Assembly (NCBI GenBank): GCA_036340075.1
Contig: JAYYZJ010000005.1
Span: forward strand, 101,980 to 165,979
Direction of reading: 5' to 3'
Origin: Thermodesulfobacteriota bacterium
Lineage (GTDB): Bacteria; Desulfobacterota_D; UBA1144
Length of the DNA: 64,000 nucleotides
The notes under the pieces are model-generated. The model saw nothing but the letters and a program-made list of their open reading frames with translations, was not told the origin of the DNA and made no database searches. Below, piece after piece: positions 1 through 64,000 of this stretch (positions are counted from its first letter, which is position 1; every line of letters starts with the position of its first letter). The position numbers were made by a program, and so were the translations under genes.

Positions 1-754
1 AGCATATGGTTCGAATCCATTTGGAATTAGAATTGGCCAAGATGGTAACAGAAATTTTTCAGCTGTAAAAGTTTGGGATAAGAGAAAATATATTAACTTA
101 GATGACGATATCGAAATAGGAACAAGAAATATTAAGGTTGCTTTAAAGAAATTGAGAAAGTTTGCAAGAATCAATGGTCAAGACGAACTCGACCTAGAAG
201 GAACAATTAATCAGACTGCCAAAAATGGAGGATATGTTGATATCAAAATGCGACCTGAAAGAAAGAATCAAGTAAAAGTTTTATTATTTTTTGATGTAGG
301 CGGATCTATGGATCCACACATTAAGCTCTGTCAAGAATTATTCTCTGCTGCAAAATATGAATTTAAAAACATGGAGTACTATTATTTTCACAATTTTATT
401 TATGAAGGTGTATGGAGAGATAATGACCGGAGAGAAGAGATAATAGACATCCAAAATCTTGTAAACAAATTTGGTAAAGATTATAAAATAATAATAGTTG
501 GTGATGCTTTTATGGGTATATATGAAATTACACATATTAATGGATCAATAGAACACTACAACGAGAAACCTGGTGAATTCTACTTCAGAAGAATGAAAAA
601 CCACTTTGATAAAATTGTATGGCTTAATCCAATTCCAAAAGAAGAATGGGAGTATTCTCAATCTATTGAATACACTAGATATTTAACAGAGAACAAGATG
701 TATAATTTGACTGTTGATGGAATAAGCAAGGCAGTATCCTATCTAGCAAAATAA
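1..754 (+). CDS. VWA-domain protein (CoxE-like), 5'-partial; the frame is open from the window edge
   Basis: Frame 2 has no stop from position 2 to the stop at 754. The motif VLLFFDVGGSM resembles the VWA/MIDAS-like segment of CoxE-family proteins. Confidence 0.5.
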   Translation, partial: AYGSNPFGIRIGQDGNRNFSAVKVWDKRKYINLDDDIEIGTRNIKVALKKLRKFARINGQDELDLEGTINQTAKNGGYVDIKMRPERKNQVKVLLFFDVGGSMDPHIKLCQELFSAAKYEFKNMEYYYFHNFIYEGVWRDNDRREEIIDIQNLVNKFGKDYKIIIVGDAFMGIYEITHINGSIEHYNEKPGEFYFRRMKNHFDKIVWLNPIPKEEWEYSQSIEYTRYLTENKMYNLTVDGISKAVSYLAK

Positions 755-755
755 A

Positions 756-1127
756 TTAACTTTTAATTAATCTAATAAAGAGAAAGACACAAATACCACT
801 CAAGAGAATATTAAGCAAAATATATTTTACAGCTAGCAAGAAAGCTTTTTCGTCAATCATATTAATAAATTCGTAACTAAAAGTTGAGAAAGTTGTAAGT
901 GACCCTAAAAAACCAACAACAAAAAAGATTCTAACACCTTCTCTAAAATCGAATAATTCGGTTAAATAATAAAATAAGCCGATGAGAAGTGAACCAACAA
1001 CATTAACTAAGAGCGTAGAAATGTAAGGTTTAGATGGAAAATTTGAAGTAAAAAAGACATTTGAGAAATATCTAAGAACGGCCCCAAGACCACCTCCTAA
1101 TGCTACAAGTAAAATATTTTGAAACAT
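756..1127 (-). CDS. crcB: fluoride ion channel CrcB/FluC
   Basis: 123 aa. GGGLGAVLRY and GFLGSLTTFSTF motifs and four TM segments are typical of the CrcB family. Confidence 0.85.
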   Translation of the reverse strand: MFQNILLVALGGGLGAVLRYFSNVFFTSNFPSKPYISTLLVNVVGSLLIGLFYYLTELFDFREGVRIFFVVGFLGSLTTFSTFSYEFINMIDEKAFLLAVKYILLNILLSGICVFLFIRLIKS

Positions 1128-1143
1128 TTAATTTTCTCTCTTT

Positions 1144-2217
1144 TTACAAGCCAAAATTCTTTTTTGTCCATACTGTATAAATTGGAGCACCAAGTGTTGA
1201 CTCGTAATCAACTTTTTCAACTGCTATTTCTTCTATTTGAAACAATTCAGGAGACTTACTTTTTAAAACTTCTATTTCTTTATAAATAGAATAAATTGAT
1301 TTCCAGGTCGCAACAATCTTAATTTTTGGCTCTTTTTTGTCTGGCTTTAATCTATTATGTGCCCATGCGATATAAGATGAAACCACTAAATCTAAATTCT
1401 GGTAATTAAAGTTCGTTCTTAAAGCAGTTTGATTAGGAATTTGAGATTTTTCAAATATTGTTTTAAAAATCTTAGTCCAATATTTTTCTTTATTCTTAAG
1501 AACTTTTTCTTCTTCAATTTCTCTTGAATATGATGAAAGTTGAGCTCTTATTGAATCAAATAAATTAAAAAATATATGTGGACATTCAGGATTAAAAGTA
1601 ATGAAATTTGATTCTTTATTTCTATCCTTATATGTATCTTCCCTTTTATAATTATAATAATGAGCTAACCCATTTCCATAAGGCCAGAACTCAAACATTG
1701 GCATCCTAGCGCTTATTATTCTGTTACAAGTGTCTAGATAGTATTTAACAATTTTCTTTTGTTTTTCATCTAAATCACCAGTAAAAAGCATCAGTCTCCA
1801 ATACATAAGAGCTTTATAAATAATATTCGTCTCTACTGGTAAATCTTTTTCTTTGGCAAAATCCCAATTCTTTAGTGTATAAAAGAAAAATTTTGGTTGT
1901 CTTGTATCAATAAAATCTATCAAAGATGGAACCTTGCAAGTAAGAGGATTTGCTAAATTGGGTGGATGTAAATCTTTTAAAGAGCCCCACTTATATTGTT
2001 TCTCAGCCTTCAAGTCAGTTCTTGCAACAATCTTCCAACCAAGTTCAGCTGAACCCCTTTTATATTTTGATGTTCTAGCTCCATATCTTGCAGCATGTTC
2101 GTCTTTGTGAAATTCTTGTAATTTTTGTTCATCAGTCATTCCCTTTTGGCTCTTATCTTTCCAAAATTTGTTGGCATAACCGATGGTTTTCCTTAATCCA
2201 TTGTCATCTGAACTCAT
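1144..2217 (-). CDS. hypothetical protein, 357 aa, no recognisable family
   Basis: Long ORF with coding-like composition. Trp/Tyr-rich soluble protein with no conserved motif I recognise. Confidence 0.5.
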   Translation of the reverse strand: MSSDDNGLRKTIGYANKFWKDKSQKGMTDEQKLQEFHKDEHAARYGARTSKYKRGSAELGWKIVARTDLKAEKQYKWGSLKDLHPPNLANPLTCKVPSLIDFIDTRQPKFFFYTLKNWDFAKEKDLPVETNIIYKALMYWRLMLFTGDLDEKQKKIVKYYLDTCNRIISARMPMFEFWPYGNGLAHYYNYKREDTYKDRNKESNFITFNPECPHIFFNLFDSIRAQLSSYSREIEEEKVLKNKEKYWTKIFKTIFEKSQIPNQTALRTNFNYQNLDLVVSSYIAWAHNRLKPDKKEPKIKIVATWKSIYSIYKEIEVLKSKSPELFQIEEIAVEKVDYESTLGAPIYTVWTKKNFGL

Positions 2218-2256
2218 ATAGAAAATTTTACATGAAATTACGTATAAAATTAAATT

Positions 2257-2631
2257 CTAAACTTTCTTGAAAGATAAAGATGCGGAATTAATACAATATC
2301 TAACTCCAGTTGGTTCTGGGCCATCTCCAAAAACATGTCCTAAATGAGCACCGCATTTCTTACAGCTAACCTCTATCCTAACCATGGCATGGGAAGTATC
2401 TTCTTGGAATAGAATATTATCATTATTGATCGAATCAAAAAAACTTGGCCAACCTGTACCTGAATCAAATTTTTTTGATGAATCAAAAAGATCTATATTG
2501 CAACAAACACATTTATAGACTCCTTTTTCTTTATTTTCATGATATTCACCAGTAAAAGGTGGTTCGGTTCCACACTCTTGAGTAACATGGTATTGAATAT
2601 CGGTAAGCTTAGCTTTTAGTTCCTTATTCAA
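2257..2631 (-). CDS. msrB: peptide-methionine (R)-S-oxide reductase MsrB
   Basis: 124 aa. Two CxxC pairs ([16 protein letters not shown]), GWPSF and the catalytic RYCINS motif. Confidence 0.9.
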
Positions 2632-2633
2632 AA

Positions 2634-2999
2634 CTATAAGTCCAATTCCTTTGATAAAAATTTGATAATATCTTTTGACTCATACATCCATTTAACATTG
2701 TTTGGAGACTCTTCAATTTTAAGACATGGTACTTGCAATTTTCCTCCACCAGATATAAGTTCATCAGCATAATCTTTATTTCTTTTTGCATCTTTAGTAT
2801 TAATTGCAATATTGTTTTTTTTCATAAATCTTCGCACCATTACACAAAAAGGGCATGCTCTAAACTCATAAAGTGTCAGATTTGATGAATAATTAGCAAT
2901 CATATCAATCTTATCTTGTGTCATAGCTATAGGCTTGGGTGAAGTAAGAAAATCTAAAAATAAGATTATTTTTCCTAAAACAAATCTAACTATTCCCAT
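2634..2999 (-). CDS. glutaredoxin-like protein
   Basis: CPFC active-site motif in a thioredoxin-fold-length protein. Hydrophobic N-terminal 25 aa; an internal Met start would give about 95 aa. Confidence 0.55.
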
Positions 3000-3006
3000 A
3001 ATAACC

Positions 3007-3417
3007 TTAACCAGGCAATGAGCCTAGCGCCAAACCAACATTTTCCAATAAGATTTTAGCTTCTTCTGAAACTTCTTTGTTGTCATCTAAAGTTAAATTT
3101 CTCCAATGCTTAACAGTGTCAGCAAAGATAGTCTCTACAAAAGGGTTACAAGTGTCAAAATCTAATTCGGAATTCCAAGTTTCTAGAGCTATAAAAAAAT
3201 ATCCTGGCATTTTTTTATTGTAATATTTTGCAAGATATGGGTTTTTTCTTGCGAAAGCTTCCCATTCGCTTATCTCCATTGTTCTAATTTCCTTGGGGAA
3301 ATATTCTTTTTTATCATAGAGCTTATATTTCTTCATATATGATTCAGCATCTTTCTCGCTAATCATAGTTCTTCCGATAACTGATGCCTGAGAACCAGGA
3401 CCACAGGATTGTGTCAT
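3007..3417 (-). CDS. hypothetical protein, 136 aa
   Basis: ORF 8 nt upstream of the glutaredoxin-like gene on the same strand. No family recognised. Confidence 0.4.
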   Translation of the reverse strand: MTQSCGPGSQASVIGRTMISEKDAESYMKKYKLYDKKEYFPKEIRTMEISEWEAFARKNPYLAKYYNKKMPGYFFIALETWNSELDFDTCNPFVETIFADTVKHWRNLTLDDNKEVSEEAKILLENVGLALGSLPG

Positions 3418-3534
3418 AACATTAATAATGTATTATAAGATGTGAAATGATTCAAGAAACAATTCTTTTATATTTTTCTATTACCTTAGTGATAATGATA
3501 ATAGTTATAATTTATTTAATAAGGCGATAATACA

Positions 3535-3951
3535 ATGTGGACTTGCATTCATACCTGGAAAAGATCTTCGATTAATACTTTATGGTGTTTGTTTGGTTGC
3601 TCAATAGGAGATTTGGGCACTATATGGTTTTTTCAGAATAATCATTATGAAATAAATGATTTAGAGATAATGTTATTAGCAATGATTAATGGATTAATTA
3701 CAAGTTTTACTATAGAAACAATAGTTCTATTAAAATCAATGAATCTTAAATTTGCTATAAAAACAGCTTTTGGAATGAGCATAATCAGTATGATTGCTAT
3801 GGAAATTGCCATGAATTATACTGATTTTGTATTAAATGGTGCAGCAATAATTAATCTTGAGACTCTTCCTTTAGTATTAATAGCAGGCTTTATCGTTCCT
3901 TTGCCATATAACTATTGGAAATTAAAAACAACTGGTGTAAGTTGTCACTAG
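3535..3951 (+). CDS. small integral membrane protein (4 predicted TM)
   Basis: 138 aa with a strongly hydrophobic periodicity. No family recognised. Confidence 0.45.
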   Translation: MWTCIHTWKRSSINTLWCLFGCSIGDLGTIWFFQNNHYEINDLEIMLLAMINGLITSFTIETIVLLKSMNLKFAIKTAFGMSIISMIAMEIAMNYTDFVLNGAAIINLETLPLVLIAGFIVPLPYNYWKLKTTGVSCH

Positions 3952-3953
3952 AA

Positions 3954-4544
3954 TTAGGCGCTTTTAAGTTCTCGGATTTGTCTTTCTTCTTCTGTGAAAA
4001 CACCGTCAGCCACTGGAATAATTGAAGGAATCAAAGCTCCGCCTATACGAAGGAAATATTTCTCAAGCATTTCCTGAGTTTCTGACGCATAAAAAGAAGC
4101 CCTATGAAAAGTTAGATAGCTTCTCCAGTTATTGATTGTCGACCAAACAACAGTAGGTGGTGATACAACTTGTAAATCTTCGTTAGGTGTTCCAACGTGG
4201 GCCATTTGTAAAATGGTTATATCAATTATTTCATCCCCAACAATTGATTTTGGATCCCAGTTTTCTAAATCTTCTATAATTCTTCCTTGTAAAATAGTGT
4301 AATCATGCATAATGGCTTCGATTAATTTATCAGGGTTCCTATCTCTAAGATATTCTTCAAGGCAATCATAGGCAACTAGCTTAAAGGGATTGTTTGTATG
4401 ATAACCTTCGCCTTTGTCGCTTATTTGCTGAACATTACCCTTAATCTGAGGACGAAACAAAGTTTTTTCTAACAATCCTTTAGGAAAAATAGTGTCCTGG
4501 ATTGTGGAATACTTTTTTTGCTTCCAATCTATACCTTGAGCCAT
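3954..4544 (-). CDS. hypothetical protein, 196 aa
   Basis: ORF with coding composition and no recognisable motif. Confidence 0.45.
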   Translation of the reverse strand: MAQGIDWKQKKYSTIQDTIFPKGLLEKTLFRPQIKGNVQQISDKGEGYHTNNPFKLVAYDCLEEYLRDRNPDKLIEAIMHDYTILQGRIIEDLENWDPKSIVGDEIIDITILQMAHVGTPNEDLQVVSPPTVVWSTINNWRSYLTFHRASFYASETQEMLEKYFLRIGGALIPSIIPVADGVFTEEERQIRELKSA

Positions 4545-4719
4545 TTGTTTATATTACTGGGTTTTGTTTGAATTGCAATATTATGAAAATTTAATTTTGT
4601 GTCTATACTACTTATATGAATAAAAAAACAGAGAAAATACTTTTTCTGGTCCTTTTTTTAATAATTTTCATAATAATGGCATATTCCTTATATCAATTAC
4701 CAAACTTGGTGGGTTCGAG

Positions 4720-4968
4720 CTAGTTTTTTCCTTGCCAGTAATCTTTGCACATTTTCCAAATTCTGCTCCGTCCTTCTGACGTTTTTAGATTTTTTAATAT
4801 TTCTAGAGTGAAAGAATAATATTTACGCAATTTTTCTCTACCCTCTGGGGAAGTACTTAGGTACAACGCATAAAGAATAAGAATTGGTGAGAGTATCGGT
4901 ATAGCAAAAGGTAATGAGAGTATAAATATTATTGCTCTGTTGATTTGTTTTTTAAACTTCTTATACAT
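4720..4968 (-). CDS. small membrane protein, 82 aa
   Basis: Hydrophobic core (IFILSLPFAIPILSPILILYALYL). Ends 4 nt from the upstream YgjP-like gene. Confidence 0.3.
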   Translation of the reverse strand: MYKKFKKQINRAIIFILSLPFAIPILSPILILYALYLSTSPEGREKLRKYYSFTLEILKNLKTSEGRSRIWKMCKDYWQGKN

Positions 4969-4971
4969 TAG

Positions 4972-5736
4972 CTATAAATTAAATTCAAGCTGGATACTTT
5001 TGTCTTCCTTAGTATTCTCTTTTGATGACTTAGATTTAGCAATAGTGCCAGTTTCATTCTTAAACATAGCACAAATATGAGAATTCTTATCTAGCCAATT
5101 TTCATATTTAATATAGTCTGGCATCATCTGTTCTACTTTGCTCCAATAATCATCTGAATGGTCACGCATCATCACATGCGCTAGCTCATGAACAACCAGA
5201 TAAGTTAAGACGTCAATTGGGACCAATATTGATCTCCAGCTAAAATTCAAAATTCCATTTCCTGTGCAGGAACCCCACTGTGAATAAGCATTAGAAATTA
5301 TAATTTTTTCATATCCAATATTATAGAGTTTAGAATATTGATCAGTTATTTCAGCAATATGTTCTTTTGCCTTTTCTTTGTACCAATCAATAAAAATCTT
5401 ATTTGCAAATTTAATATAAGAACTAGATAGATAAAATATTCCCTCAGAATAATGTAGCGGTATAGATTGTTCGCTTACTATCCTTAATGGTCTTTCTTTT
5501 CCTAGAAATAGAAATTTTTCACCTTCTTCGTACTTTTTATGTAAATCATTTAAATATCTAACTTTTGCTATTTGTTGAGTTCTTAAAAGATAAAACTTTT
5601 TTGAATCTAAAAAATCTTGAATGGATTCCATTGTCTCTTCTATAGGAGCTCTGACAATAATGTAGCCTTCTACGGAAATTTGTACTTCTAAATTTTTCCT
5701 ATCAGACCTAATAATTTGATCTATTTTGACTGACAT
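4972..5736 (-). CDS. YgjP/DUF45-family metal-dependent hydrolase (M48-like, HExxH)
   Basis: WGSC...LVVHELAHVMMRDHSDDYW matches the conserved YgjP/SprT-like zinc-binding segment. Confidence 0.7.
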   Translation of the reverse strand: MSVKIDQIIRSDRKNLEVQISVEGYIIVRAPIEETMESIQDFLDSKKFYLLRTQQIAKVRYLNDLHKKYEEGEKFLFLGKERPLRIVSEQSIPLHYSEGIFYLSSSYIKFANKIFIDWYKEKAKEHIAEITDQYSKLYNIGYEKIIISNAYSQWGSCTGNGILNFSWRSILVPIDVLTYLVVHELAHVMMRDHSDDYWSKVEQMMPDYIKYENWLDKNSHICAMFKNETGTIAKSKSSKENTKEDKSIQLEFNL

Positions 5737-5803
5737 TTTAGGTCACTATAACACATAAAATAAGGAAAAATCAAAAAAATTATAATAATTATAGATATTT
5801 ATA

Positions 5804-6106
5804 TTAAGATAGAATTATGAAAACTGCTGTCAAAAGTATTCCGAAAACTAGTCCAACTACTGTCCCTGTAAGTAACTCTTTCTGTTCCCTCGAAATAGAT
5901 GGGGGCTCCGGAAACTTGTCAGTTTCTAGAAACTCAAATAATCCTATATGAGAAAAGATTAAGATACCTGGTACAGAAAAAGCAACAACTAGCATTATTA
6001 TCTTGCCAATCAAAGGGACAGTTTCATAAAAAACTGGTTCGGCACTAATACATAGATTAGGAAATAAAAGGGTAAATGCTAAAAAAAAGGCAAACTTTAT
6101 TCTCAT
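5804..6106 (-). CDS. small membrane protein with signal peptide
   Basis: 100 aa. N-terminal signal-like segment plus two hydrophobic helices. Confidence 0.35.
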   Translation of the reverse strand: MRIKFAFFLAFTLLFPNLCISAEPVFYETVPLIGKIIMLVVAFSVPGILIFSHIGLFEFLETDKFPEPPSISREQKELLTGTVVGLVFGILLTAVFIILS

Positions 6107-6150
6107 ATAAGTAATTTGAATTATAATTACAAATATAGGAAAATCAATAC

Positions 6151-6897
6151 ATGCCCTCTTGCTATCTCCAGATTTATGAGAACCTCAAAGAAATAGAAGA
6201 TAAAGATTATTGGAAAGAGTATATAGATTTTTATGAAGATTACTGGGGTGGACCAACATCTCCATATGGAGTTTGGTTTGGCAATGAATATTCAGTATTC
6301 CAAGACACTCTTTCTGACTTTTTATCAGTAGAAAAAAAAGATTTAAAAGAGTGTTTATTTATAAAAGATAACGAAGACTATTATGTATGCCCAAATGGAA
6401 TCAAAAAAGGAGACAGCCCCTACTCTTTCCTTGTTAATAACGTTATTCCACTTCATTGGTTCTTTCTTTTTGCAGAAAATCAGAAAAAAGTCTTCAAAAC
6501 TCATTGGGGTTTTGGCGCAATCCACTATACTAGCAATATTAATTCAGCAACAAAAATGATTGATGATTTTATACCCCTAAAAGAAAAAGTAGCTAATGAA
6601 AATGAGAATCTATATAACTTTATTAGTGCAATAATTGATGATATGGCACATATACAAAATTGGTTTAAGCATTTTTCAAAAAAAAGTAAGGTTATATTGA
6701 ATTATGGTGACTTGCTGATATCTTTCCCTCCTAATACTTTAGATAAAGAAGATTCAGTAAAAATAATAACGGATTTTAAGTACACATTGAGCAAACAACA
6801 GTATTCAGAAGCACTTAGTTTAATTGAATTTCTAATAAACAGATGGTCAAAAATAGAATTTGCAAATCAAAAAGATATTACCAAATCAACTAATTAA
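6151..6897 (+). CDS. hypothetical protein, 248 aa
   Basis: ORF with coding composition. Convergent with the two unknown genes downstream of fumC. Confidence 0.5.
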   Translation: MPSCYLQIYENLKEIEDKDYWKEYIDFYEDYWGGPTSPYGVWFGNEYSVFQDTLSDFLSVEKKDLKECLFIKDNEDYYVCPNGIKKGDSPYSFLVNNVIPLHWFFLFAENQKKVFKTHWGFGAIHYTSNINSATKMIDDFIPLKEKVANENENLYNFISAIIDDMAHIQNWFKHFSKKSKVILNYGDLLISFPPNTLDKEDSVKIITDFKYTLSKQQYSEALSLIEFLINRWSKIEFANQKDITKSTN

Positions 6898-7578
6898 TTT
6901 TTCAATCTTTTTCATTGGTATTAATTTTGGTGGAACGAGACGTTGGTCTTCATTTTTAACAAAATCATTTTTATACTCCAAGCTCCATTTATAACTTAAA
7001 AAGTATTGAGTTATAATTAATGACAATTCTTTGGTATTCTTAATCTTAGACCATTCGTCAATTTTACTTTCCATAGGTATTATTCTCGCTTTTCCAGGAT
7101 TAAACAAAGTTCTTAATGCGAAGTTTCTTTCTTCAATTGATTTTGGTTTTAATTCTTTACGCATGTCAGATAACATTTTGTGAATATACTTAAAAGTTCC
7201 AACTATGTGCTCTTTATTGAATGGCAATGAATTATTTCTTTTTTTATTAAGATCATCATCTCCTAGACCTTGAGCAAATTCTTTCAAACTAACTTTGTCT
7301 TCTTTGTTTGGATACTTAGATTGTAATGCCCAAGCAATAACTTGTAATCTAACAGTTGGATGATCAAGTACACAAGGATGCTCTCTGATTGCTAATGCTA
7401 AGTGCAAGGGTTTTCTTGTTGTCTGAAAATCTCTAAAATATTTACAAAAGAACAACCAAGATAAAATTCCTGTTTTCCCTTCGTGGACCTGCTCTACAAA
7501 CTTTTTTATCTCAACAAAGAATTTATCGCTTAATATTTCTGCATCAATCCAAGCATCACTTTTCTTTTTCGTTTTCAT
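6886..7578 (-). CDS. hypothetical protein, 230 aa (last gene of the fumC operon)
   Basis: Same strand, 36 nt after the upstream unknown gene. No family recognised. Confidence 0.5.
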   Translation of the reverse strand: MKTKKKSDAWIDAEILSDKFFVEIKKFVEQVHEGKTGILSWLFFCKYFRDFQTTRKPLHLALAIREHPCVLDHPTVRLQVIAWALQSKYPNKEDKVSLKEFAQGLGDDDLNKKRNNSLPFNKEHIVGTFKYIHKMLSDMRKELKPKSIEERNFALRTLFNPGKARIIPMESKIDEWSKIKNTKELSLIITQYFLSYKWSLEYKNDFVKNEDQRLVPPKLIPMKKIEKLIS

Positions 7579-7614
7579 AGCTTAGATTCTAACACAAAAG
7601 TTTAAGTATAAAAT

Positions 7615-8349
7615 TTATATCAGTTTCATTCTTACTGATATAGACTGGTAAGTCGTTTTATATTTGTTAGCAAGAATATGAAGAACGATTTTATCAACGG
7701 AATCAATCTCTTCCCACTCTTTTGCTGCAACTACTCCTGTATAAGGAATAGATGTTTTTGTATAGGTAGTCACAAACCTGCTTAAAGCTTCATCTATCAT
7801 GATTGAATTAATTTGGTTTGATAAAAATAATTCTCCATTTTTCTTTCCCTTCTTAGGTTCGATATAAACTGGATAATATTTTATTAAGAATTTCTCTAAT
7901 TTGTTTTTCAGTGAATTAAATTCTAGCAGAAGTTTCGAATCTGAAGGGAAACCTTCGGCTTTAAGACCATAGTAAACCAACTTTGATACAGATCCTGAGG
8001 AGGCAGCATTAAATATTTCTTTTAACCAGTTTTTAGCATCTAGCCACCTTTCAAAATTCTTTTTCGATTTTGTGTCTGTCTTTGAATCTTCCAATTCATT
8101 AAGTGTAGAATGAAGTAGATTTACAACAATCTTAACTTTAGACTCTCTTTCGATTGTTAAGTCATCTTTCCAACCTTTAACATAATTTTCGTCATATAGA
8201 ATTCTAGGCTCTAATCTAATCTGATTAACTATGTTATTAAGAAGTTCTTTCTCTTTGAGAATATCCGGGAAATATTTATCCTTAAAATATTCAACACTGA
8301 CTGAGATATCTTCTATATTTGATATTTTAGTTTTTAGCTTCTTTTTCAT
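7615..8349 (-). CDS. hypothetical protein, 244 aa, translationally coupled to fumC
   Basis: Start codon overlaps the fumC stop by 1 nt (ATGA-type overlap at 8349). No family recognised. Confidence 0.5.
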   Translation of the reverse strand: MKKKLKTKISNIEDISVSVEYFKDKYFPDILKEKELLNNIVNQIRLEPRILYDENYVKGWKDDLTIERESKVKIVVNLLHSTLNELEDSKTDTKSKKNFERWLDAKNWLKEIFNAASSGSVSKLVYYGLKAEGFPSDSKLLLEFNSLKNKLEKFLIKYYPVYIEPKKGKKNGELFLSNQINSIMIDEALSRFVTTYTKTSIPYTGVVAAKEWEEIDSVDKIVLHILANKYKTTYQSISVRMKLI

Positions 8350-9737
8350 TACAAACTAGGCTTCACCATCTTTTTTGGGTTTAAGATATCATCAGCCTTT
8401 CTTTTCTCTAATATATTTTCTTCGTAAACTATCTCTCTAACAGTCTTTCCTTCTGCAAAAGCTTTTTTTGCAACAGCTGCAGCTTTATCATATCCAATTA
8501 CTGGAGCCAAGCTAGTACACATGGCCAAGCTTTCTTCTATATAGCTTTCACACTTCTTTGAGTCCGCCGTGATTCCCGCTACACAGTCTTTAGCAAAAAC
8601 CTTTGATGATGTTGATAAAAGCTCTATTGATTCTAAAATATTATGGGCCATAACTGGCATCATTACATTGAGCTCAAAGTTGCCTGATTGTCCTGCTATA
8701 GAAACAGTTACATCATTACCAATTACTTGAGCACAAACTTGAGTTAATGATTCTGCTAGAACTGGGTTTACTTTTCCGGGCATTATTGAGGATCCAGGCT
8801 GAATCGCTGGAAGACTAATCTCCCCAAAACCACATCTTGGACCACTACCAAGCCATCTAATATCATTCCCTATTTTCATCAAAGAGGTTGCTAAAGTTTT
8901 TAGAGAAGAACTAGTAAGTACTAATGCATCTTTAGATGCTTGAGATTCAAAATGATTTGGAGCTTCTATAAATTTAATACCTATTTTTTTTGATATCTCT
9001 TTGGAGATTCTTTGGGCAAATTTTGGGTGTGAATTTATTCCTGTACCGACAGCTGTTCCACCCTGAGCAAGCTCTCTGAGGCTCTCTGATGATTGAATTA
9101 TAAACTTAATAGATTTTTTTATCATTGCTGCATATCCTGAAAATTCTTGGCCTAATGTAATAGGGGTAGCATCCTGCAAATGAGTTCTTCCTATTTTAAA
9201 AACGGATTTAAATTGATTAGATTTCTTGTTTAATTCCTTTTCAAGAATCTTCAGATTTGGTATTAGCTGATCTGAAATTAACTTCAACGAGGATATATGC
9301 ATCGCGGTTGGTATTACATCATTGCTAGATTGACACAAATTTACATGATCATTTGGGTGGATTTTTTCTTTTCCCTTGTAGTATTTGTTGGCAACTGTTG
9401 CTATTACTTCATTCGCATTCATATTCGTTGATGTTCCAGAACCAGTTTGAAATATATCAACAACAAATTCTGAATCATATTTACCTTTTATAACATCGTT
9501 TGCCGCTCTCATTATTGCATTAGCAATGGATGGTGATATCAACTTTAGATCCTTATTAGATTTAGCAGCTGAAAATTTAATCACACCAAGCGCCTCTATA
9601 AAAGGCCTTTTGAATCTTAAATCACTTATAGGGAAATTATCTATCGCTCTTGCTGTTTGAGCTGCATAAAGTGCCTTCTTCGGAACTTTCATCTTTCCCA
9701 TTGAATCAGATTCTACTCTAAATTGTTTTTTTGACAT
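8349..9737 (-). CDS. fumC: class II fumarate hydratase / aspartate ammonia-lyase family protein (fumarase C-like)
   Basis: 462 aa. GSSIMPGKVNP signature and SGPRCGFGEISLP. N-terminus resembles the FumC/AspA family. Cannot fully separate fumarase from aspartase by eye. Confidence 0.8.
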   Translation of the reverse strand: MSKKQFRVESDSMGKMKVPKKALYAAQTARAIDNFPISDLRFKRPFIEALGVIKFSAAKSNKDLKLISPSIANAIMRAANDVIKGKYDSEFVVDIFQTGSGTSTNMNANEVIATVANKYYKGKEKIHPNDHVNLCQSSNDVIPTAMHISSLKLISDQLIPNLKILEKELNKKSNQFKSVFKIGRTHLQDATPITLGQEFSGYAAMIKKSIKFIIQSSESLRELAQGGTAVGTGINSHPKFAQRISKEISKKIGIKFIEAPNHFESQASKDALVLTSSSLKTLATSLMKIGNDIRWLGSGPRCGFGEISLPAIQPGSSIMPGKVNPVLAESLTQVCAQVIGNDVTVSIAGQSGNFELNVMMPVMAHNILESIELLSTSSKVFAKDCVAGITADSKKCESYIEESLAMCTSLAPVIGYDKAAAVAKKAFAEGKTVREIVYEENILEKRKADDILNPKKMVKPSL

Positions 9738-9838
9738 AAATGAACTTCCTTCTTAGATAAAGATAATATTAATTTTAACTTATTGTGAGAAACTTTAATA
9801 ATTATATTTTTTTATTATAATACTTAACGGAGACTGTT

Positions 9839-10162
9839 ATGAGCAATATTATAGAAACTAATGATAGCGATTTTAAAAAGGAAGTTTTGGAGTCAGACTT
9901 ACCAGTCTTAGTAGACTTCTGGGCACCTTGGTGTGGTCCATGCAAAATGCTCGCACCAACTCTTGAAGAGATATCCGAAGAGAACATAGGCAAAATTAAA
10001 ATAGTTAAAGTTAATGTTGATGAAAATCAACAAACTGCTGCGAATTTTGGTATACAAAGTATACCAACCATGCTTATTTTTGTTAAAGGTGAGCTCAAAG
10101 ATCAGATAGTTGGATCTTTACCTAAACCCCAAATAGAAGAAGCTCTTAAGGATCATATTTAA
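9839..10162 (+). CDS. trxA: thioredoxin
   Basis: 107 aa. WCGPC active site with typical thioredoxin length and flanking residues. Confidence 0.9.
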   Translation: MSNIIETNDSDFKKEVLESDLPVLVDFWAPWCGPCKMLAPTLEEISEENIGKIKIVKVNVDENQQTAANFGIQSIPTMLIFVKGELKDQIVGSLPKPQIEEALKDHI

Positions 10163-10452
10163 TGCCTAAGTATATAATGTTAAGTAATCTAACGGACGAA
10201 GGAAGAAAAACAGTAAAAATGCGTCCGGAAAGAATAAAAGAAGTTAATAATGAAATAGAAAAAATGGGAGCAAAAGTCCTAGAACAGTATGCGGTTCTCG
10301 GTGAATATGATTTTATCAATATTTTAGAGGCTCCAAACAATGAAACAATTTCAAAAATATCAATTGAGCTAGGTTCTAGAGGAACGATTCAATTTATAAC
10401 TTTAGCAGCAATGCCAATTGATGAGCTAGAAACTACTTTAGCATCTAAATAA
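10162..10452 (+). CDS. GYD-domain protein
   Basis: 96 aa. Shows GYD-family features (GEYDF motif). Confidence 0.55.
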   Translation: MPKYIMLSNLTDEGRKTVKMRPERIKEVNNEIEKMGAKVLEQYAVLGEYDFINILEAPNNETISKISIELGSRGTIQFITLAAMPIDELETTLASK

Positions 10453-10464
10453 ATCAATAGATTC

Positions 10465-11856
10465 TTATTCAAATGGAAAAGCCAAGTCAGCCACTATGCC
10501 GTTATGTACATATTTTTTAATATTTCCCGAATTTGGCAAAAGTATCCCTAGTCCAAAACTAACCTTATTCTGTATCCTAAAATTCAATGAGGACATTGTA
10601 TCTATAGGTGTGTTTTTCTCTGTAATTTGATCAATCATTTTAAAATTATAAGATAGCAAATAAGCAGAATTTTGTGATTTAAAGAGACTTATTTTGGCAT
10701 CATAAACAAGAAAATTTTCTTCTCTTTCTCCGCTATAATTATCTGAATTAAAAAAGTTTTCCGAAGACATGCCAACGCTGAGATACTTGGATGCAATCTC
10801 TCCACCAGTAGTAACAACTGTCGCATCATGAAGAGTGTCCTTTAAAAAAAATGTATTAGAGTACAATTTTTCCAGTCTATTTTTAGAATCATCCCATATT
10901 GTAGAAGTTGGGAAATTAACACTCAAAATACCAGAAAACGTTAAAATATTATTTGAATATATCATTTTTTTAATTCCTGATTTCATATTTCCTATTTCGA
11001 AACCATTGTCCACGACCTCATAATTTTTGTCATTACCGTCATATGCGCCTGCCCATGGAAACGATAGGAAAAAACTAAAATCTTTGGCAGTATTTGAAAA
11101 TTCAGCATCAACAAAATAAAAAATATCCGAACCTCCTCCTCTATATTGTTTTACATCAAAGAAATAAGTTCTGAATCTAAACAAATTACTGTAGGATCCA
11201 TTATTAGCAAGTAAGCTATATTCAGTATTGGAATAATCTTTATCGGAATACTTAAAAGGTTTATATATCATAAAAGATCCAGTCAATGGATTAAAGAAAC
11301 CAATATCTCCTTCTCTAAGAAAAATCTTCGCGGGATTTATGATATAGGACAAAGTCTTATTAAATTTACTAGGAGACTCTTCGAGCTTTTTATTAACTTT
11401 TTCAAAATATATACCCAAAGGAATCCCAAGACCGGGAGTAATCAATAAATCTATTGTTGATGGCTTTTCTACAGTGCCTTCTATAGCAAATTCCCACAAA
11501 GAGCTTTGAAGAATTGTTCCTAAGTAAGCTTGGTTATCGCTATAACCTAAGTCTTTGTAAACTTGATAATATAAAGCGCCAAAATAAGGATGATAAACAT
11601 AATTTGTAAGAAAACCATCTCCATCATTCCATTCGGGATTGATTATATTTTTCCCCCATTTCTTTGCACTAGTATCAAAAATTTTACTATCTTTGTTTCT
11701 TACATAAAGAATTCTTCCAGCCCACATAAAGTAATGTATATTCAATGAATCTTCTAGAAAGGTTCTATTGTCAACTTCTTTATTCTCTTCTGAAAATATA
11801 GGAATTGTAGAAAATATGAATATTAGAATTGCAAAAATAATTCTCATAAAAATCAC
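10465..11856 (-). CDS. secreted or outer-membrane protein of unknown function (signal peptide, beta-rich)
   Basis: N-terminal signal peptide (IFAILIFIFSTIPIFS). Rich in Y/F/N/S/G alternations typical of beta-barrel or beta-rich proteins. Overlaps the upstream GT4 gene by 4 nt. Confidence 0.55.
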   Translation of the reverse strand: MIFMRIIFAILIFIFSTIPIFSEENKEVDNRTFLEDSLNIHYFMWAGRILYVRNKDSKIFDTSAKKWGKNIINPEWNDGDGFLTNYVYHPYFGALYYQVYKDLGYSDNQAYLGTILQSSLWEFAIEGTVEKPSTIDLLITPGLGIPLGIYFEKVNKKLEESPSKFNKTLSYIINPAKIFLREGDIGFFNPLTGSFMIYKPFKYSDKDYSNTEYSLLANNGSYSNLFRFRTYFFDVKQYRGGGSDIFYFVDAEFSNTAKDFSFFLSFPWAGAYDGNDKNYEVVDNGFEIGNMKSGIKKMIYSNNILTFSGILSVNFPTSTIWDDSKNRLEKLYSNTFFLKDTLHDATVVTTGGEIASKYLSVGMSSENFFNSDNYSGEREENFLVYDAKISLFKSQNSAYLLSYNFKMIDQITEKNTPIDTMSSLNFRIQNKVSFGLGILLPNSGNIKKYVHNGIVADLAFPFE

Positions 11857-12968
11857 TTTAACCCTGAAAGAATTTTTTTAGCTCTATTTTCCCAGCTAAA
11901 ATCTTTTGATAATTCAAAAGCTTCGTTTGATAGCTGTTCTCTTTTTTCTGGGTTGTCCAATAAAATCTGTACAGAATCTTTAATCTCTTTGTAAGAATCT
12001 GGATTTACTAATAAAGCATTCTTGTTATTTTTTAATATATTAACAAAGGATGGTAAGTCAGAAGCAATAATTGGTTTCTTTGCAGATAAATATTCAAACA
12101 ATTTAATTGGGGAAGAAAAACTAGAAGCTACCTGATCTCCTTTTATCGTAAAATCAGAATCATAAGGAATTAAGAGTATGTCTGAAATCATAAGGTAATT
12201 TGGGATTTCAACATGAGGAACATGATTAGTAAAAAATATATTTCTTTCTTCTGTAATTAATCTTTTGTATTTCAAATTATCTTCTTTTTCTCCACCAATT
12301 ACTAAGAAGTAAATATTTTTGTAATCTTTTGCTAGTCGAATAATTTTCTCAATTCCTCTACCCTTATAGGTGTTCCCTACATATGAAATGACTTTTACAT
12401 CTATAGGTATATTTAATTGATTCTTAAATTTAATATATTCCTCATTTGGTTTAAAGTCTTGGATGTTTACTCCATTGTTAAGAACCTGAAATTTTTTATT
12501 GCTTTCCTTGTCTATCGCATTTCTTGTTCCTTCAGAATTACAAATTATTTTTAATATATTTTTAGACTCAACAAATCTTTTAATTGCGATTCTAGAAAAT
12601 AGATTTACCGGCGGGTGATGTATGTCTACAATAATATTATTCTTCAAGTAAGAGGCAAGAAAAGCAAAAGTAATATTTCTTGTAACAATACAATCGTAAT
12701 CACCCAAAGTTAGAACTTTAAAGAACGAAGATACTCCATGAAAGAAATGTCTCTTTGGTCCTTTTAAAAATCCCATAGAAGGATAAATTTTAAAATTTTT
12801 CTTTATTCCATAATAAGAAAAAAATTTATCTATTCGATCAGAAGAAATTGGAAGCATTAACGTGACTTCTTCGCCTATTTTTGAAAAAGCTTCACACATT
12901 CTAGCTACATGTATTGCGCTAGCGCCCTCGGTAAACACCTCTGGACTACCTATATAATATATTTTCAC
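11853..12968 (-). CDS. glycosyltransferase family 1 (GT4)
   Basis: 371 aa. C-terminal EYLSAKKPIIASDLPS motif (the E-x7-E region of GT4 enzymes) and a GT-B fold length. Confidence 0.8.
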   Translation of the reverse strand: MKIYYIGSPEVFTEGASAIHVARMCEAFSKIGEEVTLMLPISSDRIDKFFSYYGIKKNFKIYPSMGFLKGPKRHFFHGVSSFFKVLTLGDYDCIVTRNITFAFLASYLKNNIIVDIHHPPVNLFSRIAIKRFVESKNILKIICNSEGTRNAIDKESNKKFQVLNNGVNIQDFKPNEEYIKFKNQLNIPIDVKVISYVGNTYKGRGIEKIIRLAKDYKNIYFLVIGGEKEDNLKYKRLITEERNIFFTNHVPHVEIPNYLMISDILLIPYDSDFTIKGDQVASSFSSPIKLFEYLSAKKPIIASDLPSFVNILKNNKNALLVNPDSYKEIKDSVQILLDNPEKREQLSNEAFELSKDFSWENRAKKILSGLK

Positions 12969-13034
12969 TATTTATATATTATTGATTAATTGATTAATAA
13001 ACAATATTTAATTAAGATTTGATATTAGACGAAT

Positions 13035-14339
13035 ATGAAAATCGTAAAAGGCTTTAGAGACATAACACCATTTGGAAAGAATCCTACAGAGACTTCTTCT
13101 TATTGGAACTATATAGTTAAAAATCTTAAAGATACTATGGATATCTATAACTTTTCCGAAATTATTACTCCTGTATTGGAGCATACTTCAACATTTAAAA
13201 CAGGTATAGGATCAGATACAGATATAGTTTCTAAAGAAATGTATGAATTTTCTCTAAGAAATCAAGAGAAAGAGGATGTTTCTTATTGCTTAAGACCTGA
13301 AGGTACAGCCCCAATAGTTAGAAGTTATATTGAAAATTCTTTATATAAATTAAAAAAAATAAACAAACTTTTTTATTTAGGTCCTATGTATAGATATGAA
13401 AGATCCCAAAAGGGCCGCTATAGATTGTTTCATCAAGTAGGAGTTGAACTTCTTGGCTCAAATGAGATTTACCATGAAGTTGAAATTTTACATTTAGCAA
13501 AAGATTTATTGGAAAAAGTAGAAATTGAAGATTATGTATTTCAAATTAATTCAATAGGTGATTCCTCTTCCTTAAAAAAAATATCTTCCGCAGTAAAAGA
13601 ATTTGGAACAAAACATAAGCAGTCAATTGAAAAAAGTGATTTTGAAATCCTAGAAAAAAATCCTTTAAGATTTCTTGATAAGGCAATTCATAAATACAAT
13701 TTCGATAACATACCTAATACATCTGATTATGTTTCTGCCTATTCTTTAAAAAGATTTAAAGAATTAAAAAGAATTTTGGATGATTTAGGCTTCCCTTACA
13801 AAGAAAATAATCAATTAATACGAGGGATAGACTACTATAATGATTTTGTATTTGAAGCTACTTCATCTAGTCTTGGATCTCAAGATGCTATACTTGCAGG
13901 CGGAAGATATGATGCGCTGGTAGAAAACTTGGGTGGTCCACCTACAAAAGCTATTGGTTTTGCAGCCGGAATTGAGAGAATGCTCCTACTAATACAGGAA
14001 AGACTCAAAGAAATTGATTCTAATACCGACTCCAATGAAATAGATTTTTATATAGCATATCAAAATTCAGATTTTCTAGAGTATTCATTTAAAATTGCTA
14101 ATGAACTACGAAGAAATGGTTTTAAAGTTGAGATAGAATATGACAATAAAAGCTTTGTAAAACAAATGAAATCTGCTAACAAGCTTTCCTCTCGATATGT
14201 TGCTATAATTGGTGAAGAAGAACATAAGAATTCTACGGTAAGAATTAAGAACATGTCTACAGGTGATGAAAAATTAGTGGATTTGGATTCAGAGTTTATA
14301 GACGTACTAATAGAAGAGATGTCTTCTTCATTAAGTTAA
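13035..14339 (+). CDS. hisS: histidine--tRNA ligase
   Basis: Class II aaRS motifs (LRPEGTAP, FHQVGVELLG, GGRYDALVENLGG) plus a C-terminal anticodon-binding domain. The anticodon-binding domain argues HisS rather than HisZ. Confidence 0.85.
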   Translation: MKIVKGFRDITPFGKNPTETSSYWNYIVKNLKDTMDIYNFSEIITPVLEHTSTFKTGIGSDTDIVSKEMYEFSLRNQEKEDVSYCLRPEGTAPIVRSYIENSLYKLKKINKLFYLGPMYRYERSQKGRYRLFHQVGVELLGSNEIYHEVEILHLAKDLLEKVEIEDYVFQINSIGDSSSLKKISSAVKEFGTKHKQSIEKSDFEILEKNPLRFLDKAIHKYNFDNIPNTSDYVSAYSLKRFKELKRILDDLGFPYKENNQLIRGIDYYNDFVFEATSSSLGSQDAILAGGRYDALVENLGGPPTKAIGFAAGIERMLLLIQERLKEIDSNTDSNEIDFYIAYQNSDFLEYSFKIANELRRNGFKVEIEYDNKSFVKQMKSANKLSSRYVAIIGEEEHKNSTVRIKNMSTGDEKLVDLDSEFIDVLIEEMSSSLS

Positions 14340-14378
14340 TTTTTGAAATCTATATAATCCACTTATGAGTTAATAAAA

Positions 14379-15584
14379 ATGAGCAATAAGAAATTTTTTT
14401 ACGGTTGGATTATAGTTGTTGCTGGGGTTATGTTGGTTTACCTTGATGGGCTACTTCTCTATTCTTTTGGAGTGCTTTTGCCATCGATACAAGAAAAATT
14501 TGATTTGACGAAAGCATTAGTTAATTCAATCTTCGCGGTTCGATGTCTCGTGTTTGCTTTTTCAATGGTAGTTTTTGGAAGATTAATCGACAGACATAAA
14601 CCTGAAAAAATTATCTTTTTAGGTGGCATCATATGCGCCTTAGGCCTTTTCCTAACAGCATATTCCGAAACTAAAATTGCTCTATTTATCAATTATGGCA
14701 TATTGCCTGGAATTGGTGATGGAGCTTTTTACATTCCGGCAGTAGCTATAGCACAAAGATGGTTCAATAAAAGGAGAGACTTTGTTGTCGGAATTATTAC
14801 AGCCGGAGTGCCAATTAGTGGATTAACCATTAGTCCTTTATCCGCATTCATACTCGACAATGCTTCTTTAGAATCAACCCTAATATGTTTGGCAATAATT
14901 GCATTCATTTTTTCATTCGCAGCATTTCTAATGAAAGAAAGCCCTGAGGAATTAGGTTTAGAACCATACGGTGGGCCCTTCCCTGCACAAAAAAAACACG
15001 AATCAAATGCTTGGTCAACAATTGAGGCAGTAAAAACGGTTCCCTTTTTTATTCTTTATTTGTTAATGATTTTTGGGATGTTGGCTTTTTTAATCGTCAT
15101 AACACTACAATTTGATTATGCTCTAAGCAAAAATCTTGGTCTACTAGCTGCTTCAGCAGCGCCAGCAGCAATTGCTGTTGGTAGTTTATGCGGTAGATTG
15201 GTAACAGGATACTTAGCTGAATTTACACATAGGGTCAAGATTCTTTTTTTGGTTTTTCTCGGCCAGGGTCTATCAATTTTAATAATAATCAATGCCAATG
15301 ATATTCTATCGTACATCATATTCGGAATCATATTTGGTTTCTGTTATGGTGGCTGGATTCCTATCTTTCCAAGTAAGCTCAAGGATTTTTTTGGAACAGC
15401 CAATGCCGGGCAAATCTTTGGTGTATTTGGAACAAGTTTTTCGATTTCTGCCATAATTGGCCCTCCTTTGGCAGGCTTTCTTGTAGACCAATTTGATACA
15501 TATTTGTATGGATTATATTTTTCCATGACTGTATGCTTAATTGGCGCATCTATAGCATTGTTTGTTAGAAAACCTATAAAATAG
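14379..15584 (+). CDS. MFS transporter
   Basis: 401 aa, about 12 TM. GRLIDRHKP-type loop between TM2 and TM3. Confidence 0.75.
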   Translation: MSNKKFFYGWIIVVAGVMLVYLDGLLLYSFGVLLPSIQEKFDLTKALVNSIFAVRCLVFAFSMVVFGRLIDRHKPEKIIFLGGIICALGLFLTAYSETKIALFINYGILPGIGDGAFYIPAVAIAQRWFNKRRDFVVGIITAGVPISGLTISPLSAFILDNASLESTLICLAIIAFIFSFAAFLMKESPEELGLEPYGGPFPAQKKHESNAWSTIEAVKTVPFFILYLLMIFGMLAFLIVITLQFDYALSKNLGLLAASAAPAAIAVGSLCGRLVTGYLAEFTHRVKILFLVFLGQGLSILIIINANDILSYIIFGIIFGFCYGGWIPIFPSKLKDFFGTANAGQIFGVFGTSFSISAIIGPPLAGFLVDQFDTYLYGLYFSMTVCLIGASIALFVRKPIK

Positions 15585-15608
15585 TTTTTTTTAATTTATA
15601 ATAAAATT

Positions 15609-15800
15609 ATGTTTGGATTAGGTTTTACTGAGATACTTTTTGTTCTTATTGTCTTTATATTACTTTTCGGACCTGACGAAGTTCCAAAAATTGCTAAAAA
15701 ATGCAGTAAATTTTATAGAGATGTAATTAATATAAAAGAAGACTTAAACCGATCAGTAAATGAAGAAATTAATGATATAAAAAAAACAGTTGAAAAATAA
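15609..15800 (+). CDS. tatA: twin-arginine translocase TatA/E-family protein
   Basis: 63 aa. MFGLGFTEILFVLIVFILLFGPDEVPK matches the TatA consensus (G-x-x-E, FGP-x-K-LP). Confidence 0.7.
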   Translation: MFGLGFTEILFVLIVFILLFGPDEVPKIAKKCSKFYRDVINIKEDLNRSVNEEINDIKKTVEK

Positions 15801-18317
<2,517 letters not shown>

Positions 18318-18333
18318 CTAGTTTAATAAAAGT

Positions 18334-18894
18334 CTAATCTTTCATTCTTGGCAAAGTAATTCCTGTTTGACTTTGATACTTGCCCTTCTTGTCTGCATAT
18401 GATGTTTCACATTCCTCGTCACTCTCAAAAAATAGAACTTGAGCTATTCCTTCATTAGCATAAATCTTAGCAGGAAGAGGAGTTGTGTTAGAAATTTCAA
18501 GAGTAACATAGCCTTCCCATTCCGGCTCAAACGGAGTCACATTAACTATTATACCACATCTTGCATACGTAGACTTACCTACACATACCGTGACTGTACT
18601 TCTAGGAATTCTAAAATACTCCACTGTTCTAGCTAGTGCAAAAGAATTTGGAGGAATAATGCATTCTTTATCGACTATGGTTACAAATGACTTCTCATCA
18701 AAATTCTTCGGATCAACAACTGTATTAAAAACGTCCGTAAAAACTTTAAATTCATCACTAACCCTAATGTCATATCCATATGATGAAACCCCATAAGAAA
18801 TTGCACCTTGAGTTGTTTGTTTGTCTACAAATGGCTCTATCATTCCATTCTCTAGTGCCATCTTTTTAATCCAATGATCTGGTCTTATGCTCAT
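18334..18894 (-). CDS. dcd: dCTP deaminase
   Basis: 186 aa. [13 protein letters not shown]...GMIEPF N-terminus and a dUTPase-like fold length. Confidence 0.85.
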
Positions 18895-18909
18895 AAAAAC
18901 CTCCTAGTT

Positions 18910-19896
18910 TCAAAACTGACCAAGAAACTGTAAATCGTTTTGGTAAAAATATCTAATATCTGTAATTCCATGCTTAATCATAGCTAGCCTTTCTATCCCA
19001 ACACCAAAAGCAATGCCGGAAAATTCATTCGGATCATATCCTACATAATTAAAGACTTTGGGATTTACCATCCCACAACCTAGAACCTCCATCCAAGTTT
19101 TATTTCCGGATTTATCTGTCCATTCAATATCTAATTCAGCGCTTGGCTCTGTAAATGGGAAATAACTGGGTCTAAACCTAATCTTAATTTCTTTTCCAAA
19201 AAATCTTGAACAAAATTCAATCAATATTCCTTTTAGCTCTGCAAATGTTACTTCTTTGTCAACCAATAATCCTTCAACTTGATGAAACATAGGTGTATGA
19301 GTCACATCGCTATCACATCTATAAACTTTCCCAGGAGATATGATTTTAATTGGTGGATTATTCTTTTCCATCACTCTTATTTGCATAGGTGATGTATGAG
19401 TACGAAGCAGTTTGTCTTTATCAAGATAAAAAGTATCTTGCATATCTCTTGCAGGATGATTCTTTGGAATGTTTAAAGATTCAAAATTATAATAGTCTGT
19501 TTCAATCTCGGGTCCCTCTGTAACTTCAAAACCAAAATCTGTAAAAATGCCTATAACATCTGAAAGAACCTGAGATATTGGATGAATGCTACCAAGGTCT
19601 ATACCTCTAGAAGGTAAAGTGACATCAATTTTTTCGTCCTTTAATTTATTATTGATATCATCAATTTTTATTTGTCTAAATTTTTCGTCTATAAGTGATT
19701 CAATCTCTTTTTTTAAACTATTAATTTTTTGACCTTGAATTTTCTTGTCTTCAATAGATAAATCCTTTAAAGAATTAGTCAAAAGAGTTATTTCCCCTTT
19801 CTTTCCAAGATACTTTGATTTTATGTTCAAAAGTTCATTTTCAGTAGAAACTTTAGTTAAATCTTTGACAAGCTTTTTTATCTGATTATCAGACAT
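18910..19896 (-). CDS. pheS: phenylalanine--tRNA ligase alpha subunit
   Basis: 328 aa. Class II motifs (FRPSYFPFTEPS, GCGMVNP, GFAFGVGIERLAM). Confidence 0.9.
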   Translation of the reverse strand: MSDNQIKKLVKDLTKVSTENELLNIKSKYLGKKGEITLLTNSLKDLSIEDKKIQGQKINSLKKEIESLIDEKFRQIKIDDINNKLKDEKIDVTLPSRGIDLGSIHPISQVLSDVIGIFTDFGFEVTEGPEIETDYYNFESLNIPKNHPARDMQDTFYLDKDKLLRTHTSPMQIRVMEKNNPPIKIISPGKVYRCDSDVTHTPMFHQVEGLLVDKEVTFAELKGILIEFCSRFFGKEIKIRFRPSYFPFTEPSAELDIEWTDKSGNKTWMEVLGCGMVNPKVFNYVGYDPNEFSGIAFGVGIERLAMIKHGITDIRYFYQNDLQFLGQF

Positions 19897-20788
19897 TCTT
19901 TTCTATTTTACCTCGATACAAGTAATACATAATATATGGTGCAAAAAGAATTGAAGAATACGTACCAATTGTTACACCAATAATCATAATAAGTGCAAAA
20001 TCTTCAATTTCAACACCTCCAAAGAAATAGAGTGGTACAAGAACTATAAGAACAGTTAATACAGTTAGAACTGTACGAGATAATGTTTGAAAAATACTTG
20101 TATCAATTATCTCACTTAAAGGCAACTTAGTTATTTTCATATTTTCTCTTACTCTATCAAAAATCACTATAGTATCATTTACTGAGTAACCAATAACAGT
20201 TAATAACGCTGCAATAGTAGCAAGAGTAATCTCTACATTTAAATATGTAATCAGAGTAGTAGTAATTATAAAGTCATGAAACAATGCTATTACAGCAGCT
20301 ATAGCAAAACTAAAGCTAAATCTAATGAATACGTAAATTAGAATTGCAAGCGAACCAAAAATTATGGAATAAATACCATTTTGTATCAACTCTTTTCCAA
20401 CTTTAGGTCCAATAAAATCTATTCTACTTATAGAATATGAATTAGAAGAAAAATTATTATCAACAACCTCTTTTAGTGAATCCTTGTATTGATTAGGTTT
20501 TGAGATTTCTTTCTCATCATTTACTGGAAGCCTAATTAAAAATTCCTTATCTTTTCCGTATTCTTGAATTGAAATATTTGAAAATCCTGATTCAGTAAAA
20601 CTTTTCCTTATTTGATCAATTTCCACATTATCTTCAAATTTTATAACAACTTCGGTCCCACCCATAAATTCTATACCATAATCTAATCCTTCTCTGTTGA
20701 TGTGGTAAAGACTTAGAATGATTAACACCATAGAAACAAAAAAAGTTATTTTCATAGAACGAAAGAAACTAAACTTCATTTTTACCAC
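19889..20788 (-). CDS. secF: protein translocase subunit SecF
   Basis: 299 aa. Six TM segments and the conserved SecF core (GYSVNDTIVIFDRVREN). Confidence 0.85.
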   Translation of the reverse strand: MVKMKFSFFRSMKITFFVSMVLIILSLYHINREGLDYGIEFMGGTEVVIKFEDNVEIDQIRKSFTESGFSNISIQEYGKDKEFLIRLPVNDEKEISKPNQYKDSLKEVVDNNFSSNSYSISRIDFIGPKVGKELIQNGIYSIIFGSLAILIYVFIRFSFSFAIAAVIALFHDFIITTTLITYLNVEITLATIAALLTVIGYSVNDTIVIFDRVRENMKITKLPLSEIIDTSIFQTLSRTVLTVLTVLIVLVPLYFFGGVEIEDFALIMIIGVTIGTYSSILFAPYIMYYLYRGKIEKNV

Positions 20789-22358
20789 CTGATAAAGATT
20801 CTGGATTAATTAGAGACTTAGTTAAGACTCTAGTAAATACTATATTAGAGAATATTGTGGAGAAAATTCCTATAGAAAGCGTCACCGCAAATCCTTTAAT
20901 TGGTCCATCCCCAAGAAGAAACATGCAAATAGATGCAATAAGAGTTGTAAAATTGGCATCAAGTATCGTTGATAGAGATTTTTCAAAACCAGCTTCTATA
21001 CTAGCTGCTTTCTCTTTTCCTTTAGAAAGCTCTTCTTTGATTCTCTCATAAATTATAATATTTCCATCAACAGCCATACCTAAAGTTAAGACAAGTCCAG
21101 CTATTCCTGGGAAAGTTAGAGTAACACCAAAGACTGAAAGTAATCCAAAGATACAAATAAAATTAAAAATTAGAGCTAAGTTACATACCACTCCTAGTCT
21201 CCTATAATAAAGAAGTATAAAAATAAATATGAAAAAGGCAGCAAAAATCATAGATGTTTTACCTTTGCTAATTGAATCTGAACCAAGAGATGGCCCTATT
21301 GTCTTTTCTTGCATAATAGATACAGGAATCGGCAGAGAACCTGATTTTAATATGATTGCTAAATCATTAGCTTGTTCAAAAGAAAAATTTCCAGTAATAC
21401 TCCCTCTGCTAAATATTTGATCCTGGACTATCGGTGAAGACTTGACCTTATCATCAAGTACAATAGCAATCTTGTTGCCTATATTTTCTTTGGTAAGCTG
21501 AGAAAAAATTCTTGTACCTTCTGAATTCAACTTAAAAGCTACATAAGCCCTATTGAATTCATCGTATGCAACAGAAGCATCAACAATTGTAGAGCCCCGA
21601 AGCGGTGAGGAACTCTTAGTTACAATAAATTCTTTTTCTTTAGATAAATAATCCTGTATCTCGTATATTTTGAAGCTATCTTTATTGTCTTTTAATTTAT
21701 ATTTTGAAATAAGAAATTCTCTACTAGGGGATTGTTCAATAACGGGCTTGAACTCAAGCATAGCAGTTTTTGAAATAATTCCTAAAATTCTTTCTCTTTG
21801 TTTAGAATCTACACCTGGTATTTGAATTGCAATTCTATCGCTTCCTGATAGCTGAACTGAGGATTCGACTACCCCAAACTGATCTATACGATTAGACAAA
21901 ATATCTTTGACTTGCTGCAACAATTTCTTTTTTGTATCAGCAATAAATTCATCTGATAATTTTATTTTTACTATGTTGTCAGATTGATTAATTAAATAAG
22001 AGGACTTCTTTGATAATATATCATAAGCACTTTTTGCACTTTTTTTATCATAGAAGTTGATTTGTATTTCATTTCTATTAGACATAGTACTTCTAAGTAA
22101 GATGTTCTTGTCTAAGATAGAATCTTTGATTCTTTGTTCTTCTTTTGAGGAAATAATTGATTCTGAACTTCCTTCATCCAAACCCATAACAACAAAAACG
22201 CCACCCCTCAAATCCAATCCCAAGTTAATTTTCTTCTCTGGGAAAACAAATCTCCACCAATTAGGTAGCTTGTTAAAATTAAAAGTTGGATATATAAAAG
22301 CTAAAGATAGCAAAAATACTACTAAAGACAGAATTCTAAAAATCTTTAATCTACTCAT
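20769..22358 (-). CDS. secD: protein translocase subunit SecD
   Basis: 529 aa. Large periplasmic domain plus a C-terminal 6-TM module ([30 protein letters not shown]). Confidence 0.85.
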   Translation of the reverse strand: [529 protein letters not shown]

Positions 22359-22363
22359 AAATC

Positions 22364-22738
22364 TTAGCTCTTATTTTTTATTGTTTCATTTATTGAATTA
22401 ATAAATTCTTTCTTAATTTTAATATTAACTCCCTTTGAAATTTCTAAAGTAAAAATGTCGCTATCATTAATATCAATTATTTTCCCAATTATACCCCCAT
22501 TGGTCAGAATCTCGTCTCCCTTCTTTAAAGAATTAAGCATTGTCTCTCTTTCCTTTTGCTGTTTACCTTGAGGCCGAATAATTAAAAAATAAAAAAGAAT
22601 AATTATAAATGCAAAAGGTAGGAAGGGTCCTACTATTCCCAGAACTCCACCGCCCCCTTCTGATGGTGGGGGTGCACAAGATACTAGAAATATCATGCAA
22701 CTAAAATATATATATAATAATTTTTTATGTTTCTTCAT
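22364..22738 (-). CDS. yajC: preprotein translocase subunit YajC (with lipoprotein-like N-terminal extension)
   Basis: The YajC core (FLPFAFIIILFYFLIIRPQ...GDEILTNGGIIGKI) is preceded by a lipobox-like LVSC signal. Confidence 0.7.
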   Translation of the reverse strand: MKKHKKLLYIYFSCMIFLVSCAPPPSEGGGGVLGIVGPFLPFAFIIILFYFLIIRPQGKQQKERETMLNSLKKGDEILTNGGIIGKIIDINDSDIFTLEISKGVNIKIKKEFINSINETIKNKS

Positions 22739-23834
22739 TGTTATACCTCTTAAAAAAGTTTTCTTTGAAATTTAAATAACTTCCATTTTTTATTGACTTT
22801 TTAATAGAATTAATCAATTGGCTGTAAAAGTAAAGATTAGATAGTGACATTAATGATAATGCTGCAATTTCTTTTGATAAATAGAGATGCCTTATGTATC
22901 CAATAGAGTAATTTTTACATATATAGCAATCACAATCTGGATCTATAGGGTCATCTGACATTGAATAAACTTTATTTTTTATATTTATTTTACCTCTAGA
23001 TGTGAACAGTGTGCCATTTCTTGCATTTCTAGTTGGTACCACACAATCAAACATATCAACACCCATTTCTACACAATTAATTATATCTTCTGGTTTCCCT
23101 ATTCCCATTGAATATCTAGGTTTATCGTAAGGCAACAAGGAGCAAGTATAATCTGTAATTTCATATATCAAGTCTTGCTTTTCTCCTAATCCTAGGCCTC
23201 CAATTGCATAGCCATCAAAACCTATTTCAGTTATATGCTCTGCGGACAACTTCCTCAAATCTTTATAAGTCCCACCTTGAATAATACCAAACAACTGGTT
23301 TTCACTTTTTTTGGATTCTTTACATCTCAATGCCCAATTTCTTGTTCTATTAATTGATTTTGTCATTAAATCATATTCCGAATCTGATTTGGGACAGTCG
23401 TCTAATATCATCATAATATCTGATCCCAAAGACTCCTGAATATCAATAGAGAGTTCAGGTGTAATCAAATGGTTTGAACCATCAATAAAAGATTTAAAAG
23501 TAACCCCTTCATCCTCTATTTTTGCAGATGAAGATAAGCTGAATATTTGAAATCCACCACTGTCAGTTACAATATTCCCTTTCCAATTTAGAAATGAATG
23601 GAGTCCTCCAAAATCCTTAATGCTTTTATGTCCAGGTCTTAAGAATAAATGATAAGCGTTAACGATTATTGAATTAAATTCTAAAGAATCAAGAGAATCA
23701 ATGCTTAATGCTTTTGGAGCACCTGTAGTACATACCGGTAAGAAAACTGGTGTATCTATAAGGCCAGATTTTGTAGTTATTGTTCCGGATCTTGCATTTG
23801 AATTTGGATCTTTGTGTTTGATAGAAAAAGACAT
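22725..23834 (-). CDS. tgt: queuine tRNA-ribosyltransferase
   Basis: 369 aa. TIM-barrel Tgt motifs (DSGGFQ, zinc site CxCxxC...H: CDCYICKNYSIGYIRHL). Confidence 0.9.
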   Translation of the reverse strand: MSFSIKHKDPNSNARSGTITTKSGLIDTPVFLPVCTTGAPKALSIDSLDSLEFNSIIVNAYHLFLRPGHKSIKDFGGLHSFLNWKGNIVTDSGGFQIFSLSSSAKIEDEGVTFKSFIDGSNHLITPELSIDIQESLGSDIMMILDDCPKSDSEYDLMTKSINRTRNWALRCKESKKSENQLFGIIQGGTYKDLRKLSAEHITEIGFDGYAIGGLGLGEKQDLIYEITDYTCSLLPYDKPRYSMGIGKPEDIINCVEMGVDMFDCVVPTRNARNGTLFTSRGKINIKNKVYSMSDDPIDPDCDCYICKNYSIGYIRHLYLSKEIAALSLMSLSNLYFYSQLINSIKKSIKNGSYLNFKENFFKRYNNEET

Positions 23835-23842
23835 TTAAAGAA

Positions 23843-24598
23843 TTATTCTAGTAGATCCAATATAGTGTAGAATCCATTCCTTTTTCTTGTTATTTTATTT
23901 CCCATAACCAAAGCCCCTGTAGCAAAAATACTTCTATCTAAAGCCTCATGTGTTATATAAATGTTTTCTTGGTCACCAAAAGAAATCAGAGTATGTTCCC
24001 CTACAGCAGACCCTTTTCTAATTGAATTGATATTTATATCAGCTTTCTTTTTTGAGGATTTTCTTATTGTATCCGCCATCAATATAGCTGTGCCACTTGG
24101 GCTATCAATCTTTTTTTTATGGTGAGTTTCAGTTATTTCCAAATCAGTAGATTCAAAATATTCAATATTTTGAATTAAAATTTTAAGAAGCACATTGATA
24201 CCAACACTCATATTATATGATTGGAGTATTGGGATTTTCTTTGATAACATCTTTAAAGTTCTCATCTGGCTTCTAGTGAAACCAGTAGTACCAGTAACAA
24301 AAGGAATTTTTAATTTAGAAGCAATTCTAGCAAGATTTATCGCTGAATCTGGTGTAGAGAAATCAACAATGAAATCAACTTCAAAGTCCTTCTTTTGCTC
24401 TTCAATTAAAACTTTTTTCAAAGAAAATTTTTTCTTTTCTTTTTCAGAATATAGCTCTTTTCCTATTCTAGGATGATTTGGATATTCAAATGCATAACTA
24501 ATTTGAAAATCTTTTTTAGTTTTGCATAAGTCAGATATTGCTGTTCCCATTCTTCCTAATGCACCATTAAGAGCAATTGTTTTTTTGTTTTTACTCAT
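23843..24598 (-). CDS. dapB: 4-hydroxy-tetrahydrodipicolinate reductase
   Basis: 251 aa. N-terminal NAD(P) site ALNGALGRMG and a DapB-like C-terminal domain. Confidence 0.75.
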   Translation of the reverse strand: MSKNKKTIALNGALGRMGTAISDLCKTKKDFQISYAFEYPNHPRIGKELYSEKEKKKFSLKKVLIEEQKKDFEVDFIVDFSTPDSAINLARIASKLKIPFVTGTTGFTRSQMRTLKMLSKKIPILQSYNMSVGINVLLKILIQNIEYFESTDLEITETHHKKKIDSPSGTAILMADTIRKSSKKKADININSIRKGSAVGEHTLISFGDQENIYITHEALDRSIFATGALVMGNKITRKRNGFYTILDLLE

Positions 24599-24654
24599 AA
24601 ATAAAGGATAATACTTGTATTAAATTTTATTGCAAAGTATAAAAAGAGAATTCT

Positions 24655-25503
24655 ATGACAAGAAGTATGACAGGTTATTCATCTATTTCTGGAACCCATG
24701 ATTTATTTAATTTCCTAATACAAATCAGATCTGAAAATAGCAAAAGTTTAGAAATATCAATCATTGATGACTTAAACAATTTCAAATTACAAGAAAAAAT
24801 AAAAAAAATAATAAGAAAAGATTTCTCAAGAGGTAAAATTAGAATTGTCATAAGTTGCAAGCCAGATCAAAAGTTCGTAAAATCTAAAAATATCGAAAAA
24901 GTATTATCAGATTTTACTAATTTAACAAAAAAAAGAGGACTCGTACCAACCATTTCTCTTCTAGAATTAAGAGAGATTATAAATACAGAATCTACCAAAA
25001 TGCAATCAAATCTTAAAAATGAACAATATCAGATTTTTTTAACGAAAAAAGCAATAAATCAATTAATAAAAAATCAAAAAGAAGAAGGTTACAAACTGCT
25101 AAAAGAGTTAAATAAAAAGATTAATAATATTTCCAAATTAATTCAAAAAATAGACTACCAAGTTGGTAAATTTAGTAAAAGAATAACTAGAAGATATGAA
25201 AAAGAGTTCTCAAAAATAAAGACTGTTGAAGATTTTGATATAAAAAGAGAAATTTCAATCTTATTAGAAAAAGTGGATATCGAGGAAGAGATTATAAAAC
25301 TAGAATCTCATATTTCTAAACTTAAAAGCATTATTAAAACTTCGGAGCCAAAAGGTTTGATGATAGATTTTTATATGCAAGAAATTAACAGGGAAGCAAA
25401 TACGCTAGCATCAAAAAGCAAAGACTTTTCAATATCAAAGTATTCAATTGAAATTAAAAGAGACTTGAACCAAATAAGAGAGATTGCTGCGAATATTATT
25501 TAA
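24655..25503 (+). CDS. YicC-family stress-induced protein
   Basis: 282 aa. MTRSMTGY N-terminus matching the YicC MxRSMTGF motif, plus a C-terminal DUF1732-like EEEIxKLxSHI segment. Confidence 0.65.
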   Translation: MTRSMTGYSSISGTHDLFNFLIQIRSENSKSLEISIIDDLNNFKLQEKIKKIIRKDFSRGKIRIVISCKPDQKFVKSKNIEKVLSDFTNLTKKRGLVPTISLLELREIINTESTKMQSNLKNEQYQIFLTKKAINQLIKNQKEEGYKLLKELNKKINNISKLIQKIDYQVGKFSKRITRRYEKEFSKIKTVEDFDIKREISILLEKVDIEEEIIKLESHISKLKSIIKTSEPKGLMIDFYMQEINREANTLASKSKDFSISKYSIEIKRDLNQIREIAANII

Positions 25504-26270
25504 TCTTTAGATAGTATTATTGGTCTAAAAACGTATAGAACATTCTTTCTTGCGTAATTCTCTGATGAAAATTTATATTCATAAACTTCTTTGACTTTCC
25601 TATGTAAAACATAATTCATTTTTTCTTTAGTGGAAAATACTTTACTCTTTTTTTCTCGGAATATTGTAGAATCAGGTCCACCGTAATGCAATAGTTCAAC
25701 CTCACCTCTTTTAATTACTTTTTTAATATTATTTTTCAAAAAGTTTTCAAAAAAATTCAGAACATCAGAAATTTTTCCTGTTGCTCTAGATACAAAAATA
25801 TCTGGAATCTCTTCTTCCAATAGCAAATGTTCGAGTCTGGCATGATTAATTTTAATTAAATTTATTGGCAACCTTTTTCTTATCTTTGTGCTAATCAAAT
25901 TTAGAAAATCACACTTTTTTCTATTGGAATCCAACAAATGTATTTTTTTAATTAATTTTTTACTTTTACAAATTTGATCATACAGTATTAAAGGTATCCC
26001 CGGGAAGCCTGCCCCAGAGCCTATATCAAGCATATGGCAACTTTTCTTAAATTTATTTTTTTCTAAAAATCGCTCAAAGCCTAATATTGAATCAATAAAA
26101 TGCTTATCAACTATCTCTTCTTCTTTCACTATTCTAGTTAAATTATATTTCTTATTTTCAATAACTAGTAATTCAGCGAATTCATCTAGAGCTTCAATTA
26201 AATCTTGATTTAACAAAAGCTTGTTACTTGTAAATTTTTCTTTTATTAGATTTTTAATTTCGGAGGACAC
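25500..26270 (-). CDS. rsmG: 16S rRNA (guanine527-N7)-methyltransferase RsmG; probable GTG start at 26270
   Basis: LDIGSGAGFPGIPL SAM-binding motif. The GTG start is preceded by AAGGAG and shares its G with the stop of the upstream MFS gene (TAGTG). Confidence 0.7.
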   Translation of the reverse strand: MSSEIKNLIKEKFTSNKLLLNQDLIEALDEFAELLVIENKKYNLTRIVKEEEIVDKHFIDSILGFERFLEKNKFKKSCHMLDIGSGAGFPGIPLILYDQICKSKKLIKKIHLLDSNRKKCDFLNLISTKIRKRLPINLIKINHARLEHLLLEEEIPDIFVSRATGKISDVLNFFENFLKNNIKKVIKRGEVELLHYGGPDSTIFREKKSKVFSTKEKMNYVLHRKVKEVYEYKFSSENYARKNVLYVFRPIILSKD

Positions 26271-27412
26271 TAAATCGTACTCCTTTTTCTCACAATGAGG
26301 AAGATGATGCCTAGAAATATTACACATGATGAGAATTGGAACATTGTATTAAATCCCCAAATCTCAGCTATAAAGCCATAAAAAAGAGTCATAAGATTAA
26401 CTCCTATACTAAAAGAACAGTTTAAGGCTCCAAACAACCTTCCACTCAAAGACTTTGATTTTCCTGATAATGTGATTGAAGACAAGAAGGGGTAAACAAG
26501 TGAATATGTTAAAGAAAAAAAGATAGAAAAAATAACGACATCATATTTTGTTCCTATATAAGGCAACATAAAAATTGATAATGAAAATAATGAGAGCATA
26601 ATTAAAATTTTGTTAAATAATTTATCAGAAGAAAATCTTGAGGAAAGAAATATTCTTGATAATGAAACAACTATGCTATATGCAATAAAAAAGAACCCGA
26701 CCGATAGACTGTTGTTTTTAAGAAAAAGCGATAAAAAATTCATTACAACACCAAAGCCTGATGCTAAGAGAAAATTAGCAAACAAATAATTAAATATTTT
26801 ATTTTCACTAATTATCTTAAAAAAACTTAAGGTGTCTATAGAAGAATCTTTATCATTTGATTCTTCATGAACAAAAATTATTAGGACTAGTGAAACGAAA
26901 GAAAATAAGGATGCGTATATAAAGAACTCATCAAAACCGACATTTATTATAATTTTCTCTGAAAAAAATGGTCCTAAGAAGTATGATAGTATCGTAAATG
27001 AACTAAATAATGATAAGCCAACTTGTTTATCACTATCATCAAGGTTGTTTGATGCTATCGCTGATGATGAATTAAAAAAAATGGAGAATGCTACTCCTTG
27101 TATGATTCTTAAAAGTAGAATTAAGTAAAAATTAGTTATATGAATAAATAAAAATGAAGAGGTAAACATAAGGCATAAAGCAAAAATACATAATATTTTC
27201 TTACCATATTTATCTATTAATGTTGATGTGTATGGTGTTAAAAGTATTGAAGATAAACCAAAAGTTGCCATGATAATTCCAATATCCGATTTGGAATAAC
27301 CTAAATTATCTAAGAACAACGGTAGCAAAAAGAAGCAAGAAAAGTTTACAAAGAAAAAACAATTAGAAAAAGTTGCTAGAATGAAATTTTTGTTAAATTT
27401 ATTAAACAACAT
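26270..27412 (-). CDS. MFS transporter
   Basis: 380 aa, about 12 TM. TLIDKYGKK loop between TM2 and TM3. Confidence 0.7.
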   Translation of the reverse strand: MLFNKFNKNFILATFSNCFFFVNFSCFFLLPLFLDNLGYSKSDIGIIMATFGLSSILLTPYTSTLIDKYGKKILCIFALCLMFTSSFLFIHITNFYLILLLRIIQGVAFSIFFNSSSAIASNNLDDSDKQVGLSLFSSFTILSYFLGPFFSEKIIINVGFDEFFIYASLFSFVSLVLIIFVHEESNDKDSSIDTLSFFKIISENKIFNYLFANFLLASGFGVVMNFLSLFLKNNSLSVGFFFIAYSIVVSLSRIFLSSRFSSDKLFNKILIMLSLFSLSIFMLPYIGTKYDVVIFSIFFSLTYSLVYPFLSSITLSGKSKSLSGRLFGALNCSFSIGVNLMTLFYGFIAEIWGFNTMFQFSSCVIFLGIIFLIVRKRSTI

Positions 27413-27435
27413 ACTTATAGAATATTAAACTAGCT

Positions 27436-27463
27436 TTGACAAAAAGGGGCAACAATATATACT
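27436..27463 (+). promoter_or_regulatory. sigma-70-type promoter (TTGACA-16 nt-TATACT) upstream of the tRNA-Lys/tRNA-Glu/cspA unit
   Basis: Consensus -35 TTGACA at 27436-27441 and -10 TATACT at 27458-27463, 12 nt before the tRNA-Lys 5' end. Confidence 0.5.
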
Positions 27464-27474
27464 GAATGTCCAAA

Positions 27475-27548
27475 GGGCCGTTAGCTCAGCTTGGTAGAGC
27501 AACTCCCTTTTAAGGAGTGGGTCGCAGGTTCGAATCCTGCACGGCTCA
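27475..27548 (+). tRNA. tRNA-Lys (anticodon UUU)
   Basis: Cloverleaf identified by hand: acceptor GGGCCGT/ACGGCTC (one G-U pair), D-arm TAGCTCAGCTTGGTAGAGC, anticodon stem ACTCC/GGAGT with loop CTTTTAA, T-arm GCAGGTTCGAATCCTGC. CCA is not encoded. Confidence 0.9.
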
Positions 27549-27549
27549 T

Positions 27550-27624
27550 GTCCCCATCGTCTAGTTTGGTCTAGGACACCGCCCTTTCACGGCGAAAACA
27601 GGGGTTCAAATCCCCTTGGGGACG
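27550..27624 (+). tRNA. tRNA-Glu (anticodon UUC)
   Basis: Acceptor GTCCCCA/TGGGGAC, anticodon loop CTTTCAC in the CGCC/GGCG stem, T-arm AGGGGTTCAAATCCCCT. Near-identical to the canonical bacterial tRNA-Glu. Sits 1 nt after tRNA-Lys. Confidence 0.9.
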
Positions 27625-27645
27625 TAATATAAGGAGGGCAATTTT

Positions 27646-27849
27646 ATGCCTAAAGGTAAAGTTAAATGGTTTAATTCCAAAAAGAGATTTGGATTTATTG
27701 AACCAGAAGATGGGGGCAAAGATGTCTTTGTTCACATTTCAGCACTCGAAACCGCTGGTATTGAATCACTAAATGAAGGTGATGAGGTAACATTTGAAGT
27801 GGTTAGCGAGAATGGCAAAGAAAAAGCTAGTGATCTTAAACTTTCATAA
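27646..27849 (+). CDS. cspA: cold-shock protein (CspA family)
   Basis: 67 aa. [16 protein letters not shown] (RNP1) and VFVHISAL (RNP2). AGGAGG RBS 8 nt upstream. Starts 22 nt after tRNA-Glu. Confidence 0.9.
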
Positions 27850-27887
27850 GTAAATAAGTAATCAAGTATTTCATAGTCATTAATAAA

Positions 27888-27922
27888 GGCAAAGGTGTTT
27901 ATCACCTTTGCCGTATTTTTAT
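27888..27922 (+). terminator. rho-independent terminator after cspA
   Basis: Perfect 10-bp stem GGCAAAGGTG/CACCTTTGCC with loop TTTAT, followed by GTATTTTTAT. Confidence 0.75.
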
Positions 27923-28197
27923 AATTTTTTAAAAATCTTAATATTAAGATTTAATTGTATTTTTGTAAATTTTCTTCAATCATAAGACAAGACTTTTTAA
28001 TAAAAACCTTGAATTATTTAAAATCATGATTAGATATAAAAAATGAAGACATTATTAAAAAAAGTAAATATTCGTTCTAGCAAGTATAAGGTTGTTAATA
28101 TTTACGAAGATGCTGTTAACCTTATTGATAAATATAATCTAAATATCTCTAAAAATAATAAACCATCTGTAAAAAAACATATAAAAGAAAAAAACAA

Positions 28198-29151
28198 TTA
28201 AGAATTTTTAAGTAGTTTATTCTTTGAGTCAGATACAACATTAGGCAAACTAAACAAATCGTTTACAAAAGTAGCTCCGATTTCTTCATAAGTATCCAAA
28301 TAAAGAGTGGACCGTTTCCCACCAATAATTATTTCATATTCTACGCCTATACCCTTCCTTATCTGGATTAATTCATAAGGTATCATTTCATCATTTAATG
28401 GATAAAGAATGCTTAACAGAATAGCTGATGCTTTAGAATCCTTAAAAGCTTCTACAATATTGTCTGAATCTAAATCAGTTCCAAGATAAATAGGATTCCA
28501 ACCTGCCGAGAGTGTAATGCAAGCATTTACTAAACAACCTAATTCAGCTTTTTGACCTTTTGGTGTTGCAATTAAGATTGATGGCATAGAATTTTGTAAA
28601 GTTCTATTCCTATAAGAAGATCTATAATTTTCTAAATAGTTTCTGATAACAGCATTAGCAAATCTTTCCTGAGATTTGGTAATCATATTGTTTTTCCACA
28701 AACGTCCAATATGTTTTATAAATGGAATCATAAATTTATGAATCACATACACATCTCCTAATTCTAATGCAACATCATAGATATTTTTCTCTAATTGAGC
28801 AATGTTGTAAGTCTTAGTATTTTCTATACAACTATCAAAATAGTGCTTAGTTAGACTATTCAATTTCTCTAGCTCAGGATACTCAACATTAGATTCACCG
28901 CTTTGTACTTCAGAGACGAGGTTTCTTAGTTCTGATAAGTTTAATGTGCCTATTTCTTGCAAAGTAAAACCAATTGCTTTAGCCTCATTCATTAGTTGTA
29001 ATATCTCTAAATCTTTATCAGTAAATCTTCTACTACCTTTAGAAGACCTATTTATTTTAAGTATTGGGTATCTTTCTTCCCATTTCCTGATTTGATCAGC
29101 AGAAAGGCCTGTTATCTTACTTACAACCCTCATAGGATAGCTGTGAGACAT
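28198..29151 (-). CDS. MerR-family transcriptional regulator with C-terminal B12-binding-like domain (CarH/LitR-like, His ligand not conserved)
   Basis: N-terminal MerR HTH (MRVVSKITGLSADQIRKWEERY). The C-terminal segment SILIATPKGQKAELGCLVNACITLSAGWNPIYLGTDL aligns to the cobalamin-binding Rossmann motif GE-x-HELG...G-x-x-v-x-yLG, but the His is replaced by Ala. Confidence 0.7.
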   Translation of the reverse strand: MSHSYPMRVVSKITGLSADQIRKWEERYPILKINRSSKGSRRFTDKDLEILQLMNEAKAIGFTLQEIGTLNLSELRNLVSEVQSGESNVEYPELEKLNSLTKHYFDSCIENTKTYNIAQLEKNIYDVALELGDVYVIHKFMIPFIKHIGRLWKNNMITKSQERFANAVIRNYLENYRSSYRNRTLQNSMPSILIATPKGQKAELGCLVNACITLSAGWNPIYLGTDLDSDNIVEAFKDSKASAILLSILYPLNDEMIPYELIQIRKGIGVEYEIIIGGKRSTLYLDTYEEIGATFVNDLFSLPNVVSDSKNKLLKNS

Positions 29152-29269
29152 ATAATAATAGTATCAAAAAAGATAAGAATGTCAATGTATATTAATATTT
29201 TGTCTAATTTTTTCTAAAGTTTATTGATTATATATTGACATATATCAGACATTATTTAATATTATAAAT

Positions 29270-30274
29270 ATGCAATCTTTGAATGCTAACAATAAAGGCT
29301 CTAGGAAATCTTTCTTAACGAATAAAAGCTCTGCATCTAAAGCAGATACTTCAGAATACGAACTTGTAAAAGATTACTATTCTAAAGCTCTTACCGCTCC
29401 ACTGCTTAGCGGAGAAGAAGAAAGGAATATATCATCTCGGTTGAGAAAATGTGAAAGTAAAATATCCAGCTTAGAGAGTAAATTAAAAAAATTTCAAAAA
29501 AATAAAATACATTATGAGAGAATTAATATTTTTAAAAAAGCTTTTGAGAAAAAACGAATTTCCTTGTTCCATAAATTTATTGTCTCTAATTTAAGATTAG
29601 TCGTTAGCATAGCAAAAAAATATTCAAATAGAGGTGTAGGCTTACCGGATTTAATTCAGGAAGGAAATATTGGCTTGATGAGAGCAGTTGAGAAATTTGA
29701 CCATACTAAAGGTTTTCGTTTTTCAACATACGCAGCTTGGTGGATTAATCAATCCATTTCAAGATCAATAATGAGTCAGTCAAGATCAATCAAATTACCA
29801 GTATATATTTCTGAAAAATCAGCTCAAATTTTTAAAGCATACAAAGCACTTGAAGTTAAGAATGATAGAAAACCTGATGTTCATGAAATAGCAAATGAAG
29901 TTAATTTACCAACTGAAGCAGTTAAATTTGTAATTGATTCAGGGAAAGAAACTGTTTCACTAGATGCACCAATAACTACAGATGATGCTACATCTTTTCT
30001 TGATTTCCTAAAAGATGAGAATCATTTACAAGATGAAATAAGTACAAATAATTCTTTAACTAATGAGCTAAATGAAGCCCTTGAAATCTTAAACGATAGA
30101 GAGAAGGAAATAATAAGACTACGATTTGGAATTAGCAATAATGAGATTCTAACACTTGAAGAAATTGGAGAAAGATTAGGATTAACACGAGAAAGAATTC
30201 GTCAAATTGAAAAAAAGGCGTTAAACAAAATAAACAGAATACGTGGAAAAGAGCTTAAGGGATATATTAATTAG
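29270..30274 (+). CDS. RNA polymerase sigma factor, sigma-70 family (group 1/2-like: regions 1.2, 2, 3, 4; no region 1.1)
   Basis: 334 aa. [18 protein letters not shown] and [17 protein letters not shown] (region 2), and [25 protein letters not shown] (region 4.2). Confidence 0.85.
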
Positions 30275-30428
30275 ACAAACTAATGAATAAACAAAACAAA
30301 TTAAAAGATAAAAAAAATAAGCAAAGAAGCAAAAAAATAAGTCTATCAATTACAACGAAAAAAGACACAACTTCTAAAAAAAAAGATACTATTAGAAGAT
30401 ACACTAGAAATCTATTACTATCTTAATA

Positions 30429-31844
30429 ATGAATTCGTTAATACTAGATAATAAATTTAACTGTTCTGTTGAAAATCTTTTTAAATGGCACAAAAATGAA
30501 TTAGCAATTGAAAGGTTGACTCCACCGTGGGATAACATAAAAATTGTAAGAAAAGAGACTCAAACTGATTCTTATATAAATTCTGGAAAAGTATTGCTTA
30601 ATCAGCAAGTTTTTCCCTTTATCAATTTAAAATGGGAGATTAAACATAAAAATTATTCTGAAAATAAGTCATTTGATGATTTTGCAATTAAAAGTCCTTT
30701 TAGGTCATGGTATCACAAACATTTATTCGACTCTATAGATTCAAATACAAGCAAACTAACTGATGATATGAGTTTCGATTTGTGGCTTAACAATGAATCT
30801 ATTGCTAAGTATATTAAATCTAGACTTATTAAATCATTTAAGTATAGGTATAAAATACTTGCTTTCGACTTGTCGCTTCAAAATAGCATCAATCACTTTA
30901 ATGAATACATTCTTGTTACTGGAGGCACTGGGAATATTGGAAAACATTTGATACCACACCTTAATTCCATTGGATACAAAGTTATCTTGTTGAAATATGA
31001 TAATAAAGCAAATAATGAATATATTGGGAATAATGTTTTTGACAATTCAGAGCTTATCACTTTACCGTGGAATCCGTACAATGATAAGACAATAAGATTT
31101 CCTGAAGAAATAGCTAAAAAAATTAATCATGTGATTAATTTATCTGGGGAAACCATCTTAGGATTATGGACAAAAGAAAAAATGAAAACTATACAGAATA
31201 GCAGGCTTGTTCCTACTAGATCCTTATTTAATTTAATAGATTCAAATAATATTAAATTAATTTCATCTATTCATTCTTCCGCAATTGGAATTTATGGAAG
31301 TAGTTCTGACTCAATAATCTCAGAGGACAGTCTCCCTGGAACAGGGTTTTTGGCTGAAACTACTAAAAATTGGGAGATTGAGCAAAATAAATTCAAACGG
31401 TTCTCTGAAAGGAATATAAACCTAAGAATTGGTGCGGTTCTGTTATACAATGGAGGATTTTTAAAACCCCTACTTATCCCTAACATCTTACGAATTGGAG
31501 TATCTTTCAATAACCATGAAAATTATTTAAGTTGGATTGGCATTGAGGATTTAACAAGAATTGTAAGTTTTACACTAAGAAGTTCTACATTGAATGGACC
31601 AGTAAATGCAGTAGCACCTAATCCATTAACAAATAATGAATTTTTTAAAGTTTTGAATAATAAATTCAAAACAAAATTTACTGTTAATTTTCCTGTATTT
31701 TTACCAAAATTAGTATCTAAAGAACTAACAAAAGAGATAATAATGGCCAATCAAAGGGTTTTTCCTTGTAAACTAACTGATTCGCATTTTAAATACTTTT
31801 CAAATAATCTTTCAGATACATTGGACAATACATTCGGTTTTTAG
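30429..31844 (+). CDS. SRPBCC-like N-terminal domain fused to a YfcH/TIGR01777-family NAD-dependent epimerase-like domain
   Basis: N-terminal about 150 aa with FRSWYHKH. Then a Rossmann VTGGTGNIGKHL and the extended-SDR-like remainder (DUF1731-type C-terminus). Confidence 0.65.
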   Translation: MNSLILDNKFNCSVENLFKWHKNELAIERLTPPWDNIKIVRKETQTDSYINSGKVLLNQQVFPFINLKWEIKHKNYSENKSFDDFAIKSPFRSWYHKHLFDSIDSNTSKLTDDMSFDLWLNNESIAKYIKSRLIKSFKYRYKILAFDLSLQNSINHFNEYILVTGGTGNIGKHLIPHLNSIGYKVILLKYDNKANNEYIGNNVFDNSELITLPWNPYNDKTIRFPEEIAKKINHVINLSGETILGLWTKEKMKTIQNSRLVPTRSLFNLIDSNNIKLISSIHSSAIGIYGSSSDSIISEDSLPGTGFLAETTKNWEIEQNKFKRFSERNINLRIGAVLLYNGGFLKPLLIPNILRIGVSFNNHENYLSWIGIEDLTRIVSFTLRSSTLNGPVNAVAPNPLTNNEFFKVLNNKFKTKFTVNFPVFLPKLVSKELTKEIIMANQRVFPCKLTDSHFKYFSNNLSDTLDNTFGF

Positions 31845-31860
31845 TAATTTATTAATTAAT

Positions 31861-32490
31861 ATGAAAATCAGTCTTACAAGGAAAGAATATAAAAAATCAA
31901 AGTCTATTTTTGATGACGAGAAAGATCCAAATAAAAAGTTTAAGAAATGGTATAGATATGCTGAAAAGAAAGTTTCCGAACCTAATGCTTTTACTTTATC
32001 AACTTCTATAAATAATAAACCTTCATCTAGAATGATGTTGCTAAAAGGTATAGATGAGGATTTGGTCTTTTATACAAATAAAATAAGTAGAAAAGGAAAA
32101 CAAATTAAAGAAAATAAATATGCGAGTATGGTATTTTGGTGGAAAGAGATTAATCGACAAGTTAGAATAGAAGGAAAATTAAAAGAACTACCAGCTAAAG
32201 AAGTAGAGAAATATTTTAGTTTAAGACCAATAGAAAGTCAGATTGGTGCATTAATTTCAAAACAAAGTACAAAAGCATCTTCTTATAAAAATATTATTAG
32301 AGATTTTAAAATTGAAAGAAGTAACCATATAAAAAATAATACAAAAATTGTAATGCCTAAATTTTGGACAGGATATAAAATTAAGCCGGATTTGTTTGAA
32401 TTTTGGCAAGGTGGGGAATTTCGACTTCATCAAAGACTAGAATTTAAAAGAAGAAAAAATAAATGGATTAAATCGGTACTGTTCCCATGA
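31861..32490 (+). CDS. pdxH: pyridoxamine 5'-phosphate oxidase
   Basis: Aligns along its length to E. coli PdxH (LLKG.DE..FVFYTN, RPxxSQIGA, FWQGGEFRLHQR C-terminal motif). Confidence 0.85.
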   Translation: MKISLTRKEYKKSKSIFDDEKDPNKKFKKWYRYAEKKVSEPNAFTLSTSINNKPSSRMMLLKGIDEDLVFYTNKISRKGKQIKENKYASMVFWWKEINRQVRIEGKLKELPAKEVEKYFSLRPIESQIGALISKQSTKASSYKNIIRDFKIERSNHIKNNTKIVMPKFWTGYKIKPDLFEFWQGGEFRLHQRLEFKRRKNKWIKSVLFP

Positions 32491-32912
32491 ATAAGTTTAA
32501 ATATAGATTTTTTGTCGATAAAGAATGTAATTGGTATCAAGATGGCAAACCGATAACTCATAAAAGGATATATTTATATAATTATCAAAATCTTATTGAA
32601 GATGAAAATGGTGAATTTTATGTAAAAGAAGGAGATTCAAAAGCTTTTGTGAAATTCGAAGACCAACCATTTATAGTTAAATCCGTCAATATTAGAGACT
32701 TAAAAGAATCAAAAATAACAATATTCCTTAATGATTCAAGTGAAGAAAATCTTGAAGTTGAATCCTTATTTTTTAATCAAAATATCCCTTATTGTAAGGT
32801 GAAAAACAGTAAGTTTCTTGCAAGATTTTCACGTCCAGCACTTTTCCAATTAAGTAAAGCAATATCTAACAAAAACAGCCAATTTTATATAGGGAAAAAA
32901 AGGTTAAAATAA
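32487..32912 (+). CDS. hypothetical protein, 141 aa, translationally coupled to pdxH
   Basis: ATGA overlap with the pdxH stop. No family confidently recognised. Confidence 0.45.
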   Translation: MNKFKYRFFVDKECNWYQDGKPITHKRIYLYNYQNLIEDENGEFYVKEGDSKAFVKFEDQPFIVKSVNIRDLKESKITIFLNDSSEENLEVESLFFNQNIPYCKVKNSKFLARFSRPALFQLSKAISNKNSQFYIGKKRLK

Positions 32913-32987
32913 AGAATTTTCATTCTTTAAGAAAAAAGCCTATATTATGTACCAAATTTATTAGTCATGATATAATGATTTTACAAA

Positions 32988-34229
32988 ATGTCACGATTAT
33001 TTCGTTTTTTTTTTACTATAGTTTTCTTTATATGCCAGCCGGGTTATGCGTATAATTACGCTGAACTTACTCTGGACAAAGCTATTGAAATAGCAAAGAA
33101 AAACAATTACAAGATTATTTACCTTGACCAAGAAGTTAAAGCAAAAAAGTTCTCAAAAGGTGCACATACATCACAATATTTTCCTCAAGTGGGATTAAAT
33201 GTAATATTTCCTTTTATAGGTAGATCTTCTTCTTTAACTATAGACCAACTAGTTTTTGATTTTGGAAAACTAAATCAAAGAATTAACTCTGGAAAATATA
33301 TGATTAAAGCTATGGAATATCAAAATGCAACAGAGCAAGACGAAATACTTAGCAAAGTCTCTGAAAATTATTACAAAATATTAAAAGTACAAAATTTAAT
33401 TAAACTTATAGAAAATCAAGTTACTACAAATAAAACACGCCTAGAACAAGCAAAAGCTTTCTTAACTGCTGGAAGAATCTCCGCATTAGAAGTTACAGCA
33501 AGAAGTCTTGATGTTGATCAAAGCGAACTTGAAGCGATTAAGCTTAAAGGAAATCTTGAAAAACTTGAAGAAGATTTGTTTAATTTATTGGGTGTACCGA
33601 AGCCTAGAGAAATAAGCTATTCATCTAATCTTCAGTATTCGAAAGTTGATTTAAATGCTGATTTAATCATAGAATCTAATCTGAACTATCTAAATGCTAT
33701 TAGGTCCGCGGAAATGAAAATTTTAAGTTTAAAATCTATGATATCTGCCTTAAAAAGAGATTTTCTTCCTAATATAATTGCAAGAGCTGCTTACAGATTT
33801 GAAGGTAAAGGTGTACCTGACTCTGATAAGGATAACGACTTAGTTGGTGGTATGGGTTTAAGATGGGAGTTATTCCAAGGTGGACGAACTTACTATCAAA
33901 TTCAGGAGCACAAAGCTATGTTAAATTCTTCAATTGCCAAATTGAACCTACTAAAAAGAGATATTGGATCCAAAATCAGATTTGGAGTTATTGATGCAGA
34001 TACTGATTTCTACAAAATAGATGTCTTAAAAAGATCGGTAAAAGCAGCTAAATCAAACTATGAATATATAAAAACTAACTACACTTTAGGTGAGAAATCC
34101 ATGGTTGAGCTTCTAGAAGCTGAGGATTTACTTTCAGAACAAGAAACCGAATATCAAAATGCCATTTATGATTACAAAATAAAGGTTGCTAGAATCGAAA
34201 GAATTGCTGGAGTAGTAATATCTAGATGA
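32988..34229 (+). CDS. TolC-family outer membrane efflux protein
   Basis: 413 aa. Signal peptide, two-repeat architecture with coiled-coil-rich segments. First gene of the efflux operon. Confidence 0.7.
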   Translation: MSRLFRFFFTIVFFICQPGYAYNYAELTLDKAIEIAKKNNYKIIYLDQEVKAKKFSKGAHTSQYFPQVGLNVIFPFIGRSSSLTIDQLVFDFGKLNQRINSGKYMIKAMEYQNATEQDEILSKVSENYYKILKVQNLIKLIENQVTTNKTRLEQAKAFLTAGRISALEVTARSLDVDQSELEAIKLKGNLEKLEEDLFNLLGVPKPREISYSSNLQYSKVDLNADLIIESNLNYLNAIRSAEMKILSLKSMISALKRDFLPNIIARAAYRFEGKGVPDSDKDNDLVGGMGLRWELFQGGRTYYQIQEHKAMLNSSIAKLNLLKRDIGSKIRFGVIDADTDFYKIDVLKRSVKAAKSNYEYIKTNYTLGEKSMVELLEAEDLLSEQETEYQNAIYDYKIKVARIERIAGVVISR

Positions 34230-35512
34230 ACAAGCTCTTTGAACTTTTGGCAAAATTCATTATATCATTAAAGTCTCCTGATGGATTACTTCTAAAAGTC
34301 TGGTCTTTTATGAAGAACAACAAAAAGGTAGTTGTAACAATACTGGCTCTACTTTTAGTATATAGAGTTGCAGGAGATTTTATTACTGGGGATTCGAATA
34401 ATAAAAATGGTGCATACCAATTAGTTACTACAAAACTTTCTGTTGGCGAAATAAGTGAATTCGTAAAGACTTCAGGAAAAATTGCACCTGAACAAGAACA
34501 AAAAATCAGAGCAACATTGGCTAGACGAGTTTCAATTCTGAAAGTTAATGTAAAATATGGTGACTTAGTTGAACCGGGACAAATACTTTTAGAGCTAGAT
34601 TCTGCAGAAATCACCAAAGACTTAGAAGTCATAACAAAAAAATTAGAACTACTAGAAATAGATTTTAATCAAGCTCAACAAAAATCGGATGATGATGAAA
34701 AATTATTAGAGAAAGGGTTTATTCCGAAAAACGAATACGATGAAAGCGTATCTGAACTTAAGAAAATTGCTATTGAAATAGAATTAATGAAGAAAGAAGA
34801 GTTGAAATTTAAAGAAGAATTAGAAAAATTAAAAATTGTATCGCCAATCAAAGGCAGAATAGATTATATAAATGAACAAATAATAAACTCAGGTTCAGTT
34901 GATGTAAATAATTGGCTTTTTACAGTCTCCTCATCAGCAGACCGTTTGAAATTAAGTTTAAGTGTCGATGGTAGAGCAATTACTAAAATCAAAGAAGGCC
35001 AAGAGGTATCATTTAGAATAGATACTTACCCAAATAAAGACTTATTTGGCTCTGTAATCAAGATAGTTGAACCATTAAATCTAAATCCTCATAAAGACAA
35101 AGCGCCTGTTTTTTATGAAATAATTGCTAGTGTAGCTGAAACTGATGTTGAATTAAAAGCTGGAATGAGTGTAGATGCCTCAATAAAAATACAAACAAAA
35201 TTAAGAATCAAGAGAATACCGAGATCAGCATTAAGATTTGTACCTCCTAAAATAATAAGAATAAGAAACCAGCCACCTCAAAATACTACAACTCCAATAA
35301 TATGGATTGTAAACAGAGATGGTTCAATATCGGCTGTACCTATTACTACTGGAATTAGAGATAATGATTTTGTTGAGTTCATAGAGCTAGCTTCTGCAAA
35401 CGAGAAAGATTATAAATTAAGTGCGGATGATGATATTGTTACCGGCGTAACAATTTTTCAAGATCAAAAGAAAAAAAGCAGGTTTGCATTACCACAACCT
35501 AAAAGATATTAA
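34226..35512 (+). CDS. HlyD/MacA-family periplasmic adaptor (membrane fusion protein)
   Basis: 428 aa. N-terminal TM anchor, lipoyl-like hairpin (VKYGDLVEPGQILLELDS), long coiled coil and a beta-barrel C-terminus. Confidence 0.75.
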   Translation: MNKLFELLAKFIISLKSPDGLLLKVWSFMKNNKKVVVTILALLLVYRVAGDFITGDSNNKNGAYQLVTTKLSVGEISEFVKTSGKIAPEQEQKIRATLARRVSILKVNVKYGDLVEPGQILLELDSAEITKDLEVITKKLELLEIDFNQAQQKSDDDEKLLEKGFIPKNEYDESVSELKKIAIEIELMKKEELKFKEELEKLKIVSPIKGRIDYINEQIINSGSVDVNNWLFTVSSSADRLKLSLSVDGRAITKIKEGQEVSFRIDTYPNKDLFGSVIKIVEPLNLNPHKDKAPVFYEIIASVAETDVELKAGMSVDASIKIQTKLRIKRIPRSALRFVPPKIIRIRNQPPQNTTTPIIWIVNRDGSISAVPITTGIRDNDFVEFIELASANEKDYKLSADDDIVTGVTIFQDQKKKSRFALPQPKRY

Positions 35513-35516
35513 ATAA

Positions 35517-36194
35517 ATGAGCAAAGATACTCTTATTGAATTATCCAACATAAATAAAATTTATTTTATGGGGCAAAATAAATTACAAGTTCTTTTCGAT
35601 ATATGTTTACAGATTTACGAAAATGATTTTATATCAATAGTTGGACCATCTGGTTCAGGAAAAACTACTTTATTAAATATCATGGCATGTTTAGACTCCC
35701 CAACATCAGGAGAATACAGACTAAAGGGAATTGATGTAGTTTCTAAATCTGTTGATGATAAATCTGAAATAAGAAGTGATTCGATTGGCTTTATCTTCCA
35801 AAGCTTCAATTTAATTTCAAGACATACAGCAATTGAAAATGTTGAGATGCCTCTTATGTATTCAAGCTCTTACAATAGAAAAGATAGAAAAGAAAGAGCA
35901 ATGGAATGTTTGGACATGGTTGAATTAACTGATAGAGCAAATCATTTTCCTAATGAATTATCAGGTGGTCAACAACAAAGAGTTGCAATTGCAAGAGCGT
36001 TAATTAATAATCCTGATATAATACTAGCTGATGAGCCAACTGGAAATTTAGATTCTAATACTAGCGAAGGAATAATAAATCTTCTAAAAAGTTTACATCA
36101 ATCTGGAAAAACTATAATAGTAATAACTCACAATAATGAAATTGCTAAAGAAACGATGGATATTATAAATATAAGAGATGGAAAAATAATTTAG
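35517..36194 (+). CDS. ABC transporter ATP-binding protein (MacB/LolD/DevA type)
   Basis: Walker A GPSGSGKTT, signature LSGGQQQRVAIARAL, Walker B ILADEPTGNLD. Confidence 0.9.
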   Translation: MSKDTLIELSNINKIYFMGQNKLQVLFDICLQIYENDFISIVGPSGSGKTTLLNIMACLDSPTSGEYRLKGIDVVSKSVDDKSEIRSDSIGFIFQSFNLISRHTAIENVEMPLMYSSSYNRKDRKERAMECLDMVELTDRANHFPNELSGGQQQRVAIARALINNPDIILADEPTGNLDSNTSEGIINLLKSLHQSGKTIIVITHNNEIAKETMDIINIRDGKII

Positions 36195-36197
36195 ATA

Positions 36198-37424
36198 ATG
36201 ATTGGAAGATACATATTAGACAACTTAATTGAAGCAAAATCAAATTTATTAAGGAATAAATCACGTACTCTTTTGACATCATTAGGGATAGTTATTGGTA
36301 TAACATCTGTAATAATATTGGTTGCTATAACTAATGGAGCAAAATTTATTATAGAACAACAATTAGTTAGCTTAGGGGCAAAAACTATAGTCTTAAAGCC
36401 TATTGGACGTACTGCTAGTGGTATATATAGAGGACGGGCTCAGGACTTTAATCAAGAAGAACTAAAATTAATGAAAGAGATGCCTACTGTTTCTTATGTT
36501 ACACCCATTGTTAAAACATCAAACGAAGTTCAATATAGGAATACAACACAAGTAGTTGCAATAATTGGTGCTAATGAAGATTTTGCCATGATTAATGATT
36601 GGTCAACCGAGTTGGGTTCGTTTATAAATCGAATAGATGTTCAAGATGGAGCAAAAGTCTGCGTATTAGGTTCAACAGTTAATAAAAGATTTTTTGGTGC
36701 AGAGAATGCCATTAATCAAAATGTAAGAATAGATGGAATTTCTTTTAAAGTAATTGGCGTCTTGTCAGAGAAAGGTCTTACGCCTGGTGGAAGAGATCAA
36801 GATGATTTTATTCTTATACCATATACTTCGCTTGCCAGATATGACTATAGAGGTCAACTTTATGGAATTAGCAATATAATTGTATCATCAACAACAACCG
36901 ATGATGTTGAGTTTACAAAATACTCAATTAGGAGAATGTTAAGAGAAAGGAGGAATTTACTTAAGGATCAATTCGATAACTTTGAACTGCGTTCATATGA
37001 AGCAGTGACAAAAAAAATTGTTAGAACTACAACTATTCTAAAAGTTTTATTATCTACTATCGCTTCTATTTCTCTTGTCGTTGGTGGTATAGGAATTATG
37101 AATATTATGCTTGTTTCAGTAACTGAAAGAACAAAAGAAATAGGGATAAGAATTACTATAGGAGCGAAAAGTAAAGATATAATAATCCAATTTCTCTCCG
37201 AAGCTGCTATGCTGTCAATTATTGGAGGGGTTATAGGTGTTGTTTTAGGATATATTCTTAGCAAAGTAGCTTCCACATTTGTTGGATGGCCAGCTATAAT
37301 AAATACCGAATCAATAATAATTGCAACTTTATTTTCTGGAATAATTGGTATATTTTTTGGAATCTATCCCGCATTTAAAGCTTCAAAAATGGATCCAATT
37401 AAAGCAATAAGGAATGAATACTAA
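36198..37424 (+). CDS. ABC transporter permease, MacB/FtsX family
   Basis: 408 aa. N-terminal TM, large periplasmic MacB_PCD-like domain, C-terminal FtsX 3-TM bundle. Confidence 0.85.
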   Translation: MIGRYILDNLIEAKSNLLRNKSRTLLTSLGIVIGITSVIILVAITNGAKFIIEQQLVSLGAKTIVLKPIGRTASGIYRGRAQDFNQEELKLMKEMPTVSYVTPIVKTSNEVQYRNTTQVVAIIGANEDFAMINDWSTELGSFINRIDVQDGAKVCVLGSTVNKRFFGAENAINQNVRIDGISFKVIGVLSEKGLTPGGRDQDDFILIPYTSLARYDYRGQLYGISNIIVSSTTTDDVEFTKYSIRRMLRERRNLLKDQFDNFELRSYEAVTKKIVRTTTILKVLLSTIASISLVVGGIGIMNIMLVSVTERTKEIGIRITIGAKSKDIIIQFLSEAAMLSIIGGVIGVVLGYILSKVASTFVGWPAIINTESIIIATLFSGIIGIFFGIYPAFKASKMDPIKAIRNEY

Positions 37425-37430
37425 TGGTAG

Positions 37431-37637
37431 GTGAACATGCTAAAGATAACGCAAAGATACTTTGAGGGTTTTGATTATCTTACAACTAAAATTAGCAAAA
37501 TGAGCATTTTAAATAGCGTTCCTCTGCTAATTTTTACTCTTGCTATTTACCCTTTGTCGATTTTCGTATTAATTGCACTATATTTTATAACTTTACTTTC
37601 AATAATAACTTTTAAATGTTTAAATTTAATTAAATAG
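37431..37637 (+). CDS. small hydrophobic protein, 68 aa (uncertain)
   Basis: 6 nt after the permease stop and 1 nt before uppS. Two hydrophobic helices. Could be a real micro-membrane protein or noise. Confidence 0.3.
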   Translation: MNMLKITQRYFEGFDYLTTKISKMSILNSVPLLIFTLAIYPLSIFVLIALYFITLLSIITFKCLNLIK

Positions 37638-37638
37638 A

Positions 37639-38340
37639 ATGAAAAATCCTAAACCAAAACATATTGCAATTATAATGGATGGGAATAGACGCTGGGCAAA
37701 GGAAAATGGTACAAAAACTATAATTGGACACAAGCAAGGATTGGATACAGCTAAAGAAATTTGTATGTATGCCAATAAGATTCAAATCAAATTCCTAACA
37801 CTATATGCATTCTCAATTCAAAATTGGTCTAGATCAAAAAAGGAGGTAGAGTCTCTATTCGCTTTATTCTTAGAATTTTTTAACCAAAAAAGCAGCTTTA
37901 TCATCGAACAGAAAATGAAGTTCAATCCAATAGGAAGGGTTGGAGAATTAGATTCGAGAATTAAAAATGAGATTTATAAATTAGCAGAAGACACGAAAAA
38001 CAACAAAGGTACTTGTATCAATGTTGCAATTAATTATGGTGGAAGAGAAGAAATAATTGATTCTATAAAAAAAATAAATAATTTAAATATAGACTTAAAT
38101 AAAATAAGCGAAGAACAAATAAAGAAAAATACATATTTACCTGATTGTCCTGATCCTGAACTCTTAATAAGAACAGGAAGTACTTCTAGAATTTCAAATT
38201 ATTTGTTATGGCATATAGCCTACTCTGAAATTTTAATAAGTGAAAAATATTGGCCAGAATTTACAGTTTCTGATTTTCAAAAATGTATTAGCGAATATGA
38301 AAGAATAGATAGAAAATTTGGTGGAGCTAGTAATGAATAA
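37639..38340 (+). CDS. uppS: ditrans,polycis-undecaprenyl-diphosphate synthase
   Basis: HIAIIMDGNRRWAK, and the cis-prenyltransferase C-terminal region (ELLIRTGS...SNYLLWHIAYSE). Confidence 0.9.
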   Translation: MKNPKPKHIAIIMDGNRRWAKENGTKTIIGHKQGLDTAKEICMYANKIQIKFLTLYAFSIQNWSRSKKEVESLFALFLEFFNQKSSFIIEQKMKFNPIGRVGELDSRIKNEIYKLAEDTKNNKGTCINVAINYGGREEIIDSIKKINNLNIDLNKISEEQIKKNTYLPDCPDPELLIRTGSTSRISNYLLWHIAYSEILISEKYWPEFTVSDFQKCISEYERIDRKFGGASNE

Positions 38341-39493
38341 AAAGAATTTTGTAAGTATTTTGGGCTCAACTGGTTCAATAGGTAAACAAACCCTTTCTAT
38401 AATTAAAGAGCAAAGTGATAAATTCAAAGTTGAATCTTTAGCCGCAGGGAAAAATATATCTTTGTTACTAAAACAAGTATCTGAATTTAAGCCTAAAAGT
38501 ATATCTATAGAGAGCAAAAAAGATAAATTATTACTAGAAAAGAATCCTCTTTTAAAAAAAATAAAAATTTTCAATGGCGACGAAGGACTTAAAAAGATAG
38601 CAAATAGCAAAACTATAAAATCTCTTGTAGTTGCCACAGCTGGAGTCAATGGCCTTATTCCAACTATTGATTGTTTAAAACAAGGAAAAAGAGTCTGTAT
38701 AGCGAGCAAAGAAGTCTTTCTACTTTATGGAAAACAAATAATGAAAATAGCATCGAAGAACAATGCCGAAATTATACCCATAGATAGTGAGCATTCTGCA
38801 TTGTTTCAATTAATTGCCAACGAGCCAACAGAAAACATAAGAAGACTTTATATAACTGCATCAGGTGGTCCTTTCTTTAATAAGAAAAGAAAAGAACTTG
38901 AAAATGTTAAGCCTAGGGATGCTTTAAAACATCCTACTTGGAATATGGGTAAAAAAATATCAATAGATTCAGCAACAATGATGAATAAGGCTATAGAGAT
39001 AATTGAGGCATCAATAATGTTTGATATCAATCATAAGATGATTACACCTATTGTTAATCTTGATAGTAACATTCATGCTATAGCTGAATTTATTGATGGT
39101 ACTTACTCTATATCTGGTAGTTACAATGATATGAGAATACCAATTAGTTATTCTCTTAATTATCCGCTTAGACAAAATAAAAAGAAATACAAATTTGAAA
39201 TTCAAAAAAAGATAGAGCTGATACCAATAAAAGAAAAAGATTACGAAGCTATTAGAATTGCTAGAAGAGCAATTGAAATTGGGGGGACCATGCCAGCAAT
39301 TATGAATGCAGCAAATTCTACAGCAGTTAATCAATTTCTAAATAATAAAATTGAATTTCTTGATATTTATAGAGTTATCAAAAAAACAATGAAGAACAAC
39401 ATTCCTAAGCATAATGCTTCATTAAAAGAAGTTATTAAAATAAATAAAGTTGCATCTGAGGATGCTTTTAGGATATCTAATCAGTTATATTAA
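38318..39493 (+). CDS. dxr: 1-deoxy-D-xylulose 5-phosphate reductoisomerase
   Basis: ILGSTGSIGKQTL NADPH site, IPIDSEHSALFQ, and LYITASGGPF. Confidence 0.9.
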   Translation: MVELVMNKKNFVSILGSTGSIGKQTLSIIKEQSDKFKVESLAAGKNISLLLKQVSEFKPKSISIESKKDKLLLEKNPLLKKIKIFNGDEGLKKIANSKTIKSLVVATAGVNGLIPTIDCLKQGKRVCIASKEVFLLYGKQIMKIASKNNAEIIPIDSEHSALFQLIANEPTENIRRLYITASGGPFFNKKRKELENVKPRDALKHPTWNMGKKISIDSATMMNKAIEIIEASIMFDINHKMITPIVNLDSNIHAIAEFIDGTYSISGSYNDMRIPISYSLNYPLRQNKKKYKFEIQKKIELIPIKEKDYEAIRIARRAIEIGGTMPAIMNAANSTAVNQFLNNKIEFLDIYRVIKKTMKNNIPKHNASLKEVIKINKVASEDAFRISNQLY

Positions 39494-39498
39494 TAAAC

Positions 39499-40827
39499 AT
39501 GACTAGCATAATTACTTTTCTTATAATTATTAGTTTTCTTATATTTGTTCACGAACTAGGACATTTGCTTGCTGCTAAATGGGCAAATGTAAAAGTTGAA
39601 GTCTTTTCAATCGGTTTTGGTAAAAAGCTTTTTTCTTTCAAATATGGAGAAACTGAATACTCTCTATCTTTACTGCCTTTGGGTGGATACGTTAAGATGC
39701 ATGGGGAAGATGCAATTGAAGAAGAATCTACAACCAACACAAAAATTAAAATAGATGAAGATAGAAGCTATAAAAATCTACCTAATTATAAAAAACAAAT
39801 TATTCTATTTGCTGGTCCATTGATGAATCTCTTAATACCATTTATATTTTTTCCAATAATTCATATGGGCGGCGTTGAGATGCCAGCATTTCTAGAAAAA
39901 GCACCTGTTGTTGGATATTATGAAGACAGCTCCAAAAACTCCTTGTTCAAGGAAAATGATTTAATTCTCAAAATTAATAATACAGATGTAGATTCATGGA
40001 AGTCTTTATTAAATAAAAAAAATGAGTTTATTGAGAATAATCAAACAATATTTATAGTTAGAGATTCAGAAGTTAAAAAAATCAATATATTAAAGGATTC
40101 AAGCAATAAAGTTATTATTGATAAGATTTATCCAATTCAAGATCCAGTTGTATCTCAAGTAATACCCGGAAGCAAAGCTGAAGAAATTGGTTTAATGAAA
40201 TCCGATATTATTAAAGAAATAAATGGGACAAAAATTTACAATTGGTATCAAATTAGTAGAGTCTTAAACACAAAAAATGTTTACGAATTTAGTGTAAAGA
40301 TTCAAAGAGGGGATAATATTTTTGATAAAAATGTAATATTCGACTCAAATGCTAGTAGGAAATTATTAGGGATTTCTCCATTAATAGAACTAAAAGAAGA
40401 AAAACTAGGTTTCTTTTCCTCAATAAGTCGTGGCTTTCATGATTCTCTAAGGGCTATAGATTTAATATTTAATGGAATTATGAGCCTTCTTTCTGGACTA
40501 TTCAGTTCAGAATCAAGTATGGGGGATATTAAAAATTCACTTGCTGGTCCTATAGCAATAGCAAAATATTCAGGCGCTGCTGCCGAAAAAGGAATTAATT
40601 CTTTGATTCAATTTATGATTGTAATAAGTATTAATCTCGGAATAATAAACCTCCTACCTATACCGCTACTAGATGGTGGTCACATATTCTTCAATTCAAT
40701 TGAAATGATTACAAGAAGAAAAATTAATCAGAAATTTTTAAATTTTGCAAATAGAATTGGTTTTGCAGCATTGATAACTTTGATGCTTTTTGCTATATAT
40801 AACGACTTTGTAAATTTAGTAAAATAA
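39499..40827 (+). CDS. rseP: RIP zinc metalloprotease RseP (site-2 protease) with PDZ domain
   Basis: HELGH at TM1, central PDZ domain, and the C-terminal LDGG motif (LLPIPLLDGGHI). Confidence 0.85.
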   Translation: MTSIITFLIIISFLIFVHELGHLLAAKWANVKVEVFSIGFGKKLFSFKYGETEYSLSLLPLGGYVKMHGEDAIEEESTTNTKIKIDEDRSYKNLPNYKKQIILFAGPLMNLLIPFIFFPIIHMGGVEMPAFLEKAPVVGYYEDSSKNSLFKENDLILKINNTDVDSWKSLLNKKNEFIENNQTIFIVRDSEVKKINILKDSSNKVIIDKIYPIQDPVVSQVIPGSKAEEIGLMKSDIIKEINGTKIYNWYQISRVLNTKNVYEFSVKIQRGDNIFDKNVIFDSNASRKLLGISPLIELKEEKLGFFSSISRGFHDSLRAIDLIFNGIMSLLSGLFSSESSMGDIKNSLAGPIAIAKYSGAAAEKGINSLIQFMIVISINLGIINLLPIPLLDGGHIFFNSIEMITRRKINQKFLNFANRIGFAALITLMLFAIYNDFVNLVK

Positions 40828-41511
40828 TCTTGTTAAATCCTTAAGGTTCTTCCTAATACAAGTAATAATTGGGGTATCCTTTTCAGTGAAAGCCCTAGCT
40901 TTTTGGCTTCTCATTTCCTCTACTAAATCTAAAAAGTCTTCAGGGAAATCAGTCTCAAATGATACCATTTGCTCTTGGTCATCAATACCAAAGGAATAAG
41001 ATGTATTTATACTAACAGATGGGTACTTATGTCCCGTGGCTATATGTTCAGTCATCATATCTTGCCTTTTTTTCTTAGACGACAAATACCATTCCACTTT
41101 TTTAATAAATGGATATACAATTAAATACTTTCTCTTTTTTGGAGAAATTTTAATTCTTGTTCCTTCTTGTTCAATTTTTTTATTTTTACTAACATATTGA
41201 GAATGCTTAGTCATAGACAGAAAAGAATACTTGTTTTGTACAAAAGCTCCTAGCCCTGATGCCATCAATTCTGAAGTCATATCTTCAAAATCTTCTAGTC
41301 TTTCTGACACTCGCCAGAACATGAAGTCAGTCTCTGGTCTCACGCCATAAGTTGAATAAAAGTTTAGAGTAATTTTCTTCTCATATTTATTCAAAATTCT
41401 TTCAATTTTTCTTAATAAAGCAGATTTTTCCTTTTTCTTGATTTCGTACCACTGGGGCAAGAATTTATAAAAAGTATAGTTTATATATTGTCTACCACTT
41501 GGTTTTCTCAT
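40816..41511 (-). CDS. chlorite dismutase-family protein (HemQ/Cld-like)
   Basis: 231 aa. The C-terminal half aligns with HemQ (HIATGHKYPSVSINTSYSFGIDDQEQMVSFETDFPEDFLDLVEEMR). Confidence 0.6.
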   Translation of the reverse strand: MRKPSGRQYINYTFYKFLPQWYEIKKKEKSALLRKIERILNKYEKKITLNFYSTYGVRPETDFMFWRVSERLEDFEDMTSELMASGLGAFVQNKYSFLSMTKHSQYVSKNKKIEQEGTRIKISPKKRKYLIVYPFIKKVEWYLSSKKKRQDMMTEHIATGHKYPSVSINTSYSFGIDDQEQMVSFETDFPEDFLDLVEEMRSQKARAFTEKDTPIITCIRKNLKDLTRLFY

Positions 41512-41513
41512 TT

Positions 41514-42269
41514 TTATAATACATCTCCTGGATTCATTACATAAACATTAACTCCTAAGTCTTTAACAAGTTCAAGATACTCTTCTGGAGTTCCAACTAA
41601 TACTGGAAAAGTAGCATAATGAAAAGGAATAACATTCTTTACACCTAGAAGTTTTGTAGCATAAAATGCCTCTTTCGGTCCCATGGTAAAATGATCTCCT
41701 ATCGGTAATACAGCTAAGTCAGGAGAATATATATCGCCAATCAATTTCATATCTGAAAATACTGCTGTGTCTCCTGCAAAATAAATAGCGAAACCATTTT
41801 TGAATGTAACAACAAATCCATTAGCAACTCCACCATATAACATTGCTTCTGAAGCTTCATCAGCTATTCCTGAAGCATGGACCGCATTAACCATAGTTAC
41901 TTTTATATCGTTATCTATAGGTTGTGTTCCCCCTATTCCCATTGGCAAAGTATTGGAAATACCTTTTGCATTAAGCCATGTAGAAATTTCAATACTTGTA
42001 ATTATTTTTGCTTCTTTGTTAAGCTCGCATGCTGGAAATAAATCTCCAATATGATCAAAGTGTCCATGCGTAATTAATATATAATCAATATCTTTAGGTT
42101 CTTGAAGATTCTCTGGGCATGCAGGATTGTTCTTTAGCCAGGGATCTATTAATAACCTAGTTCCATCTTTTGTCTCCACTATATATGTAGAATGACCTAC
42201 ATATGTTATATCTACTTCTTTGTTGTCCATAATACTCCTCCTGGATATTAAAATTATAATTAAATCCAT
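41514..42269 (-). CDS. MBL-fold metal-dependent hydrolase (UPF0173-like)
   Basis: HGHFDH motif (ILITHGHFDHIGD). TYVGHSTYIVET...LLIDP N-terminus is typical of UPF0173 proteins. Confidence 0.7.
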   Translation of the reverse strand: MDLIIILISRRSIMDNKEVDITYVGHSTYIVETKDGTRLLIDPWLKNNPACPENLQEPKDIDYILITHGHFDHIGDLFPACELNKEAKIITSIEISTWLNAKGISNTLPMGIGGTQPIDNDIKVTMVNAVHASGIADEASEAMLYGGVANGFVVTFKNGFAIYFAGDTAVFSDMKLIGDIYSPDLAVLPIGDHFTMGPKEAFYATKLLGVKNVIPFHYATFPVLVGTPEEYLELVKDLGVNVYVMNPGDVL

Positions 42270-42307
42270 GTTATGATATACGAAAAAAAAAGTGAGTTCA
42301 AATTGAA

Positions 42308-43567
42308 GTGATAGACCCTAATTTTATATATGAAAATGAAGAACTAGTTAAGAGAAAATTTGCTGAAAAGGGCTATGATTTCGACTTTAAATATTTTTCT
42401 AGAGTTTACACTGGTCGGAAAAAAGTTATTCAAGATTTAGAAGAGCTTAGAAAAAAACAAAATGATTTCAATAAAATGATATCGGACGAAAAAAGAAAGC
42501 CTAATGATTCCGAACTAGAGAAAATCAAGGAATTATCAACTCAGATTAAGCAAGCCGAAGAACTTAGAAGAAATGCTGATGGCTTATTCAATGTAGTACT
42601 TTTACAATATCCAAATATTCATGATGACACTGTACCAGCTGGAAAATCATCTAATGAAAACAAGACTATCAAAGAAGTTGGCAAAATAAGAACTTTTGAT
42701 TTCAAAATTAGTGACCATACGGAAATAGGGAAGAATTTAAATTTGTTTGACTTAGAAGTAGCAGCAAAAATAACTGGGACAAGATTTAATCTATATAAAG
42801 GCTTGGGCGCTAAACTTGAAAGAGCTTTGATTAATTTCATGCTAGACGAACATGGGAAAAAAGGGTATGAAGAAATTTTTCCACCATTCATTTGTAATGA
42901 AAATAGTTTTATTGGTACTGGCAATTTACCAAAATTTGAACAAGATTTATTTAAAATAGAAGGAACAAAAAACTATTTAATACCAACTGCAGAAGTGCCA
43001 CTTACTAATATTCATTCTGAAGAAATTTTAAGTATTTCTAGATTTCCAATTAAGTATGTAGCGTATAGTGCTTGCTTCCGTTCGGAAGCTGGATCTTATG
43101 GAAAGGACGTGAAAGGATTAATAAGACAACATCAATTTAATAAAATAGAACTTGTAAAATTTGTCGATGAACAATCTTCGTATGAAGAATTAGAAACTTT
43201 AACAGAAGATGCTTGCAGTATATTAGATAAATTAAAATTGCCATACAGAGTGGTAACCTTGTGCTCCGGGGATATGAGTTTCTCCTCTGCTAAAACATAT
43301 GACATTGAAGTTTGGCTACCTTCTGAAAACCAATATAGAGAAATATCTTCTTGTAGTAATTTTTGCTCGTTTCAAGCTAGAAGAGCAAATATTCGTTACA
43401 AGATTGATAACAAAACTAAGTTTGCTCATACATTAAATGGTTCAGGTCTGGCTGTCGGTAGAACATTGATTGCAATTCTTGAAAATTATCAAAATAAAGA
43501 TGGAAGTGTTGAAATACCTGAAATCCTCATACCTTATATGAATAATTTAAAAAAGATAGAGGTCTAA
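42308..43567 (+). CDS. serS: serine--tRNA ligase
   Basis: 419 aa. N-terminal coiled coil plus class II core (FRSEAGS, GSGLAVGRTLIAILEN). Confidence 0.9.
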   Translation: MIDPNFIYENEELVKRKFAEKGYDFDFKYFSRVYTGRKKVIQDLEELRKKQNDFNKMISDEKRKPNDSELEKIKELSTQIKQAEELRRNADGLFNVVLLQYPNIHDDTVPAGKSSNENKTIKEVGKIRTFDFKISDHTEIGKNLNLFDLEVAAKITGTRFNLYKGLGAKLERALINFMLDEHGKKGYEEIFPPFICNENSFIGTGNLPKFEQDLFKIEGTKNYLIPTAEVPLTNIHSEEILSISRFPIKYVAYSACFRSEAGSYGKDVKGLIRQHQFNKIELVKFVDEQSSYEELETLTEDACSILDKLKLPYRVVTLCSGDMSFSSAKTYDIEVWLPSENQYREISSCSNFCSFQARRANIRYKIDNKTKFAHTLNGSGLAVGRTLIAILENYQNKDGSVEIPEILIPYMNNLKKIEV

Positions 43568-44118
43568 ATATTTAGAATTTCTTTTTCTTTTTTACCACTT
43601 TCATTATTTATTAATTCTATGTAATTATCTGTGTGATTTTGTATTCTTTTTAAACCTGTTTTCTCATCGTCTGATGTTATCACTTTAGATTTCTGCAGTT
43701 TCTTTACTTCTTCATTAAACTCTTTTCTTATGTTACGTATTGAGATTCTGAATGATTCAGTTTCCTTATTAAGAAACTTAACAAGCTCCTCTCTTCTTTC
43801 TTGAGTTAGAGGTGGCACATTAATAATAATTACATCTTTCTCAATATTAGGATTAAATCCAAGGTCGGATTTTTGTATTGATTTAACAATTTCTTCTGAG
43901 ACACTCTGATCATAGGGTGTAATTAATATTGTAGAGCTCTCATTCATATTTATATTGCATACTTGATTTAAAGGGGTTGGAGCCCCATAGTAGTCTACTT
44001 TTATTTCATCAAACAAAGCCTTATTTATCGAACCTCCTCTAATTTTTGAGATTTCTTTAGTAAAAGACTCTAAAGTTTTTTTCATTTTTGATTCACATTC
44101 TATTATCAAATTATCCAT
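43564..44118 (-). CDS. frr: ribosome recycling factor
   Basis: 184 aa. IRGGSINKALFDEIKVDYYG and C-terminal TDDEKTGLKRIQNHTDNY. Confidence 0.9.
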   Translation of the reverse strand: MDNLIIECESKMKKTLESFTKEISKIRGGSINKALFDEIKVDYYGAPTPLNQVCNINMNESSTILITPYDQSVSEEIVKSIQKSDLGFNPNIEKDVIIINVPPLTQERREELVKFLNKETESFRISIRNIRKEFNEEVKKLQKSKVITSDDEKTGLKRIQNHTDNYIELINNESGKKEKEILNI

Positions 44119-44119
44119 T

Positions 44120-44860
44120 TTAACTAACGATAGTACCTATCTTTTTACCTTCTATAATTTTCCTTATATTGTTTTTAACAAACAGATTAAAAACACATAT
44201 TGGGATTTTGTTGTCTTTACAAAGAGAAATTGCTGTTGAATCCATTATTTCCAGCTCTTTTTCTAGTACTTCCATATATTTCAACTTATTAAACATTTTA
44301 GCATCACTATGCTTAATTGGATCCTTATTGTAGACACCATTTACTTTTGTAGCCTTTAAAATTATTTCTGCATTAATCTCTAATGCTCTTAATGAAGCTG
44401 CTGTATCTGTTGTAAAATAAGGATTACCTGTTCCTGCGGCGAATATAACAACTCGTCCTTTTTCTAAATGTCTCATTGCTCTTCTTTGAATATAAGGTTC
44501 TGCAACTCTGTTTAATTCTAATGCAGTCTGGACTCTGGTAGCTAGCCCTTCTTTCTCTAGGAAATGCTGTAGGGCTAAGGAATTAATTGCAGTAGCTAGC
44601 ATTCCCATATAATCAGCAGTAGTCCTATCCATACCCTGAGCAGATGCGGATACACCTCTGTAAATATTACCTCCACCTATCACTATAGAAACTTGGACTC
44701 CTAACTTAACAACTTCAGCAATTTCATTTGCAATTCTTAAAAGTGTTTTATTGTCTATTCCGTATCCTAAATCGCCCTGTAAAGCTTCTCCACTAAGTTT
44801 TAGTAGAACTCTAGTGTAATGAGTTTTTTTTCTTCTAACCATCAGTTTGAGTTTCACCAA
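44120..44860 (-). CDS. pyrH: UMP kinase
   Basis: [19 protein letters not shown], and [14 protein letters not shown]. Confidence 0.9.
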
Positions 44861-45449
44861 CCTGATATCGAATAAATCTAGATATCTTTATATTTTCTCC
44901 TAATTTGGAGACTAGCTCATTTACCAAATCTTCGATTTTCATCTTAGAGTCTCTAATGTAGACTTGATTCATCAAACAACTCTCTTCGAGTCTTTTGTTT
45001 AGTTTCCCTTCAATCATTTTTTCTGCCACTTCAGCTTTCTTTCCTGATTCTTCGACTTGAGCAATAATAATTTTTCTTTCATTTTCAACAAAATTATCAT
45101 CTATATCTTCTTTAGAAACAAAAGTTGGATCAGAGGCAGCTATTTGCATTGCTATTTCTCTTGCAAATGATTGAAATTCATCATTTCTTGCAACAAAATC
45201 AGTTTCACAATTTATTTCTACTAAGACTCCTATTTTTCCACCTGCGTGTATATAAGAAAACACAAGTCCTTCAGGAGTATTTCTACCACTCTTTTTTTCA
45301 ACCTTTGATAAACCTTTTATTTTAAGAATCTCGATAGCTTTTTCAGTATCACCATCAGCTTCGCTAAGCGCATTTTTACACTCTAACAAAGGGGCTCCAG
45401 TTCTTTCTCTTACTTCTCTTATCAGTTCTGGAGAGACGGAATCACTCAT
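44835..45449 (-). CDS. tsf: elongation factor Ts (short form, 204 aa)
   Basis: [23 protein letters not shown]-like N-terminus followed by a single core domain. Confidence 0.85.
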
Positions 45450-45451
45450 AA

Positions 45452-46339
45452 TTATTCCTTTTCGGTTTCTAATTCATTTTTAGATTCAGAGTAGGCAATG
45501 GAATCTTCTTCATCTTTTGTATCTGTTTTAAATACAAAAGCTTTTCTCTCAACAAGAAAATCATTTTCTTCTTTGTTTGGAGTAATTTCACCTGATTTTA
45601 CTTTTTCATTGTATATATGTTTGCCTTCAGTACAAGCATTTGCAATCTTTTCTATACATAATTTCACTGCTCTAACCGCATCATCATTACTTGGAATAAT
45701 GTAATCAGCATCTGCTGGATCTGCATTGGTATCAACTATACCAACGATTGGTATACCAATTTTCTTTGCTTCTCTAATAGCTATATCTTCTTTCTTTGTG
45801 TCTACTACAAAAATAGCTCCTGGCATCTTCCTCATATTTAAAATACCATTCAATAAATATTCTAGTTTCTTCATTTCTCTATTAAGGGAAATTTGTTCTT
45901 TTTTTGGTAGATTATCCATTTCCCCATCTTCTTTTAATTTTCTTAATTGAATTAGATATTCAACTCTTGAACGAATAGTATTAAAATTAGTAAGTGTTCC
46001 ACCTAACCATCGTGAATTAACAAAAGGCATATCACATTCAAGTGCTTGTTCCTGTATCAATGCTTGGGCTTGCTTTTTTGTCCCAACAAACAATATATCC
46101 TTCCCTGAAGAAACCAAATCTCTTACAAAATCATATGCAATTAAAAAAGATTTTAGAGTTTTTTGTAAATCAATTATATGAATACCATTACGTGATCCAT
46201 AAATATATTCCTTCATTGCGGGATTCCACTGGCTTGATTGGTGTCCAAAATGAACTCCAGCTTCAAGGAGCTGTTTCATCGTAATAACACCATCTTCGGC
46301 TTGTTCAGCTTGAAGATCTTGTACTTGTTCGTCACTCAT
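45452..46339 (-). CDS. rpsB: 30S ribosomal protein S2
   Basis: LLEAGVHFGHQSSQWNP core. The ORF has 20 extra N-terminal residues and an acidic C-terminal tail; an internal Met at 46279 may be the true start. Confidence 0.9.
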   Translation of the reverse strand: MSDEQVQDLQAEQAEDGVITMKQLLEAGVHFGHQSSQWNPAMKEYIYGSRNGIHIIDLQKTLKSFLIAYDFVRDLVSSGKDILFVGTKKQAQALIQEQALECDMPFVNSRWLGGTLTNFNTIRSRVEYLIQLRKLKEDGEMDNLPKKEQISLNREMKKLEYLLNGILNMRKMPGAIFVVDTKKEDIAIREAKKIGIPIVGIVDTNADPADADYIIPSNDDAVRAVKLCIEKIANACTEGKHIYNEKVKSGEITPNKEENDFLVERKAFVFKTDTKDEEDSIAYSESKNELETEKE

Positions 46340-46446
46340 TAAGCTGAAAAGTTAACATAAATAATATTAAAATCAAATCGTGTCCATAAATTCTATTCTA
46401 TAAAAAAATACGATAAATGATATATTATATAGGGTTTAGATGGAAT

Positions 46447-46529
46447 GGAGGGCTGGCAGAATTGGCAATGCACCGGTCTTGAAAACCGGCGTCCTCACGG
46501 ACTTCAGGGTTCGAGTCCCTGGCCCTCCG
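46447..46529 (+). tRNA. tRNA-Ser (anticodon UGA), type II with long variable arm
   Basis: Acceptor GGAGGGC/GCCCTCC, anticodon stem CCGGT/ACCGG with loop CTTGAAA, long extra arm CGTCCTCACGGACTTC, T-arm AGGGTTCGAGTCCCT. No encoded CCA. Confidence 0.85.
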
Positions 46530-46536
46530 GAATTTT

Positions 46537-47370
46537 ATGAGTTTTAATATTGTATCTACACCAATAGGAAACCTTGAAGATATTTCAAATAGAGCTATTA
46601 GAACGCTTAAGAACTCAGAGATTATACTCTGTGAAAAAAAAACAAGGGCCATTAAATTATTAAATCATTTAAAAATCAAACCAGAGTTACTAATTCCTTA
46701 TCATGATGAAAAATTTAACAAGATATCAAAATTGGTTATTAAGGAACTAAATAATGAGAAGACTATTTCGTTAATTTCTGATGCAGGGACTCCATTGATT
46801 TCTGACCCAGGATTCAAACTAATCTCTGAATTGATTAAAAATAATATAGAGCCAGTAACAATTCCAGGTCCCTCGTCAGTTATATCAAGTCTTACGTTGT
46901 CAGGCATGGATATAAGTAATTTTATTTTTCTAGGTTTCCTTCCTAAAAGAGATAAAAAGATTCTGGAAATTTTAAAAAAGAATTTATCTGTATATATACC
47001 GGTTGTTATCTTTTCTAATTCAAAGAATCTAAAAATAATTCTGAGAATTATAGAAAAGAACTTTTCAAGCTCATCTATATCAATCTCCAAAGAAATATCA
47101 AAGATAAATGAAGAAACTCGAAGAGGTACTATCGATTATATTTTAAAAAATATAGAGGATACATTTTATAATAAAGGTGAGTTTGTACTAATAGTAAAAA
47201 ATGAGCCTAGCAATAACAGTAATCAAATAAATGAATTATTAGAGTTTCTAGAAATCTTTAAAAATGAAGGAATCTCCCTCAAAAAAACTGTAGATATATT
47301 AAATAAAAAATTTAACATAGGGAAAAAAGTAATTTACTCTGAGGCTTTAAAGAAATGGAATCAAGATTAA
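46537..47370 (+). CDS. rsmI: 16S rRNA (cytidine1402-2'-O)-methyltransferase RsmI
   Basis: Tetrapyrrole-methylase-fold motifs VSTPIGNLEDIS and SDAGTPLISDPG. Confidence 0.8.
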   Translation: MSFNIVSTPIGNLEDISNRAIRTLKNSEIILCEKKTRAIKLLNHLKIKPELLIPYHDEKFNKISKLVIKELNNEKTISLISDAGTPLISDPGFKLISELIKNNIEPVTIPGPSSVISSLTLSGMDISNFIFLGFLPKRDKKILEILKKNLSVYIPVVIFSNSKNLKIILRIIEKNFSSSSISISKEISKINEETRRGTIDYILKNIEDTFYNKGEFVLIVKNEPSNNSNQINELLEFLEIFKNEGISLKKTVDILNKKFNIGKKVIYSEALKKWNQD

Positions 47371-48824
47371 GGCTTTTGGGTGAAAGAAACTTCATTCTCT
47401 ATCAATGCGGATATCTTTAGTAATTTATTTTCTTCCATTTTATTTGCGGTCAATTGAATTCCAATAGGTAGATTAGTTCTTGATAATACAAATGGTATAG
47501 ATATAGATGGTAGTTCAGCTAAGTTTGCTGGTATAGTCAAAATATCTGACAAATACATACTAAGTGGATTATCTTTTTTCTCACCAATATTAAATGGCAA
47601 TTCTGGACAAGTTGGAGACAAAATACAATCGACATCTTTGAAGGCTAAATTAAAATCATTAATTATCATATTTTTAACATTAATTGCTTTAAGATAATAA
47701 GCATCATAATATCCTGAAGATAATGCGTACGTTCCAAGCATAATTCTTCTCTTAACTTCTTCGCCAAAACCTTTGGAACGATTATTAACATAAAAATCTT
47801 CTAAATCACCTTCTTTAATATCTTCTGAAAAACCATACCTAACACCATCATATCTAGATAAATTAGAGCTAGCCTCTGATGGTGCAATAATATAGTAAGT
47901 TGCAACAGCATATTTTGTATTTGGTAGTTCTACATCTTTTATTGTAAATCCTGACGACTTAAGGGTTTTAATCAAATTCTTGAAATTATCATTTACTTCA
48001 TCATTCATTCCTTCTGCTAGCATTGATGATGGTACGCCAATAGTAAATTCTTGAGGAGTAAAAGCTCCATTTTTTAAAATATTATATGATTCTGTGCTAG
48101 CAATGTTAGCAGAAGTAGAATCTTTAGAATCAAAACCTGTCAGCAAATCAAGCAAAATTGCAGCATCATTTACACTTGTTGTTAGGGGGCCGGCTTGATC
48201 TAGAGAAGACGAGAAAGCAATCATTCCATATCTACTAATCCTTCCGTAAGAAGGCTTGAGTCCAACGATTCCGCAAAAAGAAGCTGGCTGTCTGATTGAA
48301 CCTCCAGTATCAGTTCCTATAGATGCAATAGCCAAACCTGCAGCAACTGCTGCAGCAGAACCTCCACTTGATCCTCCTGGAACTTTATTCGTATCCCACG
48401 GGTTAAAAGTTGGACCATAATACGAAGTTTCGGTAGATGAACCCATTGCAAATTCATCCATATTGTTTTTTCCTAAAATTATTGCTCCAGCTGATTCTAA
48501 TTTTTCGTATACTGTAGAACTATAATTTGAAACATAGTTGCTAAGCATTTTTGATCCACAAGTACAAAGCTCGTTTTTAACTAAGAATATATCTTTTAAG
48601 CTGATTGGAACACCATGCACTTCGCTTTTATAATTCTCATTTTTAATATCTTCATCGACAATCTTTGAGCTCTCAATCGCAGCTTCTTTAAATAAAGTTA
48701 TATAAGAATTAAGCTTTGGGTCAGTCTCTTCTATTCTATCAAATAAGGTTTTTGTTATCTCGGAAGGAAGAAATTCTTTATTTCTATAACCATTAATAAT
48801 ACTTTCAATAGTCATTCTTTTCAT
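47367..48824 (-). CDS. gatA: Glu-tRNA(Gln) amidotransferase subunit A
   Basis: 485 aa. Amidase signature ([14 protein letters not shown]...[16 protein letters not shown]). Confidence 0.9.
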
Positions 48825-48828
48825 TTAA

Positions 48829-49119
48829 TTATTCCTCGTCTATAACCTTTTTTACTAAAAAGAAGTTTCCATCTTTCCTTGGTGCATTTTTTAAAACTTC
48901 ATCAACATCAAGCTTAGAAATAGAATCATCATCTCTTTTTGCATAATCAGGATTAGTTATATTGTTTTTTTCTAGTTGGTCTTCTGAAGCAAGATTGAGT
49001 AATTCAATGTAACTTAGAATTTCGGAAAAGTTTTTCACAAAGGAATCAATTTTCTCTTCTTCTACAGAAAGCCTAGAAAGCTTAGAAATTTTCTTTACAA
49101 GTTCTTTCTCTTCTGACAT
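48829..49119 (-). CDS. gatC: Glu-tRNA(Gln) amidotransferase subunit C
   Basis: 96 aa. ISKLSRLSVEEEK start. Sits immediately upstream of gatA. Confidence 0.8.
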   Translation of the reverse strand: MSEEKELVKKISKLSRLSVEEEKIDSFVKNFSEILSYIELLNLASEDQLEKNNITNPDYAKRDDDSISKLDVDEVLKNAPRKDGNFFLVKKVIDEE

Positions 49120-49128
49120 TTTAAAATC

Positions 49129-50130
49129 TCACCATGTATTTAGTTTTTCAACAATAAAATCTAACACATTTTTCTCTAGTTTGACGTTATTAGCTCGATT
49201 AATTTCTTGAACACATGTGGGACTAGTTATATTTATTTCAGTTAGCTTTCCTCCAATAATATCTATGCCAGCAAAATATATGCCAGACTCGATAAGGAAA
49301 CTCTTAATTTTATTGCAGATATTGATATCATCTTTATTTATTTCTGTAGGATATGGACTTCCACCTGCATGAAAATTGCATATAAAGCTCCCCTCTTTTG
49401 CTACTCTTAATATAGCGCCTAATGGTTCTCCATTTAACATGATAATTCTTTTATCACCTTCATAAACTTCTTTTATAAATTCTTGAATAATATATTGACT
49501 ATCATCTAAATTTAAAGAATCAAAATTTCTCCCATTATACATCTGCACACCTTCTCCTCCACACAGATTTAAGGGCTTAATAACTATACCAGTTGGAAAT
49601 ATTTCAATATACTCTTCTAAAATTGATTGATTAGGCTTGTCTATTAGAAAAGTTTTTGGAATTAATTCAGGCCATTTCAAAGTGCATAGCTTCTCATTAG
49701 TAAATAAAGAGCTAGGTTTGTTAATTATTAATACTTCATCTTGAATTTTTTCTAAACAAGAACAACATTGAAGATATTCATCATCAACTGGCGGATCTGA
49801 CCTCATAAATATTAAATCTGCATCTGTTAAATTAAAATTTTCTAAAATATAATAATCTTCATCACTCTTAATCTTCATTTGTGATTTTATCCCCCATTTT
49901 GAATTAACAAATACTGACTCCTTCACAAAATCTTTTTCTAAGACTTCAACAACATATGCTTTTTTGGAAAACACTGTTTTATTATCATTGTGTAAATTAA
50001 CAGATCTATGATCACAAATTAAAATGCTGAATCCTCTTCTTTGTGCTTCAAGCATAAGAACATAGCTTGTATCTTTATCAAGATTAATTTCGTTTTCGGT
50101 GCTAATAATAAAAAGTGCTATTTGATTCAT
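49129..50130 (-). CDS. gshB: glutathione synthetase (ATP-grasp)
   Basis: Aligns to E. coli GshB (DTSYVLMLEAQRRGF, INKPSSL, DKRIIMLNGEP, GIDIIGGKLTEINITSPTCVQEI). Confidence 0.75.
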   Translation of the reverse strand: MNQIALFIISTENEINLDKDTSYVLMLEAQRRGFSILICDHRSVNLHNDNKTVFSKKAYVVEVLEKDFVKESVFVNSKWGIKSQMKIKSDEDYYILENFNLTDADLIFMRSDPPVDDEYLQCCSCLEKIQDEVLIINKPSSLFTNEKLCTLKWPELIPKTFLIDKPNQSILEEYIEIFPTGIVIKPLNLCGGEGVQMYNGRNFDSLNLDDSQYIIQEFIKEVYEGDKRIIMLNGEPLGAILRVAKEGSFICNFHAGGSPYPTEINKDDINICNKIKSFLIESGIYFAGIDIIGGKLTEINITSPTCVQEINRANNVKLEKNVLDFIVEKLNTW

Positions 50131-51203
50131 TAAATCATTTCTACAAACTTTTTAAAATATTTTCTGGAATCATGAGGTCCAGGAGATGCTTCAGGATGAT
50201 ATTGGACAGAGAAACATTTGTGCATCTTTGACTCTATGCCTTCTACTGTGCCATCGTTAAGATTAATATGTGTAATTTTAACATTATCAATTTTGGAATT
50301 TGTTACTGCAAATCCATGATTCTGACTTGTTATCTCTACTTTTTTATCAGACAAATTCATCACTGGATGATTACCACCTCTATGACCAAACTTAAGTTTA
50401 AAAGTTTTCATTCCTAATGCTAATGAAAGTAGTTGATGTCCCAAACAAATACCAAATATGGGTTTAAAGCCTAATAGATTTCTAATATTGTCAATTGCAT
50501 AACTAGCTGCCGACGGATCACCAGGACCATTTGAAAGCAATATACCGTCAGGTTTAATTTTTTTTACTTCTTCGACACTCGTGGTAGAAGGTCCAACAGT
50601 AAGGTTAACCTTTAATTCATCGCTTAATATATTAAGTATATTTTTTTTACAACCATAATCATAAACAAAAATGTTTTTTTTATTCCTTTTATTTTGAATT
50701 GTATATATCTCTTCACAAGTGGCTTGCAGAGTTAAATCAGTTCCTTTCATAAGCGGAGAATCTTTAATTTTTTTCATTAATTTAGCTTCATCCTTTTCTG
50801 TAGAAGAGATAATACATCTTTGAGCTCCTTGATTTCTAACAATTTTAGTTAGTTCTCGCGTGTCAATATTCGAAATGCCTACAACTTTATTTTTAATCAA
50901 ATATTCTTCCAAGCTCATTTCGGAAATAAAATTTGAAGGATAAGTACAAAATTCTCTTGCTATAAATCCTTTTGCATAGCATTGATTAGATTCGTTATCT
51001 TTTTGATTAATTCCATAATTTCCTATATGCGGATATGTCATCAATATTACTTGAGAATGATAGGAAGGATCAGTAAGAATTTCTTGGTAGCCAGTCATTG
51101 ATGTATTAAAAACTATCTCTCCTAGTGATTCACCATCATAGCCAAAATGCTGGCCATTAAAGACTCTCCCATTTTCTAGACATAACTTAGAGGTTTTACC
51201 CAT
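50130..51203 (-). CDS. carA: carbamoyl-phosphate synthase small subunit; start placed at the internal Met (the ORF extends to 51242)
   Basis: MGKTSKLCLENGRVFNGQHFG aligns with the E. coli CarA N-terminus MIKSALLVLEDGTQFHG. GATase catalytic Cys (GICLGHQ) and His (HPE). The longer ORF would overlap the divergent plsC start. Confidence 0.85.
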   Translation of the reverse strand: MGKTSKLCLENGRVFNGQHFGYDGESLGEIVFNTSMTGYQEILTDPSYHSQVILMTYPHIGNYGINQKDNESNQCYAKGFIAREFCTYPSNFISEMSLEEYLIKNKVVGISNIDTRELTKIVRNQGAQRCIISSTEKDEAKLMKKIKDSPLMKGTDLTLQATCEEIYTIQNKRNKKNIFVYDYGCKKNILNILSDELKVNLTVGPSTTSVEEVKKIKPDGILLSNGPGDPSAASYAIDNIRNLLGFKPIFGICLGHQLLSLALGMKTFKLKFGHRGGNHPVMNLSDKKVEITSQNHGFAVTNSKIDNVKITHINLNDGTVEGIESKMHKCFSVQYHPEASPGPHDSRKYFKKFVEMI

Positions 51204-51235
51204 TAAAATAGTGAAAATACTTCTTTTAATAAAGT

Positions 51236-51979
51236 TTGTCAATTTTTAAAACCATATTAAAATACTTTATGCTCGGGATAGGAAGATTACTGAAGAATAT
51301 AGATACCGATTTTTTTACTTTTGATTATTATCCTTCTGGAGACGTAAAGTCTTATCACCTTAAATATTGGCTAATTTTCATAGTTAACCTATATTTAAAA
51401 GTCTATCATAGAGTCGAGGTGGTAAATCCAGAAAAAATACCACTCACTGGTGGAGCGGTAATAGCTTCCAATCATACTTCACATCTAGATGGAATTATAA
51501 TAAATGCCATAACGGCCTTTCATACTAGAAGAAAAATTAACTTTCTTGCTGCTGAAGATGTATACAATCAAAATTTCTTATTCAAATTTTTATGTAATTT
51601 AGGTAATTGCATTCCTGTCAAAAGGTCAACTAGTGACAGAGTTGCTCTTTTAAAAGTAATTAAACTATTAAAAAGAAAAAATCTTGTTGGGATTTTTCCT
51701 GAAGGTCAACGTTCTAGAAATGGTAAAATTGGGGATGGTAAACTTGGAGTTTCAATAATGGCAATCAAGTCCGGTGTCCCTATAATTCCCCTAGCAATAA
51801 AAGGTACATTTGAAGCTTTTCCTAGAAAAACTAAATTTATCAAACCAAACAAAATCATTCTTAAGTTTGGTGATCCGATTACATACGAAGTTGAAGAAAA
51901 GCCAACCAAAGAAAGAATAAACGAAGTGAAAAATCATATAATGGATGAAATTAAAAAATCTTTTAACTCTATTCCTTAA
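51236..51979 (+). CDS. plsC: 1-acyl-sn-glycerol-3-phosphate acyltransferase
   Basis: NHTSHLDG (HX4D), FPEGQRS, and IPIIPLAIKG. Confidence 0.75.
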   Translation: MSIFKTILKYFMLGIGRLLKNIDTDFFTFDYYPSGDVKSYHLKYWLIFIVNLYLKVYHRVEVVNPEKIPLTGGAVIASNHTSHLDGIIINAITAFHTRRKINFLAAEDVYNQNFLFKFLCNLGNCIPVKRSTSDRVALLKVIKLLKRKNLVGIFPEGQRSRNGKIGDGKLGVSIMAIKSGVPIIPLAIKGTFEAFPRKTKFIKPNKIILKFGDPITYEVEEKPTKERINEVKNHIMDEIKKSFNSIP

Positions 51980-53393
51980 CGTTAAATCTATTTCTTAGAA
52001 TCTCATTAATTATCTTTGGGTTACCCTTCCCTTTCGTCTCTTTCATAGCCTGACCAACAAAAAAAGATATCAGTTTTGTTTCTCCATCCATTATTCTTTT
52101 GTGCTCGTCTGGATTGTTCTTTAATATTTCATCAATAATATTGTTCAGAAATTCTTCAGAACTTTCTTGCTCCAAGCCAAAATCTTTAATTACATCTTTA
52201 ACATTTTTATTTGTTGTAACAATTTTAACCAAAATATCTTTAGCTGAATTGTTATTAATTTCTCCAGCAATAACAGCTTTCAAAAGGGATGCAAAATTTT
52301 CCTCTGATAAATTAAAGTCTTCTTTATTAATAAACCTTATAAGTTCGCTTGTTATCCAATTGCAAACGATCTTTGGTTCTTTAATATAATTAAGTGTAGA
52401 ATCAAAATATTCATAAATAACTTTGCTAGAAAGCAAAATCTCTGCATCTTCTTTGGATAACTTATAATCTTCTAGATATTTATTCATTTTTTCATCAAAT
52501 GATACATAACGAGAAGATTTTATACTTTCTATTCTTTCATCAGTTAAGACCAACGGTTGCAAATCTGGGTCTGGGAAATATCTATAATCATGCGCATCTT
52601 CTTTTGATCTCATTGCATATGTCTTATTTGAATCTGAATTAAACAATCTAGTCTCTTGGACTATATTTTTTCCATCTTTGATTTGTTTTATTTGTCTTTC
52701 GATCTCATAGTCTATAGCTTTCTGCACAAATCTAAATGAATTCACATTTTTAATTTCTGTCTTGGTTCCAAGTTTTTTAGTTCCAACTTTTCTAACTGAT
52801 ATATTTGCATCACACCTAAAGTTTCCTTCTTCCATATTGCAATCTGATACACCCGAAAAAATCAAGATATTTCTCAATCTTTTTAAATATTCTACCGCTT
52901 CTTCTGATGAAGACATATCTGGCTCTGTTACTATTTCAATTAGAGGAACACCTGCTCTATTCAAATCAACCATAGAATTTTCTTCTGATAAATCATGAAT
53001 TAACTTTCCTGCATCTTCCTCCATATGAATTCTATTAATTCTAATAATTTTTTTATTTTTTTTATTAAGTTTAATTTCTAGTTGTCCTTTGCTTGCTAGT
53101 GGTTCATCATATTGGCTTATTTGATATCCTTTTGGCAAATCAGGATAAAAATAATGCTTTCTTGCAAAAGTTGAAATTTTATTTATTTTGCAATTTGTTG
53201 ATAATCCAGCAATTATTGCTAAATCTACGGCTTTAGAATTTATAACAGGTAAAACTCCTGGCAAACCCAAATCAACTTCTGAAACATTAGAATTAGGATG
53301 AGACCCGAAATCAGTATTAGAACTTGAAAAGAGTTTTGATTTAGTTTTAAGTTGGGAATGAACCTCGAGTCCTATAACTGCTTCAAATTTCAT
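51969..53393 (-). CDS. gatB: Glu-tRNA(Gln) amidotransferase subunit B
   Basis: 474 aa. MKFEAVIGLEVHSQL N-terminus and a GatB/YqeY C-terminal domain. Confidence 0.9.
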   Translation of the reverse strand: MKFEAVIGLEVHSQLKTKSKLFSSSNTDFGSHPNSNVSEVDLGLPGVLPVINSKAVDLAIIAGLSTNCKINKISTFARKHYFYPDLPKGYQISQYDEPLASKGQLEIKLNKKNKKIIRINRIHMEEDAGKLIHDLSEENSMVDLNRAGVPLIEIVTEPDMSSSEEAVEYLKRLRNILIFSGVSDCNMEEGNFRCDANISVRKVGTKKLGTKTEIKNVNSFRFVQKAIDYEIERQIKQIKDGKNIVQETRLFNSDSNKTYAMRSKEDAHDYRYFPDPDLQPLVLTDERIESIKSSRYVSFDEKMNKYLEDYKLSKEDAEILLSSKVIYEYFDSTLNYIKEPKIVCNWITSELIRFINKEDFNLSEENFASLLKAVIAGEINNNSAKDILVKIVTTNKNVKDVIKDFGLEQESSEEFLNNIIDEILKNNPDEHKRIMDGETKLISFFVGQAMKETKGKGNPKIINEILRNRFNVKE

Positions 53394-53435
53394 AATTAAA
53401 CTTCCTCTATATATAATAACTTAAATAGGGCTAAG

Positions 53436-54104
53436 CTATTTTATAATCTTACCTGTTTTGTGATACCATAAAACGAAATCTAACTCACCCATAGTCAAAT
53501 CCACTTTTTTACTAAATTCTTTAAGAGTATCTTCATATTCCAAATACTTATTTCTACTAATAGGAATTTTTGCTGATTCAGATATTAGATTAAAATCTTT
53601 CATAATTTTAACAAGGTGTTTATCTAAAATTGCATAATCATTAAATCCAATATTTCTTAAAAAATGACTTGCTACTTTCATCCCTACTCCGATTATTTCA
53701 GGCTTTTCTACAAAGAAATTTCTTCTTTCATCAGCAGAATCTGTATTAATGATATCTCTTAAATTAAAGTAATACGCATCCTGAAGAAATTGTCTTGTTT
53801 GGTAAATATAGGTACCACGCAAATTATAGAATCTATAACAAGTTCTTAATTTTTCAATAATTTCTTCTTTGCTTGCTAAAATTACGAACCTGTCTTTTTT
53901 TAAAATTTTATGTACTTTAAAGGCTAGTTCGGCACTAGTTCCTGCTGCGAGAATACAATAGACTAATTCAAAGAATATCTCTTCATTTGTTCCTTCCTTC
54001 CCTATTCTATTAAAAGAATTAACTCTTTTATCAATTCTATCTTTATTATTTAAATATATTTTTTTGGATATATCGACAAGATCTTTGGTATTCATTTTAG
54101 TCAT
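53436..54104 (-). CDS. ogg: N-glycosylase/DNA lyase, Ogg2-type 8-oxoguanine DNA glycosylase
   Basis: 222 aa. HhH-GPD element IGVGMKVASHFLRNIGFNDYAILDKHL has the catalytic Lys and Asp spaced as in Ogg2/AGOG-like enzymes. Confidence 0.6.
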   Translation of the reverse strand: MTKMNTKDLVDISKKIYLNNKDRIDKRVNSFNRIGKEGTNEEIFFELVYCILAAGTSAELAFKVHKILKKDRFVILASKEEIIEKLRTCYRFYNLRGTYIYQTRQFLQDAYYFNLRDIINTDSADERRNFFVEKPEIIGVGMKVASHFLRNIGFNDYAILDKHLVKIMKDFNLISESAKIPISRNKYLEYEDTLKEFSKKVDLTMGELDFVLWYHKTGKIIK

Positions 54105-54146
54105 TATGGTTGTCTTCTTAAATTATTTTCTCTTAATCAAACTTTT

Positions 54147-55325
54147 TTAGGTAAATATTTTTTTTATGGATCTCGTTGCTTGTAATATTCTATGTTCGTT
54201 TTCAATAAGAGCAAATCTTACATACTGATCTCCTTTGTCTCCAAAACCGATACCAGGAGAAACAGCAACTTTACAGTCGTGAATTAATTTTTTTGAAAAT
54301 TCAAGTGATCCAAGATGTGCAAATTTTTTAGGAATCTTTGCCCAAACAAACATTGTGGCTTTCGGTGATGGAACTTCCCATCCTGCATTTGCTAGACCTG
54401 AGATTAATTTATCTCTTCTTGTTTTATATATATTTCTGGTGTTAACAACACAATCTTGGGTTTCATTTAATGCGGATATTGCAGCAATTTGGATAGGTTG
54501 GAAAATTCCATAATCTAGATAACTTTTAACTCTTCTTAATGCAGAGATGATTTCCTTGTTCCCACACATAAACCCGACTCTCCAGCCGGCCATATTATAG
54601 CTTTTGGAAAGGGAAAAGGATTCTACACCTAATTCTTTTCCTAATGGAGTCTGAAGAAAACTTGGTGCTTTGTAACCATCAAAACATAAATCTGCGTAGG
54701 CGAAATCGTGTATTACGATTACTGAATGTTCTTTTGCAAGATTTGCGACTTTGAAAAAAAAGTCAAGATCAACTGTTTGAGTAGTAGGATTACTTGGGAA
54801 AGAAATAATTAAAGCTTTCGGCTTAGGTTCTGTTTCCAAACCTTTTTTTATGTTATCTAAGAGCAAATTATCATCAGTAGAATCAAAACCTCTAACTTCA
54901 CCTCTTGCTATTAGAACTGAGTATCCATGTATTGGATAACAAGGGTCTGGAACCAAGACAACATCCCCTGGTGATAGCATTGATAACATTAAATGAGACA
55001 CTCCCTCTTTAGATCCAATCGTAACAATTACTTCGCTATCTGGGTCCAAGTTCACGTCATAATTTTTTTTATACCAATCAGAAATAGCTAATCTAAGTTT
55101 CGGTAAACCTGCTGATACAGAATATCTATGATTTTTTCCTTGTATTGATGATTCTAATAGTTTTTCTACTATATGTTTCGGTGTTGGCTGATCTGGATTA
55201 CCCATACCAAAATCAATTATATCTTCACCATTTCTTCTTGCTTTATATTTGATTTCATTCACCACAGAGAATACATATGGGGGAAGGTGTTTTAAAAGTG
55301 TAAAATTATCGCTGTTAATAGACAT
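54147..55325 (-). CDS. class I PLP-dependent aminotransferase (aspartate/alanine aminotransferase family)
   Basis: 392 aa. PLP-lysine motif [15 protein letters not shown]. Confidence 0.8.
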
Positions 55326-55380
55326 ATTTTTTAAATATAATAAAGCTATATCATAAATTGTAAATGAGAAAGAGGTAAAG

Positions 55381-56154
55381 TTGAGAAAGACAATTCTAGA
55401 CCTTCAATTGATGAAAGAGAAGAAAAATCAGATTGTGGCCCTTACTGCCTATGATTTTCAAACTGCATCTATTTTAGATAGTCTGTGTGATTTAATTCTA
55501 GTTGGTGATTCACTTGGAAATGTCTTTCAAGGGAACGAAACAACTCTAAATGTAACACTAGATGAAATAATCTATCATGGAAGAATTGTATCAAGAGCAG
55601 TTAGTTCTGCTCATTTATGTATCGATATGCCATTTATGACATATCAAGCATCTACTTCCGATGCATTAATTAATATAGGAAGAGTAATCAAAGAAACTGG
55701 GGCTCAATCAGTGAAGATGGAAATTAGCTTTGATACATTAGAGACTATTGAAAAAGTTTCTAATTCTGGCGTTCCTGTTGTTGCACATATTGGTCTCTGT
55801 CCACAATCCTTTAATGTCTATGGAGGATACAAAAAACAAGGAAAAACCAAGGAAGAAAAAGACTATATCCTGGCTTTAGCACAAGAAGCGGAAAATTATG
55901 GGTCATCTATAATAGTTGTTGAAGGAGTACCTGACAATTTAACTGAAAAGATTAATAGATTAGTAAACATTCCAATAATTGGAATTGGGGCTGGTAAAAA
56001 GTGTGATGGACAAATACTTGTTACTGAAGATATGTTAGGGATTACGCCCTCTCCTCACCCTTCTTTTGTTAAGAATTATTCAAATATACGACAAACGATT
56101 AAGAAAGCGGTAAATAGTTATAAAAAAGATGTCAAAGAAAAAAAATTCCCTTAA
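55381..56154 (+). CDS. panB: 3-methyl-2-oxobutanoate hydroxymethyltransferase
   Basis: [22 protein letters not shown], and [13 protein letters not shown]. Confidence 0.85.
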
Positions 56155-56989
56155 AATTATAAAGTCTGCTAGAGAAATGCAGAAAGTTGCATTATCAATT
56201 AAAGGAAAGAGAGAAATTGCTTTTGTTCCTACAATGGGAGCACTACATAATGGACATTTGTCCCTAGTAAAAAAAGCTAAGACTATAGCAGATATAGTTG
56301 TAGTTAGCATATTTATAAATCCTATACAATTCTCTGAGAAAAATGATTTAAAGAACTATCCTAAAAACTTACAAAAAGACTTAATTGAACTGAAGGAAAT
56401 AGGAGTTGATTATGTTTTTATACCAAAAGCAGAAGAAATCTTTGGATTAGATTTCCAAACAAAAGTTATTGTTGAAGATCTTCAGCAACACCTTTGTGGA
56501 CTAAAAAGAAAAAATCATTTCGATGGTGTAACAACTATCGTTTTAAAACTGTTTAATATAGTAAAACCCCATAAAGCTTTATTTGGCAAGAAGGATATGC
56601 AGCAACTACTAATAATAAAAAAAATGGTAGAGGATATGAATATCGATATCAAGATTATTCCTCATAGAATTATTAGAGAAAAAAATGGCTTGGCTATGAG
56701 CTCAAGGAATACTCTTCTAAATAAAAAAGAAAAAGAATTATCTGCTAATATTTACAAGGGTCTTAAGATTGGAAAAAGTATGTACAACAAAAAAAGTAAC
56801 ACTAAATCTATTAATATAAAAAGGTCTATTCGTTCTTTTTATAAAGAAGTTGGAATTAGAAATATAGAATATGTAGAGATAATGAATCCTAAAAAAATGA
56901 CTTATCCAAAGGAACCATCTAAGAAAGACTTTATTGCTGTTGCAGTAAGGATAGGAAAAACAAGATTGATAGACAATCTAGAATTTTAA
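56129..56989 (+). CDS. panC: pantoate--beta-alanine ligase
   Basis: PTMGALHNGHLSLV (HIGH-like) and FGKKDMQQ. Confidence 0.85.
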   Translation: MSKKKNSLKIIKSAREMQKVALSIKGKREIAFVPTMGALHNGHLSLVKKAKTIADIVVVSIFINPIQFSEKNDLKNYPKNLQKDLIELKEIGVDYVFIPKAEEIFGLDFQTKVIVEDLQQHLCGLKRKNHFDGVTTIVLKLFNIVKPHKALFGKKDMQQLLIIKKMVEDMNIDIKIIPHRIIREKNGLAMSSRNTLLNKKEKELSANIYKGLKIGKSMYNKKSNTKSINIKRSIRSFYKEVGIRNIEYVEIMNPKKMTYPKEPSKKDFIAVAVRIGKTRLIDNLEF

Positions 56990-57004
56990 TTTAAAATTAA
57001 ATAG

Positions 57005-57394
57005 ATGATTTTAAATGTACTTAAATCAAAAATACATCGTGCTACTGTCACTGAAGCAAATCTCTATTACGAAGGTAGTATAACTATAGATAGAAAACTA
57101 ATGGATTCAGCAAATCTTGTACCTTATGAACAAGTACATGTTTTTAATCTAACAAATGGTGAAAGATTTTTAACATATGTTATTGAAGGAGAAGCAAATT
57201 CCGGTGTAATTTGTACAAATGGTGCAGCGGCTCATTCAGCACAAAAAGGTGACTGTTTGATTATTGTTTCTTTTGTAAATCTATCTGATCAAGAAGTTAA
57301 AAAACATAAGCCCAAATTGGTTTATGTAAATGAGAAGAATCAAGAAGTTGATGTAGAATTGATAGATGGCAAGCTTGTTAAACTCTTAGGATAA
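57005..57394 (+). CDS. panD: aspartate 1-decarboxylase (pyruvoyl-dependent)
   Basis: [23 protein letters not shown], with the Gly-Ser self-cleavage site conserved. Confidence 0.9.
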
Positions 57395-57448
57395 TTTAAT
57401 ACATTTACTTAAAAAAAATAATTTTATTAAGTCTTATGTTCTTAATTA

Positions 57449-57477
57449 AGAAAAAAGAAGTCTTTTTCTTTTTTTTT
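57449..57477 (+). terminator. possible weak rho-independent terminator after panD
   Basis: 7-bp stem AGAAAAA/TTTTTCT, loop AGAAGTC, followed by T8. A low-stability AT-only stem. Confidence 0.35.
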
Positions 57478-57479
57478 AA

Positions 57480-57509
57480 TTGACTTAATTTTTTTTAAAA
57501 GTTATAAAT
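57480..57509 (+). promoter_or_regulatory. candidate sigma-70 promoter (TTGACT-17 nt-TATAAAT) for the nucleotidyltransferase/CDP-alcohol transferase pair
   Basis: -35 at 57480-57485 and -10 at 57503-57509. GGAGAG RBS before the ATG at 57538. Confidence 0.4.
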
Positions 57510-57537
57510 AACAACAGCAACGTATTGGAGAGTTTGA

Positions 57538-58293
57538 ATGAAAGCTATCATATTAGCTGCAGGAAAAGGAAAAAGACTTCAACCTTACACAAAGAATATA
57601 CCAAAATGTCTTTTACAATTAGGAGCAGAAACAATTCTTGAACATCAAATAAATCATCTGAAATCCTCTGAGATTCAGGAAATTAATGTTGTTGTAGGAT
57701 TTGGAAGTGAGAAAGTAGAAGAATTTCTTAGTAATTATGATTCATTGGGGATTAAAATTAACACTATATATAATCCATATTGGGAATCAACAAATAGTCT
57801 TTTTTCTCTTTGGGCAGCAAGAGCTGAATTAGATTCTGATGTAGTAGTTCTAAATGGTGACGATGTATTTGAGCTAAATGTTCTCAAATTGGCAATATCT
57901 AGTAAGCATGAGATAACGCTTCCTTATAAAGTAAAAGAAAAATATTCCGATGAGGATATGAAAATAAGGATTCAAGATGGTCTTCTTACACAAATTAGTA
58001 AGGAGATTAACAAACCCAATGGAGAATCTGTAGGGATAAGAGTATTTAGACAAGAAGGTGTTGGTGTACTTAAAAGATCTCTTGAGAAAGAAATAAGAAC
58101 CACGGATTTTAACAAAAAATGGTATGCATCTGCTATTGAAAGAATCTTACAAAGAGGTCATAAAATCAGCGTAATAGATATTGCTGATATGTACTGGCAT
58201 GATGTTGACTATCCTCATGATTTAGAAAATGCTAAAGAGAATATTCTTCTAATTAGCAACAAAAAGTCTAATACGAAGCTTAGTATAGTTTAG
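57538..58293 (+). CDS. sugar/alcohol-phosphate nucleotidyltransferase (NTP_transferase family, LicC/cytidylyltransferase-like)
   Basis: MKAIILAAGKGKRLQPYT G-rich loop; length 251 aa. Confidence 0.75.
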   Translation: MKAIILAAGKGKRLQPYTKNIPKCLLQLGAETILEHQINHLKSSEIQEINVVVGFGSEKVEEFLSNYDSLGIKINTIYNPYWESTNSLFSLWAARAELDSDVVVLNGDDVFELNVLKLAISSKHEITLPYKVKEKYSDEDMKIRIQDGLLTQISKEINKPNGESVGIRVFRQEGVGVLKRSLEKEIRTTDFNKKWYASAIERILQRGHKISVIDIADMYWHDVDYPHDLENAKENILLISNKKSNTKLSIV

Positions 58294-58303
58294 TTTCTAT
58301 AAA

Positions 58304-59542
58304 ATGATTACAATTATCCTCTGTAAAGGAAAAGGTGTAGACTCAGAAGAGCTAAATCTCTTTAATAAAGAGAAAGTAGCTGATATTCATCTATTCGAAA
58401 GATTTTTAATAGGCTTATCAAATCAGGGATTCAATGAGAGTGTTATAATTTCGGATGAAGATTGTCTTCTTAATGAATTACATTACCGCTATCCATCTTC
58501 TAGAGTTCAAAGAAAGAGCAAGATAGATGATTTATTAATCAATAGAGATATACTCATTGTTCAAAACAATGTTGTTGCTAATAAAAAACAAATCTCAAAT
58601 TTGTTAGAAGTAGTTAATGATTACAACCAATCCTTTATTGGGAAAAACGATAAAGAAGAAAAATGCGGTATAGTTTTTCTTAAGTCATCCGATATAAAAT
58701 CTAATAATTTAGAAATTAATAACATATCAAGTCTTAACGGAAAAGTAAAAGAAATAATACTTGATGATCCACCAAAAAAGATTTCAGTGGAAGAGATTAA
58801 TAGCAATGCTGCTAGAGATTTTCTCTTTAATCATATTAGTAAAAATGTTAGTGGTTGGGTATCAAAAAATATAAATAGTAAAATTTCTATACCCATAAGT
58901 AAGATATTAGTAAAAATGAATTTTCATCCTAATTGGATAACATTTTTCGTAGGCTGTATAGGAATATCCTGTGGATTTTTCTATGCGTCTAATTCTCCAA
59001 TAGTGGCTGCTATCATATTACAGATATCTACCATTTTAGACAGATGCGATGGAGAAGTAGCAAGGATTCGCCTTAAGGAATCAAAATTTGGTCAATGGTT
59101 TGATACTGCTTTAGATCAAATTTCATATTTTTCTATGTTTGTAGGTATAAGTATTTGTTTGAATAATCCTAAATTTTTTACAATTAATCCAGAAATTAAC
59201 ATACTAAGACAAATATCAATTTTAAATGTTTTACTTTATATAATATTTTTAACTATAATTTTATTTTTTATGCTTCGCAGGACTAAAAATGGCAGTTTAG
59301 CTTATTATCCATTAGAAATAGATAGAATTGTGCCTTTAGAAAATAGATCTTTGTTTTATAAGATAATGACCAAATTCCGTTTTCTAGCAAAAAGAGAATT
59401 TTTTTCTCCTGCTATGATAATTGTTAGCTTGATAGGATATGAATTTGCAACTTTAATGGCTTTTGTAATTTTATTCTTTGGAATTATTCATTTAGCTGCA
59501 GATTTCCTAGAAGCAAGAAAAAGAATAGATATTACCTATTAA
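58304..59542 (+). CDS. fusion: degenerate nucleotidyltransferase-like N-domain + CDP-alcohol phosphatidyltransferase membrane domain
   Basis: The N-terminus MITIILCKGKGVD resembles the NTase loop but lacks the conserved R/K pattern. The C-terminal membrane domain carries DRCDGEVARIRLKESKFGQWFDTALDQ, matching D-G-x2-A-R-x8-G-x3-D-x3-D. Confidence 0.7.
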   Translation: MITIILCKGKGVDSEELNLFNKEKVADIHLFERFLIGLSNQGFNESVIISDEDCLLNELHYRYPSSRVQRKSKIDDLLINRDILIVQNNVVANKKQISNLLEVVNDYNQSFIGKNDKEEKCGIVFLKSSDIKSNNLEINNISSLNGKVKEIILDDPPKKISVEEINSNAARDFLFNHISKNVSGWVSKNINSKISIPISKILVKMNFHPNWITFFVGCIGISCGFFYASNSPIVAAIILQISTILDRCDGEVARIRLKESKFGQWFDTALDQISYFSMFVGISICLNNPKFFTINPEINILRQISILNVLLYIIFLTIILFFMLRRTKNGSLAYYPLEIDRIVPLENRSLFYKIMTKFRFLAKREFFSPAMIIVSLIGYEFATLMAFVILFFGIIHLAADFLEARKRIDITY

Positions 59543-59617
59543 GTCTTATTATACAAAAAACAACTAGACCAATAATAATTGACCAAGATGTAATTAAGAA
59601 AAATAATGCATCATCGC

Positions 59618-61171
59618 TCATTTTTTAAACACCTTTTTGAATACCAAAGCAAATATGGCAAGAAAAATTGAAGCTAAAAGTATTCTAGCGAATTTGGACC
59701 AAAACGATACTTTAAAAATCATTGAATTTGTACTGGTAATATCTTGTATTAACCAAGAAAATATTAGAATTATTAGAAACAGAGGTAGAAAGTATTTAAA
59801 TACTTGATTATAAATTTTTGGAATCTTAATTAAGCTAGCTCTATTGATTTCTTCAACATGATTTTTTGGAGATATATAAATAATATAGATTGCTATCTCG
59901 ACCAAGGCTAACACTACTAATAAAACAGTTCCAGCCCAAAAATCAAATTCTTCAAGGATTTCTGGAACAAATATAACGAAATTAGCAAATAAGAATATCG
60001 TTAAAATTACTATAAGGCTTGATTTTTGTTGAGAAAAATCAAATTCTTCTTTAACAAAAGTTATAACAGGTTGCAAAATTCCTATAGAAGAAGTAAGTCC
60101 AGCAATAAACAACAAAAAGAACCATACAAAACCTATAGTTGCCCCAAACGGTAACCCATCAAAAATTGCTGGCATGGCAATAAATCCTATAGTAAAGGCG
60201 CCTGATTGTGCTACTAGGACAGCTCCTGCTATACCTAAAAATGCCACAGCTGCAGGAATAACTATAGACCCTCCAAAAACAACTTCAATTAGTTCATTTA
60301 ATGATGATGATGAGAGTCCACTTAAAGCTATATCTTCATCTTTTCTTATAAATGATGCATAGGTAACTATTGCTCCAAATCCTAAACTTAAAGTAAAGAA
60401 AACTTGTCCTGCAGCAGCTATCCATACTTTTGGATTAGACAAAGAAGTAAAATCTGGAGACCATAGAAAGTCAAAACCTTTTACCGCAGAAGAAACAGAA
60501 GTTTCGATAGTTAGCACGTAAATCACCATAAATATACTCATAAGAAATAATGCTGGCATTGCAAACTTTACAAACTTTTCTATGCCTTTAGATATACCTT
60601 TATGTAAAATTGAATAATTAATTATCAAAGTAAGCAAAAAACAGCTATAAGCAAAGAAAGAAGGGATTAAGAAAGTATCTTTATTGCCAGAATTACCTGT
60701 GTATTCAGTGAAAACATTTTTAAAAAAACTCATCTTTTCTTCAGTAAGAAATACATCAGATTGCAATTGTCCAAACAATGATTTCATTGAATACCCTAGA
60801 GTCCAAGATTCTATATAAATATAATAAATCGAAATAATCAAAGGGATCCATATTCCCAATATCGAACCTATTTGAATAATCTTTCCTGAATTTAATTTGG
60901 ATGAAATTCCAAAAGTTGTCCCTTTACCAATCGAACCACCATGTCTCCCTATCCCCCATTCAATCCACATCAATGGAATACCTATACAAATAAAACAAAT
61001 TATATAAGGGAGAAGAAAAGCGCCTCCACCATTTTCAGCTGCTTGTACTGGGAATCGTAAGAAATTTCCCAACCCTATAGCATTCCCAGCCATTGCTAGA
61101 ATCAGACCATATTTTGTAACCCAAAAATCTCTACTATTCTCTTGTTCTGGCACACTATAAATTAACACCAT
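59618..61171 (-). CDS. sodium-dependent transporter, SNF (neurotransmitter:sodium symporter) family
   Basis: 517 aa, 12 TM. NSS signature GNAIGLGNFLRFP. Confidence 0.85.
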   Translation of the reverse strand: MVLIYSVPEQENSRDFWVTKYGLILAMAGNAIGLGNFLRFPVQAAENGGGAFLLPYIICFICIGIPLMWIEWGIGRHGGSIGKGTTFGISSKLNSGKIIQIGSILGIWIPLIISIYYIYIESWTLGYSMKSLFGQLQSDVFLTEEKMSFFKNVFTEYTGNSGNKDTFLIPSFFAYSCFLLTLIINYSILHKGISKGIEKFVKFAMPALFLMSIFMVIYVLTIETSVSSAVKGFDFLWSPDFTSLSNPKVWIAAAGQVFFTLSLGFGAIVTYASFIRKDEDIALSGLSSSSLNELIEVVFGGSIVIPAAVAFLGIAGAVLVAQSGAFTIGFIAMPAIFDGLPFGATIGFVWFFLLFIAGLTSSIGILQPVITFVKEEFDFSQQKSSLIVILTIFLFANFVIFVPEILEEFDFWAGTVLLVVLALVEIAIYIIYISPKNHVEEINRASLIKIPKIYNQVFKYFLPLFLIILIFSWLIQDITSTNSMIFKVSFWSKFARILLASIFLAIFALVFKKVFKK

Positions 61172-61228
61172 ATTAATAGTCTTGACAAATTTTTTTATAG
61201 GCTTATCTTATAGTCTTTCGGAGTTATC

Positions 61229-61720
61229 ATGGCCAAGACTACAACAAAACAGAAAACAAAAAATACATCTAAAGTAAGTACTAAAACTAAGATAAAAAAA
61301 ACAAGTCCAAAGAAAAAACTTGATTCTTTACAGAAATTTAGTGCTACATGCTCAAAAAAGAAACTTACCGCTAAATTCAAAAGAGAAATAAAGTCGACTT
61401 TAACAACTATGAAAGAAGAAATTCTTAAAGATATTGCTAAAGTGATGAAGTCTGAATCTAATCATCTTAAATATGAAGTTGGTGATTTTTATGATAGTGC
61501 ATCCAATGATAGAGAAAGAGACTTGTCTTTGTCTTTAAATCAAAGAGATAGACAAAAATTAGCTATGATTGAAGATGCTTTAAATAGAATAGAAAGTGGA
61601 ACTTATGGTAAATGTCCATATGGAAATGAAGTAATTGACGAAGAAAGGCTTAGAGCTATGCCCTTCACTAGATATTGTGTCTCTTGCATGGAAGACGAAG
61701 CTACAGATAGCGATTTTTAA
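61229..61720 (+). CDS. DksA/TraR-family C4 zinc-finger protein with lysine-rich N-terminal tail
   Basis: C-terminal CPYGNEV-x17-CVSC four-Cys finger and coiled-coil region. The first about 55 aa are K/T/S-rich. Confidence 0.65.
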   Translation: MAKTTTKQKTKNTSKVSTKTKIKKTSPKKKLDSLQKFSATCSKKKLTAKFKREIKSTLTTMKEEILKDIAKVMKSESNHLKYEVGDFYDSASNDRERDLSLSLNQRDRQKLAMIEDALNRIESGTYGKCPYGNEVIDEERLRAMPFTRYCVSCMEDEATDSDF

Positions 61721-62744
61721 AAATATTTATTTTTTTAAATGATGGATTAAAGATAATACCTTTTTCTGTAATTATTCCTGATATTAAATCTTTAGGCGTT
61801 ACATCAAAAGCTGGATTAGCACACTTTTTAGAGTTAGATATAAGGCTCTTATTTATAGTAATTAGTTCCTCAATATTTCTTTCTTCGATTTTGATAGATT
61901 TGCCAGATTTTGCAGCAAAATCAAATGTAGATACTGGTGCAGCTATAAAAAATGGAATTTTATGAAAGTTGGCAGATATTGCTAATTGATAAGTACCAAT
62001 CTTATTAGCTGTGTCACCATTGCTAGCTATTCTATCCGCACCTACAATTATTAAATCAATTTTTTCTTTCTCAATAATATAAGATGCCATTGAATCAGTA
62101 ATCAACGTACAATCAATGTTATTTTTTTGACATTCATAAACAGTTAAACGAGAACCTTGGAGTAATGGCCTGGTTTCAGTTGCAAAAACCCTTATTCCCT
62201 TATTCTTTTTATTAGCAAATTTAATAACTCCTAAAGCTGTTCCTGGTCCAGTAGTTGCTAAAGATCCCGTATTGCAGTGTGTAATAATTTTAGCATTCTT
62301 TTTTATTAATTTAGAACCAATTTTTGAAATAGCTGTTGATACAATATTTTCTTCTTTGGCAATTTTGATTGATTCCTTTCGAAAAATAATTAACAACTTT
62401 TCATATTTGGTTTCTTTTCCTGAATTGATTATTTTTCTGAATCTTTCTATAGCCCATGACAAATTAACTGCTGTAGGCCTAGAACACTCTATTAATTCTA
62501 ATTTAGATAATATCTCTACAGATAGCCTATCGAAGTTTTTAGATTTTGTTTCTTTTAGTGCTAGGTATGCAGCAAACCCGCCTGCAACACCAATTGCTGG
62601 TGCACCTCTTATGCTTAATTCTTTTATTGCTTTAATAACTACTTTGCTTTTTTCTGTAGATATAATATTTTCTTTAAACGGCAATTTCCTTTGGTCTAAT
62701 ATTTCAACTTTGTCATCCTTGGTAAGTCTTATGGTATCTTTCAT
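61701..62744 (-). CDS. mtnA: S-methyl-5-thioribose-1-phosphate isomerase
   Basis: 347 aa, eIF-2B/MtnA family (IRGAPAIGVAGGFAAYLA, ATETRPLLQGSRLT). Confidence 0.8.
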   Translation of the reverse strand: MKDTIRLTKDDKVEILDQRKLPFKENIISTEKSKVVIKAIKELSIRGAPAIGVAGGFAAYLALKETKSKNFDRLSVEILSKLELIECSRPTAVNLSWAIERFRKIINSGKETKYEKLLIIFRKESIKIAKEENIVSTAISKIGSKLIKKNAKIITHCNTGSLATTGPGTALGVIKFANKKNKGIRVFATETRPLLQGSRLTVYECQKNNIDCTLITDSMASYIIEKEKIDLIIVGADRIASNGDTANKIGTYQLAISANFHKIPFFIAAPVSTFDFAAKSGKSIKIEERNIEELITINKSLISNSKKCANPAFDVTPKDLISGIITEKGIIFNPSFKKINIFKNRYL

Positions 62745-63502
62745 TATATTTTATTAATTTCTTTTATAAATGGGGATTTCGGGAACTTGATCTTGTATTC
62801 ATTTACCAAATCTTCAATTACATAATCATGATCTTCAATCTTAGATAAAAAGTAAATCATTAGATATTGAGCTTCATAACTATTTGCAATCATATTTGGA
62901 ATCGACAACTTTGCATTATCAATTCTGCTATAGGCAGATTTATACTCTTTCTTTTTCATATAGAATCTTGAAATATAAATTGCTCTCTTCAAAACAAATT
63001 TTCTTGCCGCATTATATATACGTGTTGTTTCTTTAAAGTACTCACCTTGCTTAAAATTCTCAGAGAGATTCTTATACATACCTATAATGTTTAATGCAGG
63101 CTGGATATCATTATCCTTGCTGCGCATTAATTTTTCATTAGATTTGAATATTTTATAGGTTGCATAATCAATCCTAGGATGATTTGTTTGATTTTTAATA
63201 AATTCTTCATATCGACTAATAGCAAAACCCCACCTTTTTCTCTTATATGAGACCTCGCCTGAAAGTAGATAAATCTCTCTAGTGTAGACAGAATATGGAT
63301 ATCTTATTTGTAAGGTAGTTATTAAATCTTCAAGGATTCCATAATCGGTTCCCCCAAGTACGAGCCATTTTCTCTTTTTATTTACTTCATTTACAATCGA
63401 GTCATATATTTCTTTGTCAGATCCTTTAAGGATAGTAACTTTTGATGCACAAGATGTAATAAAAAAAGCTAGGATTATCAATAAAAATGCTCTTAAAAAC
63501 AT
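62744..63502 (-). CDS. lipoprotein, possibly BamD/YfiO-like (TPR-type)
   Basis: Lipobox ITSC. Weak similarity to the BamD pattern (RYPYS.Y..E..L, HPRIDYATYK). Start overlaps the mtnA region on the same strand. Confidence 0.4.
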   Translation of the reverse strand: MFLRAFLLIILAFFITSCASKVTILKGSDKEIYDSIVNEVNKKRKWLVLGGTDYGILEDLITTLQIRYPYSVYTREIYLLSGEVSYKRKRWGFAISRYEEFIKNQTNHPRIDYATYKIFKSNEKLMRSKDNDIQPALNIIGMYKNLSENFKQGEYFKETTRIYNAARKFVLKRAIYISRFYMKKKEYKSAYSRIDNAKLSIPNMIANSYEAQYLMIYFLSKIEDHDYVIEDLVNEYKIKFPKSPFIKEINKI

Positions 63503-63545
63503 AAATGCTATAATATTTCCCAGAGATTTAAAGTCAAGGTGTAAT

Positions 63546-64000
63546 ATGTCGAATTTTTTGGATTATAAAGAGATAGCAATAATTTCAGGCAATGGTGGAA
63601 ATGGCATAGCCTCATTTAGAAGAGAAAAATATGTTCCTTTTGGAGGTCCAGATGGTGGAGATGGTGGAGATGGTGGAAGTATTATTTTTTTAGGAAAAAG
63701 CAACTTAAGATCATTAAAAGATTTTAAAAATAAGAAATTGTTTAGAGCAAAAAATGGAACTAATGGTGGAAAGAAAAATAAGTCTGGAAAAAATGGTAGC
63801 AATATAGAAATAAAAGTTCCTTTAGGAACAGAAATTCTTGACATTCAGAGGAATAAGAAGCTTGCTGATATAACTATTGATGGTCAAAGAGTAGAAATTC
63901 TAAGAGGTGGTAAAGGTGGTCTAGGAAATTTAAATTTTAAGTCATCAAGAAATCGTGCACCAAGAAAATTCACTCAAGGGAAAAAGGGCTCATCTTTAAA
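63546..64000 (+). CDS. obg: GTPase Obg/CgtA, 3'-partial (runs off the window)
   Basis: MSNFLDYKEIAIISGNGGNGIASFRREKYVPFGGPDGGDGGDGGSIIF is the glycine-rich Obg fold N-terminus. AAGGTG RBS upstream. Confidence 0.85.
   Translation, partial: MSNFLDYKEIAIISGNGGNGIASFRREKYVPFGGPDGGDGGDGGSIIFLGKSNLRSLKDFKNKKLFRAKNGTNGGKKNKSGKNGSNIEIKVPLGTEILDIQRNKKLADITIDGQRVEILRGGKGGLGNLNFKSSRNRAPRKFTQGKKGSSL

What the first reader, a model, noticed from the sequence alone, without database searches (positions are those of the whole stretch)
28198..30274. MerR regulator with a His-less B12-binding-like domain, divergent from a sigma-70 family sigma factor
The regulator gene is at 28198-29151 (minus). It has a MerR HTH plus a C-terminal Rossmann-like cobalamin-binding domain, which is the architecture of CarH/LitR/CarA photoreceptor-repressors. 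In the canonical DxHxxG/E-x-H-E-L-G motif the axial His ligand is replaced (GQKAELG), so cofactor binding, if any, must differ: base-on, another ligand, or none.

It is transcribed divergently from a compact 334-aa sigma factor at 29270-30274. That sigma factor has full regions 2-4 but no region 1.1. The 118-bp shared intergenic region contains TTGACA and TATTAT-like elements and the AT palindrome ATATTAATAT, a plausible operator.

In Myxococcus, the B12-dependent MerR repressors CarH and CarA control a light regulon that includes the ECF sigma factor CarQ. A regulator controlling a sigma factor here would be an analogous, undescribed switch. Downstream on the sigma strand are an SRPBCC/YfcH epimerase-like fusion and pdxH, which could be part of the regulon.
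Basis: partly seen in the sequence, partly recalled or inferred. Interest (0 to 1): 0.7.

Follow-up and report, generated by a model that had tools for sequence, protein, structure and literature searches.

The report
His-less CarH relative guarding a sigma gene
In abundant, genome-reduced marine bacteria (Dadabacteria), a vitamin-B12 light-sensor repressor has lost the two histidines that hold and work the vitamin. It has kept its fold, its DNA sites and its place beside a sigma-factor gene, so it probably still represses that gene but responds to something other than B12 photochemistry.

Summary
ORF 28198-29151 (-) is a MerR HTH plus a complete CarH-type cobalamin-binding domain (four-helix bundle and Rossmann module). 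It is divergent from a 334-aa sigma-70-family gene at 29270-30274 (+).

Aligned to T. thermophilus CarH, the lower axial His177 is Ala202 and His142 of the W-x9-E-H motif is Arg163. All 21 marine Dadabacteria copies share both changes. All 67 homologues from other phyla keep both histidines.

The domain is not decaying: dN/dS is 0.03-0.05. The predicted fold matches CarH.

The regulator-sigma pair is inherited. Non-marine Dadabacteria carry a canonical His-bearing CarH divergent from the orthologous sigma, followed by a photolyase.

The only invariant intergenic blocks are four GACA repeats in CarH-operator phase. They overlap the -35 element and spacer of the sigma promoter and the regulator's own -35 element.

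Best reading: a B12-independent CarH descendant that still represses the sigma operon and itself, with an unknown signal. Marine Dadabacteria lack cobalamin synthesis.

Whether the sigma is alternative or the lineage's primary sigma is unresolved.

Verdict: a new variant of a known kind, of moderate interest.

The parts
28198..29151 (-). Regulator gene, 317 aa: a CarH/LitR-family MerR protein lacking both functional histidines
   Evidence: ORF. Pfam MerR_1 and B12-binding. TtCarH is the best PDB match by sequence and by fold. dN/dS is 0.03-0.05.
28945..29139 (-). MerR winged-helix DNA-binding domain (aa 5-69). Its recognition helix carries R22-K-W-E-E-R-Y28.
   Evidence: Pfam MerR_1, E 3.5e-15. 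The motif compares with the RxWERRY motif of CarH/CarA (PMC9304148). Column entropy within the clade is 0.36.
28597..28806 (-). Four-helix-bundle subdomain (aa 116-185). W152 and E162 are kept. Arg163 (28663-28665) replaces His142 of TtCarH.
   Evidence: Alignment to TtCarH. The change is fixed in 14 of 14 distinct marine sequences. This part is as conserved as the DNA-binding domain: entropy 0.36 and dN/dS 0.02-0.03.
28252..28584 (-). Rossmann-type B12-binding-like subdomain (aa 190-300). Ala202 (28546-28548) replaces the lower axial His. Cys206 (28534-28536) is a clade-specific gain. S247-x-L249 is kept. G277-G278 is GG here but NG in most clade members.
   Evidence: Pfam PF02310, 33.1 bits. 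Motif table. Clade-specific substitutions. Codons checked.
29179..29189 (-). Direct repeat TACATTGACAT. It matches nAnnTnnACAn and contains the -35 TTGACA (29185-29180) of the regulator's own promoter.
   Evidence: Consensus match. Promoter scan gives TTGACA-16-TACTAT. TGTC at 29180-29183 is invariant in 12 marine loci.
29200..29210 (-). Direct repeat AAATTAGACAA. It matches nAnnTnnACAn and lies 21 bp upstream of the repeat at 29179-29189, on the same strand.
   Evidence: TGTC at 29201-29204 is invariant in 12 marine loci. It is not a promoter element, so promoter function does not explain its conservation.
29158..29163 (-). -10 hexamer TACTAT of the regulator promoter. It ends 6 nt before the ATG, so the mRNA is probably leaderless.
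   Evidence: Promoter scan. Sequence.
29231..29241 (+). Direct repeat TATATTGACAT. It matches nAnnTnnACAn and contains the -35 TTGACA (29235-29240) of the sigma promoter.
   Evidence: GACA at 29237-29240 is invariant. Positions 29235-29251 match the non-marine Dadabacteria sigma promoter at 16 of 17 bases.
29242..29252 (+). Second direct repeat ATATCAGACAT, exactly 11 bp after the first. It lies in the spacer between the -35 and -10 elements of the sigma promoter.
   Evidence: GACA at 29248-29251 is invariant in 12 marine loci. GACA-N7-GACA occurs only twice in the 64-kb window. The same TAGACA repeat is present in non-marine Dadabacteria.
29257..29262 (+). -10 hexamer TAATAT of the sigma promoter, 7 nt before the ATG
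   Evidence: Promoter scan gives TTGACA-16-TAATAT.
29270..30274 (+). Sigma-70-family sigma factor, 334 aa. It has a region-1.2-like segment, a roughly 45-aa insertion and regions 2-4. It has no region 1.1.
   Evidence: Pfam regions 2, 3 and 4. It scores below every RpoD/RpoS/RpoH cutoff in NCBIfam. The orthologue in non-marine Dadabacteria sits between CarH and a photolyase. Family traits are shown.
30283..30426 (+). Small conserved ORF, 47 aa, very basic, with C-terminus IRRYTRNLLLS. It lies between the sigma and epimerase genes.
   Evidence: ORF. 47-50-aa orthologues with the same C-terminal motif were found in 8 of the 10 marine loci searched. Gene callers annotated it in L003-L007. No Pfam hit.
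30429..31844 (+). SRPBCC-like N-terminal domain fused to a YfcH/TIGR01777 epimerase-family domain. It is probably co-transcribed with the sigma gene.
   Evidence: Pfam Epimerase and NCBIfam yfcH at 199 bits. Full-length homologues lie directly divergent from His-bearing CarH in L049 and L059. L049 has Polyketide_cyc, Epimerase and DUF1731.
31861..32490 (+). pdxH (pyridoxamine 5'-phosphate oxidase), on the same strand and conserved in this position
   Evidence: Pfam PNPOx_N and PNP_phzG_C. Synteny in L001 and L003-L007.

Best explanation
The regulator is the marine-Dadabacteria descendant of a canonical CarH photoreceptor-repressor.

What is kept (shown): it keeps the CarH DNA-binding domain and the whole cobalamin-binding-domain fold. 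From alignment it also keeps the residues that build CarH oligomers: W152, R170 and D226, which are the equivalents of the Arg-Asp dimer salt bridge, and G217.

How it binds DNA (inferred): it most likely binds as a dimer or higher oligomer to GACA direct repeats. One pair of repeats covers the -35 element and spacer of the sigma promoter. Another covers the -35 element of its own promoter plus a site 21 bp upstream. This would repress the operon sigma / 47-aa ORF / SRPBCC-YfcH / pdxH, and the regulator itself.

The signal (inferred): the lower axial His and the His of W-x9-E-H are both replaced, and the GG pocket is relaxed to NG in most clade members. The canonical AdoB12 base-off/His-on photochemistry is therefore most likely gone. 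The protein would then be B12-independent, as CarA is in Myxococcus, and would be released from DNA by a signal not yet identified. That signal could be a partner protein, a redox or thiol change, or a different ligand in the still strongly constrained pocket.

Shown here: the architecture, the substitutions and their fixation, purifying selection, orthology of the module, and conservation and phasing of the repeats.

Inferred: DNA binding, repression, B12 independence, and that the sigma is an alternative one.
For: - The His losses are fixed in 21 of 21 marine copies and absent in 67 of 67 homologues from other phyla.
- Among the 148 nearest 50%-identity cluster representatives, 127 are fully canonical and only 4 lack the aligned lower His.
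- The fold is CarH. The AlphaFold model has pLDDT 83.7. Foldseek's top hits are all TtCarH, and the cobalamin-binding domain aligns at TM 0.79-0.84.
- Purifying selection acts on every part. The four-helix bundle is as conserved as the DNA-binding domain.
- The module is orthologous to one with a canonical CarH. Non-marine Dadabacteria (GCA_001775255.1 and relatives) have CarH with W-x9-EH, xHExG and GG, divergent from a 373-374-aa sigma of the same subfamily and followed by a DNA photolyase.
- Their sigma promoter reads TTGACA-TATAT-TAGACA ... TAGACA-TCTAT-TAGACA, four repeats in 11-bp phase. The window reads TTGACA-TATAT-CAGACA.
- The four GACA/TGTC blocks are the only invariant runs longer than 1 nt in the intergenic alignment of 12 marine loci.
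- There are 3 perfect nAnnTnnACAn matches against 0.46 expected. That consensus is the published CarH operator unit (PMC8156234).
- Marine pelagic Dadabacteria lack the cobalamin module M00122 (PMC8115339 Table S6).
- Spacers of 16 nt argue against MerR-type activation by promoter untwisting.
Against: - No experiment shows that the protein binds these repeats or represses anything.
- Two of the four GACA blocks are also -35 hexamers, so their conservation alone does not prove operator function.
- Loss of the His ligand does not exclude corrinoid binding. From established knowledge, the corrinoid iron-sulfur protein uses the same Rossmann fold to bind its corrinoid base-off/His-off.
- The pocket-lining segments (PKGQKAELGC and the W...E helix) are the most conserved parts of the protein. 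That pattern would also fit a retained ligand.
- The module is present in MAGs with and without rhodopsin, so a link to light is not assured.
- If the sigma is the lineage's only primary sigma, simple repression cannot be the whole story.
Confidence: 0.55

Rival explanations
1. The protein is still a corrinoid- or tetrapyrrole-based sensor. The cofactor would be held without a His ligand: His-off, base-on, or ligated by another residue such as the clade-specific Cys206, four residues after the lost His. Light or redox state would still control oligomerisation and DNA release.
For: - W152 and E162 of the upper-face motif, S247-x-L249 and the whole fold are retained.
- The pocket-forming segments are the most conserved parts of the protein.
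- A206C is fixed in 14 of 14 marine sequences, where 64 of 68 others have Ala.
- This window's subclade still has GG.
- From established knowledge, B12-type Rossmann domains that bind corrinoid without a His ligand exist, for example the corrinoid iron-sulfur protein.
Against: - Both histidines needed for canonical CarH function are gone.
- GG is NG in most of the clade, which would narrow the nucleotide-tail pocket.
- Marine Dadabacteria lack cobalamin synthesis.
- No cobalamin riboswitch is found in the window. This is weak evidence, because the window is only about 6% of the genome.
Confidence: 0.2
2. The sigma factor is the primary (housekeeping) sigma of Dadabacteria, a short and divergent one comparable to the Bacteroidetes primary sigma. 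The regulator then only tunes or autoregulates its level and does not switch an alternative regulon.
For: - No other sigma-70-type gene is in the 64-kb window.
- The family has primary-like traits. It has an insertion between regions 1.2 and 2.1 where primary sigmas carry their non-conserved region. It has a C-terminal L(K/R)x(F/Y)L tail like the ...VLRSFLDD tail of E. coli RpoD (own knowledge).
- The best NCBIfam hit is RpoD.
- IMG names two orthologues 'primary sigma factor', and PGAP names a related family member RpoD/SigA.
- Related lineages carry one member of the family away from any CarH gene, as a core gene would be.
Against: - It scores far below all RpoD cutoffs: 285 against 555, and RpoD_Cterm 270 against 354.
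- It has no region 1.1.
- The near-universal RIPVHM motif of group-1/2 sigmas (own knowledge) reads IK(L/V)PVYI in all 120 best hits.
- It is only 64% identical to the closest relative, where SecD, TGT, PheS, Dxr and DCD are 82-95% identical.
- In non-marine relatives four CarH repeats cover its promoter and a photolyase follows it. That is the layout of a light-induced gene.
Confidence: 0.3
3. The C-terminal domain is a functionless relic of a dead photoreceptor. The gene persists only as a generic MerR regulator, or is on its way to loss.
For: The cofactor ligands are lost in a genome-reduced lineage that cannot make B12.
Against: - dN/dS is 0.02-0.03 for the four-helix bundle and 0.03-0.10 for the Rossmann part.
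- The gene is intact in every marine locus examined, in a roughly 1-Mb streamlined genome where useless DNA is lost.
Confidence: 0.03
4. The protein acts as a classical MerR-type activator. It would bind a dyad in the promoter spacer and remodel the promoter when a ligand arrives.
For: It has a MerR-family DNA-binding domain. The AT palindrome ATATTAATAT lies between the two promoters.
Against: - Both promoters have near-optimal 16-nt spacers, not the 19-20 nt of MerR-activated promoters.
- The palindrome is not conserved in relatives.
- The conserved elements are direct repeats, as for CarH.
Confidence: 0.04

Closest known systems
CarH / class I LitR (T. thermophilus, M. xanthus, B. megaterium): AdoB12-dependent photoreceptor-repressors
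   Same: - A MerR DNA-binding domain with a W-E-x-R-Y recognition helix.
- A four-helix bundle plus Rossmann cobalamin-binding fold. TtCarH is the best PDB match by sequence and by fold.
- Equivalents of the dimer salt-bridge and interface residues.
- Promoter-overlapping 11-bp direct repeats of the nAnnTnnACAn type.
- Orthologous by position to a canonical CarH in sister lineages.
   Different: - The lower axial His is replaced by Ala.
- W-x9-E-H reads W-x9-E-R.
- The His after the Trp is Lys.
- GG is NG in most clade members.
- It scores 77.6 against a cutoff of 400 for the CarH equivalog model.
- It has two repeats per promoter, not three or four.
- Its target is a sigma-factor operon, not carotenoid genes.
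CarA of Myxococcus xanthus (B12-independent CarH paralogue)
   Same: It is a CarH-derived repressor that keeps the cobalamin-binding-domain fold but, as inferred here, no longer depends on B12. In both cases the proposed driver is scarcity of B12 (PMC9304148 discussion).
   Different: [quoted passage not shown] The protein here has the opposite pattern.
- CarA sits in tandem with carH in a carotenoid operon and is countered by the antirepressor CarS.
- No second CarH copy, carotenoid genes or CarS-like gene is seen here.
Class II LitR (Pseudomonas PplR/PmlR2), effector of a short LOV photoreceptor
   Same: It is a LitR/CarH-family regulator that cannot use B12 and takes its signal from elsewhere (PMC9758184).
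   Different: - Class II keeps only the four-helix bundle. The protein here keeps the whole Rossmann module.
- No LOV, PAS or BLUF gene lies within 10 kb on either side.
LitR-LitS of Streptomyces (LitR controlling a light-response sigma factor)
   Same: The circuit logic is the same: a CarH/LitR-family regulator placed upstream of a sigma factor that would spread the response (PMC11519972).
   Different: - LitS is an ECF sigma. The sigma here has regions 1.2-like, 2, 3 and 4 and is of group-1/2 type.
- LitR is AdoB12-dependent.

Membership tests
CarH / class I LitR | N-terminal MerR-type winged-helix domain with an RxWERRY-type recognition helix | tested here: met
   Pfam MerR_1, E 3.5e-15. 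The sequence is R22-K-W-E-E-R-Y28. The motif is taken from PMC9304148.
CarH / class I LitR | C-terminal cobalamin-binding domain made of a four-helix bundle plus a five-stranded Rossmann module | tested here: met
   PF02310 at 33.1 bits against a 32.1 cutoff. The AlphaFold model has pLDDT 83.7. The top 50 Foldseek hits are all TtCarH, and the cobalamin-binding domain aligns at TM 0.79-0.84.
CarH / class I LitR | W-x9-E-H motif on the upper (adenosyl) face | tested here: not met
   W152 and E162 are present, but His is replaced by Arg163. The change is fixed in the clade.
CarH / class I LitR | Lower axial His in E/D-x-H-x-x-G | tested here: not met
   The sequence reads Q-K-A202-E-L-G. The position is A in 21 of 21 marine copies and H in 67 of 67 others.
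CarH / class I LitR | S-x-L/T/V and GG elements of the B12-binding motif | tested here: inconclusive
   S247-x-L249 is kept. GG is kept in this window but is NG in 12 of 14 distinct clade members.
CarH / class I LitR | Passes the curated CarH equivalog model (NF052513) | tested here: not met
   77.6 bits against a cutoff of 400, although the alignment is full-length.
CarH / class I LitR | Operator of tandem 11-bp direct repeats (nAnnTnnACAn) overlapping the promoter | tested here: met
   There are three perfect consensus matches plus one partial match. They overlap both -35 hexamers and are invariant across 12 loci. The same repeats are present beside the canonical orthologues. This is sequence evidence only.
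CarH / class I LitR | Binds AdoCbl, with light-triggered oligomer disassembly | not testable with these tools
   This needs purified protein, spectroscopy, size-exclusion chromatography and EMSA in dark and light.
CarA (B12-independent CarH paralogue) | [quoted passage not shown] | tested here: not met
   The pattern here is the opposite: Trp is kept and both His are lost. The criterion is from PMC9304148.
CarA (B12-independent CarH paralogue) | In tandem with carH in a carotenoid operon, with the CarS antirepressor pathway | tested here: not met
   No carH paralogue and no crt genes are found in the window. The neighbours are housekeeping genes.
Class II LitR | Only the four-helix bundle is retained, and a short-LOV partner gene is adjacent | tested here: not met
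   The full Rossmann module is present. None of the annotated neighbours has a LOV or PAS domain.
Primary (group 1) sigma-70 / RpoD | Region 1.1, a score above the RpoD equivalog cutoff, and the canonical RIPVHM segment | tested here: not met
   No region 1.1 hit. Scores are 285 against 555, and RpoD_Cterm 270 against 354. The segment reads SIKLPVYI. The motif expectation comes from established knowledge.
Primary (group 1) sigma-70 / RpoD | It is the only or essential housekeeping sigma of the genome | not testable with these tools
   Only 64 kb of a genome of about 1 Mb is available, and there is no second sigma in it.
RpoS / group 2 sigma | Passes the RpoS equivalog models | tested here: not met
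   TIGR02394 scores 272.6 against 378.7, and PRK05657 scores 264.2 against 394.
ECF sigma (LitS / CarQ type) | Two-domain sigma with regions 2 and 4 only | tested here: not met
   Region 3 is present at aa 182-251, and a region-1.2-like segment is also present.

The most novel reading that the evidence does not exclude
The lineage has not simply lost B12. It has re-tooled the CarH pocket for a new input.

The coupled, fixed changes are H202A, A206C one helical turn away, H163R and x201K/R. They sit in the most strongly constrained part of the protein.

They could mark a switch to a thiolate-ligated corrinoid or tetrapyrrole. Alternatively they could mark a cofactor-free, thiol- or redox-sensing domain.

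Either would give abundant ocean bacteria a previously unknown sensor chemistry, built on the B12-photoreceptor fold, that gates a sigma-factor operon.
Probability: 0.12. Interest if true: 0.8.

Novelty: new variant of a known kind. Interest (0 to 1): 0.55.

Why it matters
CarH is the founding example of vitamin-B12-based light sensing and is widely used as an optogenetic part. This is a natural, well-sampled lineage that has removed both catalytic and ligand histidines. It has kept the fold, the oligomer-interface residues and the operator under strong selection. It therefore shows another evolutionary route out of B12 dependence, different from the route CarA took.

It occurs in cosmopolitan ocean bacteria that cannot make B12, which links regulator evolution to vitamin scarcity in the sea.

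The work also exposes a conserved pairing of CarH with a sigma-70-like sigma gene. The pairing appears in non-marine Dadabacteria, where a photolyase follows, and independently in Verrucomicrobia. I found no description of this pairing in the papers I searched. It suggests that light responses in these phyla are spread through a dedicated sigma factor.

Tried and rejected
- The AT palindrome ATATTAATAT as operator. Rejected, because it is not conserved in 12 marine relatives.
- An alignment artefact as the cause of the missing His. Rejected by the 88-sequence alignment, in which the flanking G-Q and E-L-G columns are fixed.
- Light-related genes in the window. tblastn with photolyase, crtI, crtB and lycopene cyclase from related loci found nothing. 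Only a DUF8083 homologue at 6151-6897 turned up.
- A cobalamin riboswitch or other RNA element. The Rfam scan found only three tRNAs.
- Further operator-like repeat pairs elsewhere in the window. None lies in intergenic DNA.
- A second, canonical rpoD in the lineage. I tried the context of sigma hits P0135, P0133 and P0116, cluster names and the supplement of the Dadabacteria paper. None settles the question.
- The class III LitR paper (PMC6256028) is not held in the library.
- Placing the marine clade within the CarH tree. A neighbour-joining tree puts it on a long, unplaced branch. By raw identity it is closer to Ignavibacteria CarH (about 35%) than to non-marine Dadabacteria CarH (about 27%). 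Vertical descent therefore rests on synteny and operator identity, not on the protein tree.
- The distance from Cys206 to the cobalt site could not be measured, because model coordinates are not exposed.
Full report
**What is there.** The two ORFs are exactly as described: 28198-29151 (-), 317 aa, and 29270-30274 (+), 334 aa, with a 118-bp spacer. The window is about 30% G+C throughout.

For the regulator, Pfam finds MerR_1 at aa 5-69 (E 3.5e-15). It also finds the B12-binding Rossmann domain PF02310 at aa 192-292 with 33.1 bits, just above the 32.1 gathering score. B12-binding_2, the helical bundle, scores below its cutoff. NCBIfam's CarH equivalog aligns over the full length but scores 77.6 against a cutoff of 400.

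Among solved structures, the best sequence matches are T. thermophilus CarH/LitR (5c8d, 3whp; E about 1e-11). An AlphaFold model (pLDDT 83.7) retrieves only TtCarH chains as its top 50 Foldseek hits. The cobalamin-binding domain superposes at target-normalised TM 0.79-0.84 and about 3 Å.

**The histidines.** In the HMMER alignment, GQKAELG lies on GERHEIG, so the lower axial ligand His177 is Ala202. LWKNNMITKSQER lies on AWHRGEIGVAEEH. Trp131 and Glu141 are therefore kept, His142 is Arg163 and His132 is Lys153 (codons verified).

I collected 88 loci encoding relatives. All 21 copies from the close clade have W-x9-E-R and G-Q-K/R-A-E-L-G, and most have NG in place of GG. All 67 homologues from Ignavibacteria, Calditrichota, Verrucomicrobia, Acidobacteria, KSB1 and Desulfobacterales have W-x9-E-H, x-H-E/D-x-G and GG.

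An exhaustive HMMER search of 1.84 billion cluster representatives collapses the clade into one 50%-identity cluster. The next relative is 34% identical. Of the 148 nearest representatives, 127 are fully canonical. Four lack the aligned lower His, and eight have E-H changed to E-R, E-Q or E-G while keeping the lower His. Loss of the ligand is therefore rare and sporadic in the family. This is the only well-sampled clade I found in which both histidines are gone.

**Organism.** Record titles name the clade as marine 'Candidatus Dadabacteria' (UBA1144, TMED58, TOBG MAGs). These are cosmopolitan, streamlined pelagic bacteria (PMC8115339).

**Is the domain alive?** Pairwise dN/dS is 0.03-0.05 for the whole gene, 0.02-0.03 for the four-helix bundle and 0.03-0.10 for the Rossmann part. 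Column entropy within the clade is as low for the helical bundle (0.36) as for the DNA-binding domain (0.36).

Fixed clade-specific changes at positions conserved in both groups include H163R, H202A, A206C, G155N and G277N. The equivalents of the TtCarH dimer salt bridge (R170, D226), the dimer-dimer Gly (G217) and the Trp are retained. I mapped these from the alignment. Their roles are as summarised in PMC9304148 and, for residue numbers, from my own recollection of the TtCarH structure paper. A relic domain is therefore excluded.

**Where the module comes from.** The sigma's nearest relatives outside the marine clade are 370-450-aa proteins at 40-46% identity. Two of them were looked up. P0080, and P0089 from the Dadabacteria MAG GCA_001775255.1, each lie directly divergent from a MerR protein with both Pfam B12 domains. 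Each is followed by a DNA photolyase and a DUF8083 gene. That regulator carries W-x9-EH, DQAHEIG and GG.

The sigmas share a roughly 45-aa insertion between region 1.2 and region 2.1 and a C-terminal LKG(Y/F)L tail. The marine arrangement is therefore the streamlined descendant of a canonical CarH / sigma / photolyase light module.

Independently, nine Verrucomicrobia loci have a canonical CarH directly divergent from a 340-430-aa RpoS/RpoD-like sigma of a different subtype. In L038 a phytoene-desaturase-like gene follows that sigma, and a photolyase follows CarH.

Full-length homologues of the downstream SRPBCC-YfcH gene lie directly divergent from His-bearing CarH in two Acidobacteria loci. 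The SRPBCC domain alone lies near CarH in Ignavibacteria and Verrucomicrobia loci.

**Operator.** Published CarH operators are tandem 11-bp direct repeats, nAnnTnnACAn: three in Thermus and four in Bacillus (PMC8156234). They are not inverted repeats.

In non-marine Dadabacteria the sigma promoter reads TTGACA-TATAT-TAGACA-(N6)-TAATAT-(N2)-TAGACA-TCTAT-TAGACA. The regulator's promoter reads TTGACA-TATCT-TAGACA.

In the window the sigma promoter reads TTGACA-TATAT-CAGACA-(N5)-TAATAT. That is 16 of 17 identical over the first two repeats, although the two regulators are only about 27% identical.

The promoter scan finds TTGACA-16-TAATAT on the + strand (29235-29262) and TTGACA-16-TACTAT on the - strand (29185-29158). 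These are the only perfect -35 hexamers in 4.6 kb.

The intergenic region holds four GACA/TGTC against 0.48 expected. It holds three perfect nAnnTnnACAn matches against 0.46 expected. In an alignment of 12 marine intergenic regions with mean majority frequency 0.71, the only invariant runs longer than one base are these four tetramers: 29180-83, 29201-04, 29237-40 and 29248-51.

Two of them are -35 elements. The other two are not promoter elements: one lies in the sigma promoter spacer and one lies 21 bp upstream of the regulator's -35. Their invariance and helical phasing are what a CarH-type operator predicts.

No comparable repeat pair occurs in other intergenic DNA of the window.

**Mechanism.** The sites overlap the -35 element and spacer, the spacers are optimal at 16 nt, and the ancestry is CarH. 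The most likely action is therefore repression of the sigma operon and autorepression.

No terminator-like site separates the sigma gene from the genes that follow it: the 47-aa ORF, SRPBCC-YfcH and pdxH. They are probably co-transcribed.

What releases the repressor is unknown. Canonical AdoB12 chemistry is unlikely, for three reasons. Both histidines are gone, the GG pocket is relaxed, and marine pelagic Dadabacteria lack the cobalamin module M00122 while the other clades are scored as uncertain (PMC8115339 Table S6).

The authors of the CarA work proposed that B12 limitation drove the emergence of a B12-independent CarH paralogue (PMC9304148). The same logic fits here, although the molecular route is the opposite: CarA keeps the histidines and loses the Trp.

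A retained ligand cannot be excluded, because the pocket segments are the most constrained parts of the protein. The fixed A206C next to the lost His is suggestive but untested.

The module occurs in MAGs with rhodopsin (SP78) and in MAGs without it (NAT509, NAT510, SAT211, TMED58, UBA1144), according to Table S2 of PMC8115339. The present signal therefore need not be light, with the caveat that MAGs are incomplete.

**The sigma.** It is below every curated cutoff: RpoD 285 against 555, RpoD_Cterm 270 against 354, and RpoS 273 against 379. It has no region 1.1.

All 120 best database hits share P-V-Y-(V/I/L) where group-1/2 sigmas have P-V-H-M (the expectation is from my own knowledge). They also share the insertion after region 1.2 and the RpoD-like C-terminal tail.

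Against the nearest relative the sigma is 64% identical, while SecD, TGT, PheS, Dxr and DCD are 82-95% identical and the regulator is 82%. At greater distances its conservation is average.

These data, and the CarH/photolyase context of the orthologues, favour an alternative, originally light-induced sigma. I put that at about 0.7. The primary-like traits, and the occurrence of single family members away from CarH in related lineages, leave about 0.3 for a short, divergent primary sigma. I could not reach the rest of any Dadabacteria genome to count sigma genes.

**Comparison and novelty.** The protein works like, and descends from, CarH, but it fails two defining features of that family. It fits none of the described B12-less types: CarA, class II LitR with the bundle only, or classes III-V with no B12 domain (PMC9758184). 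A LitR-to-sigma cascade is known in Streptomyces, with the ECF sigma LitS (PMC11519972). I found no description of a CarH paired with a group-1/2-type sigma in the library searches. That is absence of evidence in an incomplete library.

I rate the finding a new variant of a known kind, with moderate interest.

Noticed in passing
window 30283-30426 (+): An unreported small gene lies between the sigma and the SRPBCC-YfcH gene. It encodes 47 aa, is extremely Lys/Arg-rich, and has a conserved C-terminus (I/N)(R/T)(R/S)xTR(N/I/M)LL(L/M)(S/F/Y). 47-50-aa orthologues were found in 8 of the 10 marine loci searched. No equivalent is evident in the non-marine loci. It has no Pfam hit. It could be a sigma-associated or anti-sigma-like factor.
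   Followed up: partly
window 29152-29269, compared with L003, L006, L011-L020: In this window and its closest relatives (L001, L009) both divergent genes look leaderless, because the -10 hexamers end 6-7 nt before the ATG codons. The other marine relatives have about 16 extra bases carrying a GTGAGGTG Shine-Dalgarno sequence ahead of the sigma gene. This subclade therefore appears to have deleted the leader.
   Followed up: partly
L038, L066, L075, L079, L081, L083, L085, L086, L087 (Verrucomicrobia): Canonical His-bearing CarH genes lie directly divergent from a 340-430-aa RpoS/RpoD-like sigma gene of a different subtype. That sigma has the canonical PVHM motif and no insertion after region 1.2. 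In L038 a phytoene-desaturase-like gene and a photolyase flank the pair. This is a second, independent CarH-sigma pairing.
   Followed up: partly
L049 4550-5881, L059 4501-5880, L026 2726-3115, L067 4822-5241: SRPBCC (Polyketide_cyc) domains, alone or fused to a YfcH/DUF1731 epimerase, recur next to canonical CarH genes in three other phyla. This uncharacterised enzyme family looks like a regular member of CarH regulons.
   Followed up: partly
window 6151-6897 (+): This ORF is 34% identical over 241 aa to the DUF8083 gene that follows the photolyase in the non-marine Dadabacteria CarH-sigma-photolyase cluster. Here it lies 22 kb away from the regulator. No photolyase was found in the window.
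   Followed up: no
P0219, P0234, P0263, P0281: Four other CarH-like cluster representatives lack the aligned lower axial His. They read Q-H-R-E-L-G, H to L, a degenerate motif, and H to D. Eight more have E-H changed to E-R, E-Q or E-G while keeping the lower His. Their organisms and genomic contexts were not examined.
   Followed up: no
L015 and L017 (MAG TMED58, contigs NHDL02000001 and NHDL02000003): The same MAG carries two different regulator-sigma pairs, 63% and 65% identical to the window regulator, on two contigs. This suggests a bin mixing two Dadabacteria populations and not a true duplication.
   Followed up: no
window 27475-27624 (+): Two adjacent tRNA genes lie between the MFS transporter gene and the cold-shock-protein gene, just downstream of the regulator's 3' neighbourhood.
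   Followed up: no
window 25500-26327 (-) and 26270-27412 (-): The mechanically called GidB ORF (275 aa) overlaps the 3' end of the MFS gene by 58 bp. In relatives GidB is called at 246-279 aa, and in L001 the two genes overlap by a single base. The true start here is probably an internal ATG.
   Followed up: no

Follow-up and report, generated by a model that had tools for sequence, protein, structure and literature searches.

The range of polar lipids or phosphodiester solutes that a cell can make is set by its CDP-alcohol phosphotransferases, and the question raised by this locus is what would be made by an enzyme of this class whose gene lies next to a nucleotidyltransferase gene and which carries a second, degenerate nucleotidyltransferase domain of its own. 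The window, by which we mean the whole 64-kb stretch of DNA that was analyzed, contains the two genes as open reading frames on the + strand, one at 57538-58293 encoding protein 1 (251 aa) and one at 58304-59542 encoding protein 2 (412 aa), and a check of the sequence placed 10 nt between them. Because of this short gap, the shared strand, and the adjacency of the pair across Dadabacteria-type loci and in unrelated contexts, we lean, by a little, toward a single operon that serves a Kennedy-type pathway, in which a head group is activated as a CDP-alcohol. The host belongs to a Dadabacteria-like marine lineage with 30% GC.

The sequence-only reading had given this module its own candidate promoter and placed it behind a panD terminator. 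A promoter-like TTGACT-17 nt-TATAAA at 57480..57508 (+), a candidate read by eye, is not above chance in such AT-rich DNA; a consensus promoter scan found none between panD and the protein 1 gene, and the promoter-like sites it reported were fewer than in shuffled sequence (12 versus 16.6). As for the terminator, an A/U-rich hairpin 3' of panD at 57445..57480 (+), with a 16-bp stem, a 4-nt loop, and a U run, is a candidate intrinsic terminator that folds well (the 86 nt of 57395-57480 reach -16.4 kcal/mol, z -3.4, with 0 of 200 shuffles as stable), but a scan for G+C-rich terminators from panD to the first gene called none, this hairpin included. A Shine-Dalgarno-like GGAGAG, read from the sequence, lies at 57527..57532 (+) and ends 5 nt before the ATG.

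The first gene (57538..58293, +) encodes a LicC/IPCT-type (COG1213-like) nucleotidyltransferase that is predicted to be active on the basis of Pfam, NCBIfam, and PDB profiles. It matched PF00483 with 62.8 bits (cutoff 21.2, 4.8e-17) and PF12804 with 46.5 bits (threshold 27, 5.8e-12), and it has the LAAGKGKRL loop, the PK lysine, and GDD. GxGxR and PK were kept in all 117 of the 117 homologues examined, and G9, G11, R13, P22, K23, D108, D109, K142, W220, D222, and D224 are invariant in the family. These scores and invariant catalytic residues uphold the earlier identification of a nucleotidyltransferase with an intact G-rich loop, and protein 1, which did not prove to be a canonical sugar-1-phosphate enzyme of a polysaccharide cluster, is by its sequence a predicted catalytically intact cytidylyltransferase-type enzyme. 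Its strongest PDB profile match was LicC (1.5e-18), confined to the N-terminal half (aa 1-107/115 in the alignment with 1jyk); Thermotoga maritima IPCT (4jd0, 4e-15) and AfIPCT (2xme, 6e-13) aligned over the full length, and the AEP cytidylyltransferase 6pd1 (2e-14, full length) and ST0452 (3.5e-14) scored on par with the IPCT enzymes. The substrates taken by COG1213-type nucleotidyltransferases include phosphosugars as well as phosphocholine, phosphoglutamine, and phosphoglycerate (PMC12275187), and because this substrate range is so wide, the alcohol cannot be assigned from the family.

The LicC match speaks for a module that decorates a non-lipid or complex envelope acceptor (LPS core, capsule, glycan, or glycoprotein) with a phospho-alcohol such as phosphocholine, phosphoethanolamine, 2-aminoethylphosphonate, or phosphoglycerol. 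The full-length alignment of the AEP cytidylyltransferase, the name "phosphocholine cytidylyltransferase family" given to homologues at NCBI, the two GT4 glycosyltransferases that follow the gene pair in one relative (L009), and the Wzx-type Polysacc_synt gene divergent from the module in another (L017) are in line with such a role. We nevertheless consider it quite unlikely, as the LicC match is limited to the nucleotide-binding half, leaving the choline-binding C-terminal half of LicC unmatched by protein 1; the NCBI name is an architecture-level label; and neither a motif search nor Pfam showed a choline kinase, a PEP mutase, or a LicD-type transferase in the window, be it as a motif or as a gene, and a LicA-type motif was likewise not found there. 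We also know of no CDP-alcohol phosphotransferase of the clade of protein 2 that acts on glycans.

The N-terminal domain of protein 2 (aa 1-182; 58304..58849, +) had been suspected to be a nucleotidyltransferase without its catalytic-loop residues rather than an ordinary cytoplasmic loop, and AlphaFold2, Foldseek, and hhalign all point the same way. The best 50 matches of its AlphaFold2 model (pLDDT 89.9) in a Foldseek search of the PDB were all nucleotidyltransferases (E ~1e-5, TM 0.5-0.6), and profile-profile comparison with the protein 1 family by hhalign gave a probability of 91-92% (E ~1e-6). In the alignment to this active cytidylyltransferase-type family, the loop reads GKGVD instead of GxGxR, with Asp13 in place of Arg13, the segment with the PK lysine is deleted, the substrate lid of ~45 aa is absent, and the invariant metal Asp108 corresponds to an invariant Asn89, this last mapping falling in a low-confidence stretch of the alignment. 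GxGxR and PK were kept in 0 of the 117 members of the protein 2 family, and the catalytic loop is absent in 92 of the 113 full-length representatives nearest to that family. Because the nucleotidyltransferase fold has been kept and the catalytic residues lost, we regard the domain as a pseudo-enzyme, one with invariant residues of its own (G9, E15, R33, Q87, and N89). It is conserved under purifying selection; relative to the L001 pair, which was used for the dN/dS estimate, the values were ~0.19 for the N-terminal domain, 0.075 for protein 1, and ~0.02 for the transmembrane (TM) domain.

Among the fold matches of the N-terminal domain are the GMPPA/GMPPB and VTC1-KJC2 complexes (8yre, 7d72), in which a dead nucleotidyltransferase-fold protein is the partner of a live one, although those pseudo-partners are soluble regulatory subunits of sugar-nucleotide enzymes, unlike the membrane-fused domain seen here. 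Most plausibly, and speculatively, the N-terminal domain may hold the free nucleotidyltransferase at the membrane by serving as its structural docking platform, and docking of protein 1 would recreate an IPCT/DIPPS fusion noncovalently.

The remainder of protein 2 (aa 183-412 and the stop codon; 58850..59542, +) comprises a juxtamembrane helix and a 6-TM CDP-alcohol phosphotransferase domain, assigned from PF01066, AF2299, and DIPPS. As previously read, the signature is complete (D246xxD249G250xxA253R254x8G263xxxD267xxxD271; 59039..59116, +), and all eight of its residues are invariant across 20 aligned homologues (alignment A1). A six-frame motif search of the 64-kb window found this single CDP-alcohol signature; it found no genuine motif for inositol-1-phosphate synthase (MIPS), CdsA, PLD, PEP mutase, or choline kinase, and two "SKSN" strings proved spurious, on the wrong strand of other genes. 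PF01066 matched aa 208-326 (45.9 bits, cutoff 22, 1e-11), and the full-length AlphaFold2 model (pLDDT 86) has the juxtamembrane helix, ~6 long helices at aa 209-407, and a conserved short-helix insert at aa 327-363, in a fold that agrees with the AF2299, DIPPS, and PIPS cores. With the signature, the PF01066 match, and at least six TM helices, the domain is, as judged from sequence, a class I CDP-alcohol phosphotransferase.

The best whole-length fold match of protein 2 was AF2299 of Archaeoglobus fulgidus (PDB 4o6m, 4o6n, 4q7c), with E 8e-11, a target-normalized TM score of ~0.68, and ~415 aligned columns against 4o6n/4o6m; together with 4mnd it led the fold matches over the whole length. It was also the best match at the sequence level (2.9e-19 with a single sequence, 2e-30 with a profile), ahead of AfIPCT/DIPPS (2e-21). 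AF2299 has the same two-domain layout, its N-terminal domain being described as cytidylyltransferase-like (PMC4634129), and the two proteins share the juxtamembrane motif GW(V/I)(S/A)..IN.K(I/V)S and the full signature; the JM1 motif of protein 2, SGWVSKNINSKIS, is common to AF2299 and DIPPS. The modeled architecture of protein 2, a nucleotidyltransferase-fold domain fused to a TM core, is AF2299-like, and a dead nucleotidyltransferase domain fused to a transferase is accordingly not unusual. The two nevertheless differ: identity is just ~20%, AF2299 is archaeal and was crystallized with CDP-glycerol, and protein 2, unlike AF2299, has a conserved ~35-aa insert between TM4 and TM5 (RRTxNGSLAYYP...KREFFSP), has Ser for Arg in the "INRK" motif of JM1, and always occurs together with a separate nucleotidyltransferase gene.

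The bifunctional IPCT/DIPPS enzymes (AF0263, PDB 4mnd; NF041135) follow the same logic, in which CTP and a phospho-alcohol yield a CDP-alcohol for transfer, and among specific NCBIfam models NF041135 scored best for each of the two proteins. Protein 1 matched its IPCT half (9e-25, 87.5 bits) and protein 2 its DIPPS half (2.7e-23, 82.6 bits), and the fold match spans both domains, in good agreement with the earlier proposal that the pair parallels these enzymes with the activating enzyme split off. Neither protein is an IPCT/DIPPS equivalog, however, as the scores of ~85 bits fall below the 580-bit cutoff and the fused nucleotidyltransferase domain is not catalytically competent; here, a separate gene encodes the active nucleotidyltransferase, the fused copy is dead, no MIPS gene lies close by, the marine bacterial host is of mesophile type, and the operons of relatives point to lipid.

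These comparisons bear on whether protein 2 might be an ordinary CDP-diacylglycerol-dependent phospholipid synthase akin to PgsA, PssA, or PIP synthase, with an N-terminal domain that is only a stabilizing appendage and a neighboring nucleotidyltransferase that serves an unrelated pathway. Many homologues are labeled "phosphatidylglycerophosphate synthase" by JGI pipelines, matches to PIP-synthase (2e-12) and archaetidylinositol-phosphate-synthase (7e-17) models were found, if weak, and the AF2299 domain can be grafted onto PIP synthases with their activity unharmed (PMC4634129). The C-terminal domain did not prove to be a standard PgsA or PssA, however, since the models for those enzymes scored 1e-3 and 4e-6, respectively, far short of DIPPS and the other inositol-phosphate-type models, and the juxtamembrane motif agrees with the hydrophilic-pocket enzymes. 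The pair is moreover adjacent, with the nucleotidyltransferase directly upstream, in all of the Dadabacteria-type loci examined (from the ORF layout in L002 and from gene calls in L003, L004, L006, L008, L009, L010, and L013) and, with changed flanks, in the unrelated contexts L011, L016, L017, and L018, and we consider an ordinary synthase very improbable.

What surrounds the pair in relatives suggests where the phospho-alcohol goes. Outside the lineage, the nucleotidyltransferases share 38-40% identity with protein 1, and the transferase of L011, which has the same loop motifs, shares 33% with protein 2. Three of these loci (L016, L017, and L018) have the gene order nucleotidyltransferase, fusion protein, PF03706 protein, and outer-membrane efflux protein, all co-directional and with small gaps or none, and the operons of L016 and L018 also include MlaC. 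We take PF03706 to be an MprF-type flippase-like TM domain; a relative with an intact nucleotidyltransferase adjoins a PF03706 gene as well. In non-marine Dadabacteria, the next co-directional gene belongs to the Asp_Arg_Hydrox family, and that of L006 matched the OlsC-like lipid acyl 2-hydroxylase model NF052565 (4e-105, 350 bits). The two GT4 glycosyltransferases behind the pair in L009 also count toward a lipid. A tblastn search of the window with the relatives' PF03706, MlaC, OlsC-like, and IMPase genes gave no matches, and our literature search found nothing on an operon combining a CDP-alcohol transferase, a nucleotidyltransferase, MlaC, and a flippase. Because the window has no PF03706, MlaC, or OlsC-like gene, the case for a lipid draws on these relatives, whose transferases are just 30-33% identical to protein 2. 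The sequence-only reading held that compatible solute and lipid could not be told apart from sequence; the context in relatives favors a lipid over a compatible solute.

The alternative is a split IPCT and DIPPS-like pathway to a soluble phosphodiester compatible solute (di-myo-inositol phosphate [DIP], glycerophosphoinositol, or diglycerol phosphate), in which donor and acceptor are both soluble and a phosphatase encoded elsewhere completes the product. We grant it a sizable minority chance. Besides the NF041135 matches, it fits the two nearest solved relatives, AF2299 and AfDIPPS, which process soluble substrates and not lipids, a point that also counts against the lipid reading (PMC4634129). 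The same source ascribes 3-4 extra C-terminal TM helices to most lipid-acceptor CDP-alcohol phosphotransferases and a 6-TM layout to the soluble-acceptor enzymes (PMC4634129), and protein 2, with only ~6 TM helices, is without the extra ones. An IMPase-family gene lies three genes downstream of the module in one relative (L012), and ipct/dipps genes have been reported from non-thermophilic deep-sea Thaumarchaeota (PMC8397731). Yet 82.6 and 87.5 bits are far under the equivalog cutoff, the PF03706, outer-membrane efflux, MlaC, and OlsC-like hydroxylase partners in relatives are left unexplained, and neither a MIPS nor an IMPase gene is present in the window. Elsewhere, DIP is associated with growth at temperatures above 55 C (PMC8397731), whereas the host is pelagic-type with its 30% GC, and retention of the module in genomes estimated from contig sizes at ~1 Mb suggests a core rather than a stress-specific role.

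Our best reading, which we hold with slightly better than even confidence, is a Kennedy-type route that makes a soluble CDP-alcohol, which may be CDP-inositol, and passes the phospho-alcohol on to a membrane lipid. Protein 1, given its family and intact catalytic residues, would join CTP and a small phosphorylated polar alcohol to form the soluble CDP-alcohol. The 6-TM domain would then bind it in a donor pocket that is small, hydrophilic, and shaped by the juxtamembrane helix and, as its complete signature and homology to AF2299 and DIPPS suggest, transfer the phospho-alcohol to a hydroxyl acceptor with release of CMP; the donor pockets of AF2299 and DIPPS are indeed described as small and hydrophilic, unlike that of PIP synthase, with the pocket of AF2299 holding the glycerol of CDP-glycerol (PMC4634129). 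Judging from the relatives' gene neighborhoods, the acceptor would most likely be a membrane lipid alcohol (diacylglycerol, dialkylglycerol, or a ceramide-like lipid), and the route would yield an envelope phospholipid with no need for CDP-diacylglycerol, like the BEPIS pathway of Rhodothermus. That the product is a lipid is, taken by itself, fairly probable. As for the alcohol phosphate, inositol-1-phosphate is the leading single candidate, at somewhat less than an even chance, with phosphoglycerol, phosphocholine, phosphoethanolamine, and phosphoglycerate as further candidates.

A precedent for the proposed mechanism comes from Rhodothermus marinus, in which IPCT/BEPIS, according to a summary of Jorge et al. 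2015, moves inositol phosphate from CDP-inositol to dialkylether glycerol (PMC4587543). In that account, BEPIS is a homologue of IPCT/DIPPS from a bacterium, with a soluble CDP-alcohol as its donor and a lipid alcohol as its acceptor. Compared by that description, the BEPIS operon has inositol-3-phosphate synthase and IPCT, whereas here the IPCT-like gene is adjacent and MIPS adjoined the module in none of ~15 loci examined. A putative Bacteroides vulgatus cluster likewise has separate genes for an NTP transferase and a CDP-alcohol phosphatidyltransferase, for which a route through CDP-inositol to PI has been proposed; its BT_1521-type "lysyl-PG synthase" neighbor (PMC9246714) parallels the PF03706 genes beside relatives of our module. 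Unlike here, that cluster, itself unconfirmed, includes genes for a HAD hydrolase and MIPS, and it is not reported to encode a pseudo-nucleotidyltransferase domain (PMC9246714). The lack of MIPS near the module, where Rhodothermus and Bacteroides cluster it with such genes, counts against our reading, and our literature search found nothing relevant linking Dadabacteria with inositol.

Two neighbors of the pair in the window were considered and set aside. The SNF-family gene at 59618-61171 is convergent with the module, just downstream as the sequence-only reading had it, but it is an orthologue of LeuT (4.7e-156) and is probably not part of the module. It had been considered as an importer of the head-group alcohol since it lies beside the module in L009 despite changed flanks; it is absent beside the module in L003 and L010, and an AgcS-type Na/alanine symporter stands in its place in L013. 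A link to panBCD and CoA (e.g., an activated pantetheine) was rejected, as the module occurs without panBCD in L009, L011, L016, L017, and L018, and inherited synteny best accounts for their lying side by side in Dadabacteria.

To our knowledge, few bacterial examples use an activated head group instead of activated diacylglycerol. The window presents a compact two-gene version of the IPCT/DIPPS logic, in which the fused activating domain is dead yet kept under selection and the free copy is predicted to catalyze, and the pair is found throughout Dadabacteria and, in other uncultured bacteria, stands at the start of operons that contain flippase-like, outer-membrane, and Mla-type lipid-trafficking genes. 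We raise, as a tentative and rather doubtful extension, that Dadabacteria and several other uncultured lineages with this operon rely on a Kennedy-type route for a major envelope phospholipid, with a soluble CDP-polyol handed directly from the free cytidylyltransferase to the transferase through the pseudo-domain dock, and that in the streamlined marine clade this may take the place of the CDP-diacylglycerol route in part or in full, a suggestion made because cdsA is absent from its usual uppS to dxr/rseP position in the window.

In its pseudo-enzyme domain, the module provides a case in which substrate channeling by a dead paralogue could be tested. Should the product instead be a DIP-like solute, a supposed thermophile marker would be extended to cold-ocean bacteria. 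If it is a lipid, the pair would represent a widespread, unstudied head-group pathway for the Gram-negative envelope and would give a physiological context to the structurally solved AF2299 architecture.

We found the two genes laid out as the sequence-only reading had described them: protein 1, a 251-aa nucleotidyltransferase (NTase), is encoded at 57538-58293 and protein 2, a 412-aa fusion, at 58304-59542, on the same (+) strand with a gap of 10 nt. Read from the sequence, a Shine-Dalgarno-like GGAGAG (57527-57532, +) ends 5 nt 5' of the first ATG. The signals proposed further upstream fared less well. The supposed panD terminator, an A/U-rich hairpin with a U run (57445-57480), is more stable than all of its shuffles but fails the rule for G+C-rich terminators, and the separate promoter claimed for the pair was not upheld, the promoter-like TTGACT-17-TATAAA at 57480-57508 being a visual match only.

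Protein 1 scores above the Pfam cutoffs for NTP_transferase (62.8 bits versus 21.2) and NTP_transf_3, and its G-rich loop is indeed intact, as GxGxR plus PK are kept in 117 of 117 protein 1 homologues in a motif census. Its family profile matches several solved structures with similar strength (LicC, 4jd0, 6pd1, ST0452, and AfIPCT), which therefore places it by sequence in the LicC/IPCT (COG1213-like) group; substrates in this group include phosphosugars, phosphocholine, phosphoglutamine, and phosphoglycerate (PMC12275187). The match to the Thermotoga IPCT 4jd0 is full length, and 6pd1 is a 2-aminoethylphosphonate (AEP) cytidylyltransferase. A role for the pair in adding phosphocholine or AEP to glycans appears improbable, since the LicC match is confined to the N-terminal half and the window showed no kinase or mutase genes.

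The membrane domain of protein 2 matches CDP-OH_P_transf at aa 208-326 (45.9 bits versus a threshold of 22) and carries, as claimed, the complete CDP-alcohol signature D246xxD249G250xxA253R254x8G263xxxD267xxxD271 (nt 59039-59116), which occurs once in the window and whose eight residues are all invariant among 20 aligned homologues. Against NCBIfam models, this domain scores best with the inositol-phosphate enzymes (DIPPS, 2.7e-23; archaetidylinositol-phosphate synthase, 7e-17; PIP synthase, 2e-12) and much more weakly with PssA (4e-6) and PgsA (1e-3). These scores make inositol phosphate the likeliest single choice of alcohol, yet a tentative one, given that no inositol-1-phosphate synthase gene adjoins the pair in any locus examined and that the NTase subfamily is chemically versatile. 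That protein 2 is an ordinary CDP-diacylglycerol enzyme is very unlikely, as an NTase is invariably linked to the transferase. When marine members are compared with the rest of the lineage, identity is ~55% for protein 1 but only ~30% for protein 2.

The N-terminal domain of protein 2 (aa 1-182) had been read as an NTase that has lost its catalytic residues, and both parts of this reading held up. An AlphaFold2 model of this domain, built on a 14-sequence alignment (pLDDT, 89.9), has nucleotidyltransferases as all 50 of its best Foldseek PDB matches (E ~1e-5, TM 0.5-0.6, 10-15% identity), among them RmlA, GDP-mannose pyrophosphorylases, IspD, CobY, KdsB, MurU, and AfIPCT, and profile-profile comparison relates it to the protein 1 family (probability 91-92%, E ~1e-6). 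Aligned to that family, it looks inactive: the loop arginine and the PK lysine are lost, G-K-G-K-R13 of protein 1 facing G-K-G-V-D13 and the PK-lysine segment being deleted in the extended alignment, and none of 117 fusion homologues has GxGxR plus PK. The invariant metal-binding D108 of protein 1 aligns with an invariant N89, a mapping of low confidence, and a segment of ~45 residues that in protein 1 holds the invariant charged residues K131, E139, D140, K142, and K155 is absent. Counterparts are kept for protein 1 G166 (G122) and for the W-D-V-D-Y-P end motif (DDPP).

This domain is not decaying, as it has its own invariant residues (G9, E15, R33, Q87, and N89) and a dN/dS of ~0.19 relative to the 77%-identical orthologue in locus L001; the corresponding values are 0.075 for protein 1 and ~0.02, with dS saturated, for the transmembrane domain. 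A structural or docking role, in which it would bring the free NTase to the membrane, may best account for its retention, by analogy with the inactive NTase-fold partners GMPPA and KJC2, which are among its fold matches. When 1.84 billion representatives were searched exhaustively with a profile, 248 proteins reached E <= 1e-30, and among the 113 full-length proteins in the best 150 of these, the catalytic loop of the N-domain is intact in 21 and absent in 92. A dead N-domain is therefore usual in this family and not peculiar to the window genome. In L011, a locus outside the Dadabacteria-type relatives, the dead-domain fusion is 33% identical to protein 2 and shares the T-x2-G-S-L and K-R-(D/E)-F-F loop motifs with it; its start is overlapped by a free NTase that has 38% identity to protein 1.

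By sequence, the solved protein closest to protein 2 is the two-domain AF2299 of Archaeoglobus fulgidus (single sequence, 2.9e-19; family profile, 2e-30), followed by the bifunctional AfIPCT/DIPPS of di-myo-inositol-phosphate (DIP) synthesis (2e-21). Across the whole length of the full-length protein 2 model (pLDDT, 86), AF2299 aligns with an E value of 8e-11 and the IPCT/DIPPS structure 4mnd with a query-normalised TM of 0.62, and the juxtamembrane motif SGWVSKNINSKIS is common to all three. The two-domain architecture has a solved precedent. The proposed parallel to IPCT/DIPPS was borne out, this being the best specific NCBIfam model for both proteins, with protein 1 aligning to its IPCT part and protein 2 to its DIPPS part; at ~85 bits each against a cutoff of 580, however, neither is its equivalog. 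In Rhodothermus, IPCT/BEPIS joins CDP-inositol to dialkylether glycerol (Jorge et al. 2015, as summarised in PMC4587543), which is the chemistry proposed for our pair, and the same chemistry has been proposed for an alternative inositol-lipid cluster of Bacteroides vulgatus with a separate NTP-transferase, a CDP-alcohol transferase, and a neighbour annotated as lysyl-PG synthase (PMC9246714). The pair falls in a widespread, uncharacterised subfamily of the AF2299/IPCT-DIPPS/BEPIS group; its members separate activation from transfer and retain an activating domain that is dead.

The strongest alternative to a lipid product is a soluble solute resembling DIP or glycerophosphoinositol. In its favour, both nearest solved enzymes use soluble substrates. 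According to PMC4634129, neither AF2299 nor DIPPS processes lipids, their donor pocket is small and hydrophilic, with that of AF2299 holding the glycerol of CDP-glycerol, and the six-transmembrane form, which protein 2 has, is tied to soluble acceptors. Protein 2 also has none of the additional C-terminal helices that lipid-acceptor enzymes typically possess, and cold deep-sea archaea have been reported to carry ipct/dipps genes (PMC8397731). On the other side stand the retention of the module in ~1-Mb genomes (contigs of some marine relatives measure ~1.05 Mb) and the lipid-related operon partners in relatives.

In three loci outside the Dadabacteria type (L016, L017, the latter from a TARA ocean sample, and L018), co-directional genes with small or no gaps encode an NTase (38-40% identical to protein 1), a dead-domain fusion, a PF03706 "LPG_synthase_TM" protein, and an outer-membrane efflux protein, joined in L016 and L018 by MlaC. 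PF03706 is an MprF-type flippase-like membrane domain and MlaC a periplasmic phospholipid carrier. A PF03706 gene also adjoins, divergently, the intact-domain relative in L014, and in non-marine Dadabacteria an Asp_Arg_Hydrox-family gene lies co-directionally and directly 3' of the pair (L006, 11346-12122; L008, 10134-10916; L010, 10110-10907), the L006 copy matching the OlsC-like lipid acyl 2-hydroxylase model NF052565 at 4e-105 (350 bits, below the cutoff of 450). Taken together, these neighbours suggest a membrane lipid as the product, probably one that travels to the outer membrane, and we regard a soluble solute as rather unlikely. In the mechanism we propose, protein 1 would make a soluble CDP-alcohol, and the transmembrane domain of protein 2 would then move the phospho-alcohol onto an acceptor, releasing CMP; judged by gene context in relatives, this acceptor is more likely than not a lipid alcohol. 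Overall, the observation in the sequence-only reading is confirmed and its interpretation supported.

Two features of these loci deserve separate mention. The PF03706 and efflux domains, separate genes in L016 and L017, are called as one 825-aa protein in L018 (11275-13752), an odd inner- and outer-membrane fusion that could stem from faulty gene calling or a frameshift. In the marine clade (the window and L002) the Asp_Arg_Hydrox-family gene is absent after the pair, consistent with genome streamlining.

The window has a GC content of 30.3%. NCBI lists proteins identical to both of ours under a Thermodesulfobacteriota MAG, and relatives bear labels such as "Deltaproteobacteria TMED58," "Candidatus Dadabacteria," and "bacterium HR37." In Dadabacteria-type loci the pair lies 3' of panBCD, in L002 by ORF layout and in L003, L004, L006, L008, L010, and L013 by gene calls, within a wider Dadabacteria-type synteny of aminotransferase, panBCD, pair, DksA, MtnA, and BamD. 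This adjacency is inherited synteny with no functional link, because the pair has entirely different flanks in L009, where two GT4 glycosyltransferases (10207-12479) follow it directly. A window GT4 (11853-12968, -), 33% and 28% identical to these two, could be a remote functional partner, perhaps glycosylating the product; it adjoins a DUF3943 protein (10465-11856, -). The L009 contig (JGI 3300044939) encodes an NTase (P0121) whose identical NCBI entry is labelled "Candidatus Methanosuratincola sp.," but its neighbours LysM/NlpC-P60, HslUV, XerC, SecDF, and PheS are bacterial, with PheS-SecF syntenic to the window, which suggests a mis-binned contig.

Convergent to the pair, the SNF gene (59618-61171, -) is a full-length LeuT orthologue (4.7e-156; 524 bits to 2a65) and probably an unrelated amino-acid transporter. 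The same position holds an SNF-type gene by Pfam in L006, L008, and L009, a 506-aa ORF (by position only) in L002, and an AgcS-type Na/alanine symporter in L013 (10293-11786, -), which looks like non-orthologous replacement of a Na-coupled amino-acid transporter beside panD and an alanine-dehydrogenase region. Elsewhere in the window, six ORFs at 1144-8349 (357, 136, 196, 248, 230, and 244 aa) have no Pfam match, and loosely similar stretches (MYWRLMLFTGDLDEKQKKIVKYYLD, HWRNLTLDDNKEVSEEAKILLEN, and NNWRSYLTFHRASFYASETQEMLEKYF) in at least three of them (1144-2217, 3007-3417, and 3954-4544) suggest an uncharacterised paralogue family.

The window also contains uppS (37639-38340), overlapping by 23 nt with dxr (38318-39493), and then rseP (39499-40827). 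The conserved uppS-dxr-rseP cluster usually includes cdsA, which is absent from it here (37639-40827), as is the CdsA signature across the window. Should cdsA be lacking from the whole genome, this organism would have no CDP-diacylglycerol route and the CDP-alcohol module would be all the more important.
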